DNA from: Mobula birostris
Lineage: Eukaryota
NCBI RefSeq assembly: GCF_030028105.1
Contig: NC_092378.1
Location: 109,667,731 to 109,731,730, forward strand
Length of the DNA stretch: 64,000 nucleotides
Reading direction: 5' to 3'
Shown here: piece after piece, positions 1 to 64,000 of the stretch
Layout of the letters: each line of letters starts with the position of its first letter
Position numbering within the stretch: position 1 is the stretch's first letter
Notes under the pieces: generated by a model
The model's database searches: none
What the model was told of the DNA's origin: nothing
The model's input: the letters and a program-made list of their open reading frames with translations, nothing else
Program-made: the position numbers and the translations under genes

Positions 1-699
1 CTTATAATACACTTTTAAATTTTAATGTCACACAGTAACATAATAAATATTCTAATGAATAGGTGTGTTCTCGGGAGCATAGGAACAGGGCCCTGATGAA
101 CTTAATAAGAATGTCAATGATAAAACCAGTTGAAACTGATGCCAAGCCAGTGGGATGATAAAGTTACCAGATTAGTGGAGTTTTGCTGTAATCATTATAG
201 TTTTAGCATAAGGTAACTTTATTTAAATGCTCTCCATATTTTATTCTGTGCACAGACTTGCCACTGGCAAAGCTGTTGCTAAAGCCTTGCTGTGCCTGAC
301 CGCCTAGCACCCAGAAGCAGAGCTGACTTTTCCTGGCCATGGAATTTTGAACAAGTGGGGGCCATGGGTGGTGAGGAGTGAGGCTGATTCCACCACAATA
401 TATGCTGATAGTAGCTAGCCAATTAGTGCATTTTTGGGTTTAGATGTGTACTTGTGGTGTGCACTAATGAGAGATGGATAGCTCCTTCAAAGATTGCTGC
501 AGACTCAGTAGGAGCAGAAGTGGTGCTGACTTCAGAGAGGGGTTTGTGCCTGCAGGGTGTGGGAGTGTAGAAAAAGAGAATGGAAAGGAAAAATGGTAGC
601 TTAGACATAGTAGATTTCTCTCTTCAGTTCTCAAGTATGCTGTTGTGATAGCTGTTCCTATTGGTCGGGAGCAGACTTTACAAGGAGGGTAAGTTGAAT

Positions 700-1360
700 G
701 GAAGATGTCATCCTGTGCTTTGTTGGCTTTTATTACATGAAGGTTTGACTCGAGGAGTAAGGAATTTCTGCTGTTATAGTTCCTCGCTGAGACTGAGTCT
801 GGAGTTTTGATCTCCTTGCCTTAAAAAATTAATCTGCTTACAAATCTTGCCAGATTGGTTCCTGGGATGGCTGGTTTGCTGTATGAGAGTGGATAGACTA
901 GGCATAGTAGTAGTAGTAGTCATACTTTATTGATCCCAAGGGAAATTGGCATGCTTTATAAGAATAAGATCTTTGAAGATATCTAAACTAAAAGAATGTT
1001 TCCTCTAATTGACTTACAAATTACCAGAGAATAAAGAATGAGAGGTGATCTTATTGAATGTTATAAAATCCTTAAAGGCTTGAGCAGCTGGATGCAAGAA
1101 TGTAGTATTCCCTAGCTGGGATGTTGTAGTGCCAGTCTAGAAATGAGGAGCAATCCATTTAAGATTGAGACGAGAAATGCCTTCCTGTATAGGGTGCTGA
1201 AGCTGTGGATTTTACTCTCCAAAGTTGGCAATGGAGGCTTAGTTGTTTAGTTAATTCATTAATAACTTTCTGGATATAGGGAATTATACGGATAGAGAAG
1301 ACAAGATTCTTCATGTATGATGGGAACAGGCACAGAAGGCTCAGTGTTCTTGTCCTGTTT
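700..1360 (+). mobile_element. Decayed CR1 LINE 3' fragments
   Basis: Remnants of the CR1 RT end (agaatgagaggtgatcttattgaa = RMRGDLIE). Confidence 0.55.
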
Positions 1361-1434
1361 CGGGATCTTGTAGTTTCTAGATTTTTACTTCCTGTGCAGG
1401 ATGCTCTGACAAAATATTCCTCTGTTTCTCATAG

Positions 1435-1588
1435 TGGTGCAGACAGTATACGTACAGCCATCTCAGAGTTTCGGTGCACAGCCAGTGCAGACAACCTGTC
1501 CAACTTGTCATCAGGTAGTGTTGACACGTGTTCGCTACACACCGGGAGCACTGACTTGGATCAGCTGTGGAGGTCTCTTCGTGTTTGG
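1435..1588 (+). CDS. LITAF: LITAF penultimate coding exon (N-half of LITAF/SIMPLE zinc domain)
   Basis: Acceptor tctgtttctcatag, donor GG|gtaggt. Translation (phase 1): VQTVYVQPSQSFGAQPVQTTCPTCHQVVLTRVRYTPGALTWISCGGLFVFG, with the first CxxC and the GALTW hydrophobic segment typical of LITAF. The phase-2 end matches the next exon. Confidence 0.93.
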
Positions 1589-2299
1589 GTAGGTGGGCAG
1601 ATGAGCGTTCATTGTAAAATAATTCTTAAGAGTGTACTGTAAGTTATCTGTGCTTTGCAGTTCTCATAAAGAGAATTTAAAAGCTCAGAGCCCCTTTTGC
1701 TGCAATATCATATAAAAGTTTATGCATTTTCTCTACAAATCATCACAAGCAGAGACATAAATGAAGCATTCTGACAAGTACAAATGGCAAGGTAGTCTGT
1801 CTCTTTGGACAAAATTAATGGAATATTGCTAGGGTTGGGATATGTACATAGAAACCAAATAATCCTTAGAATTTGAAATAAAATGGAAACTAATCACCAA
1901 GCCAAAAATTTGTTAGATCATCCATGTTCAGTATAATTAGAAGATGAAAGAAAGAACTGGAAACTCTCTGCTTGTGGCCAAGTCTAAATTATTGTGGAAT
2001 TCTTATGCTGTTTGGTCATCCAATGGTATTGGTGTCTGGGTGTAATCTTTGTACCTTTTATTGAATGACAGTTAGCTTCCCTAGGCCTTTTGTGTTGGGA
2101 GAATCAGATCCTGCAAGTGTTGTATACATCTCCTTAAAGAGAAGCTATATGCTGGCGGAGATGTGCAGAAAGACCTGGGAGATCATGGAGGCTTGTAGGA
2201 CATAAGAGAGAGCAAATTCAATTGGCCAAACGGCCTAATACTGCTCTGATGGCTTATGGTTGTGTGTCTATAGACAATACACTAGCCTTGGTGGTGACA

Positions 2300-5200
2300 A
2301 GAGGAAAATCCTCTAGAGTTCTCTAGTAAAACCTCTCCTTTCATGACCTGGCTAATCAAAAATCTGTCAATCTGTGTCTTAACCATACCCAGTCACTTGG
2401 CCTCCACAGCCACCTAGGACATTTAGTTCCACAGATTCATCACTCTCTGGCTAAAGAAGTTCCTCCTCATTTCTGTTCTAAAAGGATTCCGTTTTCTTCA
2501 GAGGCTGTTTTCCTCTGGTCTTGGACTCTCCCTCCATAGAGAATATCCTCTCCACATCCACTCTATCGAGGCCTTTCACCATTCAATAGGTTTCAATGAG
2601 GTCACCCCTCATTCTTCTGCATTCCAGTGAGTGTGGGCCCAGAGCCATCAAACACTGTTCATATGACATACCTTTCAATCCCGAATTCTTTTAGAAACAT
2701 AGAAAATAGGTGCAGAAGTAGGCCATTCGGCCCTTTGAGCCTGCACCGCCATTCAGTATGATCATGGCTGATCATCCAACTCAGAACCGTGTACCTGCCT
2801 TCTCTCCATACCCCCTGATCCCTTTAGCCACAAGGGCCATTCTAACTCCCTCTTGAATATAGTCAATGAACTGGCCTCAACTGTTTCCTGTGGCAGAGAA
2901 TTCCACAGATTCACCACTCTCTGTGTGAAGAAGTTTTTCCTAATCTCAGTCCTAAAAGGCTTCCCCTTTATCCTCAAACTGTGACCCCTCGTTCTGGACT
3001 TCCCCAACATCGGGAACAATCTTCCTGCATCTAGCCTGTCCAATCCCTTTAGGATTTTATACGTTTCAATAAGATCCCCCCTCAATCTTCTAAATTCCAA
3101 TGAGTATAAGCCTAGTCGAACCAGTCTTTCATCATATGAAAGTCCTGCCATCTCAGGAATCAATCTGGTGAACCTTCTTTGTACTCCCTCTATGGCAAGA
3201 ATGTCTTTCCTCAGATTAGGGGACCAAAACTGCACACAATACTCCAGGTGTGGTCTCACCAAGGCCTTGTACAACTGCAGTAGTACCTCCCTGCTCCCGT
3301 ACTCGAATCCTCTTGCTATAAATGCCAGCATACCATTCGCCTTTTTCACCGCCTGCTGTACCTGCATGCTCGCTTTCAATGCCTGGTGTATAATGACACC
3401 CAGGTCTCGTTGCACCTCCCCTTTTCCTAATTGGCCACCATTCAGATAATAATCTGTTTTCCTGTTTTTGCCACCAAAGTGGATAACCTCACATTTATCC
3501 ACATTAAATTGCATCTGCCATGAATTTGCCCACTCATAAACATCCTTTTTCATAAACATCCTTTGAAACCTCTCCAATGTCAGCACATCCTTTCTTAATT
3601 AAGTGGTTCTTAACAGCTCACGATACTCCAAGTGAGGCCTCACCAGTGGCTTATAAAGCCTCAACGTTACATCCTTGCTTTTAATATTCTAGTCCTCTTG
3701 AAACGAATGCTCAAATCATATTGCCTACCTCACCACCAACTCAACCTGCATATTAATCTTTAGAGAATCCTGCACAAGGACTCCCAAGTCCCTTTGCATC
3801 TCAAATTTTTGAATTTTCTCTGCAATCAACCACTGCTTATCCGTGCTAGAGTCTTTCCTGTAATATCATGGGCTCTTAACTTGTAGCATGTTGTCAAATG
3901 CCTTCTGAAAATTCAAGTACAGAACATCCACCCAATTCTCATTTGTTTATCCTGCTTTTAATTTATTCAAAGAATTCCAACAGATTTCTCAGACAAATTT
4001 TTCCCCTGAGGAAACCATGCTAACTATGACCTATTTTATTCTGTGCCTCCAAGTACCCCGAAACCACATCTTGAACAATTGACTCCAACATCTTCTCAAC
4101 AACTGAGGTCAGACTAACTGGCCTATAATTTCCTTTCTTCTACCACTTTCTAATCTTGAAGAGTGGAGTGATATTTGCAATTTTCCATTCCTCTGGAACA
4201 ATGCCAGAATGAATTAATTCTTGAAAGATCAGTGAGGAGACTAATGTCTCCACATTTTCTTCAGCCACCTCTTTCAGAACCCTGGAGTATATACCATCTA
4301 GCCCAGGTGATTTTTTTCTACTTTCAAACCTTTCATTTTCACAAGAACCTTCTCCCTAGTAATGCTAATTTCACACACTTCTGCTCACTGGCATTCTCGA
4401 ACTTCTGGCATACCGCTACTGTCTTCCACAGTGAAGACTGATGCGAAATACTTCCCCAGTTCATCTGCTATTTCTTTGTCCCCCAATACTACCTGAACAG
4501 CAGCATTTTCCGGTGGTCCAATATCTGCTCTCGTCTCTTACACTTTATGTATCTGAAGAAACTTTTTGTGTCCTCTTTAATATTATTGGTTAGTTCCCTT
4601 TTGTATTCCATCTTTTCCTTCTTTATTTTTGTGTTGCCTTCTGTTGGTTTTTAAAAGATTCCCAAACTTGCCACTAAGTTTTGCTCTATTATATGTCCTC
4701 TCTTTGGTTTCTATGTTGGCTTTGACTTCTCTTGTTAGCCGCAGTTATCTCATCTTGCCTTTAATATACTTTTTCCTCTTTGGGATGTATATATCCTGTG
4801 CCTTCCAAATTATTTACAGAAATTCCAGCCACTGCTGCTCTGTCGTCATCTCTGCCAGTGTTCTTTTCCAATCATTTTTGGTCAGCTCCTTTCTTATGCC
4901 TCTGTAATTCCCTTTACTCCACTGTAATGCCGATACATCTGACTTTAGCTTCTCCTCAAATTGCAAGGTGATTTTGATCATATTATGATCACTTTTCCCT
5001 AAGGGTTCCTATACCTTAAGTTCTCTGATTAATTCCAATTTATTGCACAGCACCTAATCGAGAGTAGTTGGTCCTCTAGTAGGCTCAACCATCCGCTGCT
5101 CTTAAAAAGCCATCTCATAACCATTCTAGAAATTCCCACTCTTGTGATCCAGCACCAACCTGATTTTCCTAATCTACCTGCATATTGAAATCCCCCATGA

Positions 5201-5390
5201 CTATTGTAACAATGTACTTTTGGCATGCGTTTTCTTTATTGTAATTTGCAGAACACATCCTTACTATTGTGTGAGGGTCTGTATATAACTTCCATCAGGG
5301 TTTCTTTACCCTTGCAGTTCCTTAGCTCTACACGCAACGATTCTACATCATCCATCCCTATGTCACCTCTTTCTAATGATTTGTTGACTA
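2300..5390 (-). mobile_element. Old CR1 LINE (ORF2 remnant) containing a younger CR1 insertion
   Basis: Reverse-strand CR1 ORF2 remnants running from the RT end to the endonuclease region, interrupted at about 2693-3537. Confidence 0.8.
2693..3537 (-). mobile_element. Young 5'-truncated CR1 LINE (RT C-terminus + 3'UTR)
   Basis: Open ORF 2762-3586(-): WQMQFNVDKCEVIHFG...RPHLEYCVQFWSP...RGDLIETYK...NFFTQRVVNLWNSLP, with a (TTCTATGT)-type 3' tail. Confidence 0.93.
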
Positions 5391-5939
5391 GAATGTCAAT
5401 AAGTCTTGAGTAAAGTTATAAGCCTTGAATCAAACTTGCTAGCACCTAGCTACTCAAAGTAGCCATTTCACCAGAATAGAACGTATAGCCATTTCCTTTC
5501 TCTTGAAATAAATATAGAACTGAAGGAGGCAGTAGACAGCCAGTGCCCGTGTGCTCATATCCTTTACAGAGAAGATTCTGCTAGCATCTATTTGGAGGCT
5601 TATTGAGGCCATGCCTTTACCAAAAAGTTGTTTTTTTTTTGTGTGTGTGCACGGATCAACAGCCAAACATCTTCCTGCACTAGCTTTGCCCCCTTTCTAT
5701 TTTGAGTAACTTTGTGATTTGGAGGAAACTGGCCAACGTTGGTATTTCCAGAAATCTGCTATTCTAGTCCTTGCTGATAGAGGTTGCAGGTTTGCAAGGT
5801 GATGTTGAAATGGTGCGGTTAAGTAACTAGTATCTTATGGGTGATTTGCTTCAAAGTAAAAGAAGAGTTTATGGTCATTCAGAAACACATATATGCACCG
5901 ATGAAATGAAAAATATACTTGTAGCAGTATCACAGGTAT

Positions 5940-6520
5940 ATATCAGAATCAGGTTTATTATCACTGATGTTTTGTATGTTGTGAAATCTGTTTTGCAGCA
6001 CAGTACAGTGCAATACATAAGATATACTATGAATTACAATAAGATACTTCAAAAGACTAAATAAGTAGCGCAAAGATAGAGGGGTGGTATTCATGGGTTC
6101 ATTGACTGTTCAGAAATCTGATGACGGGGGGTTGGGGGTGGGCGGAGAGAAAGCTGTTCCTAAAATGCTGAGTATGTGTCTTCAGGCTCCTGTACCTCCC
6201 TGATGGCGGTAATGAGAAGAGCAAGTGTGCTGGGTGATAGATGTCCTTAATGATGGATGTTGCTTTTTTGATGCATCACTTTTTGAAGATACCCTTGATG
6301 GTGGAGAGGCTGATGCCCATGATGAAAATGGCTGAGTTTACTACACTCTGCAGCTTTCCAATTCTGTACGGTGGCCCCTTTGTGCCAGATGGTGATGCAC
6401 CCAGTTACATGCTCGCCACAGTACTTTGTAGAAACTTGCTGGAGTCTTTGGTGACATGCTAAATCTCCTTAAACTCCTAATGAAGTACAGCTGCTGTCAT
6501 GCCTTCTTCATAATTGTATT
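5940..6520 (-). mobile_element. Rex1/Babar-type LINE 3' fragment
   Basis: tcagaatcaggtttattatcactga tail and decayed KAASIIKD...-type coding on the minus strand. Confidence 0.65.
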
Positions 6521-7505
6521 ATCATTAGAGGCAATATTGACAAGAGAAACAATTATTTTTAAAGTAAGTTATATAAGAAAGAACAGAATTACTGCAAATT
6601 GATGTATGGGGTGAGCCTGTTACTGATACTTGGGGTGGAGGGAGTGAATGTATAGAATATTGGATGCAGTGTTAAATTATGAACTTTTCAAACCGCTTGT
6701 GTTCCTGGAGCTTCACTCATCTAAGCATTTTGTATTCATCATCTGAGCCTTGTGTCTAGCGAGAAAGTTTGGGAATTGGGAGATGAGTCACTTAGACCAG
6801 TTCTCAGCACCTGGCACATTCAGGAATTGGCCATGGCCATTTTGCCTCCATCACCATCCTCCCCAAATCTTAAAGTCTCGATCTCAGTTGACGTTGGGAT
6901 AAGAGGATCAGTAATTTAGAACTGAGTTGAGGAAAAAGCTGCTTTAAACAGATTGCATATCTTTTTGATGTTGTTTACTGTAAGGTTCTAAATGTTCACT
7001 CACTAAGGTCTGTCAGAGCAGAGACTGACAATGATGGAATGCAAGATTTTGGAGATCGAGATTTGAATTGAATTAAAGATGGTGTGTTGGTCATTATCTT
7101 TCTGGACAGCAGAACCGTCTCATTGAGTTTATTGATCAAGAAGTGGAGGATTTTAGAAATGTCCTTGAAGCTTTTTTTTGTTGTATTTGGTAACAACCCT
7201 GCCCTGGTGTTGTACTGATGATAAAGTCATACAGGATAAAAATAGATCTTTCAACCTATCATGTCAACCATCAAAATCCTATTTACACATCCCACTTTAT
7301 TCTGCTTGCAATTCCATCAACTTCCCAGATTCCGCCCTATATACACCCAGTTATGTTAATTTACAGAGGCCAGTCAACCAGTAAATCCACATCTTTGGGG
7401 GAAACAAGAGTATCTTAAGGAAACCTTCACAGTCACAGGGTGAATATGTGAACTCCACACAGCACTGGAATTCAGGATTTTAAACACACAATAAGCGCAG
7501 AATAG

Positions 7506-7669
7506 CAAACACGAGGAAATCTGCAGATGCTGGAATTTCAAGCAACACACTTAAAAGTTGCTGGTGAACGCAGCAGTCCTGATGAAGGGTCTCAGCCCAA
7601 AACGTCGACTGTACCTCTTCCTAGAGATGCTGCTTGGCCTGCTGCGTTCACCAGCAACTTTTATGTGTG
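7506..7669. mobile_element. Miniature Penelope-derived insertion with inverted arms and hammerhead motif
   Basis: Flanked by a 13-bp direct repeat aagcgcagaatag (7493-7505, 7670-7682). Sequence matches the pLTR of the Penelope copies at 14.8 and 18.9 kb. Confidence 0.85.
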
Positions 7670-8616
7670 AAGCGCAGAATAGGCCCGTTGAGCTATGCCT
7701 CCCAGCAATCACCCGATTTAATCCCAGCCTAATCACAGGACAATTTGTATTGACCAATTAACCTGTCAATGTCTTTGGACAGTGAAGGTAACCCACATCA
7801 CAGGGAGAATGTACAAAGTCCTTACAGGCAGCAGCAGCTGCTGTTCAATGTGGGTCACCTGTACTGTAAAGTGTCGTGCTTTGCTCTGTGCTACTGTGTA
7901 GAAGTGAATCACTGGAGCCATGAGACAGTAGCTCTGCTACCCTGTTGTTTTAGCCTAGATCATGTGAAGTGAAACATGATCCCATAGCCCCAAGTCAGGT
8001 CAAGTATTTAAAAAAAACGGTTTGTTCATTGCTGCATGCTGCCTGCTGAGCAAAGCATTTTAATCAACGTTGCCTTGACCACAGCAAATTAGATGGTGAA
8101 ACTGTGTGTTTGCTGGAAAGAAGTCCTCTTGCTTGGAAACCAAGGGAAATTGTCTTGATTGATGGATTGGGTTATTTCTGTTTGTCTCTTCCTGTGCTTT
8201 CTGCAATTGAACAAATACAATGAGCACCCAAAAATTGGCTAGGTGAATGAAAGGAAAGGAGATAGAGGAACTGAGAGCAAGGTAGGTAGATGTAGTTATT
8301 ACTTCATGAAAGGCAATTGCTGGATGGGTTCGATTCTTTTCATTTTTAAACTGGAAAAGGTGCATCGGAATGAAGGCAGGCAGCACGTAAAAATCCACTG
8401 CTGAGATGAGATGCACTCATACATGCAACTTGCATACTATTACCATGTGCATCTTGAGTTGAAACCAGATGTAGGATTCCATTTTGCACTCCTGCTCAGA
8501 TGACCACTACACTACTCCTTATGAATATACTGAAATAAAATGGTCAATATTTATATATTGACAACTGTTTCAGAAGCTGCTCAGCGAGAGATCTGATTTT
8601 TTGGGTTCAGCTCTAA

Positions 8617-8748
<132 letters not shown>

Positions 8749-10575
8749 AATCTTGCCTCAAGATTTGATTATTCTTCTATAAAAATATTAAGTTTTGATG
8801 CTGATTCTTATTTGTAACTTGCATAATGAGATTTTTATTTTACTTGAAGACGGATGCTCACAACTGTTAGCTCTGGGCATTCTTCTTCCTTGATACCTGC
8901 TGCCTGTCTCTCTAATCTGTTACTGGAAGATATGTACTCTTGCAGATGTCATTAGTTATCATTTATGGAAAGATAATTTGTAATTCATTCTTAATCATCT
9001 AATCTTTGAATTATTTACACTGGTTTTTTGTTTGCGAAGGGTAGTTTTTGATTGAGATCACTTCTGAAAATGACCCACCAAGAAGTTGGATTATGCCTTT
9101 ATATAATATCTTTAATTGGTAATATTTATAGTAGACTGTTTTTTCAATTCCCAATGACAATTTGCTAAGCAAAGATCTTAATAAATAATATTCTACCCTT
9201 TTTAAATGCAGTATGTCTACGATCTGACACATAGCTTTGCACTTGATTATTTCCGATTTCTCTTTTGCTGACTTTGAATAAAGGAACCGCATTGCAGAAC
9301 AAGTTCACATTTGATGGTGAAGATTGAAAGCACTTGCACTTTCAAAATGCATTTTTTAATTTCAAAAGCTGCTTAATAAGCCTTCATTTGCAGTGGAACT
9401 GGGTAAAATGTCACTTCATAGGAAAGATGTACTATGATTATAATTTGAGGAGGAATTGTATTTAAGCAAATTTTGTGTTTCTGTATTGAGTGTTAAAGTG
9501 CACATGATTGGTAATGATGTTGACTATGTACTTTGCTAATTCAGGCAAAATAATTTTTTTAATAGATAGTTGCCAACTAGACTGAAATTTAATTTGCATG
9601 TGATTGAGTTGTGTACTCTGACAAATGGAGGCTCTTTTAGGGAAATTGAAACCGAACACAAAACTATGTGGCTAAGGAAGTCTGGTTTTTCAGTTTTGGA
9701 TATTACCAAGTATCAGGGTGATGGGCTAGTGATGAAGAAAATTCTAATGATGAAATTTTAATATTTTGGAAAAGTGAAGAATTTTGAAATCATTGGAAGA
9801 AGTGTGTAATTCTTCCCTATTATCAGGATGGCAGGAAGCTGATGGGATCAGATTAAGTGCCTGTTTCTTTTCACTCAAGTAGATTTAGGCAGTGTGTATA
9901 AAAGTATCCAGCTTGATCATGGGTTTAAATTTACACCACACCTCCTCCTGACTTCCTTCAGTTCAGATAATGGTGAGTACATTTTGGTTTTAAATTCTTA
10001 ATTTATCTTCACCAACTAGGACTTCCCAGGAGTTATGTTTGACCTATACATAATGAGAAATTGTGGACAACTGTTTATTGAGCCCAGTACAGCTGTTTTT
10101 CTAAAAGTCCAAGCTTCAATTTTTGTCTCTGTTATCTACGCAAACTGGAATCTGACCAATTTGACATACTTCAACTATTTTAAATGATTAAGATTGTATT
10201 GCTATTTAAATATTGTTATAAATTGAAATTGTATTAAGTCAGTATATCTGCAATTGAAACTCGCTTCTAAAAGTGAAGAGGGCCTCGCTCAAAGTGAGTG
10301 CTCTTTCATGATTGAATGTGTTCTGTTGTATGACTTTTAAGTGCTACCAAAGCTTTTTGTAATGGTCTTGTAATGGATAATAAAAATACTTTTTGTACAT
10401 GAATTTGTTTCTTGCGTTGTTTCTTGAAGGGTTGCAAAGAATTTTCAATGACCAGGCTCTTTTGATGTATGTAATTTATAGTGATGTACAGGTATAGGAA
10501 TGTCCATTCTGCTGGTATCTGTGGTTTTGTAATATGGAATTGCTTTGCTAAATAAATGTGAAACCCTTTTTTACC
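8749..10575 (+). other. LITAF: Probable LITAF 3'UTR
   Basis: AT/U-rich and free of recognisable TEs in an otherwise TE-dense window; ends at AATAAA 10551-10556. Confidence 0.6.
10551..10556 (+). terminator. Candidate LITAF polyadenylation signal
   Basis: AATAAA at the end of the TE-free UTR-like block, with U-rich/TGTA elements upstream. Confidence 0.5.
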
Positions 10576-11899
10576 AGATGATGTCTCTAGAGCTGTGGCT
10601 CATTAACCCCTTGCTAAAAGCCAGTGGACTCAGTGGTGAGGACACCACCTTTCTCAGAGCCTGTACATCTAGGGTCGTTATGACTTGGGTCCCACCAAGA
10701 CCGGGAAGTTAGGATGTCCTGCCCACCTGAACCCCAGTCTATGTGAATGCTGTCTAACTACTGCCCACATACAGTTAGCCTTTGGCAAGAAATAACAGAT
10801 CATGCACTGCATACAATTATAAAGAAATTATATTTATAAATGAAAGTGTATGTATTCAGCTGTTATTAAAGGGAAAAAAAACAAAAAGGCCCATTATAAT
10901 TAAAACTGTCAAATATGTACAAGGTTGGAGCTCAATTCTTCTAAAAGCTGATGTGTCCATTGTACTTGTGGCACCAACTCCTATTCACTGATCACCAGTA
11001 GAATTTTCCCTCTTGGACTCCATCAAATTGTTCATTCTCATTGGATTGAATCCTACGGCTGGTTCTCTTGAACTTCTCTTCCCCATGTCAGACATCCCAC
11101 CCTGCAAAAACTCATTTCAGGGAGGTAGCACCATCAATTTGCGGGAGACTTCCGGGAGAGGTGGGATGTCTGCAATAGAGTAGTTCCCTAGCAACTGGCC
11201 AGCTAGTTTAAATAATGTTAGCTATGCTAATGAACGAATGACACCTGTTAAACTCACCCCAACACGGTCTTTTACAGTCTTAACCCACCATGGGCAATAG
11301 AAAAGTCACTATTGCAAACAGTGCAGCGAGCAACAGTCATTATTTTGACCCCTATTAGGCAGGGGTACACTTTAGTGTAGTCTGGGGTGACGTACGTTTT
11401 ATTTTTTTTTTGGAACACTCTCCCATGGCGTGCTCTCGCTTTCGCTCTGTCTTGCTTTCTCGCTCGCTTGCTCTCGCCGTCTCGCGTGCGCACTCTCTCT
11501 CGTCGCTCTCGCGCTCTCTCTTGCTTTCTCTCACTCTCAAAAGATTGATTTCCGTGATTTTGTATATAATTTGCGGGCATCAGGGAGCCACTATTAATAT
11601 GCGGGAGACTCCCGGAACTTCCGGGAGAGGTGGGATGTCTGCCATCTCCTGCCAAAAAGGCATCAACCCACACCAGAGTCCGTCACAAATGTCTCCCCCC
11701 CCCCCACCCCGCCCATCCCAGCATTCTCTAGAACCTCTCCCAATTCCACCATCCTGATTAGACATTCCTAAGTTGAACATCACAACTCCTTATTTTAAAC
11801 AGTAATCTAAACACTACCAGCAGAACACTGCTTCTACAGAAAACCATTAAGTGAAATGCCCTACAACATTAGCAGTAAAATCTTAACCAGGGTGTTATG
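10557..11899 (-). mobile_element. Solo-LTR-like element (same family as 18804-20797) with a nested hAT derivative
   Basis: Starts tgtgaaaccc and ends ...aaccagggtgttat; both ends are reverse-complement similar to the 18804-20797 element. Confidence 0.65.
11089..11641 (-). mobile_element. Non-autonomous hAT-like DNA transposon
   Basis: TIR cagacatcccac / gtgggatgtctg; minus-strand remnant YPCLIGVK...CTVCNSDFSIAHGG resembles the N-terminal zinc finger of hAT transposases. Confidence 0.7.
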
Positions 11900-12094
11900 A
11901 ATGGCAAACTGGCCAATATCAGAAGTTCAATTTTTTTTGGTCTTCCTCTTATAGTTGAGAGACATTTGTGATACTTAAACATAACAGTCAAAGTTTGCAG
12001 GAGCTTGAGCATACTGAAAGACGTCACTCAGTGTTGGGTTGTTTACTGCAATGTATTTCTACGCTGGACATGTAATAAGCACAGTTTGTCCTGG

Positions 12095-12500
12095 GAACTC
12101 ATTGTGTGAAACCTTTCCCTTCTCACCCATCCATCACCTCCCTCTGGTGCCACACCTGTTTTCTTTACCCTCCTCCCCCCACCCCCATGGTCCACTCTCC
12201 TTTCCTATCAGATTTCTTCTTCAACCCTTTACCTTTTCCCCGTATCCCCTCCCAGCTTTTCACCCCAACCCCTTTCCCCCACCTTCTGCCTTACCTGGCT
12301 TCACCTATCACCTGCCATCTTGTACAGTGCCCCACCCGCACCTTACTCTGGCTTCTTTCCCCTTTACAGTCCTGATGAAGGGACTATGCCCAAAACATTG
12401 ACTGTTGTTTCTGCTCCACAGATGCTAACTGTCCTGCTGAGTTCCTCCAGCATTTTGTTTTGTTCTGGATTTCCAACACCTGCAAAATCTCTTGTATTTC
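12095..12500 (+). mobile_element. Penelope 3' fragment with degenerate hammerhead
   Basis: Pyrimidine-rich tract, then cagtc-ctgatga-agggactatgccc-aaaa and ctgctgagttcctccagcat. Confidence 0.75.
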
Positions 12501-12894
12501 TGATGGGAATTGTGATTAGAATTTCACAGAATCAAATGGAACAGGTCTCTCCCTCCCCCACTACACAACTGACAACTCTTTCATGACCACCTTTTAAAAT
12601 TCCTTCATAATCTTAAAGGGTTTATCAGACTGAACCCTCTTTTGGAGAGAAATGATTCTCAGTCAAACAATAATTCCTTGCAGGTATGCTCATTGCCTCT
12701 TATATTTCCAATGTGCTCGGGACTGTGCCTGATTGCCTAAGTACAACTTAATCCAGGGTCAAAGATTGAAACATACTACGTATCTCTACTTTTCAGTTCT
12801 GCACTTTTAGAAATGAAACCCAATGCTCATTTGCTTTCTATAGGCTGGTACAGGTTTTGTTGGGGTATGGGTGATGTTGATGGCTGGTTCAATA

Positions 12895-13160
12895 GACAAT
12901 AGGTGCAGGAGTAGACCATATGGCCCTCTGAGCCAGCACCACCATTCATTGTGATCATGACTGATCATCCACAATCAGTACCCCGTTCCTGCCTTCTCTC
13001 CACATCCCTTGACTCCATTATCTTTAAGAGCTCTATCTAACTCTTTCTTGAAAGCATCCAGAGAATTGGCCTCCACTACCTTCTGAGGCAGAGCATTCCA
13101 CAGACCCACAACTCTCTGGGTGAAAAAGTTTTTCCTCAACTCTGTTCTAAATGGCCTACC
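12895..13160 (-). mobile_element. CR1 3' fragment
   Basis: RPFRTELRKNFFTQRVVGLWNALP and a CR1 3'UTR. Confidence 0.85.
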
Positions 13161-14831
13161 CCTACCCCTTCTTCGCTTGCGAAGATCAAAAGGGAATATC
13201 TTCATTGCTGTAGGACTTTTCTTTCCGCCTGTGTTATGTAGGTTTATAGTGAGGATCGGTGCATGCGGACTAATTCCATTCTTTAGGCCTGGGGACATTC
13301 CACAATGGTACAGTGAGTTATGACAACTGCTGTGACTCCAAGGCTGCAGATTGAGTATCGGAGTTTTCCTTCCCATAGACAGATTGCCTGGCAAGGCCAA
13401 TGAGCCCCATCCACCCGGGTTTGGAATCGGAGCTGTCCTTCTCCTAGGCCAGCAGCCAACCAAGGCTGATGAGCCCAGCCTGCCCGTCCGGTTATACCGC
13501 TGGACACTTGCTCATGCCATGAGTGCAGAATTAAGTATTACAGATGCAGAGAATGTGCAGTGTACCAGACTGTAAGGTTCAAGACTACAACCAGGTCTAC
13601 AAGGGTCAAGAACCAATCATATCATGCCAGGAGACTGCTCAATAGACTTATAACAGTGGGGTAGAATCTGTCCTTCTGACTAGTGGTACCTGCTTTCAGG
13701 CTTTTTTGTATCTTCTGCCTGATGGAAGTGGGGGAGAAGAGTGAATATCCAAGGGGGTGGGTTCTTTTATTATGTTGACTGCTTTACCTAGGCAGTGAGA
13801 ATTGGCCTCATCTGATGGCAATGATGGAGTATGGTTGGCCTCAGGTTAAGGGTTGTGTGGAAAGAAGCTTGGTGTTCCCCTCTCCCATAGTGTTTCAAGG
13901 ATGGTCAGGGCACTCGTCTGAGTGCTACTGGTACCATGTAACCCGGTACTACCTGTCGCATGGTCGGGTGGTCGGTGACTAAACCGGCTCCCCCACCGGG
14001 CTTGCCTGGTGAGGAGGGTGGCTATAAGGGTGCAGGATGAAAAACAAGACCTGTCAAAGGGCGGATGAACCCTCTCGTAGGGTCAACAACCACCTGGAAA
14101 CACGTGCCGTGAAGTGCGGAAAGGGCATCCCTTGCATCAAAGCCTGGTCTGGCCATTCACTGCAACAGAACTTCCCCCAGCTGTCTTGGACCCCACCATG
14201 CTGCTGGATCTGGGAGGAGATGTCGAGAGGGTGGGTCTAGACCTGTGAAACCCCCTACTCACCTAAAATCCATTCACGCACACACTGTTCCTTTCTGAGA
14301 AGTGGGGTACCACCCCACTAACTGTCTAAAAGGAACCATTATCATCCTATGGGATGGATAGCCAGAGAGAGTGTTTCAAGGATGCCCAAATTTTAACTGT
14401 TCCATTACTTCCTAACCAATTCCATTTAGGAGAACTGTGGAGGCACCTGGAGGGATGAAAAGTGTTGTGGGTATTGTGACAGAATGTTATTTTGTTGAGA
14501 AATATGCTGTGGCCATTCTTCCTAACACTACCAGGAACAGAAAATCTAATCGTTGGGATTGGAGAGGGCAAGATTCAGCACCCCTACCCCCCGTTTTGGG
14601 TCTCAAAGTTCAAAGTAAATTTATTAAGAAAGTACATTTATGTCACCATATACAACCCTGAGATTCACTTTCCAGCCCGCAGTCACAGTAACTACACGGA
14701 TTCACAAAAGAATCAATGAAAAAGCACACACAACAAAGGCAGACAAACAACCATTGTGCAAAAGACAACAAGCTGTGCAAACACAAAAAAAGAAAATAAA
14801 TAAACTCTTAAGCAATAAATATTGAAACCTG

Positions 14832-15419
14832 AACAACAGGAATTCTGCAGATGCTGAAAATTCAAGCAACACACATAAAAGTTGCTGGTGAACGCAGCAG
14901 GCCAGGCAGCATCTCTAGGAAGAGGTGCAGTCGACGTTTCAGGCCGAGACCCTTCATCAGGACTAACTGAAGGAAGAGTGAGTAAGGGATTTGAAAGTTG
15001 GAGGGGGAGGGGGAGGTCCAAAATGATAGGAGAAGACAGGAGGGGGAGATCCAAAATGATAGGAGAAGACAGGAGGGGGAGGGATGGAGCCAAGAGCTGG
15101 ACAGGTGATTAGCAAAAGGGATACGAGAGGATCATGGGACAGGAGGTCCGGGAAGAAAGACGAGGGGGCGGGGGACCCAGAGGATGGGCAAGGGGTATAT
15201 TCAGAGGGACAGAGGGAGAAAAAGGAGAGTAAGAGAAAGAATGTGTGTATAAAAATAAGTAACAGATGGGGTACGAGGGGGAGGTGGGGCATTAGCGGAA
15301 GTTAGAGAAGTCGATGTTCATGCCATCAGGTTGGAGGCTACCCAGACGGAATATAAGGTGTTGTTCCTCCAACCTGAGTATGGCTTCATCTTTACAGTAG
15401 AGGAGACTGTGGATAGACA
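14832..15419 (-). mobile_element. Penelope-like element, truncated (GIY-YIG C-terminus + pLTR)
   Basis: LLYCKDEAILRLEEQHLIFRLGSLQPDGMNIDFSNFR; near-identical to the 18889-19440 part of the longer copy. Confidence 0.9.
14928..14970 (-). ncRNA. Minimal type I hammerhead ribozyme (Penelope pLTR)
   Basis: Minus strand: agtc CTGATGA a gggt-ctcg-gcct GAAA c GTC gact. Complete catalytic core, stem I agtc/gact, stem II, GUC cleavage triplet, palindromic ACGT stem III. Confidence 0.75.
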
Positions 15420-15959
15420 AAGGGAGAAGCCAGTTGATCATTTCCTGATCAGTCAGGGCATCAAAGGAAAGGCGAGAAGGCAAGTCTATGGGTTTGAGTG
15501 GGATCCGGGATCAGCCACAATGGAATAGCAGAGCAGACTCGATGGGCTGAATGGCCTAATTCTCCTCCTATGTCTTATGGTCTTATGGCCCTGATGAATC
15601 TTTGCCTCTGGCGGTTGCTGTACATTTCCCAAAGGAGGGTGTGATGTTTTTTTGTACAAATTGCATTACTTCATGAATTGCTTGATTTGCATTTTTTATA
15701 ATTGCATGCCGCCTGCTTGAACTCTTGATGTCCTTGAATTGTATCATCGTCTTTTCAGATCGTGCCAAGATTTCCCTTTGTCAGCATCTCAAAACAGCTT
15801 TTCGCAATAATCATATCATAAGTTACATTTACAAGCACCAATAATATCTTTAAATATTTCAAAGGAGCATTATCAAACAGAATCACGGCAGAGAAGGATG
15901 CTAATAAGCCCATTTGAGAAGAACTCATTGCTATCTATGAGCAACCTAGCAGGCGCCTC

Positions 15960-16400
15960 CATGGTTGGAGGGTAGCTGAACAGTTTTATTATGTATGAAA
16001 AGAAATGAAGAGATTAAGCAGACTGGACCTTTAAACTCTAGAATTAAGAAGAAGTAAAGGAGATCTAAGTGAAAAAATCATTACAGAGTAGATACAAGAC
16101 TGATACTTCTCCTGGTCAGAGTGCCAAGCAGTGAAAGCCATGGCCTTGGAATAAGAGTCCCATTCCTCCTGACTGAGATTTAAACAAATTTCTTTACCCA
16201 GAGGTGGTGAATCTCTGGAATTCTCTACATAAGGAGGTGTGGAGCATCAGTCCCTATGTATTTTCACTTTAGAATTTGGTCGAGTTTTAGAGATTAAGGG
16301 AATCAAGGGATATAATTAATGCAGAAAAATGGAGCTGAGGTAAAAGATCACCCACTATCTATATAAATGGTGGAGCAAGCAGAAGGGACGGACAATCTAG
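15960..16400 (+). mobile_element. Decayed CR1 3' fragment
   Basis: aatttctttacccagaggtggtgaatctctggaattctcta (NFFTQRVVNLWNSL remnant). Confidence 0.7.
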
Positions 16401-17149
16401 CTCACCATGGCCCCTGCACTTAAATTGCCTGTGTACATTGCAATTTTATTGCAAGTATAATTTTTTTGTCCTTTTGTACTTATTTATGGAGTGATCTGTC
16501 TGGGTGGATACAAGTAAAAGCTTTTCACTGTATCTCTGTATAAGGGACAATAATAAACCAATTACCTACTAAAAATAGCAGTCTTCAGCCTCTATTTCTT
16601 GTGTTCTTGTTTGAGGAAGTATTGAAATATTTGTTCTTGAGGGAACAGCAGGCCTGTTAATCAGTAAAGGCTTGAGTAATAAGCAAATTGCACTTATACA
16701 TTACTTAATAAATTCCTTGCATCCCTCTGCTCCATACAGTCATGAAATATGTTGCAAAATGTGGTGAGGTAAGAACGCTCTCTTAAGTTTATTCTCTTGC
16801 TCTTGTTTGTTCTTTCCAATTTTCAGCTTGTCTCATTTATTGCTGGCACTCTTGAAATGAGTTGATTTTTTCAGCTGATCACTTGCTCTGAAAGCCAGTG
16901 AGTGGCCACCCAGTCAGGAGTTTACCACAGTTCTTCTTTCTCAGTAATGTTTCTGTTCTTCATTCTTTCCAATTCCAATTTCACAGTCCTGCTGGTCATC
17001 CCCCAAGTCTGCATCATTTCCATCATCTTTACCCAATTTATAGAATTAGAAAGTTGAAACATATTTCCATGACCACATCTGCACAGATTCCCTCTCTTCA
17101 GAGTTTGTGAAAAATGTCCGAGCTCGGGTGGTTGCAATCAATCATAATC

Positions 17150-18760
17150 ATGATTAAAGTTCAAAGTAAATCTTACTATTAGAGTACATATATATCAACA
17201 CATACAACCCAGCGATTCATTTTCCTGCAGGCATACTCAGCAAATCTATAGAATGGTACCTATAACGGGATCAATGAAAGATCAACCAGAGTGCAGAAGA
17301 TAGCAAACTGTGCAAATGCAAATATAAATAAATAGCAATAAGTAATGAGAACATTAGATAACAAGATAAAGTGAGATAATTAGTTGTGGGAACATCTCAA
17401 TGGATGAGCAGGTGAGTGTAGTTATTCCCTTTTGTTCAAGAGCGCAATGGTTGAGGGGTAGTAACTGTTCTTGAACCCTGTGGAATGAGTCCTGAGGCTC
17501 TTGTACCTTATACTTGATGGCAACAGCAAGAAAAGAGCATGGCTTGGGTGGTGCGGATCTCTGATGATGGATGCTGCTTTCCTATGACAGCGTTTCATGT
17601 AGATGTGCTCAGTGATTGGATAGGATTTACTGAAAGTCAATTAAATGATTCGGATTAGATTGGTTTATTGTGTTATACACAAGGGTGTAATGAAATTTCT
17701 TATTCTCATGAAGCTCACAAGAGTAAAGAATACAACAATAGAAGCAGTGATAAGTGCAAAAATGATGGAATGGTCTATGAACAGTATGCAAGACAAGCCT
17801 TTCACTGTATCTTGGTTCATGTGACAGTAATAAACCAACACTAATATTGCATATTGAGGGAAAGCTAAAGTGATAACAATGGAAGGGGTAGAAATGAGAA
17901 TTTGGCAGCACCATCAGGGAGGAGACGTGAAAGAGCTGATTGGTTCAGAAGTCTGATAACAGTGGGGAAGACACTGTTATTGCGTCTGGTCATCTAGGCT
18001 CTCAAGCTGCTGTACCCTCTCAAAGCTCAAAGTAAAATTGTTATCAGAGTGCATATATACACCCCTGAGATTCATTTTATTGTGGGCATACTCAATAAAT
18101 TCAATAGCCATAATAGAATTAATAAAAGATCACACCAACTGGGCTTTCAACCAGTGTGAAAGGGACAATTATCTGTGCACATACAAAGTGAAAGCAATAA
18201 TAATGATAAATAAGCTATAAATATTGAGAACATGAGATGAAGAGCCCTTGAAAGAGAGTCCATAGGTTATGGGAACAGTTCAGTGACGGGGCGAGTGAAG
18301 TTGAGTGAAATTATCCCCCCTGGTTCAAGAGCCTGATGGCTGATGGGTAATAACTGTTCCTGAACCTGGTGGTGAGAATCCTCAGGATCCTGTACCTTCT
18401 TCCTCATGGCAGCAGCGAGAAGAGAGCATGACTTGGGTGGTGGGGGTCCATGATGATGGAAGCTACTTTCCTGCAACAGCACTCCATGTAGACGTGCTCA
18501 ATGTATGTGCTAGAAGGTGGAAGAGAGAAAGGAGAATAGTCAGGGTGGCAGGCATCTTTGATGAAATCTTAGTTTTCCTGATGTAACACATTGTGAAGAT
18601 GGACTAAATGGAGGGATGTGACTAGCCCCTGATGGCCTCAGCTTTGCTTACCAGTCTTTCAGGTTCTACCAGTTCAGAGCTGAGCAATTGCCATATCAGG
18701 CCTAAATGCAACCCATCAGGAAATTTTCCAATTAAAAAAGTACATACAATAAATGGAGAT
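17150..18760 (-). mobile_element. Cluster of Rex1/Babar-type 3' fragments
   Basis: Repeated KAASIIRDPHHPSHALF...KNSYYPSTI remnants with (aaagtt/ctc)aaagtaaa tails. Confidence 0.75.
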
Positions 18761-18888
18761 TGTCATCAATATCCACATCAGGAGCTAGCAGCATAATAGC
18801 CTCTGTAAGGCCTTGGTTAAGGTTTTTAGTGCTACACTGTAGATATTTCATTTTAGCAGTTCTGTAAGAGCAGTCTGTTCTGCTTTCA

Positions 18889-20076
18889 ACAGGAATTCTG
18901 CAGATGCTGGAAACTCAAGCAACACACATCAAAGTTGCTGGTGGATGCAGCAGGCCGGGCAGCATCTCTAGGAAGAGGTACAGTCGACGTTTCAGGCCCA
19001 GACCCTTCGTCAGGACTAACTGAAGGAAGAGTTAGTAAGAGATTTGAAAGTGGGAGGGGGAGGGGGAGATCCAAAATGATAGGAGAAGACAGGAGGGGGA
19101 GGGATGGAGCCAAGAGCTGGACAGGTGATTGGCAAAAGGGATACGAGAGGATCATGGGACAGGAGGTCTGGGAAGAAAGACGGGGGGGGGGCGGGGGACC
19201 CAGAGGATGGGCAAGGGGTATAGTCAGAGGGACAGAGGGAGAAAAAGGAGAGAGAGAGAAAGAATGTGTGTATAAAAATAAATAACAGATGGGGTACGAG
19301 GGGGAGGTGGGGCATTAGTGGAAGTTAGAGAAGTCAATGTTCATGCCATCAGGTTGGAGGCTACCCAGACGGAATATAAGGTGTTGTTCCTCCAACCTGA
19401 GTGTGGCTTCATCTTTACAGTAGAGAAGGCTGTGGATAGACATATCAGAATGGGAATGGGATGTGGAATTAAAATGTGTGGCCACTGGGAGATCCTGCTT
19501 TCTCTGGTGGACAGAGCGTAGGTGTTCAGCAAAGCGGTCTCCCAATCTGTGTCGGGTCTCGCCAATATATAGAAGGCCACATCGGGAGCACTGGACGCAG
19601 TATATCACCCCAGCCGACTCACAGGTGAAGTGTCGCCTCACCTGGAAGGACTGTTTGGGGCCCTGAATGGTGGTAAGGGAGGAAGTGTAAGGGCATGTGT
19701 AGCACCTGTTCCGCTTACAAGGATAAGTGCCAGGAGGGAGATCGGTAGGGAGGGATGGACAAGGGAGTTGCGTAGGGAGCGATCCCTGCGGAAAGCAGGG
19801 GTGGGGGGAGGGAAAGATGTGCTTAGTGGTGGGATCCCGTTGGAGGTGGCGGAAGTTACGGAGAATAATATGTTGGACCCGGAGGCTGGTGGGGTGGTAG
19901 GTGAGGACCAGGGGAACCCTATTCCTAGTGGGGTGGCGGGAGGATGGATTGAGAGCAGATGTACGTGAAATGGGCGAGATGCGTTTGAGAGCAGAGTTGA
20001 TAGTGGAGGAAGGGAATCCCCTTTCTTTAAAAAAGGAGGACATCTCCCTCGTCCTAGAATGAAAAGCCTCATCCTT
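18889..20076 (-). mobile_element. Penelope-like retroelement, 5'-truncated, with GIY-YIG endonuclease
   Basis: ORF 19315-20043(-): RVPLVLTYHP...VIYCVQCSRCGLLYIGETRHRLGDRFAEH...PVATHFN. Flanked by a ~13-bp TSD tgttct(g/a)ctttca (18876-18888, 20077-20089). Confidence 0.93.
18981..19023 (-). ncRNA. Minimal type I hammerhead ribozyme (Penelope pLTR)
   Basis: Minus strand: agtc CTGACGA a gggt-ctgg-gcct GAAA c GTC gact, with an intact core. Confidence 0.75.
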
Positions 20077-20829
20077 TGTTCTACTTTCAGCTTGCTTGGG
20101 TTTGAGCTGAGATAAGAGGCTTTGTTGTTCAACTTAGGAATGTGCTGTCAGCCAATCAGGATGGTGGAACTGGGAGAAGGTTCTGGAGAATGCTGGGTTG
20201 AGGTTTTTTTTGACAGGAACTGGGAGAAGACAGGAAGGAAGATAGCCGAGGAGGCCGTTCCTGTTGCACAGGATGCTTTGTGCAAATGAATGGCTTCAAG
20301 GAGGAAGGACCAATACTCTTGTAGGAGAACTGTTTGTTCAAGAAGGATTTGAGCAACATTCGGAGGGTGGTATGTGCTTTCACACAGACCAAGGGTCCAG
20401 TGCGTGAGTTACAGAGAGGTTCAAGATGAGCTCCAATTTAAGTGCACATTTGACTGTTTAAGAATAATGGATACTTTTTGTTTTTTTTTTCTTTGTTTCC
20501 TTTAATAACTGTTTGGTTAAGTTAACATTCTTAAATATATTTCCTTATAACTATGCAGTGTACGATCTGTTGTTTCTTGCCGATAGGCAATTGCCGGGGG
20601 CAGTAAACCACACAGCATTCACACAAACAGGGTGCTCGAGACATCCCAGCCTCACAGATTTGGCGGGACCAAAGTCCTACACACCCAAGACGTACGGAGC
20701 CTGAGAAAGGTGGGTTTCTCACCACGGGGTCCAGTGGCTGTTAGTGAGGGGCTAACGAGCGGCATTTCCAGGGACACCCAATAAAAAGGGATTTCACCTA
20801 GAAACTGCTGTAAGAAGTAAAACTATACG

Positions 20830-21062
20830 GAGTGGAACTTGGAGTTCAATCCCAGTGTCCTCTGTGAGGAGTCTCTGTCCATCCTCCCCAGTGAATGGGT
20901 GGGTTTTTGTTGGGTGCCTCGGTTTCCTTGCACAGTCCAAAGACATAATGAGTAGATTGTAATTGGCCCATGATTAGGTTAGATTTGTTTGTATTTGTGG
21001 GGCTGCTGGGGCAGAGTGGATCAAAGGGCTGGAAGGGCCTACTCCACTCAAATAAATAAATA
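20830..21062 (+). mobile_element. V-SINE-like element (partial)
   Basis: B-box-like ggagttcaatccc, V-domain-like ggtttcctt...cacagtccaaagac, and an (aaat)n tail. Confidence 0.65.
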
Positions 21063-21134
21063 GATAGAACTGCAGCTTCCGAGTTAAAGATAACAATTAA
21101 GGGTTTGATTGCTCTTTTATTGTGTACACTCTTT

Positions 21135-22040
21135 CAGCCTAGATCGGTATAAGTTACATAAAGCTGTGAAAAGGACATCTTCACTGTCTCCTGCTCACAC
21201 TTGGTCCACAGATTGATCAGCATGTGTAACCAGCTTGAGGTGGCCTTATGGAACAGGGTGAACTGCAGCAAGTGAAAGACCTTGCTCTTTGACAACTGGC
21301 CCATCCTATTCTCCATCAGGTAATGCGAATCTTGTTCGGCTGCACTGGGATATGTGGCACTGGAGGGAGTAGCTAATGTGAAAGAGAAGTTGGGAATGTG
21401 GGAGCGATACCCTCTCTGATCAACTTCAGCATCAGCTACATGGTGCAGGAGCAGCCCATAGCTTGTCCCCGTGTAGTCACAGACACCCAAGCCGTCTTTT
21501 CCTTCATCTAGAGATCGCAGGTGGATAGCATCCACTGGGTCATGATATACAGGGCTGCAGAGAAAGAGAGGAGAAACACATCCAAAGTGGTTGTTCATCC
21601 TGATAGCCACTTTTGTGTGTGTCTCCATTGAGTGGGAGTACACAAACACTAAGTGTCACCATGTGTAGAGGCTCTGCCTGTCCCCAGAGTGGTGAAGAAT
21701 GGGCCCTCATTGTCATTGCAATTTTCCATTCATTTGGACTTCACAAAACCACCCTGTTCTTTGTAGAAAAATTCCTGTGGGAAACCAACCCGATCGCGGA
21801 TTTATCAGGCAATAGCCAGCCTGGAACATCCAGAAGGCCCTGTGGGAGAACGAGACGGTGAATCCTGTGGGATGGTAACCAGAGTGGACTGTCAAAATTA
21901 TTTGGCAGACTGTCTCATCACAGAACTCACAAACAAGCGCCAAGATCTCCCTTGACTGGCTGTAAGAGGGACCCTTCTTATCAGATCTGTCCTGCACAAT
22001 CAGGGCCCCAATCTCACTGCACAGAGCCCTCAAGATACCG
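21135..22040 (+). mobile_element. Decayed Tx1-like (L1 clade) LINE ORF2 fragment
   Basis: Plus-strand remnants ...ITV..HRLISMCNQ..VNCSK..LLF.NWP, FVEKFL, and TVKIIWQTVSS..LTNKRQDL..LAVRGTL. Confidence 0.6.
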
Positions 22041-23167
22041 CTTTGTCAACTGCGCATTTGCTATTAAGGCTTGGAGAATGATTCAATGGTCCTTGTAGAG
22101 GTTCTGAAGAAGTTAAGATTAGTTTCACTCCCAGAGGATGTTTTACTTATGTATTTAGTGATACAGCCTTTTAGCCCTTTGAGCTATGCCACCCCCCAGC
22201 AACCCCCAACAAACCCAATTATCCCTAACCCAATCATGGGACAATTTACAATGACCTATTAACCTACCGGGTATGTCTTTAGACTATGGGAGGAGACTGG
22301 AGGAACCCGGAAAAAAAGCCATGGATTCCACAGGGATGCTGGAGGAGAAGAGCAAGACAGGGCAGAAGCATTGGGACAAATGATACAGCATTGAGATAGT
22401 CTCAGTTCTTTCCATCTGGCAGGCTATGTAAGTTACATGACAGATTCTATGCATGCATGGTGAGAGGGAGAAAGTTTAAAGTAGAGGTCCAGAGCAAGTT
22501 TCTTACACAGAGTGGTTGGTGTCGGGTATGTACTGCAGGAGGGTACATACCAGCAGATAAGATAGTGCCATTTAAGTGCTGTTAGATAGATGCAGAAATG
22601 AGGAGATATACTGTATTCCATGTACAGACAGAAGAAATTTAGTTTAAATTGGCATGATGTCAGGCACAGACATGATAGGTCGAAGAGCCTGTTCCTGTCC
22701 TGTACTGTTCCACGTCCTAGACCAAGACTGACGATGTGAGGAAGTGCATATTCCCTACTGAGTCCTGGGAACCTCTGCACCTAAACTGTAAAAATGATGC
22801 AGACTGTATAAGTGACAGGAAGAGATCACCAGCTCACCATCCTCACGTTGCAGCACCTCTTGCCCCACCTGTGGAAGTGCCTGGAATTCCTCCATTGGCC
22901 GCATCAGTCACCTCGAGCCCACAAACTTGAATCTTAAGCGAATTAACTTAGATCTCCAGGAGAAGCAGTTATATCCAATGCTCTCAGCCAATTTCTACTA
23001 CCACATCAAGATATTTCTAAAAAATTCAAAGTATATATTATTCATGAACGATTTGACTGAACACAATACAAAACATTCAGTTAGGAAATTATCAGTGTGA
23101 GTTAGCTGGAAGCTGGATTCCGTGATGGTGGTAGATTTAAGTCGATCAGTCACTTGACACTTTAGAA

Positions 23168-25274
23168 CAGGGTTTCTCAAGCATCGCTTTTGGAATTTCA
23201 CGCGGCATGCGATTCTAGCGCTCGCAGTCGTGGGCAGTTACCAAGCGGCCCCATTAGTAATCTCATGAGAGGTTTCTCAGCCCAGTGCGCAGTGGGACCG
23301 TGTTTATTCTCAGTTCTTGACGTGAGAAAGGGGAGGCTGTTGATTTTTAGTGAGTGCTGTATTGCACAGAGGGGAGGACAACGGGCTGATGGCGAATGCT
23401 GTATTGCACGGAGGAGAGGATGGTAGGCTGATAATTGGTGAGTGCTGCATTGCATGGAGGGGAGGACAGTGGGCTGGTGGTGAGTGTGAAGTGTGTTTTC
23501 CAAACATTGTATGGATTGACCCAGCTTTGGCTGTGATGTTAGCCTCTCCCTCCCAAATTACCTCCCCCAACTTCCCCTTACGTAGTGCCGACTGACTTAT
23601 AGGAGTAAACAAATTCTACCAGTGCAGTGGAAAAGGCACACAGTTGATGAGAACCTAATAATGCCAACATGTAAGATTATCATGGGTAAAATACTTGGAC
23701 AAGATGCAGTATGAGAAATTGAAAACGTTTCACTCTCAAACAGTACAATAAGTCGCGCATTGATGACATGTCACATGATGCTGAAGAGGTTTTGTGTGAT
23801 AAACTGAAAAACAACGGCTTATTTATCCAGATTGATGACTCAACAGATTTTACCAATAAATGCCAAGTTGTAGCATTTGTGAGATTTGTAAATGATGGTG
23901 AAATTCAGGAAAACTTTTTCTGTTACAAAGAGCTGTGTGAAACAAGCAAAGGCCAAGATATGTTTCATGTTTTGTCTTCATATCTGGAAACAAAAGGTCT
24001 GTCTTGGAGGGACTGTGTTGACATCTGTGCTGACAGTGCCCCATCAATGGCTGGCTCCGTGAGAGGTTTTGTTTCTCTTGTAAAAACAGAAAATCCTGAC
24101 GTTGTCACAACACACTGCTTTCTTCACAGAGAGGTGAGGTGTCAAAAAACTCATGGAGATGAAATGAAAAAAGTTCTGGATGATACTACAAAAATAGTTA
24201 ACTTTATTAAACAAAGGCCAGTTCACTCGAGAATGTTTTAAAAAAACTGTGGGAAAACCTGGACAAAGAGTACGCCAATCTCCTGCTACATACAGAAATC
24301 TGGTGGCTTAGCAGAGGAAGAGTTCTCAACAGGGTGTTTGAGCTGAAAGGTGAATTGCAGGGGTACTTTCAAGAAAATCATAGGCCAGATTTTGCAGAGC
24401 ACTTTGAGAGAATAGGAATAACTTTGTGAGCTGTAGTCTGATTGTACTGCAGTCAAGATGAGATTTATTGACCTGCCCCTGGGCAAGTTCTGGATTTCTG
24501 TGAAAGAAGAGTATCCTGCCATTCTTGGGAAGGCAATGAACATTTTGCTGAAGTTTTCAACTTCTTACATGTGAACAAGCTTTTTCTCGTTTAACAAGCA
24601 TCATGAACAAGGATAGAAATAAGGTCATTTCATTTGAAGGTGAAATCCAGGTGTGCTTATCTCAAGTGTGACCCAGAATTGAGTACTTGCGCGGCAAAAA
24701 CACAAGCACAGGTTTCACATACTAGGCCTATGTTTAAGCCTGATCATGTCATTTAGTAAGAAAATGTTTTTGCAAAGTATTGTATAAAATTGTGTCTTAG
24801 GCTATATTTTTATTTATATTGCTTTGGGTTATGGTTTTTAGTAACTTTACTATTCAACATTGTCAATAACTTTTCGAGTTATAAATAGCATTAACTAAAA
24901 TCAATTTACAACCTTTATTTAAATTAAATCTACCAAGCCTACCTTTAGAAAAATTAAATCCCAATTTGGCTTAAGCCAGTTATTTCACAGAAATTTACTA
25001 TGTTTGCCATATGATTTTTTAAAATTTATGAAAGGGAAAAAAAGGAATTAATTTCAAGAAAGGTAAGCTAAGCTTAACTTTTTTTTTCCAAGAAATATTG
25101 GCAAAAAATCATTCTCTACTCAAAAGAGCATTGACAATTATTTTTGGATTACTATATCAGCAACTTACTGACTATGACCTGTAGATATAATAATTTTTAC
25201 AAATGGGTTCCCTGAGATCTGAAAATAATTTTCAAGAGTCCCACCCCTTTGGGCTAAAGGGTTGAGAAAAGCTG
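23168..25274 (+). mobile_element. hAT/Buster (Charlie/ZBED5-like) DNA transposon, defective
   Basis: TIR cagggtttctcaa / ttgagaaaagctg with a perfect 8-bp TSD ctttagaa (central TA). Transposase remnants IQIDDSTD, ICADSAPSM, THCFLHRE, TEIWWLSRG and FSTSYM.EQAFS. Confidence 0.92.
23350..23490 (+). repeat. Degenerate ~43-bp tandem repeat in the hAT left arm
   Basis: About 3.5 copies of gtgagtgctgtattgcac.gaggggaggaca..gggctg.tg. Confidence 0.7.
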
Positions 25275-26003
25275 CTTTAGAATCGCCTTGTCGGAAAATG
25301 TTTTATTCTTGTCTTTTTAGTGTCATTGTTGAAGGCATAATATTTTGATGGCTTCTAATACAGCTTTTTATTAAAATATCAACAAAGATTACATTTAAAT
25401 TTACCTCTCTTTGAGCATTAACTTTCCAATCTTGATATATTGTTCAAGAGAAAAAATACAATAGCTCATAATGGTGTACCGTAGCTAGACACATTAGAAT
25501 CCTGAAATCTACCTGTAGTTTTTGTAAGAACCCTACTTATGAAACACACTGCAAGTGTCATACACAGCACTTGCAACTCTGCATGTTACGGAAACTCCTT
25601 GTACAATTGAGTTTATTATTCACCAGAAAAAAATGGCATGGAGCAAATGTTAATTATCTGAAAGTTTTTGCAGTGTGTTCCTCACTTCCTCTTAACCTCA
25701 CATCGTTCCTTCTTGCAATAGTTCCTTTATTTTAAAAAATGAATAACATTCAGAATAACGAACAGTCAGAATGAGTTGGAAATTGTAGCATAAGGGCAAG
25801 ACTGTTATTCCAGAGATACAACTTTGACTTCTATTTGGGGATTTTAAGTGTAAGTAGTTACACAAAACTGGTCTATAAAAGCTAGTAACTATGAGTATGG
25901 ATGACTATGAAACCAACAGATTATTGTTAAATGTAACTGGTTCATTAAAATTCAGGGACAGCAGCTTGCTATCTTGCTATCCTTACTTAGAACAGATTAA
26001 ATA

Positions 26004-26837
26004 CACTCAGGGCCACTTTATTAGGTACCCCTGTGCATTACTCGTTAATGCAAATATCAAATTAGCCAATCATGTGGCAGCAACTCAGTGCATAAAAGCG
26101 TGCAGACATGGTCAAGGGGTTCAGTTGTTGTTCAGATCAAACATCAGAATGGTGAAGAAATATGATCCAATATGAATATCTCAGAAATTGCTGATTTCTT
26201 AGGATTTTCTCTAGACTATATAGAAAATAAGAAAGGGAGAAGGCTCAGGAGCTTGAAGACTCGTATGGCTAGATTTGGGAACAGCTTCCTTCCAACTGTG
26301 ATAAGACTGCTGAACGGATCCTGACCCAGATCTGGGCCATACCCTCCAAATATCCAGACCTGCCTCTCGGTTTTTTTTTGCACTACCTTACTTTCCATGT
26401 TTCTATTTTCTATTTATGATTTATAATTTTAATTTTTAATATTTACTAAATTTTTACTATTTCTAATATTTAATATTTGTAACCCAGGGAGCAGGAAGCA
26501 CAGAATCAAATATCGCTGTGATGATTGTACGTTCTAGTATCAATTGTTTGGTGACAATAAAGTATAAAGTATAGACAGTGTGAAAAACAACAAATAACAT
26601 CCAGTTAGCAGCAGTTCTGTGAGTGAAAATGCCTTGTTAGTGAGAAAAATGGCCAGACTTGTTCAACTTGACAGGAAGGAAACAGTAACACAAGTAACCA
26701 CGCGTTACAACAGAGAACATATGCCCAACACGTTGAACCTTGAATTAGATGAGCCACAGCAATAGATGATCATGAACATACACTCAGTGGCCAGTTTATT
26801 GGATGCTTTCTGTATCTATTAAAGTGGCCACCTAATG
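26004..26837. mobile_element. Non-autonomous Tc1/mariner element with a nested Rex1 3' end
   Basis: ta|cactcagggccactttattagg ... aaagtggccacctaatg|ta, with TA flanks. Confidence 0.75.
26230..26572 (+). mobile_element. Rex1-type LINE 3' end
   Basis: Near-identical (inverted) to 39145-39480; ends in an aataaagtataaagta tail. Confidence 0.85.
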
Positions 26838-26909
26838 TATAGTCTAAACTGACTAATGCTTAATTGCCTCTGAGAGAACCTCTCAGGTTTTGACAGTAGA
26901 TGTTGTTAG

Positions 26910-28340
26910 AGCCATATAGTCAGAGCAATATAATGGATTCAGGCTCTTTGACCCAACCAGTCCATGCTGACAACAGTGCCTACCTAGCTAGTCCCAGTTT
27001 CCTGCATTCAGGCCATATTGTTCTAAACCCCACCCATCCATGTACCTATTCAAGTGCTTCTTAAAGAATACTGGTATCCCTGCTTCAACCACTTCATCTG
27101 GCAGCCTTCTCCATCTACTCACCATCTTCTGCCTGAAGAAGTTCACTTTCAGGTCCCTTTTAAATCTTTCCCCTCTCATCCTAAACCTATCCCTCCTAGC
27201 TTTGGATTCCTCTACCCTAAGGGAAAATGCTGATCTATGCTTCACATGATTTTAAACATTTCTATAAGTTTGAGCCCTGTTCTAAAGGTTCATTGGTTCA
27301 AAGGCACATTTATTATCAAAATATACAACTCCGTAATTCTTCTTCTCCAGATATCCACAAAACCAAGAGAAAAAGAACAGCAATACGACCATCAATCCCC
27401 AAATCTCCTCTCCCCTGCACAAAAAACAAACAAAAAACCGGATAAAACATTGACCCCCCAAACCCCTCTTCCTCTGCACAAAATGCCAGAAGAACATTGA
27501 CCCCCAAATCCCCCTCCCCCAATCAAAAAAATGAACAAAAAGGAACAGGAACATTGATGCCCAAATCCTCCTCCCTGCACAAAAACACAAGAAAGGTCAG
27601 ACAAAAAGACCCCACGGAATATAAAAAACTATAAGACTGAAAAAAGTCCATAGTCCATAGTCCAAATCCATATCCATATCCAAATGGAGAAAAGCTCAGT
27701 AACATGCTCTGGGCACGGTGGCAGGCTACACAGTCTCCCCTCTCTGGCAGCAGAGTGACGCCACCAGCAACCAAAAGGCAGGCAGCTGGCACTCACCTTC
27801 CGCATTCGCCTCCATGTTTCTGTCTCCCTCTTTGCTTTAATCAGCGAACATTGAAAGCCTTAATCAGCAAAGTGGAGTTGAACATCAGCTCGCATCCTCC
27901 CCCCCCACCCCCGCAGCCTCCTCACCACGAGGCCCGCACTCGCTGCCTTTCAGAATCATTTCAGAGTCATTCTCCTACAATCCAAAGTATAAACATCTAA
28001 CCTAGCCAATCTCTTCCTATAACTGAGGCTCTCCAGTCCTGGCGATATCCCTGTGAATCTTTTCTACAGTCTTTCCAGCTGAATTATGTCTTTTCTAGAA
28101 CAGGATGACCAAAACTATGGATGGTGCTCCAAATGCAGACGCACCAATAGCTTGTGCAACTGCAACATAATATCCCAGTTCCTATACTCAGTGCCCTGAC
28201 AGGCAAAAGCCAATATGCTAAATACCATTTTCACCACCCTATCTACCTGTGATCCTGCTTTTATTTAACTATGTACTTGTACTCCTTGGTCCCTCAGTTC
28301 CCTTGCACTACCTAGCGCCCGACCATTTATAGTTCATGTG
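26910..28340 (-). mobile_element. CR1 fragment interrupted by another repeat at ~27290-27980
   Basis: FRMRGERFKRDLKVNFFRQKMV remnant; the inserted part carries ~55-bp tandem units (cattgacccccaaatcc...gcacaaaa). Confidence 0.65.
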
Positions 28341-28404
28341 TAGAATCCTTTAACAATAACTTCAAGTAAAATCTGAACAGAATCCAAAAAGATATGGTAA
28401 CTTA

Positions 28405-28740
28405 TGTCATCATCGTCATCATCATTATGTGCCATGTTGTTTGACGTGGGCGATAACGGTCTACAACTATGATTATTCTTGGCAAGTTCTACAGAAGTGG
28501 CTTGCCATTGCCTTCTTCTTGGCAGTGTCTTCACAAGACAGGTGAACCCAGCCATTATCAATACTCCTCAGAGATTGTCTGCCTGGCGTCGGTGGTCACA
28601 TAACCAGGACTTGTGATATGCACCAGCTGCTCATATGGCCATCCACTTCCTGCTTTCTTGGCTTCATGTGACCCTGATCGGGGCACTAAGCAGGTTCTAC
28701 ACCTTGCCCAAGGGTGACCTGCAGGCTAGTGGAGGAAAGG
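28405..28740 (-). mobile_element. RTE-type LINE/SINE 3' fragment
   Basis: (GAT)n-like tail and the gaaggcaatggcaagccact motif on the minus strand. Confidence 0.55.
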
Positions 28741-28789
28741 AAGTAAGGTACAGGAGGACAACAAGGTGACAAGGTAGATTCTGAGGTCA

Positions 28790-30010
28790 AGAGTCCATCT
28801 TACTGTACAAGAGGTCTATTCAAAGATCTTATAACAGAGAACCAGAAGCTGACCTCGAGCCTGGTGATATGTACTTTCAGGCTTTTGTTTCTTCTGCCTG
28901 ACAGGCGGCGAGAGAAGAGAGAATGTCCAGAGTGGGCCAGTTCTCTGATTATTTTGGTTACTTTGCCAAGGCAGCAAGAAATGAGGTCAGAGTTCTTGGA
29001 GGGGAAGCTGGTTTCTATGATGTGCTGAGCTGTGTCCACAACTCCGTGCAATTTTTTGCGATCCTGGGCAGAACAGTTGCTGTACCAAGCTGAGATGCAT
29101 CCCAGAAAGATGCTTACAAAAGTTGGTGAGGGCCAATAGGAACACGTAGAAATTCACTAGCCTATTGATGAAGCAGAGATATGTGCACTTGCTTAGTGTT
29201 TACACGGTTGGATCAGGACAAGTAATTGCTGATGTTTACGTCTAGGATCTTAACTTTCTCCATCTCAGGACCAATGATGCAAACAGGGGCATGTGCTCCA
29301 CCCCCCTTTCTGAAGTCAATGAACAGCTCCTTTCCTGACACTGAGGGGAAGACTGTTGTTGTGACACCATGCTACTTGGGTCTCTCTCTCCTTCCTGTAC
29401 TCTAACTCATCATTTTTTGAGCTAAGTCTCACTATGGCAGTACTATCTGCAAACTTGTACTTGGAGTTAGAGCATAATCTGGATATCTGGTTGAGAGCGT
29501 ATATGCAATGCAATAGGGAGCTGGGAATGCAGCCTTGTGCGGCACCAGTGTTGTGAATAGACGGGGCGGAGGTTTTGCTGCCTATCCTTACTGATTACAA
29601 TCTGTCGGTCAGGAAGTCAAGGGATCCAGTTACAGGGAGAGGTATTGAGTTCCAGTTCTATGAGTTTGCTTGGAATTACAGTATCAAAGGCAGAGCTGTA
29701 GCCAATAAGCTTTAGTCTGCCACAGGTATTTTTGCTATCCAGATGCTCCGGAGCTGAGTGTAGCACCAGGGAGATGGTGTCACCATGGACCTGTTTTGGT
29801 GGTCGGCAAATTGTTGTCGAGGAGGCTGGAGTCAATGACTATCATGAGAAGCATCTCAAAGCTTTTCATGATAGTGGATATCAGAATGCACTGGATGGTA
29901 GTCATTAAGGCATGTCACCTTATTTTTCTTTGGCACTGGACAATAGCGGTCTTTTAAAGCAGGTCGCAACCTCAGATTAGAGTAGAGAAAGGTTAAAAAC
30001 ATCTTCACAT
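28790..30010 (-). mobile_element. Rex1/Babar RT fragment, decayed
   Basis: YKFADSTAIV, EHLDSKNT...YSSAFDTVIPSKL. Confidence 0.8.
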
Positions 30011-30779
30011 AACATTCCAGTTTACCTGTGCAGAATATATATATATATATATATATATCTTATGGAATTATGTGGGTAGCAGGTATTAATATAAATGAGA
30101 ACAAGTCTTTAAAACTTTCCTATTCAAATGTAAATTATAAGCACTAACCAGTTCTGAAATAAAAATGACAGCTTTGTAAACAATCAGTACTGTGAGCAGA
30201 GCACAGGCTACTGACTCATAGCAGGGAATGCTCAAGAGATGATGGTTTGCAAGAGCATGAGACATTTTCATATGTATCAGCCAAGAGTCAAATTACAGGA
30301 TATGTCAATTGTCCTTTGGTAGATTAGGTATCAGACACCTTCAGATATTTATTTTTCACTATTGTGATTGAGATCAAAGAAGCTTTCAAATCGGACCTAT
30401 TCTGCCACTTAGCACATCAAATGTGGTCATGAGCATAAATTGCTCTGTCAATAATTGTGTGCTGAGAGAAAAAGCCTTCTCAACACTACATTTGATTGCC
30501 TGGTTTCTCTTTTCTCAGAAGCTTTTAGACTATTGATCTGAATTACTTTGTCCCAGCAATGGCGTCCTGTCAGGCATTGTGCTCCCACTGTATGTATGTA
30601 GCTCAGTGGTGCCATTTGTCAGATGTAAACTATTGAAGTAAAGAATGTCACTGTAGCATTTGAAATTGCCTTGAGTTTCCTACTGTAATCTTTATTCTTA
30701 AGAGTTAAAAATGAAGTGTTCAAGATGGGGGCAATTCTGCGGCGAGTGTCTCCAAGGAAAGGCCTGCTTGTCATGATGA

Positions 30780-31965
30780 ATTAAGGCCTTTCACATCCAC
30801 AGCCACAATCTCAAGTGACTCAGTCACATCATGGTCCAATACCATTGGAGTGAAGGATCTTCTATCTTCCATTCATTTTGAAACTGTTTTTCATGTTGCT
30901 AAATTCCTCAGCCAGGAAACATCTTCCCTAGCTCTAGCCTTTCAAGCAGTTTAAGAATTGCGTCATTTTGATGAAATTTCCTCTTATTCTTCTAAATACA
31001 GTTTCTGTCTACTTAATGTCTTTTAAATAAAAATCTACTCTTGCTGGAACCAAGTAAGTGATCTATTGCTGTGCTCCGACAGTGGCAAGGATATCCTTCT
31101 TTAGATAAAGAGACCAAAACTGTACATATTCTCCGGATGCAGCCCTTCCTTACTCTGCTATTAAACTCCTTTTGTAATAATGACTATCATAGCATTTGCC
31201 TTCTTAATCACTCAGTGTATCTGCAGCTTGGTCTTTAACATAGTCAAGTACACCGAGATTCCTTTGAACATTAACACTACCCAATCTCCCACCATTTATC
31301 AAATACACTATTTTTCTGTCACCTGCATCAAAGTGGCGATCCTCTCATTTTCCAACATGGTATCACTTTTACCTGCTTCTCCCACTCACTTAATTTTTTC
31401 ATGCCCCTTGGCATGTTTTTACATCCTGCTCTGTACTCACCACCTCACCTGGCTGCTATAGATTGTGAAAAGCTGGCGCTCAAGCACTAATCCCTGCATT
31501 ACCCTGTTAGGCACAGCCTATCAAAATTTGAAAAATCTATTCATTGCAATTCTTTGCTTTTTGTTCAATACCAATTCTCCATCCAGCTAAGTACAAAGCC
31601 TCTAATTTCATTTGTACAAAATTGTTGGTCAATCTCTGAGTGAGATTTTATTGAACTTTTTCCAAAAAATACAAATACACCACTTCTGTTATTTCCCCAT
31701 TTTACCTATTTCACATATCATATCCTCAAAGAGCTCCACCAGACTAACCAAACATATTTTTCTCTCATAAATCCACTTTGGCTCTGTTCAATCCTATTAT
31801 TCTTTTCATTACCACGGATATTAGGCTAATGGGATGGTAGTTCCCTGTTTTCCTGCTTGCTCCTTTCTTAAATAGTAGGCTCACATTAGCCACCCTCCAA
31901 CTCTCAGGAGAAATTCCAGAACTTAGAGAATATTGCAAGACTGTTGCAACTGCTTTGGAGAAAGA
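30780..31965 (-). mobile_element. Decayed CR1 ORF2
   Basis: PESWRVANVSLLFKKG...GNYHPISLISV. Confidence 0.75.
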
Positions 31966-34900
31966 AGAAACCATTCTACTGCTCTTCGTTCCACATTGTC
32001 ACATCCCTTGCCCTCAGTGACCTCCAGGAATCCTTTATATATGGTTGTTTAGGCCGCTTTTAAACAGGACCTTGAACATGGCCATGCTGGAAGGCACCTC
32101 ATTCAATTATGTATTCAATCTTACAAAGGGTAAGATTGTCCACTTTCACAGCAGGCCCAAGGTGCCTACGTTAGAGCTTTAACCAATGGGTGCCTGTTTT
32201 GTGCTGCAAAAATATCCACAGCATTAGATTTCTTTTGCTGACCCAGGGGACTGCAGGTGCTGGAAGCTGGCGCAACAAGCAATCTTGATTTGGAGGAACT
32301 TTGATTGAAAATTTCATTTCCCCTCCCTCACAGATGCTGCTTGAGTGTTTTATGTTCCATGTTTGTAAAACAATGCTGCCACCTGTTGGTTAAGACTGAA
32401 TATAGAAAAGTAATTAATTAACCTAAAGTTACCTGGATCATGACTGTTAACTGAACTAAGGAGCACAAAATAAAAAAAACTGGACACTATATACAAGAGG
32501 ATATGGGCATGAGGAAAAACATTTCTATGCTAAGAGTAGTTTTGATGTGCAACTCATTGCCGATGAGTGTGGCAGAAACAGAGTGTATCAGAGGCAAAAG
32601 GAAATCAAGTTGTAGGGTAATGGGAAGAGAACAGAGGACTGGAGTTGACCAGCTTTCTCTACAAAGAATCTTATGATTCTGTGAAACAATGAGATACCAG
32701 TAGAAAAGATTACGGCAATCTGAATGGCAATTAGTAAGGAAGAGAACAGCAAAATAAAAATTAATGACTGAGCTATCACACAAACTGAAGCAGCTGTCGA
32801 TGAAATTTGTAATTAAGATAAGCTGCACATAAATCTTCATCTCAAGATCCAAAATGGTCACTGCTTGGAAGGATTCGTTCAGCTTGTCTGGTTTACATTG
32901 GTTCCTTGTAAGGGAAACCTATTTAGTCACACTCTGCTGCTCTTTCCATAGCTCTGCAAACTCTTTCCTTTCAGATACAGATCCAGTTCCTTCATGAATG
33001 CTACAAATGTATCTTGCTACCCTAACAGTGTGTTCCAGACATAAAATATTAGGAAATAGAAGCTATTGTGCCTGTTCTATCATAGCATAGTGATATAGCA
33101 GTTCGTGCAACACTACCACGGCGCTAGTGACCCAGATTCACTCCCTGTGAGGTACTTGTACAATCTATCTGTGATGGGTGCTGTGGTTTCCTCCCACATT
33201 CAAAAGTAGCTTATCTGGTTACATGGGTGTAATTAGATGGGGCAGGCTTATTGGCCAGGAAGAGCCTATTAACATGTTGTACCTCCATATAAAAATAAAA
33301 TTAACTAGATCATGGCTCATCCTTTAGGGCTACTATAATGGTCAAGCCCTATATGCTTTGATTCCTTTAAAAGCTAAAAATCCATTGAACTAAGTCTTGA
33401 GTATACTCAGTGGTGGAAGCACCACAACCCTCTGGAATTATGTTCTTGTGTCTCAGGTTTCACTGTTCTAAATTTATTGCACAAGTCCTGCCCTGGTTTA
33501 ACTTCCCAAAATAAAACTGTTCACACTTGCCTGAATTAAATACTACCTGCCATTCTTGGGTCAACTTTTTGAGTCATTCTCGATCCCATAGTAACCTTAT
33601 ACCACTAATTTTGGTGTCATTCACAAACTTACTAGCCATGGCAACTACATTGTCTGCCAAATTGTTAATATAGAATCAAAGGACGATAGTGGACCCTGCC
33701 CTGGTCCCTTTGCTCTCTGTTTCTAAGAGCAAAGTAAAAGGAAAACAGACAGGATGCTTTCTGAAATAAGAGAAAACCTGCAGATGCTAGAAATCCAAAC
33801 AATATCGACTATACTCTTTTCCATAGATGGTGCCTGGCCTGCTGAGTTCCTCCAGCATTTTATGAGACTGCTTGCTGAATTGTATTTAGAAAAGGAAATG
33901 TCACCAGCAGTGAAGACATTCTACTGCAATGTGAGAGATCTGAAGTTAAAATGATTATGCTTTATCAAAAGACAATTTCTAAAACTCATACTTATTTTAC
34001 AGAATAAACATAAAATCCATTTATAGACAAATTCACAACCATGGTTCACATTTGCCTGTCTGAATTTAATTGAATTTTGCTTCAGCTTGTGAACCAGATA
34101 ACTTTATACACTACGCATTTACAGTGCAACTATCAGTGGTATCTAGCCAGATGTTTGTCCCCAACTGTAATACATCTGCCGACAGGTGGACAACTAATGT
34201 TTATAGGTAACATGGTTCCTTACGCCGCCGTGTGGTTCAAGAGATGCAGACTAATCTCTGATTGAAACTGTGTGCAAAACCACCTTGGATAGTTACTGCC
34301 AAATGGACACATCACTGGCCAATTGCTTTTACAATGGAACTGGGAGAACTGCTATTCTGTTGATATCTAATTTTGATTATCCTAATCTTAAACCTTTGCA
34401 AATGTACCTGTCTGAAAACAGAGACAGTACTCAGTACACACATAGTTAACAGAGCCTGTTGTAAAGTGCATTAACTCATCATTGGTACTACTAGTTTAAA
34501 TATTTCTTCCATATAAATTTCACTATGGAATATATTTCCTATTCCAGTCTCTTATGACATCGATTACAACCATAAAATAATAGATTTAAACTTAGTTTTT
34601 ATTTCTAATTACATTTCACAAAGCTAACTGCAATGAAATACTAAGTGGCTGAGACAAATAGCATTTAAATCAATCCATCATGAAAGAAAAGAGACAAATT
34701 GGACTTTTATACAATTAGTTCCCATAATTTGAACAGAGTGATTGTCTTTTTGTACTGATTGCAGTCATATACAGCAACTTGCTGCTTAATGTGTGCACAA
34801 TTGAATGAGCAAAAAATAGCAAAAGAAAAATCAGAGTAAGTTTAACCTTCTAAAACACCCATGGCACTGTCCAGCAATATGGTTGCTTAATAGGACTAAA

Positions 34901-35234
34901 GGAAGTGCTTACTTTATTAAATAGATGGATAAGTATTTTCAGGATCTGTCAATTGCAGAGAATATGGTGTTAGTAATTCATCCATTGCTATGGGATGCAT
35001 ATTGAAGAAACATAAAAATAATTGGTTTCATTGAATGTACTCCTGACTCCTTGATGTTTTAAAATTGATTTTAGCATGGATTTATGTCTGTAATAGTCTG
35101 AGCAAAAAGTTATTGTTGCTTTGGAGAATATCCGGAAGAACAATGAACTTTTATGGTGAGTTTCATGAAATCGTTTTTATCATCCACAGCCATTTATTAT
35201 AGATGAGATTCTAATGCATATCAAATAAAAGCCA

Positions 35235-35620
35235 ACAAGCGATTCTGCAGGTGCTGGAAATCTTCAGCACACAAAATGCTGGAGGGACTCAGCAGATCAG
35301 GCAGCATGAATGGAACTGAGTAAACAGTTAACATTATCCTCTCTCCTCACCTGCCTATCACCTCCCTCCTGATACCCCTCCCCCTGCCCTTTCTTCTATG
35401 GTCCACTGTCTTTTCCTAATAGATTCCTTCTTCTTCAGTACTTTACCTCTTCCATCTATCAGCTCCCAGCTTTTTCATCCCTCCTTCCCCCACCTTCTTA
35501 TACTGGCTTCTGCCACTTTTATTTCCAGTATTCAAGAAGGGTTCTGGCCCAAAATGCCGACTGTTTATTCCCCCCATAAGTGTTGCCTGCTTGAGTACCT
35601 CCAGCATTTTATGAGTATTG
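35235..35620. mobile_element. Penelope-derived fragment with inverted ends
   Basis: ctgcaggtgctggaaatc...aaaatgctggagggactcagcag, then a plus-strand pLTR with a decayed hammerhead ending tgagtacctccagcatttt. Confidence 0.65.
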
Positions 35621-37887
35621 AAGGAGATCTTGGACCTGAGAACTTGGACAAAATGTGAAGTTTTAAAGAAAGTGTTAAAAAAAAGGCAGCAAAGTTTAAA
35701 GCGGGGTCCAGGAAATCGAAGCAAATCACCAAAGTAAATGCAAGGGAAGAGTGGACATTTCAACTATTGACCGCTTACTGGATGGACCACCGAGTTCTTG
35801 GAGATACAGAGGAGTTAGAAAAAAGGCAAATGTGTAAAGTGAGAATGAAATGATAATATTAGTATGTTTGTGGGCCTCAATCAAAATAGATCAGTGAGTC
35901 TAAAGTGTTGAGAGGGAAAATAAATCAGCCATTGTTGAATGGTGGAGCAGATTTGATGGGCTAAATGACCTAATTCTGCTGATATAGCTTTTAGTTTTGT
36001 GGTCTAGCACACAACACAAGGCATCAGTGCTCTTTGCCCTTCTATATGATTCTGTCTCATAGACTACTAACAGCAGGAATTTGACACACTGGATACATAA
36101 ACTGATGCTGCCTCCCAAAAATTCCTTCAAACTGACTGAAAGTATAAGTAATCGATATTAGCATCTTCTTTCAGGTCAACATCCCAGCACTGTGCACCGA
36201 TTATACTCTGTTGACATCAACGGCTGGACCACGTTGTTTGAAAGCCTGACTCCTGGACGCAGACACTCTATTCTGATTTCTGTCACTGGAAGTGGTTACC
36301 GGTAGATGGAGGAAAAGGTTGAAAAGGTTGAAAAGGTTCAATGCTCTGCTGAAAGTGCCCCTAAGAAATGAATTATTCCCACTGACTTCTGGAAATCTCT
36401 GGCTCATGACTACTCAAAGAAGGGTGGCGTTCCAAACCTCAAGTCTGTGTATTAGGAGCACATGGAAGCTCCACATAAATGATGGAAGGTACACACCACT
36501 TCACAGACTACCCACCAAATCACCTTTCTCCTATTCTTTTGGTGGAAGAGCCTGTGGTTCTTATGTCAGCCTCAGTCACGTTAGAATCCAAAAGCCTGAA
36601 TGGGGCGAGTCATCCTTGGTCCTGACAGAATCCTCATAACTATGAGATAGCCATTTTCTTCCATCAATTGCATTTAGAACTGAACATGGAATTGTTCAGA
36701 GATGCTGCATTACCTGCTGAACTCCTCCAGTATTTTCTCTTTCATTCCATATTGATACCATACAGCATTTTAGTTTTATGTTACCTGTTGATATATCTGA
36801 TTATTTTTCCTAACCTGAAACACTTACCGCAAAGGAAATGGTTATTAGATTATGAAGACACGCAGTCCTCTTTTATTGTCATTTAGTAATGCATGCATTA
36901 AGAAATGATACAATATTTCACACCACTTTGAAGGAGTACTCATTTTCTTTTTTAGGTATTAAATTGCTTCAGACTAGATAAAAGCAAAGTTTCATTCCTA
37001 GCTTGGGGACATTCAATCGTTCATTGGAAGTCAATGACCATATTGTTTTTGAGGCACTTTCTCTATTTTCTGTCCTGTGGCAGGAAACTAAATGATCAGA
37101 GAGTTTCTAACAGGAATGGGAGGGTGAGGGCATTGAAACAACAGGATCCTCCAGCCTTGGTGAATTTGATCTGCTATTCAATAAGCTTATGGTGCAGGAA
37201 GAAGCCTTTCAGCCCATCCTATGCATGCCAACCATCAGTACCTACCTATAGTAACCTCATTTACCAGCAGCTGGCCCATAATCTTCTCAGCTTTGTTATT
37301 CTAGTACTCACCCAGATACTTCAAAGCTCAAGTTGAGCTTATTGACATATGCACAAGTGTATGTTGCAAGGAGCAATGAAGAGCCTACTTGAGGCAGCAG
37401 CACAGACACCTAGCATTAGAGGCACAACATTCACAAGGGAAGCATACTTTGTACGTTAATTATACAAGAAAAACGCTAGTGGAACAAAAATAACAAAGTG
37501 CAAAGTGGTCACATTGTCGCTATGCTGAGATTGTGCAGAATCTAGGATTGTGCAGGTTGGTTCGAGAACTGAAGGGATTTAGCTGTTCTAGAACCCTTCA
37601 TTGTGGAGCTTCAGGTTTCTGTCCCTCCTACATGATGGCAGCTGAGAGAAGGTGGCAAGGACCAGAGAGTGGAGACGCTTAATGACAGATGACGATAGAC
37701 CTTTAAGTATTACTGGAGTTGGTGCCTCTACCACATTGCCAGATGGTGAGTTCTAGCAATTGCAACCACCCTCTCGATGAAAAAATGCCTTCATCTAATT
37801 TCTTCCTGATCATCTTAAACCTCTGATCCTTGGCTCTAGGCGGACGACGAGATTATTACTTTCCACCCGAACCATGTCCCTCATAAA

Positions 37888-38195
37888 GGTGTCACAGTAG
37901 TGTAGTGGTCAGCACAATTCTATTACAGCTTGGGGCACCAGAGTTCAGGATACAGTTCTGGCGGCCCCTGTAAGGAGTCCTTGTACCTCCGCCCCGGGGA
38001 ATGCGTGGGTATTCCCCGAGTCCTTCGGTTTCCTCCCACAGTCCAAAGGTGTCCTGGGTAGGTTAAGTGGTCATTGTAAATTGCCCTGTGATTGGGTTAG
38101 GTTTGAAGTCGGGTTGTCAGGGGTTGCTGGAGTAGCAAGGTTTGGAGGGGCACAACAGCCCATTCTGTGCTGGATCCCTAAGTAAAATAAAAATT
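37888..38195 (+). mobile_element. tRNA-derived V-SINE
   Basis: A-box-like agtagtgtagtggtcagc, V-domain ggtttcctcccacagtccaaag, and an A-rich tail. Confidence 0.75.
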
Positions 38196-39144
38196 TTATA
38201 TGCCTCTGTCAACCACTACCCCACCCCCTCACTGGTTCTGCTCCAAGAAAAACAAACCCATTCTATTTAATCTATCCTCATCATCAAAATGTTCCTGCTC
38301 TGGAAGTAAATTGGTGAATCTTGGTGACAAATAGAACTGAACACAGTACTCCAGTTGTGACTTAACGGAAGTTTTATCACCACCTCCATGGTTTATAGTC
38401 CATGGCCCAGATATTTGACAGCTGTGGTAGGGATTGAGTGTTATCACCTCCTGCAAAGTAAAACTGAGCAACATATGTGGCAGCAAAGTTTCGATCCTAG
38501 ATGAGAACGCTTTTTATGCTTGCTTTGTCCAACAAAATATGGAGGTGCCTTCATGAACTCCCACAACCCCTGATAACCCTGTGATTTCAGTCATTGAGTC
38601 TGACATGACAGCACTCTTCAGGAGGGTGAAGTCACAGAAAACATCCGGCCGAGATGGTGTAATGGCCAAGTACCAAGGACCTGTGCTAATCAACTGGCTG
38701 GAGTGTTTACTGAGATCTTTAACCTCACACTTAGGCAGTTTGAGGTACCCATCTGCTTCAAACAGGATTCAATCAGACCGGTACCAAGACTACGACTACT
38801 ACATCGACTCAGGCCTAGGGGGCCGGCGTTGGGCAAATAAGGTAAGGCATAAGGCATAAAGGTGCCAAGAAGAATGTGGTAACCTGCCTCAAAGACTGTG
38901 ATGAAGTGCTTTGAGAAGCTGGTGATGAAACACATCAAATCGTGCCAAAGGAGCGACCTGGATCCACTCCAATCTGCCTGCCATCACAACAGGTCCACAG
39001 CAGATGCCTTTTCATTGGCTCTTCACTCAGCCCTGGAACATCTGGACAGCAAAGATGCATACATCAGGACGTTCTTTGTTGACTGCAGCTCTGCATTCAA
39101 CACCATCATCACCACAAAACTAAACAATAATCTCCCAAGACCTT

Positions 39145-40135
39145 TACTTTATACTTTATTGTCGCCAAACAATTGATACTAGAACGTACAATCATCACAG
39201 CGATATTTGATTCTGCGCTTCCCACTCCCTGGATTACAAATATTAAATATTAAAAATAGTAAAAATGAGTGAATATTAAAAAGTTAAATTATAAATCATA
39301 AATAGAAAATAGAAAAATGGAAAGTAAGGTAGTGTAAAAAAAACCGAGAGGCAGGTCCGGATATTTGGAGGGTATGGCCCAGATCCAGGTCAGGATCCGT
39401 TCAGCAGTCTTATCACAGTTGGAAAGAGGCTGTTCCCAAATCTGGCAGTACGAGTCTTCAAGCTCCTGAGCCTTCTCCCGGAGGGAAGAGGGATGAAAAG
39501 TGTGTTGGTTGGGTGGGTCGTGTCCTTGATTATCCTGGCAGCACTGCTCCGACAGCGTGAGGTGTAAAGTGAGTTAAGGATGGAAGATCGGTTTGTATGA
39601 TGTGCTGGCCGTGTTCACGATCTTCTGCAGCTTCTTCCGGTCTTGGACAGGACAGCTTCCATACCAGGTTGTGATGCACCCTAGAAGAAGGCTTTCTACG
39701 ATGCATCTATAAAAATTAGTGAGGGTTTTAGGGGACAGGCCATTTAGTTTTCTCAGGAAGTAAAGGCACTGGTGGGCCTTCTTGGCAGTGAACTCTGCTT
39801 GGTTGGACCAAGTCAGGTCATTTGTGATATTGACCCCGAGGAACTTAAAGCTTTTGACTTGTTCCAGTTGCACACCACCGATGTAAATTGGGTTGTGTGA
39901 TCCGCTACTCCTTCGGAAGTCAACAACCAATTCCTTCGTCCTGCTGACGTTGAGGGATAGGTTATTGTCTTTGCACCATGCCACCAGGTTCTTAATTTCC
40001 TCTCTGTACTCAAACTCATCATTACCCGAGATACGGCCTACAATTGTTGTGTCATCAGCAAACTTATATATTGAGTCTGATGGAAACTTGGCTACACAAT
40101 CACGGGTGTACAGTGAGTACAGCAGGGGGCTGAAT
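39145..40135 (-). mobile_element. Younger Rex1 LINE 3' portion inserted antisense into an older Rex1
   Basis: AWCKDNNLSLNVSRTKELVVDFRR...FKFLGVNIT...CITTWYG, with a 3' tail. Confidence 0.88.
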
Positions 40136-40221
40136 ATACCTAAGCCTCAATACCCCTGTGTGCAACTGGATCTTTGATTTCCTCACTTGCCGATTCCAGG
40201 CAGTTTGGATTGGCAACAACA

Positions 40222-40780
40222 TTTAGATTATTATTATTAGATTATGAGGACAGGTAGTCCTCTTTTATTGTCACTTAGTAATGCATGCATTAAGAAATGA
40301 TACAATATTCCTCCGGTGTGATAGCACAGAAACACAGGACAGAACAAGACTGAAAAACTAACAAAAACCACATAATTATAGCATATAGTTACAACAGTGC
40401 AACAATACCATAACTTGAAGAAGAACAGGCCATGGCACAATAAAAAAGTTCAAAGTCTCTCGAAAGTCCCACATCTCACGCAGACGGGAGAAGGAAGAAA
40501 ACTCTCCCTGCCATGTCTGACCACAGTCCAACTCTGAGTCATCCGAAAACTTCAAGCTCTGATCAGCCCTCCGACATCGAATACCGAGCGCCATCAGTGC
40601 CAAATGCTTCGACCTCAGCCTCGGTCACCAGCAGCAGGCAAAGCCGGGGCTTTTGGGGCCTTCCCTCCGGAGATTCTCAATTGCACAGTAGCAGCGGCAG
40701 CGAACCAGGCATTTCAGAAATTTCTCCCGATGTTCCTCTGTGCTTCTCACATCTGTCTCCATCATTTCCTCAACAATCAC
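40222..40780 (-). mobile_element. Unclassified retroposon 3' fragment (short copy also at ~36842-36920)
   Basis: Shared ttattagattatga.gaca....gtcctcttttattgtca.ttagtaatgcatgcattaagaaatgatacaatatt. Confidence 0.55.
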
Positions 40781-41769
40781 CATTAGCACAGGTGCAGCAT
40801 GAGCCTGTGTGCTTAGCACCCTGTTCTATTCACTTTATACTTATGAGTATGAGATTAAGTACAACACACCTCAAATATCATATTTAAGTTTTCTGATGAC
40901 ACCACTGTTATTGGCCAAATCAAAGGTGATGACGAGTCGGCATATAGGAGGGAGATTGAAAACCTGGCAATAACCTGTCACTCAATCAACATCAGAATGA
41001 AACAGTTGACTACAGGAAGAAGAAACCAGAGGTCCATGGGTCAGCCATGATCAGGTAGAGCAGGTCAGTAACTTTGTATTCCTTATCTTTAACATTCCAA
41101 AGGACCTGTCCTGGGTCCAGCATGTAAGTGCCATTACAAAGAAGGCATGGCAGTGTCTCTGTTTTCTTAGAAGTTTTCAAAGATTTGGCATGCCATCTAA
41201 AACATTGACAAACTTCTGTATATGCATGGTGGAGAGTGTACTGACCGGTTGCATCACGGCCTGGTATGGAAACACCAATGCCCTTGAATGGAAAAGCCAA
41301 CAAATTGTGATGGATGCAGCTCTGTCCATCACGGCAAAACTCTCCCCACCACCGAGTACATCTACAAAGAGCATTGTTGCAGGAAAGCAGCACCCATCGT
41401 CAAGAACCCCCACCATTTGCACCGCACTTTCTACTCATTGCTGCCATTTGAGAGGTTGGTTCCCCTTCCTATCCAGGAGGAGATACTTCTTGCAAACAAA
41501 GTAGTTTAAACACAGTGCATTTTATTGGTACACATTTAAATTTAGACAGATAGTTATTAATACACATTTAAAACTCACAAGAGAATTTCTGATTTATAAA
41601 AGATTACCAAATTACAAAAGATTAATAAACTGCAAAGGAGTACAAACATAGGTACAATTCTTGTGAACTAAAATAACATAGCAATGACTTGCAGATGAAC
41701 ATGTTGTTTATTGCAAAAACCAAAGGTTGAGGAATGAATTCCGAATCTTCTTTCTTTCAGCGCATCTTT

Positions 41770-42921
41770 AGTCATAAGGTGGGAGTGCTGGTGGCGGACC
41801 CAAATGCAAGACACAGACACTGAAGTACTAGGAACAGGACTAGGTGAGTCAAGCAAGCAAGGGAAGTTGGGAAGAAACAATGCTGGACAAGACACAGGCT
41901 CTGGACGAGGCTAGGAGACAGGGCCTGGGCTAGGACAAGAACTTGGAACCTGGACAAGGACTCCGAGCCAGAGACCGGACAGGGACCCAGAACCTGGGTC
42001 TTGACTCAGGCTTGGACCCCAGATCTAGGCGAGGACAAGACGTGTCTACAGGACAAGGAGTGGCAACAGGACTGGACGTGAGACTCTTGAACAGGACGAG
42101 GGAACCCCAGCACCAGGCTGGGTGAGGTACTCCAGGGCTGGGCGAAGCACATGGACAGGATGAGAACACGAAGCCATGGCTAGGACTAGGCGAGGTACAT
42201 GGACATGGCTTGGACTAGACGAGGTACTCCTGGGCTGGGCAAGGCACAAGGACAGAACAAGACCCCAAAGCCTTGACTTGGTCTTGGGAGACAGGAACGC
42301 AGAACGGAGCCAGGACCCCTCCTTGGGAACAGGACATAGGACCAGGACTCATACACAGAACACAGAGAGACAGGTGCCAACACAAGGTAGCGGCAAATGG
42401 CCAGACTTACCTAGCAAAGGCGTGGACACAGAGATAGTTCCCAACACAAGGTAGCGGCAACCGGCCGGACCTACCTAGCAAAGGCGTGGACACAGAGACA
42501 GTTCCTAATATGAGGTAGCGGCAAATGGCCAGACCTACCTAGCGAAGGCGTGGACACAGAGACAGTTTCAAACAACAAAAGACAGTTCCTAATCTAGACA
42601 CAGCAAGGTTCCAGTCTTGCTCCGGCAGTAGAACCTGATAGCGATACAGGCGAGGACTCAGGCAAGGTTGCAGGCAAGTCTTCAGGCCGAGGCTTCAGGC
42701 AGAGGTTGCAGGTAGAGGCTTCAGGAGGAGAGTGAAGGGAAGGGAATAGTCCAGTAAATGAAATTGAACCCAGAAGCTATTTATGTAGCCAGCCCAAAAT
42801 CAGAATCATGTGCCTCAATTAAGGCACACAACTGGTCAAGGGAAAACTGGAAAACCTGGAATATGGATCGATGGACTGGACCATGAACCGGAATGCGGGC
42901 TTCATGGACTGGACCATGACA
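41770..42921 (-). mobile_element. Solo LTR (Gypsy-like) with 5-bp TSD
   Basis: Ends (a)gtcat...atgaca with TSD tcttt (41765-41769, 42922-42926); TATA-like motif on the minus strand near 42780. Confidence 0.75.
42383..42570 (+). repeat. Three ~63-bp tandem repeats inside the LTR
   Basis: aggtagcggcaa..ggcc.gac.tacctagc.aaggcgtggacacagaga.agtt, three copies. Confidence 0.85.
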
Positions 42922-43659
42922 TCTTTCTATCATTCTCCTTGTCATTCCTAACAATCCCCAAAGTTTTCTAACATTTATACTGTCTTGCTTCTAGCTGACA
43001 TTATTTGCATGTGATATTTGTCAGAAACCTGTGTTGTGACAAAGTAATTCATACAGATGGTCTAAAAACTTCTGGAGACAGAGATCCCAGACACCCAATA
43101 TTAATTCTGTGACTACACAAATATCACAACTATTGATTAATCAACTATACCTGTGACCGTGTTTAATGTGCTACAGGATGAAATCAATTTGGTCTGCAGA
43201 CTTCCTTAAACTAAGTCACAGTTGTGAAAATAACTTAAAATAACCATTAAATTCAGCATCTGCAGAATTCCTGTTGTTTGCGTTTTTTAAAATAACAGTG
43301 CTGTCTCTTTTGATGCAGGCCACTTAATATAATCCCATTGTTTTACATTGATTAAACCTCACTCTTTACTTGTTTACACCAGGAAGCTGAACAAGCAATA
43401 TTAGTTAGAAGTTTAACTTTGTCTCAAACAACTCTGACACTTTGGGAAGGTCATGCTAGAAAGCTGAAGTTAACAATGATTTTCTTGGGGCCTGGAAAGT
43501 GAGTATCCATCACACAACACCTAACAAATTTCAGTCTATTCTGAATACCACTAAACTATTGTGGAATGAAGTTGTTCCTGAAATAATGTCTGACTGATCT
43601 GGCAGTAATTTTAAGTTAGTCCTTCAGCAATAGAAATAGATTTCTCTACCTATCTTTCA

Positions 43660-44085
43660 TCAGAATCAGATTTAATATCACTGGCATATGTCCATGAAAT
43701 TTGTTAAATTTATGTCAACAGTACATGAAATATATGATAAATAAATACAGAGAAAAATGAGTTACATTAAAATACATATATTAAATAGTTAAGTTAAAAC
43801 AAGTAGAGCAAAATAATAGAAATAAAAGAGTAGTGAGGTAGTGTTCATGGGTTCAGTATCCATTTGGAAATCCAATGGCAGAGGGGAGGAAGCTGTTCCT
43901 GAATCGTTGCATGTGTGCCTTCAGACTTCTGTACCTCTTTCCCGTTGGTGACAGTGTGAAGAGGGCATGTCCTGGGTGGTGCGGATCCTTAATGATGGAC
44001 GCCACTTTCCTGAGGCCGGCTCCTTGAAGATGTCTTGGCTACTGCGGAGGCTGGTACCCATGATGGAGCTGACTCATTTTACAAG
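43660..44085 (-). mobile_element. Rex1-type 3' fragment
   Basis: atcagaatcagatttaatatcactggc tail and a KVASIIKDPHHPGHALF remnant. Confidence 0.7.
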
Positions 44086-44153
44086 TTTCATATTATTATT
44101 GATTACATGTTTCATCATATTATTCGCCGGGGAACTGAAACCTTAGTTTATGC

Positions 44154-44232
44154 GAGGGGTTCCCAACGAGGGGTCCACGTACACCTTAAGTAATGCTATT
44201 GGTCCATAGCATAAAAAAGTTGGGCAACCCTG
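44154..44232. mobile_element. ~80-bp hAT-type MITE
   Basis: (g)aggggttcccaac...gttgggcaaccctg with imperfect 8-bp TSD gtttatgc/ggctatgc; a second copy lies at 48333. Confidence 0.7.
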
Positions 44233-44859
44233 GGCTATGCATTCTGACTCTTCATTTAAAATGGAAACCGAAAATACTGGGCACAACAGGTCAGGCAGCA
44301 TCTATCAGAAGAGAAACATGTTTAATATCTCAGGTCGAGTTCTAATTGTCTCTGACCTGAAATACATGTACCGACACTTTTTCCTCTGTTCTCCGACACT
44401 TTCTGCTTTTATTGCAGATTTGTTTCTTGGTCGGATCATTAGATAACCATGCTGGGGAATTGGCCCCGTACTTAATACACGACTGATGTCTTATTGTGCG
44501 GCGTGATTGAAATCTCGGCGGTTAAGTCTCGCTCTTTCGTTCAAAAGTTCCGAATTAAACTGAAAAGATCTATAATGTCAAGAAAAATAAGCATAAAAAA
44601 ACTGCATACGTGAGTTAGGCAGCAAACAGAGAAATAAGGGAAAGGACTAGAGAGGGAAGGGGAGGGAGATGCGTCTGGAATGAATCGCTCAGTGAGACAA
44701 TCTAACATTTCTGGCGCAGATTCAATCTGCAGACTTGCACCGTGTGCTGCTCTCAACGAACATAGTTTGAAGACATATTACACAGCGATCTAACATTCTG
44801 AAACGAACATCATACACGAAGAACTTATCTCATGAATCAATTAAGGAATTCCTGAGGCT

Positions 44860-45150
44860 GATGTTTCATTAAAATTTTCTGTTTTTTAACTGAGCGTGAT
44901 GTATTTCCAAACGTGTTACTGCTGTTTGACGAGTGTTAACTTTTTAACCAATCAAGCTATTAGCCAACCTACGGGGGCACGGGATTGGACGAAAGTTTTC
45001 AGCTGCTCCCACTCCTTTCACGCGTGGTGGAAAGAGTCAAATGTCCTGATCCGCCGGCTGAAGGCTGGGTTTAACGGTGCCAGGGGCAGCTTCATCTTCT
45101 CTGGGGACTGACACCGTTTGTTCAATGCTGGTGTGGTCGAGATTCCACTG
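44860..45150 (+). promoter_or_regulatory. Putative promoter/5'UTR of the LLTP gene
   Basis: Locally CpG-rich unique DNA; CCAAT at 44948-44952 and inverted CCAAT (ATTGG) at 44984-44988; E-box-like cacgcgtg near 45019. Confidence 0.5.
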
Positions 45151-45205
45151 ATGATAATTATGAGACTACTTCTCTTTCTTAGCGCGGTTCTCAGCACTTT
45201 CGGAA
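45151..45205 (+). CDS. LOC400499: ApoB/apolipophorin-like large lipid transfer protein (LOC400499-like), coding exon 1 (signal peptide)
   Basis: M(IIM)RLLLFLSAVLSTFG hydrophobic leader ending at the consensus donor A|gtaagt (phase 1), downstream of a CCAAT-containing CpG-richer region. The start could be 45151 or 45160. Confidence 0.75.
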
Positions 45206-45645
45206 GTAAGTGTTCTTCCATTTCTCTGTCGTTTCATGCAGTTAGAGGGGAAAAAGGGATCCTCCATCCTGGACATGCCGATTCTTTTCAGGATTTCATT
45301 TAATGTCCGCGTAGTAAATTGTTTTAATTGTAAATATTCACACCGGCACTGTTAGTGTAAATTGCCGCTTTCTTCCACGATAACCAGAGCAAGTTTGCAG
45401 CCGGTCATTCAGTCCACCGACCCGTCATTCATGCTGAACTGCAGGACGGTTCCTTCTGTGAAACGTTGTCTGTACTCGGAAACACTGACACCTCCCTGCA
45501 CAGAACTTTAATCAAAAGATGCAAACATTGCCTCCAACCCCGATGACATGACGTTACCGTATTTACCGAGATGATAGAGGCAATTATTAGGTTTTCCAAC
45601 GAACTTCGTTTGATGCAACTGATTGTCTCTTTCTTTCCTTTGTAG

Positions 45646-45696
45646 GAAATGTAGCGAAGTCTCGTCCGGCAGGTAACTGCGTGTCTGTCTGCACTG
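45646..45696 (+). CDS. LOC400499: LOC400499-like LLTP, coding exon 2
   Basis: Strong acceptor ttgtctctttctttcctttgtag. 51 nt, phase 1-1: (R)NVAKSRPAGNCVSVCT(G), donor G|gtacgt. An alternative in-phase donor lies after 45672. Confidence 0.7.
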
Positions 45697-46639
45697 GTAC
45701 GTACCACTGCCATCTGTCCATAGCATCACAGCAGCGGCGTCAATCCTGCAAAAACTGGGTAGTGTAGCCGAGAGGATGCTGCAAAGCCATGTGGAGCTGT
45801 TTTTAATCTTTGTTAATGATAAGATTCCGCGGTAACGAAACAGAATTTTATACAATCCCTTCTGTTTGGGGATTGATAATGATTGGGACTGCGGGCAGCT
45901 GAAAACGCGGCACCCCTTGTGTCCTGGGTATCTCTGAGCCTCCGCAGGTTCAATCCCCCGAATCCGCCCGTGCAGACGGAACAGCAGTGTGGGTTTTTTT
46001 TGTCTTGTATAATGAAACGTCCACGGCCAAAACATTAGTCATTTGTAACCGCTTGTGTACAATTATCTTGGTGTTGCTGGAGCTTGGCGCTGCAACAACT
46101 CAAACAGATTGAATTCAGTGTGGCTCGCTGTGCTGCACTTCAAAGTGAAAGCAATTTATTAATGCATACTACTCGTACTTGTCCCGGATTAGCTTTCATC
46201 ATCCTTATTATCCCCACGCCGGCTCAGCATAGCATTAAGTGCTGCAATTCCTAGCAGGGCTGTAATATTATGAATAATGTAATTGACTTCCGTGCTTGAA
46301 TCATAAGTGGAATGAATTCCTTGTATTATACTCGGGGAACCACTTTTCCAACGCCCTAATTTTGTGTACTTACTGGGTTATTTAGCATTCCGTAGGCACT
46401 CCTAAAATGTAGGGCTTTGCATCACTTGCTCAACCTAATGCACCTCAAGGATGCGTCTATCTATTGTGGTCACCAGACTAAATCTTCTAATATAGGCTAA
46501 TTATGGTTGAATCCAGTGTTCATTTTGCACCGAGTAATAAATCGGAAAATACCGGAAACTCTCGGTCAAGGGAAAAATCGTCTTCGCGGCCTTTGATCAG
46601 GCATCCTAAAGCTTCATGGAACTTGCTGACCCATTCTTG

Positions 46640-47065
46640 CAAGGGTGTGGAGGCATTGCAGATGGTACAGAAGAGGCTAGAGTTGTATCCTCTGGAGTAG
46701 TGGAGGATGAGGGGAGACTTGACTTGCGTTTGTAAGATTGAGAGGCATGGATATACATTTGGTATCTTTCTCCCAGGGATGAAATATCTAATATAAGAAG
46801 GCTTGCATTTAAGGTGAGATGGGAGGCAAGATGTTTTAAAAACAGCGACGTGTACCTCAGATACGCTGCCAAAGGTGGTAGTGGAGGCAAATATCACAGA
46901 GCTAGTTAATAGGTTCTTATGCATATGAATATATAGAGAATGGGGGCATATGGACAGGTCTGGGCAAAAGGGACTAGCTTTGTATACTTCTAATTACTAG
47001 TTTAATTAGTTTGACACAATATCGTGTGCTGAAGACCCTATTCCTGTGTTGTCCTGTTCTGCTCT
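46640..47065 (+). mobile_element. Decayed CR1 3' fragment
   Basis: VEALQMVQKR remnant through a cctattcctgtgttgtcctgttct 3' end. Confidence 0.65.
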
Positions 47066-47554
47066 AACAGATTTCATTCTGGTGCAACTATTTGGTATGT
47101 GCCCTGAGTTCATTTTCTGTTAAGGAAGGGAAGGTGGGTCCTACCCTGTCCTAGAGATAGACTCCCTATACTCCTCCAGAATGTTCATTGTTGGTCAGGG
47201 TTGGCTTATAGCTGGCCAGCATTTTCTCTGGAGGAAAACCTACTGTCAGTGGCCACTTTCACCAACCAGCAGCACTTGTAGACAAGTGTGTAATGCAGGT
47301 ATACTGATTCCTCTCTCTGCTGTTTGGGTGGAATTTTATCTGTTTGCCCTTCAATCGTTTAACATTTATTGGAATACATCTAATAAAGTGATGCATTCTC
47401 TTTATAGCTTTTATTTTTGAAGCCCCAAAAGATATTGGATATTATCCTAATTTGCTTTTTAAACAAATAATTGGTAAATTCTTCACTTGTGTTCCATTTA
47501 TTATGCAGTTTTAACCTATTTTGACATTAACTGAAACTTTGAAATTTCTTGTAG

Positions 47555-47715
47555 GTACCAATTATCTGAATTACCAGAAAGGGTTCCGATATACCTATGA
47601 GTACACAACTGTTGCTAATACATTCCTGCAAGGAAATTCCCATGAGAACAGTGGACTTACAGTAGAATGTTTGGTGAATATTGATGTCATTGACAAGTGT
47701 CACTTCATCTTAACG
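47555..47715 (+). CDS. LOC400499: LOC400499-like LLTP, coding exon 3 (start of Vitellogenin_N/LPD_N domain)
   Basis: ag|GT...ACG|gtaggt. (G)TNYLNYQKGFRYTYEYTTVANTFLQGNSHENSGLTVECLVNIDVIDKCHFILT parallels the apoB N-terminal pattern YTYxY...CxVx+xV...CxFIL. Confidence 0.85.
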
Positions 47716-48332
47716 GTAGGTATTTATCTTTGTAAATGTTCAAATTTATTTGGTGTGATACAGTGCAGGCTGTAAATAAAATCCATTACAGTTAAATTGT
47801 AATTCTGCCTTGTGTATCTAACGTGACTTGTGATTTAGCTGGTGTTCAAATTGGCTGTAGTTTGGATGAATGGGATTAATTGACTCATTTTGTAAAGAGA
47901 ACACACATAGTGGGCCAAAAGGCATCTCGTGTGTTGGATGAAACTGTGGCATATCTTGTTGAAACCTTTGCAGAGTTTCCTTTATAAATAAATCGCTTTT
48001 ATGTACCTTCTAGTACAGCAGTACTGCTAGCTTGATATGAAAATGGAAAGCCCAGAATGGGAAAAGTTGTAGGTGTTTTTCGAACATACTTGTGACTCCC
48101 TATTTGAAGATGCCTGGAAGATGCCAATTAAATACTTTTCTTCTACCTCTCTAAAATATCAGACTCTTATAACACTTGGAAATTGCAAATGAAATTGCAA
48201 ATGGACATTTCTAGGTGCACACTCTCACCTAGAGATCCTGGGGTGCTCTAATAGTTGAAGTAAAATGGCATTGATGTTCTGGGCACTTTTAATTGTCGTT
48301 CCACTTTAACAAATATCATTCATGAGCACCAC

Positions 48333-48414
48333 CAGGGGTTCCCAACCTGGGTTCCACAAACTCCTTGCTTAATGGCATTGGTTCATGGCATTAAAAAAAA
48401 GCTTGGGAGCCCAT
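48333..48414. mobile_element. ~80-bp hAT-type MITE
   Basis: caggggttcccaacc...ttgggagccc; homologous to 44154-44232. Confidence 0.65.
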
Positions 48415-49282
48415 AATCTAGATCAACACCCACAATTACAATGAATATTTGCATGTTTTTATAACCAAAGTTGTTCTTGCCTGATTACTACTCTGTAACT
48501 GGGTTTTAAGCATGGCGACTGGGATTTCGAAGAAAGGGATCAGGGTGCATAGTCATTCTTCTGACTGAGATGGAGATTAGGAGGGTATTGTTGAGATCAA
48601 GATCAGAGACGTTGTTGAGGGAAGGTGAGGACTATGATCCTGACAGATGCTTTGGAAGGGAGGGTGATTGGAGGTTGGTAAGGCGAAGAGATTGTGAGAA
48701 TTTGTGGTAACTTGTGGGCATGAAGAAAGGTTTGTGGGGTTAGAGGGGCTCAGGTGCTATTGTAGTTTTAATGCATGGTGAAGAGGATTTGGGCAAATAT
48801 TTTACTCCTCTTTTTTAAAATTTGGTCCAGTAATACATAAATTTGACCATATTGTCCCTGAAGTGCCCTGAGTTGGATGTCACCAGAACAATGTGGGCCA
48901 AGTTCCCTGGTTATGATGCAAAAAGGAGCATTGTATGGGGACTGATATCAGAACTTATGACCCTTGGGTAGAACTTACACATGAATCACTATAGGATTTG
49001 CTCTGCAGAATTTTCTGAATGAAGCAGATTTATCTAGAAATGGTTGCTATTGTACTTCACTCATGGAAAAAAATGAACTTTTTAAATGCACATGGCAGAA
49101 TTTTCAGGCAAAAATCTTGTGACAACCCTGAAAGCCAACTGATTCCTGCAAAATTGTTTACTCTATTTTCTGTTCTTATTTTTGTGGATGGATAGTATAC
49201 CCTACATGCAATCTTAACTTTAGCATTACAGATTTGTGCGTGAATTCATGAATTCTTTCTTTCATGTGTGAACTTGAAGATA

Positions 49283-49395
49283 TCTCTTTTTCAGTTAGTC
49301 CTGACGAAGGGTTTCGGCCCGAAATGTCTACTGTACCTCCTCCTATAGACGCTGCCTGGCCTGCTGTGTTCACCAGCATCTTTTGTGTGTGTGTT
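49283..49395 (+). mobile_element. Penelope pLTR fragment with hammerhead variant
   Basis: tcagttagtc CTGACGA agggtttcggccc GAAA tgtc tactg...gcctgctgtgttcaccagca. Confidence 0.8.
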
Positions 49396-50754
49396 GAGTT
49401 ATTAGAAGTGTGGGGGGAAAGCAGGAATATTGTTTGAAATGTTTTTCCCAAATGCAGGACCTTTGATAGGTATGTGACCACTTATTTGTACTTCAGTTGT
49501 GTGTCTCTCTGGCTCCATGTACTGTTATCACTTTTATATTTTCAGCTGCTTTTCAGCTCTCTTAGAGCAAAGTCTTGACTGCCTCTGCTCTTGCTTCCTA
49601 ATACTCTTTTATTTCCCACAATAATCTGATGAAGATTCTGCTTTATGAATGAGCTCCAGGTAGGATCTAGCTTTAATTTGTTTGACTTGTACATTCTGGG
49701 CAAATAACACATAGGCAAACATCTGCCATCAAATTTGCTTCATCATTGACCCTGCCTTTTATTGGTAATATTTTTTTGACAGAGCTTTCGTTCACATTTT
49801 AAGGTCATTTGCGGTTAAATGTGGCAGCCTTCCCTTTCTCCCTCTGCCCACCCCCCCCAAAGGCCTGTATTTTGTGGAGGTAACTTACTAACAATGTGGT
49901 GTTAGCCTGACTTCCTCAGTAGTGTTGAATAAGGCAATTTGGAAAATAAAGAATATTTTGGTATAATTGCCATCAAAAATTATAATTTAAGTGATTAGAT
50001 TTTGTACATTGTTGGGACAGCGTAGTTTGTTAAATCTTGTAAGACATGTCTGATTAAATTATGTTTTGCAAACAATTGCCAGCCATCTGTTACCCTAAGT
50101 ACAGCACTTGGAAGGATGATTGTAAATAATCGAATAAACAAATTCAGGTTTTTCAGTAGGTAATGATGATCAATAAACTTTAATTCAACCTAATTGCTCA
50201 GCACTTATCAGATTATGACCTGTTGAATAAAACATTAATTTCCTATTCATAATTTCAACTGATTTTCATTAGTTTATCTTTTGGACGGCAAGTGAAAATG
50301 AAGTTTCATTTAATGCCCTTCCTTTAGTTATAACGTTTTCCCTTGATTGTTTTTTTTAAACTGGACCCCAGCTCATGTTTAATCAAATTATTGTCTGTTT
50401 CCATCTGCCAGTAATCTGCACAATATGCTTGGCTTGTCATATCAATCTGTAAAAAGATATTTAAGTATCTGCTACATAATACTTTGGCTCACTTTGAATA
50501 TCATGAATTGTCTGACTGCTTTGCTATTTTCTGCATGACATACTGTCATTCCATATAAAAATAAAGATATTAGAAGTTCCATTTAAAGTATTTCGTAGTA
50601 TTAATTTAACTAAATTTCTGAAGAATCTTAAATGTTCTAATCTCTAAAGTATTAAACGTTCTTATACATTGTATTTTCCTGGTAGAGGTGGTTTTTAGTA
50701 GTGATAGAAACTCTTTATCACGATGATTATGGTGATAATAGACAAAAAAAAAAA

Positions 50755-52500
50755 CAAGACCTGCAAAGAGAATTAGGCCATTTGGCCCATAGGGTATGTT
50801 CTGCTTTTTGATCATGATGGATTTTTTTTCATCTCAACTCCATTTTCCTGCCTTCTTCCTGTAATATTTGGCGCTCCTGCTACTCAAGAACCTATCTTCC
50901 TCCGCTTTAAATATACCCAATAACTTGGCCTCCACGGCCATCGGTGGCAATGAATTCCACAGATTCACTACCCTGTGGCTAAAGAAATTTCTCTTCATCT
51001 GTTCCAAAGGGACTTCCTTGTGTTCTGTGGCTGTGTACTCTGGTCCCATATTCACCTACTATAGAAAACATCCTCTCCACATCCATTCTGTCCAGGCTTT
51101 TCAATATTTAGTAGGTTTCAGTGAGATCTCCCTCAGACTAATAAACTATAAGTGCATGCTTAGGGCATAAGTTGACCCTTTCATTCCCAGGATTATTCTT
51201 GTTAACCTCCTCTGGACCCTCTCCAATACCAGCACATCCTTTCTTAAATATGGGGCCCAAAACTGTTCACAGTACTCCAAATGTGATCTGACCATTGCCT
51301 TAAATCTGCAGCATTACATCCTTGCTGTCATAGCCCAGTTCTCTTGAAATGATTGTTCACATTATTTTGCCTTCATTACTACTGACTCAACCTGCTGATT
51401 AACCTTCAGGAGATCCTGCATTAGGACTCAAGTCTCTTTGCACCTGATTTCTGAATATTCTCCCCATTTAGAAAATAGTCTATACTTTTAATCTTTCTGT
51501 CAAAATACATGGCCATACAATTCCCTACACTATATTCTATTTGCTGCCCTTTGCCCATTCTGCTAATCTATCCAAGTCCTTCTCTAGACTCCCTGCTTCC
51601 ACAACACTATCTGCCCCTCCACCTATCTCAGTATCACTTGGCCACAGAGCCATCAATTCTGTCATCCAAATCAATAACACAAAAATGAAAATTTGCAGAT
51701 CCTGCAGAACACCACTAGTCACCAGCAGCCAACCTAAAAAGACCCTCTTTATTTCTACTGTCTTCTGCCAGTCAGCAATTCTTCTGCCTGTGTTAGTATC
51801 TTTCCTGTAATACTATGGGTTCTTGTCTTGTTTAGCAGTCTCAAGTGTGGCACCTTTTCAAAAGCCTTCTAGAATTACAACTAAACAACATCCATGGACA
51901 CTCTATTGGCTATCCTGCCTGTTATTTCCTCAAAGAATTCCCTACAGATTTGTCAGGCAAGATTTCCCCTTAAGGAAACCATGCTGACTTGTGCCTATTT
52001 TACTATTGGCTCCAAGCACCCCAAAACTTCATTTTGTAATAAAGGACTCTAACCTACTGAAGTCAGGCTAATTTCCTTTCTTTTGCCTCCCTCCCTCCTT
52101 AGAGTGGAGTGATATCTACAATTTTCCAGCCCTCTGAAACCATGCCAGAATCTAATGATTCTTGAAAGATCATTACTAATGCTTCCACATTCTTGTTAGC
52201 TACCTCTTTCAGAACCCTGGGGTGTAGTCCATCTGATCCAGGTGACTTAATCTACCTTCAGAACTTACAGCTTCTCAAGCACTTTATTAATAATTATCTT
52301 TGCTATATTGTATGCCCTCTCTTTTAGCTCTTGGGGCTCTCTTTCACGTCCCTTGTCAGCCACATTGCATGATCCTCCCTTTAGAATGGTTATTCTTCTT
52401 TGTGATGAACTGATGCCAAATCACTCCCCAAAACACCACCCATTGCTAATCTACTGTCATCTCTGCTAGAGTCCCCTTCCAATCAACTTTGGCCATCTGA
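50755..52500 (-). mobile_element. Old CR1 LINE ORF2 remnant
   Basis: RNFFSHRVVNLWNSLP, TSGVLQ and SLEKDLDRLAEWAK remnants. Confidence 0.85.
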
Positions 52501-52549
52501 TCCTTGTGAGCAAATTGATGTACCTTGTACCTTTCATCACCTAAGTTAC

Positions 52550-52980
52550 AGAGGAAGGTTGATCAAGTTGGGTCTTTATTCTTTGGAACGTAGAAGGTTG
52601 AGAGGGGACTTGATAGAGCTATTTAAAATTATGAGGGGGATAGATAGAGTTGATGTCGATAGGCTTTTTCCATTGAGATTGGGGAGATTCAAACAAGAGG
52701 ACATGAGTTGAGTGTTAAAGGGCAAAACTTTAGGGGTAACATGAGGGGGAACTTCTTTACTCAGGGAGTGGTAGCTGTGTGGAACGAGCATCCAGTAGAA
52801 GTGGTTGAGGCGGGTTCGATGTTGTCATTTAAAGTTAAATTGGATGGATATGTGGACAGGAAAGTAATGGAGGGTTATGGGCTGAGTGCAGGTCGGTGGG
52901 ACTAGGTGAGAGTAAGAGTTCAGCACGGACTAGAAGGGCCGAGATGGCCTGTTTCCGTGCTGTAATTGTTTATGGTATAT
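52550..52980 (+). mobile_element. Younger CR1 3' fragment
   Basis: LGLYSLERRRLRGDLIELFKI...NFFTQGVVAVWN and a 3'UTR. Confidence 0.85.
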
Positions 52981-53451
52981 AGAAAAATCAGAAGACTTAG
53001 TTTAAAATTATTCCTGTGTGAATTAATAGCATTTGCTGAACTTTCTAACATGACTAAAATATTGCATTCCTAGATGAGCATGTGACTGTGTCCATTTAAT
53101 GTTCAGTACTTTATTTTCTTGATCACAGCTAATGGTTGAACTGTAGCTGTTGGTCTCAGCTATCCTGGTTTATAGACGAGTAATAGACTGGGACTTCATC
53201 TTCCAATCACTGTTCTGAAACTTTTGCTGCAAGTGCTCATGTAACTATGAATTTGAAAGATATGTGATATTCCCTTTGCTAGAATATACTCATGAAACTC
53301 CCAAGGAAAGTTTACACTGATTTGGTTCTCACTTGGCTGAAGTAACAAAGATCCATGGAATTTTATTTCAACAAGTGTTTTCAGAAATGAGAGAAGAAAC
53401 ATTGGTGGGTTGCATGAACTTCAGTTTTGAATGATCCATTTGTGCTTTCAG

Positions 53452-53522
53452 CTCAAGCAAACCCAGATTAAAGGATCCATGTCAAACAAGGAGGAGTTTG
53501 TTCCAGATCACGAGAAGCTCAG
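53452..53522 (+). CDS. LOC400499: LOC400499-like LLTP, coding exon 4
   Basis: Acceptor tttgtgctttcag, phase 0 matching exon 3. LKQTQIKGSMSNKEEFVPDHEKL, donor AG|gtactg. The gene continues beyond the window. Confidence 0.7.
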
Positions 53523-54429
53523 GTACTGTACCTCTTTTAAGCATAAATAAATTTTGGTTTTAACATTTCAGTTTAACTTTTTTAACCGGTTTATTGCAGG
53601 CCTGCTATGCTAATAGACGTGTAGCCTGCCCTTTTTCTCCAGATTAATGCCAAGGGGAAATGGAGTTACGGTCTTGTTATAGTGCTGGTCCTCATTTTCA
53701 ATAAAGTGCAGCCTTGTTCGGGAAGCACAGGAATGCTGAATTGTCGTCAAATAACAGAATAACTAAAATTGTTGAGTGTTGCACTTTGAAATAACAATAA
53801 ATCTTGTATTGAATACAGCAAAACTCCCAACATCCTGATGGTTTGGTATCTGGCTCACCAGCAGTTGATTTTGCCTGTGCTCCCTTGCTGCTTTCCAGGG
53901 CCCACAGGGACATTTATTATAGTTCTGTGCAACACTCTCTAAGGAAAGCAGTAAATTAAAAATGTGCTGGTGTGTTAATGGGAATAAAAAGTAATAATCT
54001 GGAAAATCACCTATTCTGCCATTACCTGGATAATTGGTTTCTGTAATGGATAGAATACTATTAATGACTGGAAAGATCAATTGCTATCCTTACTACATAC
54101 GGACCAACTATGCAAGAGTCCTTTGAGGCCAAAAGAAAGTCAATTCTTGTTACTTAGGATGGGGTGGTAGTTGTGAAGGTGATGGTGTGGGGTAAGAAAC
54201 TACATTCTCTCTTTTTGTATTGGGACGTGCAAACCAGTTCTTTAAGGTGTATGCAGATTACTTGAAGAATAATAAAAGTAAAAACATAGATCCTTTAGCC
54301 CAATCTGCTATTCAGTAGGATTCAGTGCCTCATGCCTGTTGTCTTTTTAAAAACCATGTCATCACCATGTTCTGTAGCATCCAAAGACCAACCTATATTT
54401 GCACGGCTGTACTTGGAATTTCTAAGCCA

Positions 54430-54616
54430 GCCGGTGGTGTAGTGGCATCAGCACTGGACTTCAAGGCAAATAGTCCCAGGTTCAAATCCAGCCGTCTCCT
54501 TGCATGCTTCCCATCTGTGCTGGGTTGAATGCTGGGCTAGCAACTCGGCCTTATAAAAAAAACAACAAAAGGAAATGCTGCCTGGTGCACTACAACACGT
54601 GGAAAGGAACAACAAC
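54430..54616 (+). mobile_element. tRNA-derived SINE
   Basis: tRNA-like head gccggtggtgtagtggcatcagc...ggttcaaatcc (A and B boxes), a non-tRNA body, and an (aac)n tail. Confidence 0.7.
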
Positions 54617-55539
54617 TTGGAACTTCTACTGGGGCAGAAAATACTCAAAAGACTTTTAACCCTGAGTAAAGAACCACTCAGAACTAAAGTAAGACTGTAA
54701 ACCAATTCCATGTATGCTGGTTACATCTACCCAGACATTTCCTTTCTTCCTTAGTGTCCCTCATTTTCTGAGCTCCAGTATGGTACTGCTTGAAAATAAA
54801 TGTGAATACATGAATGGTGTGGACAATGTATAACATTGTATGTATAACAATGTATGTACATTCTGTGTATTAACAGCAGATCTCTGGTGTTGTCCATAAT
54901 GAGTAAGATATTGGGCTTAACATTAACATCATGTTTCAACAGTAAGATATATTAAAAATGAGAATCAGCTTTTCAGTTCTAATTTTCAGCATAACTTAAT
55001 GCTGCCCCCCCCCCCAGCACACAGATGCTGCTTGACTTGTTCAGTTGTACACCCATTAGATTCTGTAATTTTTATGGAAACTTTGAGAATTTGATTCCTA
55101 TTGAAGAGGATGATTGGGAGAAGATTCTGGATGTGGGCAGCCGTGTGCAGGGTGTACCTGACTGGAAGAGGGTCTTGTGGTCCAGTACTTCTCCGGAGGG
55201 GAAGCTGAGGTTTGGCAGAGCTGTGGAATGTTGTGTGGTATTTGGTCCAGTGCCCTCTGTGGGTCTGTCAGCAATGAAGGGAAGAAAGAAGGTCTGTCCG
55301 ATAGTGTTGACATGAACTATTTGGTCTGGTAGTGCTGACTTTAATTACTTTCTAGCCATTATATTTTAGTGATTTTAATTCCTGGATATCTGTCTTGCAC
55401 CCATGTAGCACTTCACAATATGTAATATAACTAGCAGGATTAATAAATAAACAGGACTGGTGAAAGCTGTAAAGGTGTCAGGCAATTTGGTGCTGAATAT
55501 AATAGATGCATAAACCTTGCTTTTTAAATTGCAGTTATA

Positions 55540-55710
55540 GGCTTCACCTATCACCTTCCAGCTAGCCTCCTTCCCTCCCCCCACCATTTTACTTTGGTGT
55601 CTTCCTCCTTCCTTCTCAGTCCTGAAGAAGGGTCTCAGCCCAAAATGGTGACTTCTGTTCATTTCCATAGATGCTGCTTGACCTGCTGAGTTCCTCCAGC
55701 ATTTTGCCTG
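55540..55710 (+). mobile_element. Penelope pLTR fragment with decayed hammerhead
   Basis: cagtc ctgaaga agggtctcagccc aaaa...cctgctgagttcctccagcatttt. Confidence 0.75.
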
Positions 55711-57281
55711 AAAGAGTTTTTGTCTAGCTGTCATCTACATGTTTCTCGCGCCACATTTCTCTCATTGCTGTTGTATCTCTCTGCCCTTCTTCTCCCAACC
55801 TGTTCTCACTGCCGCTTTTTCTGTGCTCCTGTTATTGATTCAACTTTGCCTGCATAGCCCAAGCTCTCTCTCACGGCTACCTTCACATAAATACTTTTCA
55901 TTTATTGAAAAGTACAACTGATTTTCATCACTCCGAAACTTTGATCAGTTTTAGAAACAATTCCTTAGGTTTTTGTGAAAAGAGGGCTCTTTAAGGAGCT
56001 GACAAACTCTGTCATTTCATATCAGTGGGAATGCAGTGGGATACCAGTTTAATTAAAATTTTAATTTTACAGAAACTTCGCATGATTAATATGGGATTTG
56101 ATGTCCACCAGTTCCTCGGTGTGCTGCCACTGAGATCACATCTGTCCAAGAAATGGTGGTTCAAATGCAGGCCTTTGAACTTAGAACAGTACAAGCCCTC
56201 TAGCCCACAATATTGTGCTCACATTTTAATCTATTATAAGATCAATCTAATCATTCCCTCCCTCATAACCCTCCATTTTCTCCATTTTTCTTTCATCTAT
56301 GTGCCTCTCTAAGAGTTTCCTAAGTGTTCCTAATGTATCTGCCTCTACCACCACTTTAGTAGCTTATTCCATGCACCTACCACTTTTTGTGTATTAAATA
56401 AAATCTACCTTTGACATCTCTCCCCCTATACTTTCTTCCAATCACTTTAAAATTATATCCACTTGTGTTAGCCACTTCCACCCTGGAGAAAAAATCTCTG
56501 GCCATCCACTCTACCTGTGCCTTTTATCTTGCACACCTCTATCAAGTCACCTGTCATCCTCCTTTGCTCCAGAAGACAGGCAGCATCATGGTAAATCTTC
56601 CCTGCTCCATCTCTAAAACTTCTACATCTCTTCTACAATGAGTGGACCAGAGCTGAATACATTATTCCAAGTACGGCCAAAGCAGGGTATTATCGAGCTG
56701 CAGCATTACCTCACGGCTCTTTAACTCAATCCCCTGACTAATGAAGGCCAAAACACAATATGCCTGCTAACCGACCCTATCAACTTGCGTGGTAATTTTG
56801 AGGGATCTATGGACATAGACGCCAAGTTCCCTCTTTCTCCACAGTAAGAATCCTACCTTTAACCTTGCATATAGACTTCAAGTTCGACCTTCTAACGTGA
56901 ATCACTTCACACTTTTCTGGGTTGAACTCCATCCTCCACTTTTCAGCCCAGCTCTGCATCCTATTAATGTCTCATTGTATCCTATGACAACCTTCTACAC
57001 TATCCAGAACACCACTAACCTTTATGTCCTCTGCAAATTTACTAACCCACCCTTCCCATCCAAGTCATTTAGTAAAATCCACCAAGTACAAAGGTCCCGG
57101 AATAGATCCCTGTCGACCACCACTGGTTACCAACCTCCGTGAAGAATATTCTCAATCTGCTACCAATGCTCTGCTCTGGCTTCTATGAACAAGCACATTC
57201 TGAATCCACACAGCCAAGTTTTCCTGAATCCCATGCCTACAGCCTTGATGACTGAGCCTACCATGGGAGCCTTATCAAATA

Positions 57282-58899
57282 CAGTGGCATGCAAAAGTTT
57301 GGGGACCCCTGGTCAAAATTTCTGTTACTGTGAGTAGCTAATTGAGTAAAAGGTGACCTGATTTCCAAAGGCATAAAGTTAAAGATGACACATTTCTTTA
57401 CTATTTTAAGCAAGGTTACTTTTTTACTTCCATCTTTTACAGTTTCAAAATAACAAAAAAGGAAGAGGGCCCGAAGCAAAAGTTTGGGCACCCTGCACGT
57501 TCAGTACTTAGTAACACCCCTTTTGGCAAGTATCACAGCTTGTAAATGCTTTCTGTAGCCAGCTAAGAATCTTTCAATTCTTTGGAGGATTTTCACCCAT
57601 TCTTCCTTGCAAAAGGCTTCTAGTTCTGTAAGATTCTTGGGCTGTCTTGCATGCACTGCTCTTTTGAGGTCTATCCACAGATTTTCGATGATGTTTAGGT
57701 CGGGGGACTGTGAGGGCCATGGCAAAACCTTCAGCTTGTGCCTCTTGAGGTAGTCCATTGTGGATTTTGAGGTGTGTTTAGGATCATTATCCTGTTGTAG
57801 AAGCCATCCTCTTTTCATCTTCAGCTTTTTTTCCACAGACTGTATGATGTTTGCTTTCAGAATTTGCTGGTATTTAATTGAATTCATTCATCCCTCTACC
57901 AGTGAAATGTTCCCTGTGCCACTGACTGCAACACAAGCCCAAAGCATGATCGATCTACCCCCGTGCTTAACAGTTGGAGAGGTGTTCTTTTCATGAAATT
58001 CTGCACCCTTTTTTCTCCAAACATATCTTTGCTCATTGCTGCCAAAATGTTCTATTTTAACTTCATCACTCCACAGGACTTGTTTCCAAAATGCATCAGG
58101 CTTGTTTAGTTGTTCCTTTGCAAACTTCTGATGCTGAATTTTGTGGTGAGGGCGCAGGAAAAGTTTTCTTCTGATGACTCTTCCAAGAAGGTCATATTTG
58201 TGCAGGTGTCGCTGCACAGTAGAACAGTGCACCACCACTCCAGAGTCTGCTAAATCTTTCTGAAGGTCTTTTGCAGTCAAACAGGGGTTTTGATTTGCCT
58301 TTCTAGCAATCCTACGAGCAGTTCTTTCGGAAAGTTTTCTTGGTCTTCCAGACCTCAACTTGACCTCCACCATTCCTGTTAACTGCCATTTCTTAATTAC
58401 ATTACGAACTGAGGAAACGGCTACCTGAAAACGCTTTGCTATTTTCTTATAGCCTTCTGCTTTGTGGGTATCATTTATTTTAATTTTCAGAGTGCTAGGC
58501 AGCTGCTTCGAGGAGCCCATGGCTGCTGATTATTGGGACAAGGTTTGAGGAGTCAGAGTATTTATAAAGCTTTGAAATTTACATAACCTGGCCTTTCGTA
58601 ATGATGACTGTGAACAAGCCATAGCCCTAACAAGCTGACTAAGGTCTGAGACCTCGGTAGAAGTTAACTGAGAGCTCAAATCTCTTGGGGTGCCCAAACT
58701 TTTGCATGGTGCTCCTTTCCTTTTCTTCACTCTAAAATTGTACAAAATAAAAATAATACACGAATCTTGTTTAAAATGTTGAAAAGAATGTTTCATCTTT
58801 AACTTTATGACTTTTGGAGATCAGTTCATCTTCTACTCACTCAACTATTCACAGTAACAGAAATTTTGACTGGGGTTCCCAAACTTTTGCATGCCACTG
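57282..58899 (-). mobile_element. Tc1/mariner DNA transposon, IR/DR type, full length
   Basis: ~220-bp TIRs starting cagtggcatgcaaaagtttgg, inner direct repeats (~57476, ~58690), and TA TSDs at 57280-57281 and 58900-58901. Confidence 0.95.
57501..58520 (-). pseudogene. Tc1 DD34E transposase with one in-frame stop
   Basis: Paired-like HTH, GRPRK, WSDE...QQDNDPKH...SPDLNIIE (34 residues between D and E). The two ORFs (210 + 128 aa) are in the same frame, split only by TGA at 57888-57890. Confidence 0.92.
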
Positions 58900-60715
58900 T
58901 ACCTTACTAAAATTTGTGTATAGCACATCCACTGCTCTATCTTCATCAAATTGAATTTGCTGAGAAAAATAACAAAAGAATTAGGGTCGTGAGACGCTAA
59001 TTGCCCTAACAACTCCATGCTCACTATCACTAATCAGGCTATGCTTCAGATGCTTGCAAATCCTGTCTCTAAGAATCCACTCCCATAGTTTGTCCACTAC
59101 TAGTATAAGATTCACTGGACTTGAATTCTCAGGGTTTTGCCTTTTTACTTGAACAAAGAAAAAAAAAACATTTGCCCTCCTCTAATCTTCTGGTACTATA
59201 CCTGTTGCCAGTGAGGATACAAAGATCATCACCAAAGATGCAGGAATCTCTTCCCTCACTTCCTGTAGTAAACTGGGAGATGTATTGCATCTGACCCTGG
59301 GGAGTTAACCATGCAAATGTTTTGAAAAGTATATCCTTTTTCTTAACATCGACACGATCCAGCGTATTAGCCTGCACAGTTGCCTAGGTCTCTCTCAGTG
59401 CTGAATACTTAAGCAAAGTTTTCATTTGAGGACTACTTCTATTTCCTCCAAATTCAGGCATATGCTAGACCATAAGACATAGCAGAAATAGGCCATTAGG
59501 CCCCTCGAGTCTATTCCGATATTCTATCATTGCTGATTTATTACTCCCCTCAACTGTATTCTCCTGCCTTCTCCCCATAGTATTTGACACCCTTACTAAT
59601 CAAAATCCTATCAAACTCTGCATTAAATACAACCAACAACTTGGCCTCCATAGCTGTCTGTAATAATGAATTCCACAGGTTCACCACCATCTGGCTAAAG
59701 AACTTCCTCCTAATCTCGTTTCTAAAAGGATATCCTTGTATTTTGAGGCTGTGCCTTCCAGTCCTAGACTCCTCCACTATAGGAAACGTCCTTGTCACAT
59801 CCACCATCTAGGTCTTTCAATATTCAATAGGCTTCAATGAGATTCCCTCCCATTCTATTAAACTCCAGCAAGTACAGGCCCAGAGCCATTAAACACTCAT
59901 CGTATGTTAATTCTTTCATTCCTGGAGCTATCTCATGAACCTCCTCTGGACCCTCTCCAGTATCAGCACATTCTTTCTTGGATAAGAAGCCCAAAACTGC
60001 TCACCATATTGTTTGTTTCCTCTTTTGTCTCTGATTGATTCTACCCTGACTCTAATAATTCTCTTGTTCTCTATGTTTGTGTAGAATACTTTGGGGTTAC
60101 CTTAATCCTCCTCTTCAAGGCTTTCATGTGTCCTCCTAGCTCTCCTAAATCCATTCTTGAGCTCCTTCCTGACTGCCTTGTAACTCTCTAGAGCCTGGTC
60201 TGACCCTTGCTGCTTAAATCTTAGGTAAGCTTCTTTGCTTCTGACTAGATGTTCTGCATTTCTTGTCAACCATGGTTACCTCACCCAACCATCAGTTCCC
60301 TGCCTTATTGGAACAGATCTCTATGGAACCCCCAGCAACTGCTCCCTAAACAACTTCCACATTTCTGTTGTGCATTTCCCTGTGTACATCTGTTCCCAAT
60401 TTATGCTGTCAAGTTCTCCCCTGATAGTCGAAGCAAGCAGCTGAAGCAGGGAGTGGAAGAATTCGGGTAGAAGAAGTCATTTTTTTTTTCTTAAACACGG
60501 CTCGGGGAGAAGGGTCTGCACTGCGCAGGCGTGTGACGTAGCGCGCCAAGGTTTAAAAGCAGACCACCATATACAGCGGCCATCGTCGGAGTGGACTGAG
60601 TCAGAGTGGGATGGCTTTGGCTCAACAGGCTTCAGCGAGAACAGGCAGAGGCCAGGGTAGGTTCCGGTAAGTTTTTTTGTTCAGATTGTTTAGAGTAGAG
60701 AGAGTGCCAGGCAGG

Positions 60716-61639
60716 ATGTTGGAATGCTCCTCTTGCAGGATGTGGGAAGTCAGGGAGCCCTCCGGTGTCCCTGACAACGACTCCTGCAAGAAGTGCATCC
60801 AGCTGCAGCTCCTAACAAACCGCGTTAGGGAACTGGAGCAGGAGCTGGATGACCTGTGGATCATTCGGGAGAATGAGGAGATTATAGATAGTAGCTACAG
60901 GGAGTTAGTTATGCCAAAGGAGCAGAGCACAGGAAATCGGGTCACTGTCAGACAAGGGAAGAGGAAAGGGCAGGCAGAGCAGGGTTCCCCTGTGGCCATT
61001 CCCCTCAACAACAAGTATACCGCATTGGATACTGTTGGGGGGGATGACTTACCTGGGACAAGCTGCAGTAGCCGGATCTCTGGCACTGAGTCTGGCTCTG
61101 CAGTGCAGAAGGGAGGGGGGAGAAAGAGGAGAGCGGTTGTGATAGGAGACTCAATAGTTAGAGGTGCAGATAGGAGGTTCGGTGGTCGTGACAGAGAATC
61201 CAGGATGGTTTGTTCCCTCCCGGGTGCTAGGGTCAAGGATGTCTCTGATCGATTGCATGACATTCTGAAGTGGGAGGGTGACCAGCCAGATGTCGTAGTG
61301 CACATCAGTACCAATGACATAGCAAGGAAGAGTGAGGAGGTCCTGGGGACTAAGTATAGAGAGCTTGGTAGGAAGTTGAAAAGCAGGACCTCAAGGGTGG
61401 TAATCTCAGGATTGCTACCTGTGCTACGTGCCAGTGAGGGTAGGAATAGGATGCTCTGGAGGATGAACAAGTGGCTGAGGAACTGGTGTAGGGCACAGGG
61501 TTTCAGATTTCAGGATCATTGGGACCTCTTCTGGGGCAGGTGGGACCTGTACAAGAGAGACAGGTTACACTTGAACTACAGGGGGACCAATATCCTTTCA
61601 GGGAGGTTTGTTAGTGCTATTGGGGAGGCTTTAGACTAG
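60716..61639 (+). CDS. CR1 ORF1p: zinc finger, coiled coil and SGNH/GDSL esterase-like domain
   Basis: CSSC...CKKC, LQLLTNRVRELEQELDDL heptads, VVIGDSIVRG, LPGARVKD, HISTND, DRLHLN; open reading frame. Confidence 0.88.
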   Translation: MLECSSCRMWEVREPSGVPDNDSCKKCIQLQLLTNRVRELEQELDDLWIIRENEEIIDSSYRELVMPKEQSTGNRVTVRQGKRKGQAEQGSPVAIPLNNKYTALDTVGGDDLPGTSCSSRISGTESGSAVQKGGGRKRRAVVIGDSIVRGADRRFGGRDRESRMVCSLPGARVKDVSDRLHDILKWEGDQPDVVVHISTNDIARKSEEVLGTKYRELGRKLKSRTSRVVISGLLPVLRASEGRNRMLWRMNKWLRNWCRAQGFRFQDHWDLFWGRWDLYKRDRLHLNYRGTNILSGRFVSAIGEALD

Positions 61640-63062
61640 ATTTGCAGGGGGATGGGAACCAGAGTGCCAGAGCTGACAGTGTGGCTGGGGTGAAAATAAA
61701 TGATGTTAAAAGTTCAAGGAAATCTGCTAATAGAAAGGTTGTGAGTGGTGTTAAAAATCTTCTGAGGTGTATATATTTCAATGCTAGGAGTATTGCGGGG
61801 AAGGCGGATGAGCTGAGGGCGTGGATTGACGCGTGGAATTATGACGTTATAGCAATTAGTGAAACTTGGCTACAGGAGGGGCAGGACTGGCAGCTTAATA
61901 TTCCAGGGTTCCGATGTTTCAGATGTGATCGAGGCAGAGGAATGAAAGGTGGGGGAGTAGCATTGCTTGTTAGGGAAAATATTACAGCAATGCTCAGGCA
62001 GGACAGATTAGAGGGCTTGTCTACTGAGTCCTTATGGGTGGAGCTGAGAAACAGGAAAGATATGGCCACATTAGTGGGATTGTGTTACAGACCACCCAAT
62101 AGTCAATGAGAATTGGAAGAGCAAATCTGCAGAGAGATAGCAGGCAATTGCAGGAAACATGAAGTTGTGGTGGTAGGGGGTTTTAATTTTCCATATATTG
62201 ATTGGGACTCCCATACTGTTAGGGGTCTAGATAGTTTAGAGTTTGTAAAATATGTTCAGGAAAGTTTTCTAAATTAATATATAGAGGGACCAACTAGAGG
62301 GGATGCAATATTAGATCTCCTGTTAGGAAACGAGTTAGGACAAGTGACAGAAGTCTGTGTAGGGGAGCACTTTGGTTCCAGTGATCATAACACCATTAGT
62401 TTCAACTTGATCATGGACAAGGATAGATCTGGTCCTAGGGTTGAGGTTCTTAACTGGAAGAAGGCCAAATTTGAAGAAATGAGAAAGGATCTAAAAAGCG
62501 TGGATTGGGACAAGTTGTTCTCTGGCAAGGATGTGATCGGTAGGTGGGAAGCCTTCAAAGGAGAAATTTTGAGAGTGCAGAATTTGTATGTTCCTGTCAG
62601 GATTAAAGGCAAAGTGAATAGGAATAAGGAACCTTGGTTCTCAAGGGAAATTGCAACTCTGATAAAGAAGAAGAGGGAGTTGTATGACATGTATTGGAAG
62701 TAGGGAGTAAATACGGTGCTTGAGGAGTATGAGAAGTGCAAGAAAATACTTAAGAAAGAAATCAGGAGGGCTAAAAGAAGACATGAGGTTGCCTTGGCAG
62801 TCAAAGTGAAGGATAATCCAAAGAACTTTTACAGGTATATTAAGAGCAAAAGGATTGTAAGGGATAAAATTGGTCCTCTTGAAGATCAGAGTGGTTGGCT
62901 ATGTGCGGAACCAAAGGAAATGGGGGAGATCTTAAATAGGTTTTTTGTGTCTGTATTTACCAAGGAAACTGGCATGAAGTCTATGGAATTAGGGGAAACA
63001 AGTAGTGAGATCATGGAAGCTGTACAGATCGAAAAGGAGGAGGTCCTTGCTGTCTTGAGGAA
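61615..63062 (+). pseudogene. CR1 ORF2 (endonuclease region) with nonsense mutations
   Basis: Same-frame segments 61642-62109, 62344-62703 and 62716-63062 are separated by stops, then interrupted by an LTR. Confidence 0.88.
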
Positions 63063-63929
63063 TGTTATGTACCCCGTAACTGGGTTGCTAAACCAGCAGA
63101 AATGGACCACTTAGTTGGAGTCTGGATTACTGGAACTAAGGAAGTTTTATTAGAGAAATAAGTAACACAGTACTCTAAACGTAAGGATATAAATGCAACA
63201 GGTTAGCAATGATAAAACACACATGTACACAGAACTAGGATAATAGGAATCAATCAAGCTCTATCGCAGTCTAGGGGTAAAATGATCAGACTCAAGTGAC
63301 ACAGAGTTCAGTTCAGTTTAGTTCAGTTCGCAGTAATCGCTGTTGTGCAGTTGGGGAGAGACAGAGAGAGAGAGAGCGAATGTTGATATTCAAATCGGAT
63401 TCAACAGACCTTTGATATTCCTCGCAGTTAGCTTTCGGCGCGAGCCCTTTTTAATGTCTTCTGAGGTCACCAACTGTGACCACCCCCGCCCCCCCCCCCC
63501 CCCCGTTCCGGATACAATCGTTCTTCTGCGGTGAACCCGGCACCCAGGCAAGGGTGGACACACACACCAGGTTCCCGCTGATCGTACTGTCTCACCCCTG
63601 TGCGTCTATGGTTGGTCCAGTGATCAGACCTCCAAAACTCACACCAACTTGTGGGGGCACACCGCACTTCCAGGGTCTCATTATCTCGTGGTGTCGTGGT
63701 GTGTCTCTTGCCTTAGCGAACCTGTTCCTTTTATCCCCCTGCTGGGGTATCGCCCGTCCATCAAACTTCAAACAGTTCAGGTTCAAAGCAACCGGTCTCG
63801 GACAATACTCGGAACTGTGTCTCCTTTTTGTTAATCCCTCTCGTCTCTCTCTTATTAGCATTTTGAATGCTTCCCCCATTTGTCTCCCTCTTATCTCTTT
63901 TATCGGCATCTTCTGATAACTTGGTCACA
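63063..63929 (-). mobile_element. Solo LTR (Gypsy-like, 4-bp TSD) inserted in CR1 ORF2
   Basis: tgttatg...gtcaca termini with perfect TSD ggaa (63059-63062, 63930-63933). CR1 coding resumes exactly afterwards; minus-strand AATAAA near 63146. Confidence 0.88.
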
Positions 63930-64000
63930 GGAAAATTAAAGTGGATAAATCCCCGGGACCTGACAGGGTGTTCCCTCGGACCTTGAAGGAGACTAGTGTT

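Follow-up and report, generated by a model that had tools for sequence, protein, structure and literature searches.

Introduction

The mechanism of the insect lipid transfer particle (LTP) has been described in flies (accessible text of PMC3406001 and PMC4486166). In the accessible part of the former, a standard fly paper, APOB and MTP are the only two human proteins counted as having Vitellogenin_N. The available extracts of papers naming human LOC400499 come from screens, GWAS or reviews. In these extracts the gene was termed unidentified (PMC11725579), showed a suggestive association with HDL-C in 451 people (P 3.9e-6; PMC10869499), was placed in the same chromosomal neighbourhood as LITAF (PMC10869499, PMC10016042, PMC4657880), and was grouped with APOB in a review table that gives it as orthologous to apoLpp and not to apoLTP (PMC12561791). 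Neither APOB nor LITAF is mentioned in the shark vitellogenin paper PMC10015161.

For the vertebrate family members no data on expression, secretion or lipid binding were found, no literature was found on dkeyp-106c3.1, and no statement on an apoLTP link or on loss of the tail described below was found in the open-access literature. Orthology databases presumably pair fly Apoltp with LOC400499, and the apoLTP link may therefore be known already outside that literature. The gene studied here is in itself ordinary: it has been annotated in a congener, and Pfam has a family for it. Its interest lies in a functionally dark family that is also carried by humans.

Results

The window, the whole 64,000-nt stretch of Mobula birostris DNA that was analyzed, contains four small exons of a large lipid transfer protein (LLTP) gene. 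The coding part of exon 1 (45151..45205, + strand) encodes a signal peptide in 18 codons plus 1 nt and ends at the donor GTAAGT. Exon 2 (45646..45696, +; 51 nt, phase 1-1) carries a Cys30-x3-Cys34 motif, exon 3 (47555..47715, +; 161 nt, phase 1-0) covers positions 1-47 of PF01347 and includes Cys74 and Cys84, and exon 4 (53452..53522, +; 71 nt, phase 0-2) stops within the Arg113 codon of the Mobula model (Mobula hypostoma XP_062915630.1). All four donors are GT and all three acceptors are AG, each preceded by a pyrimidine tract; the end phases 1,1,0,2 join 338 nt into 112 stop-free codons. The four-exon structure with canonical splice sites and these phases, as given in the original prediction, was confirmed with an identical translation, and the assembly is beyond chance. 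An in-frame stop lies upstream of exon 1 at 45109, and a second ATG at 45160 (Met4) has a better context than the first and agrees with the start of shark orthologues. Intron 4 (53523..64000, +; >10.4 kb) continues past the window end and contains a transposon of the Tc1 type together with the 5' portion of a LINE. Exon 5 was not found within the 64-kb window by sensitive tblastn with residues 113-260 (best E 0.41).

Hydropathy calculation placed a hydrophobic core at residues 1-16 (hydropathy up to 3.0), and this core is kept in orthologues. In a domain-profile search, exon 3 alone matched Vitellogenin_N with an E value of 3.5e-5 and 23 bits, slightly below the cut-off of 24, and the Mobula model matched across the entire domain at 290 bits; exon 4 alone had no match in the same search. 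These data support the earlier reading of the peptide as a signal peptide followed by the start of Vitellogenin_N. Cys30 and Cys34 were both present in all 30 selected family proteins.

The joined product was then compared with annotated models. It was identical at 111 of 112 residues to the Mobula hypostoma 'apolipophorins-like' protein XP_062915630.1, which has the same four exons; residue 46 is Phe here and in 7 of the 10 chondrichthyan proteins compared, but Leu in XP_062915630.1. Identity was 96% with Hypanus XP_059837117.1 (93 aa) and 74% with Narcine XP_069761933.1 (112 aa). N-terminal variants of the models change at the same junctions, namely the exon 2 acceptor in Hypanus and the exon 3 acceptor in Narcine X2 and Pristis. 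The proposal of a hidden or undescribed gene is not supported, in view of this near-identical RefSeq protein, the other RefSeq models and the Pfam family PF21013.

Upstream on the same strand lie the penultimate coding exon of LITAF (1435..1588, +; tblastn E 2e-14; PF10601 45 bits) and its last coding exon with the stop TAA (8640..8748, +; PF10601 42.5 bits), the latter 36.4 kb from the LLTP start. LITAF also lies upstream of the gene in a fused bird model (P0032), and in human the two genes are, we assume, directly adjacent. A CpG-rich island (44250..46550, no strand) spans the putative promoter and exons 1-2; the CpG o/e of 0.83-0.84 per kb at 44001-46000 was the top two of 64 intervals, and the island may act as the promoter. 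A motif scan detected no full oestrogen-response palindrome in 44001-46500, and a weak test with consensus motifs found no HNF1, HNF4, C/EBP, TATA or full ERE motif close to the gene start. An Rfam search of the 64 kb gave 0 matches.

Residues 30-670 of the Mobula protein aligned with human LOC400499 (XP_016879420.1) at 42% identity and 522 bits with the entire query covered, whereas the same region scored 138 bits with APOB, 90 with lipovitellin and 36 with MTP. APOB was also absent among the matches listed for the full skate protein in a single-sequence search. In trees that were all unrooted, left out APOB, VTG and MTP sequences and used the 99%-identical Mobula hypostoma protein as stand-in for the window gene, all 14 vertebrate rows, from lamprey to human and with the Mobula protein and human LOC400499 among them, fell in one clade (100/99). 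The gene is pan-vertebrate, placental mammals included, and amphioxus has an orthologue. The bit scores, the vertebrate clade, PF21013 in the orthologues and LITAF synteny in the ray window and the bird fusion model all support the proposed LOC400499 orthology. Judged by sequence, the four exons are almost certainly the 5' end of the ray LOC400499 orthologue, a predicted secreted LLTP of the APO (apoB/apolipophorin) family.

In orthologues the signal peptide is followed by Vitellogenin_N, the open beta-sheet and PF21013, then by an extended amphipathic-beta region, a helical block resembling apolipoproteins, VWD, C8 and finally a tail of ~265 aa. The chondrichthyan protein is ~4,100 aa long, of which the window exons represent <3%, which makes the original wording 'apparently intact' too firm. 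PF21013 ('LOC400499') falls outside the window and past the end of the Mobula model; in ray and shark orthologues (Pristis, Hypanus, Mustelus and five full-length shark/skate proteins) it scored 727-759 bits. In a feature search (Atlas) with the central domain, PF21013 clusters came up at 0.90-0.92, and an unnamed arthropod cluster at 0.89 is a lead only. Amphipathic beta sequence of the lipoprotein-scaffold type extends over about 2,600 aa, and in the skate protein the beta moment exceeded the alpha moment in every 200-aa segment from 601 to 3200. The helical block matched apoA-I (E 2.5e-4), and VWD-C8 matched FCGBP, VWF and mucins. DUF1081, which in the APO family (Avarre 2007) comes after the open beta-sheet, scored 20.8 bits in Hypanus (cut-off 25) and 39 bits in amphioxus, and was not reported in the five full-length shark/skate proteins. 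A CDtoxinA match on the Hypanus protein (E 0.04) was rejected as chance. No serine-rich phosvitin stretch was found, Ser reaching at most 24% per 50 aa.

The ~265-aa tail was kept in 6 of 6 chondrichthyan C-termini and is shared with invertebrates, but was missing from all 85 bony-vertebrate proteins. VWA domains carry the metal-site motif D-x-S-x-S, which is not kept in the tail. The VWA profile PF00092 matched two invertebrate tails (E 7e-4 and 1.5e-4), and the ray tail matched TssR_VWA weakly (E 0.11); no VWA structure occurred among 56 matches, nor among 3 chance matches of the tail to solved structures. A furin site (R-x-K/R-R) near 700-760 was seen in none of the four chondrichthyan proteins examined; it was present in apoLTP (757), in apoLp (716, 718) and in a number of family members from teleosts and mammals.

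The position of the family relative to insect proteins was also investigated. In unrooted trees the family, together with amphioxus and hemichordate proteins, fell on the insect apoLTP side, away from apolipophorin, and the split of apoLp plus apoCr from LOC400499, amphioxus, molluscs and apoLTP had an SH-aLRT of 99 in both mixture-model trees. An alternative tree with the vertebrates beside apoLp was not rejected (p-AU 0.23), a careful N-terminal-only tree left the branching of apoLTP and apoLp open, and the LG+G4 tree placed the vertebrates outside the amphioxus-apoLTP group. The vertebrate profile scored 630-656 with apoLTP-clade proteins versus 415-530 with apoLp, which might reflect nothing but faster apoLp evolution. 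Amphioxus and scallop tails scored 99-140 bits with apoLTP versus 19-47 with apoLp; for the skate tail, one apoLp-clade tail (55 bits) outscored four apoLTP tails (46-50). Trichuris-clade proteins adjoin the vertebrates in the trees. A tree with vertebrates, amphioxus and Ptychodera together instead of the Trichuris neighbours was not rejected (p 0.36), and that group reached a support of 98 once the Trichuris-clade rows (3 of 42) were dropped, a choice made after seeing the tree. An apoLTP/apoLp duplication confined to insects was weakly rejected (p 0.04, LG+G4). The trees raise the possibility that the insect lipid transfer particle has its vertebrate counterpart in the LOC400499 family.

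Discussion

The best overall explanation, a ray LOC400499 orthologue with an LTP-like catalytic role, has in our view about an even chance of being right; that the protein is an apoB-family scaffold which is secreted and catalyzes lipid transfer is put forward tentatively, at a little under even chances. Such a protein would enter the ER, and its N-terminal module would take up phospholipid with the help of MTP, like insect apoLpp and apoLTP. The beta-sheet would then wrap lipid, and the product would be secreted as a scarce, dense lipoprotein that docks on lipoprotein receptors or matrix. Once docked, it would act as insect LTP does, catalyzing the exchange of lipid between bulk lipoproteins and cells, and would not itself serve as a bulk carrier or yolk protein. 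Orthology is no guarantee of retained function.

The gene could instead be decaying or truncated in rays, so that the N-terminal module alone, or nothing, is produced. The four RefSeq models from rays other than skates are all either short or in pieces. XP_062915630.1 ends at 748 aa, against 4,076-4,113 aa in skate and shark models; homology is lost at or before residue ~670 in the Mobula model and in those of Narcine (672/656/513 aa); the Pristis model stops at 2022; and Hypanus has two pieces, of 419 and 3675 aa, neither of which contains Mobula residues ~415-453. Transposons also lie within intron 4. However, short models occur in two sharks too, Heptranchias and Mustelus, which makes the splitting look like an annotation artefact. 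Changes on the Mobula lineage hit 4 of 187 conserved columns, compared with 37 of 351 columns that vary (p 2.5e-4). Those of Hypanus (p 0.02) and Narcine (p 7.5e-6) likewise avoid conserved columns, and the skate-sawfish control shows the same pattern. The C-terminal model of Hypanus stays open for 3,675 aa, with 79% identity to skate, and the gene start is CpG-rich. Decay is thus quite improbable, and the gene is probably intact and made in this ray. A genuine APOB, vitellogenin or MTP gene is hardly credible: Vitellogenin_N is common to all of them and APOB was the best solved-structure match for the N-terminal module, but the bit scores given above, PF21013 and VWD-C8 in the orthologues and the LITAF neighbourhood point elsewhere, and the alignment shows no APOB equivalents of Cys30 and Cys134.

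Two other functions deserve weighing for the same gene. One is a main role outside the cell, in defence or surface biology, in which VWD-C8 and the tail would bind patterns or attach to mucosa or matrix and lipid binding would be secondary. It would suit the resemblance of VWD-C8 to FCGBP, VWF and mucins, the LITAF neighbourhood retained in ray and bird, the human mentions, mostly in immune or disease expression screens (extracts including PMC11725579), and the immune side-roles of extracellular LLTPs discussed in the accessible text of PMC1783640. We regard it as unlikely, as the lipid-transfer module is complete and the scaffold-type beta sequence long, and some human reads may stem from LITAF read-through. 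The other is carriage of lipid in bulk, or provisioning of egg or uterus in cartilaginous fish, in the manner of apolipophorin or vitellogenin. The lipid-transfer module is the same as in yolk proteins; crustacean APO-family proteins are yolk precursors (PMC1783640, accessible part), and the chondrichthyan copies are the longest and slowest-evolving among vertebrates. However, placental mammals retain the gene and amphioxus has it too, phosvitin-like sequence and a full oestrogen-response palindrome were missing from the regions searched, the start is CpG-rich, C8 is present and is absent from all vitellogenins according to the accessible text of PMC12214520, and 'apolipophorin' was not found in the surveyed part of the elasmobranch reproduction literature. 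Provisioning is accordingly improbable, and the liver, yolk or uterine role originally suggested for cartilaginous fish is unsupported.

The catalytic, LTP-like reading has a wider form, which we hold to be rather doubtful: vertebrates, including humans, might still make the insect LTP orthologue, a second, overlooked pre-vertebrate apoB-family apolipoprotein that catalyzes lipid exchange at cell surfaces, with cartilaginous fish keeping the ancestral complete form and the VWA-like tail lost in bony vertebrates. If so, the native particle would best be sought in cartilaginous fish. An apoLTP-like role offers a concrete test in zebrafish si:dkeyp-106c3.1 and in shark plasma.

Among known systems, human LOC400499 has an identical domain order up to C8 but is ~800 aa shorter and lacks the ~265-aa tail; the human isoform model XP_016879420.1 lacks a signal peptide, whereas the gibbon model has one. 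APOB-100 is homologous over its first ~1,100 aa (402 bits with the family profile, over APOB 42-1118) and has the long amphipathic beta region in common, but it showed no VWD-C8 match, the best stretch ending at 1118. Vitellogenin and MTP share the Vitellogenin_N module; the family differs from vitellogenin in having C8 and no phosvitin, and its protein is more than four times the length of MTP. Insect apolipophorin II/I and crustacean apolipocrustacein share the APO module, the N-terminal Cys pattern and VWD, but they are shorter (3,300 and 2,570 aa), lie on the opposite side of the split and have lower profile scores, and the tail homology of apoLp is weaker. Insect apoLTP (Megalopta XP_033342070.2; about 4,275 aa) is furin-cleaved, at a site that was not seen in the chondrichthyan proteins examined, has no PF21013 or Pfam C8 match, and has a central ~2,500 aa that does not align with the family. 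However, it shares Vitellogenin_N, the open sheet, VWD and the N-terminal Cys pattern, lies on the same side of the main split, and has a tail homologous to that of the family (E 3e-19).

Exon structure and annotation

The four-exon model proposed for the 5' end of a LOC400499-like lipid-transport gene lay on the forward strand. Coding exon 1 (45151-45205) ended in a GT donor at phase 1, exons 2 (45646-45696), 3 (47555-47715) and 4 (53452-53522) were each bounded by an AG acceptor and a GT donor and ended in phases 1, 0 and 2, respectively, and the joined 338 nt gave 112 stop-free codons, confirming the model and its matching phases. Exon 3 alone matched positions 1-47 of Vitellogenin_N (E 3.5e-5, 23 bits against a cut-off of 24), and exon 4 queried alone gave no domain match. 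A search with the exon 3 protein returned two matches among three candidates, both ray 'apolipophorins-like' proteins whose clusters included Mobula hypostoma XP_062915630.1. The four-exon product was identical to this protein at 111 of 112 residues, and therefore the gene, which the original prediction had called hidden, is already annotated. The four-exon feature is real: it adds one more member to a known, still uncharacterised family and has an annotation in a congener.

The CpG observed/expected ratio peaked over exons 1-2 (0.83-0.84, the top two of 64 windows), a putative promoter. In-frame ATGs were present at 45151 and 45160; the latter (Met4) has A at -3, lines up with the starts of shark orthologues and may be the true start codon. 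Exon 2 holds a second, in-frame GT donor at 45672, use of which would delete both Cys30 and Cys34; no evidence for use of this donor was found. The RefSeq models of Hypanus, Pristis and Narcine (X2) have different first exons without a signal peptide, and exon 1 of the present model suggests a correction of these. The human isoform X3 model also starts downstream of the signal peptide, which the gibbon model includes.

No exon 5 was found across the window (best E 0.41). Intron 4 runs for more than 10 kb within the window and contains a Tc1/mariner transposase in two frames (HTH_Tnp_Tc3_2 and DDE_3; 57501-58529, minus strand) and a LINE (60671-63114, plus strand), which we take to be CR1-type; its GDSL-esterase-like ORF1 is open for 322 aa, and the endonuclease ORF after it is broken. 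Upstream of the gene were a GIY-YIG element remnant (19315-20133, minus strand), presumably Penelope-like, a transposase-looking ORF with no Pfam match (23723-24241, plus strand), a reverse-transcriptase remnant (39574-40146, minus strand) and, by eye, a ~60-nt unit repeated in tandem about three times (~42380-42570).

Identity of the gene

The M. hypostoma protein was used as a substitute for the part of the gene beyond the window. Mobula residues 30-670 matched 188 of 6,812 candidate proteins; among the 120 matches listed, 119 were named, and all of these were vertebrate, from lamprey to mammals. Human XP_016879420.1 ('LOC400499 isoform X3') matched the full query at 42% with 522 bits, against 138 (APOB), 90 (lipovitellin) and 36 bits (MTP) for solved structures compared with the N-terminal module. 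PF21013 ('LOC400499 family'), one cluster of which carries the Atlas name 'YP015', scored 745 bits in Pristis, 727 in Hypanus and 755 in Mustelus, and 739-759 bits in five full-length skate and shark proteins (4,076-4,113 aa), which carry VWD and C8 in their terminal part. The N-terminal module was also used for a tree of 59 rows, and all 14 vertebrate ones formed a single clade (support 100/99).

The penultimate and final coding exons of LITAF (1435-1588 and 8640-8748, plus strand) lie on the same strand as the lipid-transfer gene, and AATAAA occurs past them at 9180, 9277, 10379 and 10551. One bird gene model joins LITAF to a LOC400499-type gene in LITAF-first order, and human LOC400499 presumably adjoins LITAF directly. 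Three papers place LOC400499 in the RMI2-LITAF region of 16p13, in differing builds (PMC10869499, PMC10016042, PMC4657880). These scores, PF21013 in the orthologues, the vertebrate clade and the LITAF synteny show that the identification as LOC400499 was right, and the chance that the gene is instead APOB, VTG or MTP is negligible.

Deep relatives and the C-terminal tail

Among 50%-cluster representatives, 1,461 proteins matched at an E of at most 0.001, and deep relatives were sampled from the best 150, 20 of them named; clades past the named rows were labelled by tree position. A profile from 27 vertebrate proteins, run on 34, scored 1,300 bits in amphioxus, 1,007 in Ptychodera, 895 in Owenia and 884 in Pecten, and 630-656 in the apoLTP clade, 415-530 in the apolipophorin (apoLp) clade and 350-496 in the apolipocrustacein (apoCr) clade. 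The amphioxus protein carries PF21013 (118 bits), and therefore the gene is older than vertebrates.

A mixture-model tree of 1,486 concatenated columns split apoLp and apoCr from LOC400499, amphioxus, molluscs, myriapods and apoLTP (SH-aLRT 99), and removal of three long-branch rows grouped vertebrates, amphioxus and Ptychodera (support 98). The deep trees were unrooted quick searches with no bootstrap, on rows without APOB, VTG and MTP. The LG+G4 tree gave a different arrangement, deep forks were unresolved in the 59-row tree, a vertebrates+apoLp topology survived testing (p 0.23) and apoLTP+apoLp was weakly rejected (p 0.04). Because of these limits, vertebrate LOC400499 is placed as a likely orthologue of apoLTP and not as a member of it. 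A clade with VWD-C8 containing the nematode Trichuris muris was drawn beside vertebrate LOC400499 in three trees, probably by long-branch attraction.

All six chondrichthyan proteins with a C8 end extend another 262-267 aa. In bony vertebrates a C8 end was detected in 85 named proteins, each of which extends 87 aa or less past it, a count leaving out 21 of 106 long bony-vertebrate proteins with C8 end undetected and the lamprey model, which is too short. Homologous tails are present in apoLTP and in the proteins of amphioxus, hemichordates, annelids and molluscs (48-108 bits for most of the named rows), and apoLp tails show weaker homology. The chondrichthyan tail, which is encoded beyond the window, looks faintly VWA-like. 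Since a common gene-model error across 85 proteins is unlikely, we infer that bony vertebrates lost the tail.

Integrity and possible function

The gene models of rays are either short (Mobula, 748 aa; Narcine, 672, 656 and 513; Pristis, 2022) or split (Hypanus, 419 and 3675, the gap corresponding to Mobula residues ~415-453), as decay of the gene in rays would produce. However, lineage-specific changes avoided the columns that 26 further members of the family conserve, a protein-level proxy and not dN/dS: 4/187 conserved against 37/351 other columns on the Mobula lineage (p 2.5e-4), 2/90 against 24/233 in Hypanus (p 0.02) and 4/187 against 46/351 in Narcine. The C-terminal Hypanus piece is also open for 3,675 aa with 79% identity to skate, and decay is quite improbable.

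The gene encodes a large lipid transfer protein with a signal peptide, and its orthologues show a lipoprotein-scaffold architecture by sequence. According to work in fly, secretion of apoLpp and apoLTP requires MTP, LTP is a scarce particle of density 1.23 required for passage of gut lipid to lipophorin (PMC3406001), and LTP catalyses exchange while tethered by receptors to the surface of cells (PMC4486166). By analogy, the vertebrate protein would act as fly apoLTP/LTP does, to which we give close to an even chance. An immune or surface role is unlikely. The bulk or reproductive provisioning role suggested for cartilaginous fish found no support and is rather unlikely: the gene is retained in mammals, the protein has no phosvitin, a search for a full oestrogen-response palindrome found none, and C8 is present, which vitellogenins lack according to PMC12214520. 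No functional study was found among 12 papers that mention LOC400499; in PMC8066727 the name appears in a proteomics table. The interest of the gene lies in the testable apoLTP link and the tail kept by chondrichthyans, not in the four exons themselves.

Comparison with known lipid transfer proteins

Residues 601-3200 of the skate protein are beta-amphipathic. We take Q6ZTK2 to be LOC400499. A preprint counts Q6ZTK2 among dark proteins and notes its richness in membrane-contacting beta strands (10.1101/2025.01.20.633985). A furin-type R-x-K/R-R at residues ~690-750, the apolipophorin cleavage position, was seen in several teleost and mammal members and was absent from the chondrichthyan, bird and reptile proteins examined. 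The family profile matched APOB 42-1118 (402 bits), and its stretch ahead of VWD matched apoA-I helices (E 2.5e-4). Cys30, 34, 84, 175 and 195 were present in 30/30 chosen LOC400499, apoLTP, apoLp and apoCr proteins, and Cys134 in 29/30. In contrast, structure alignment showed no counterpart of Cys30 or Cys134 in APOB; their joint absence suggests that the two are bonded to each other, and exon 2 itself therefore separates the gene from APOB.
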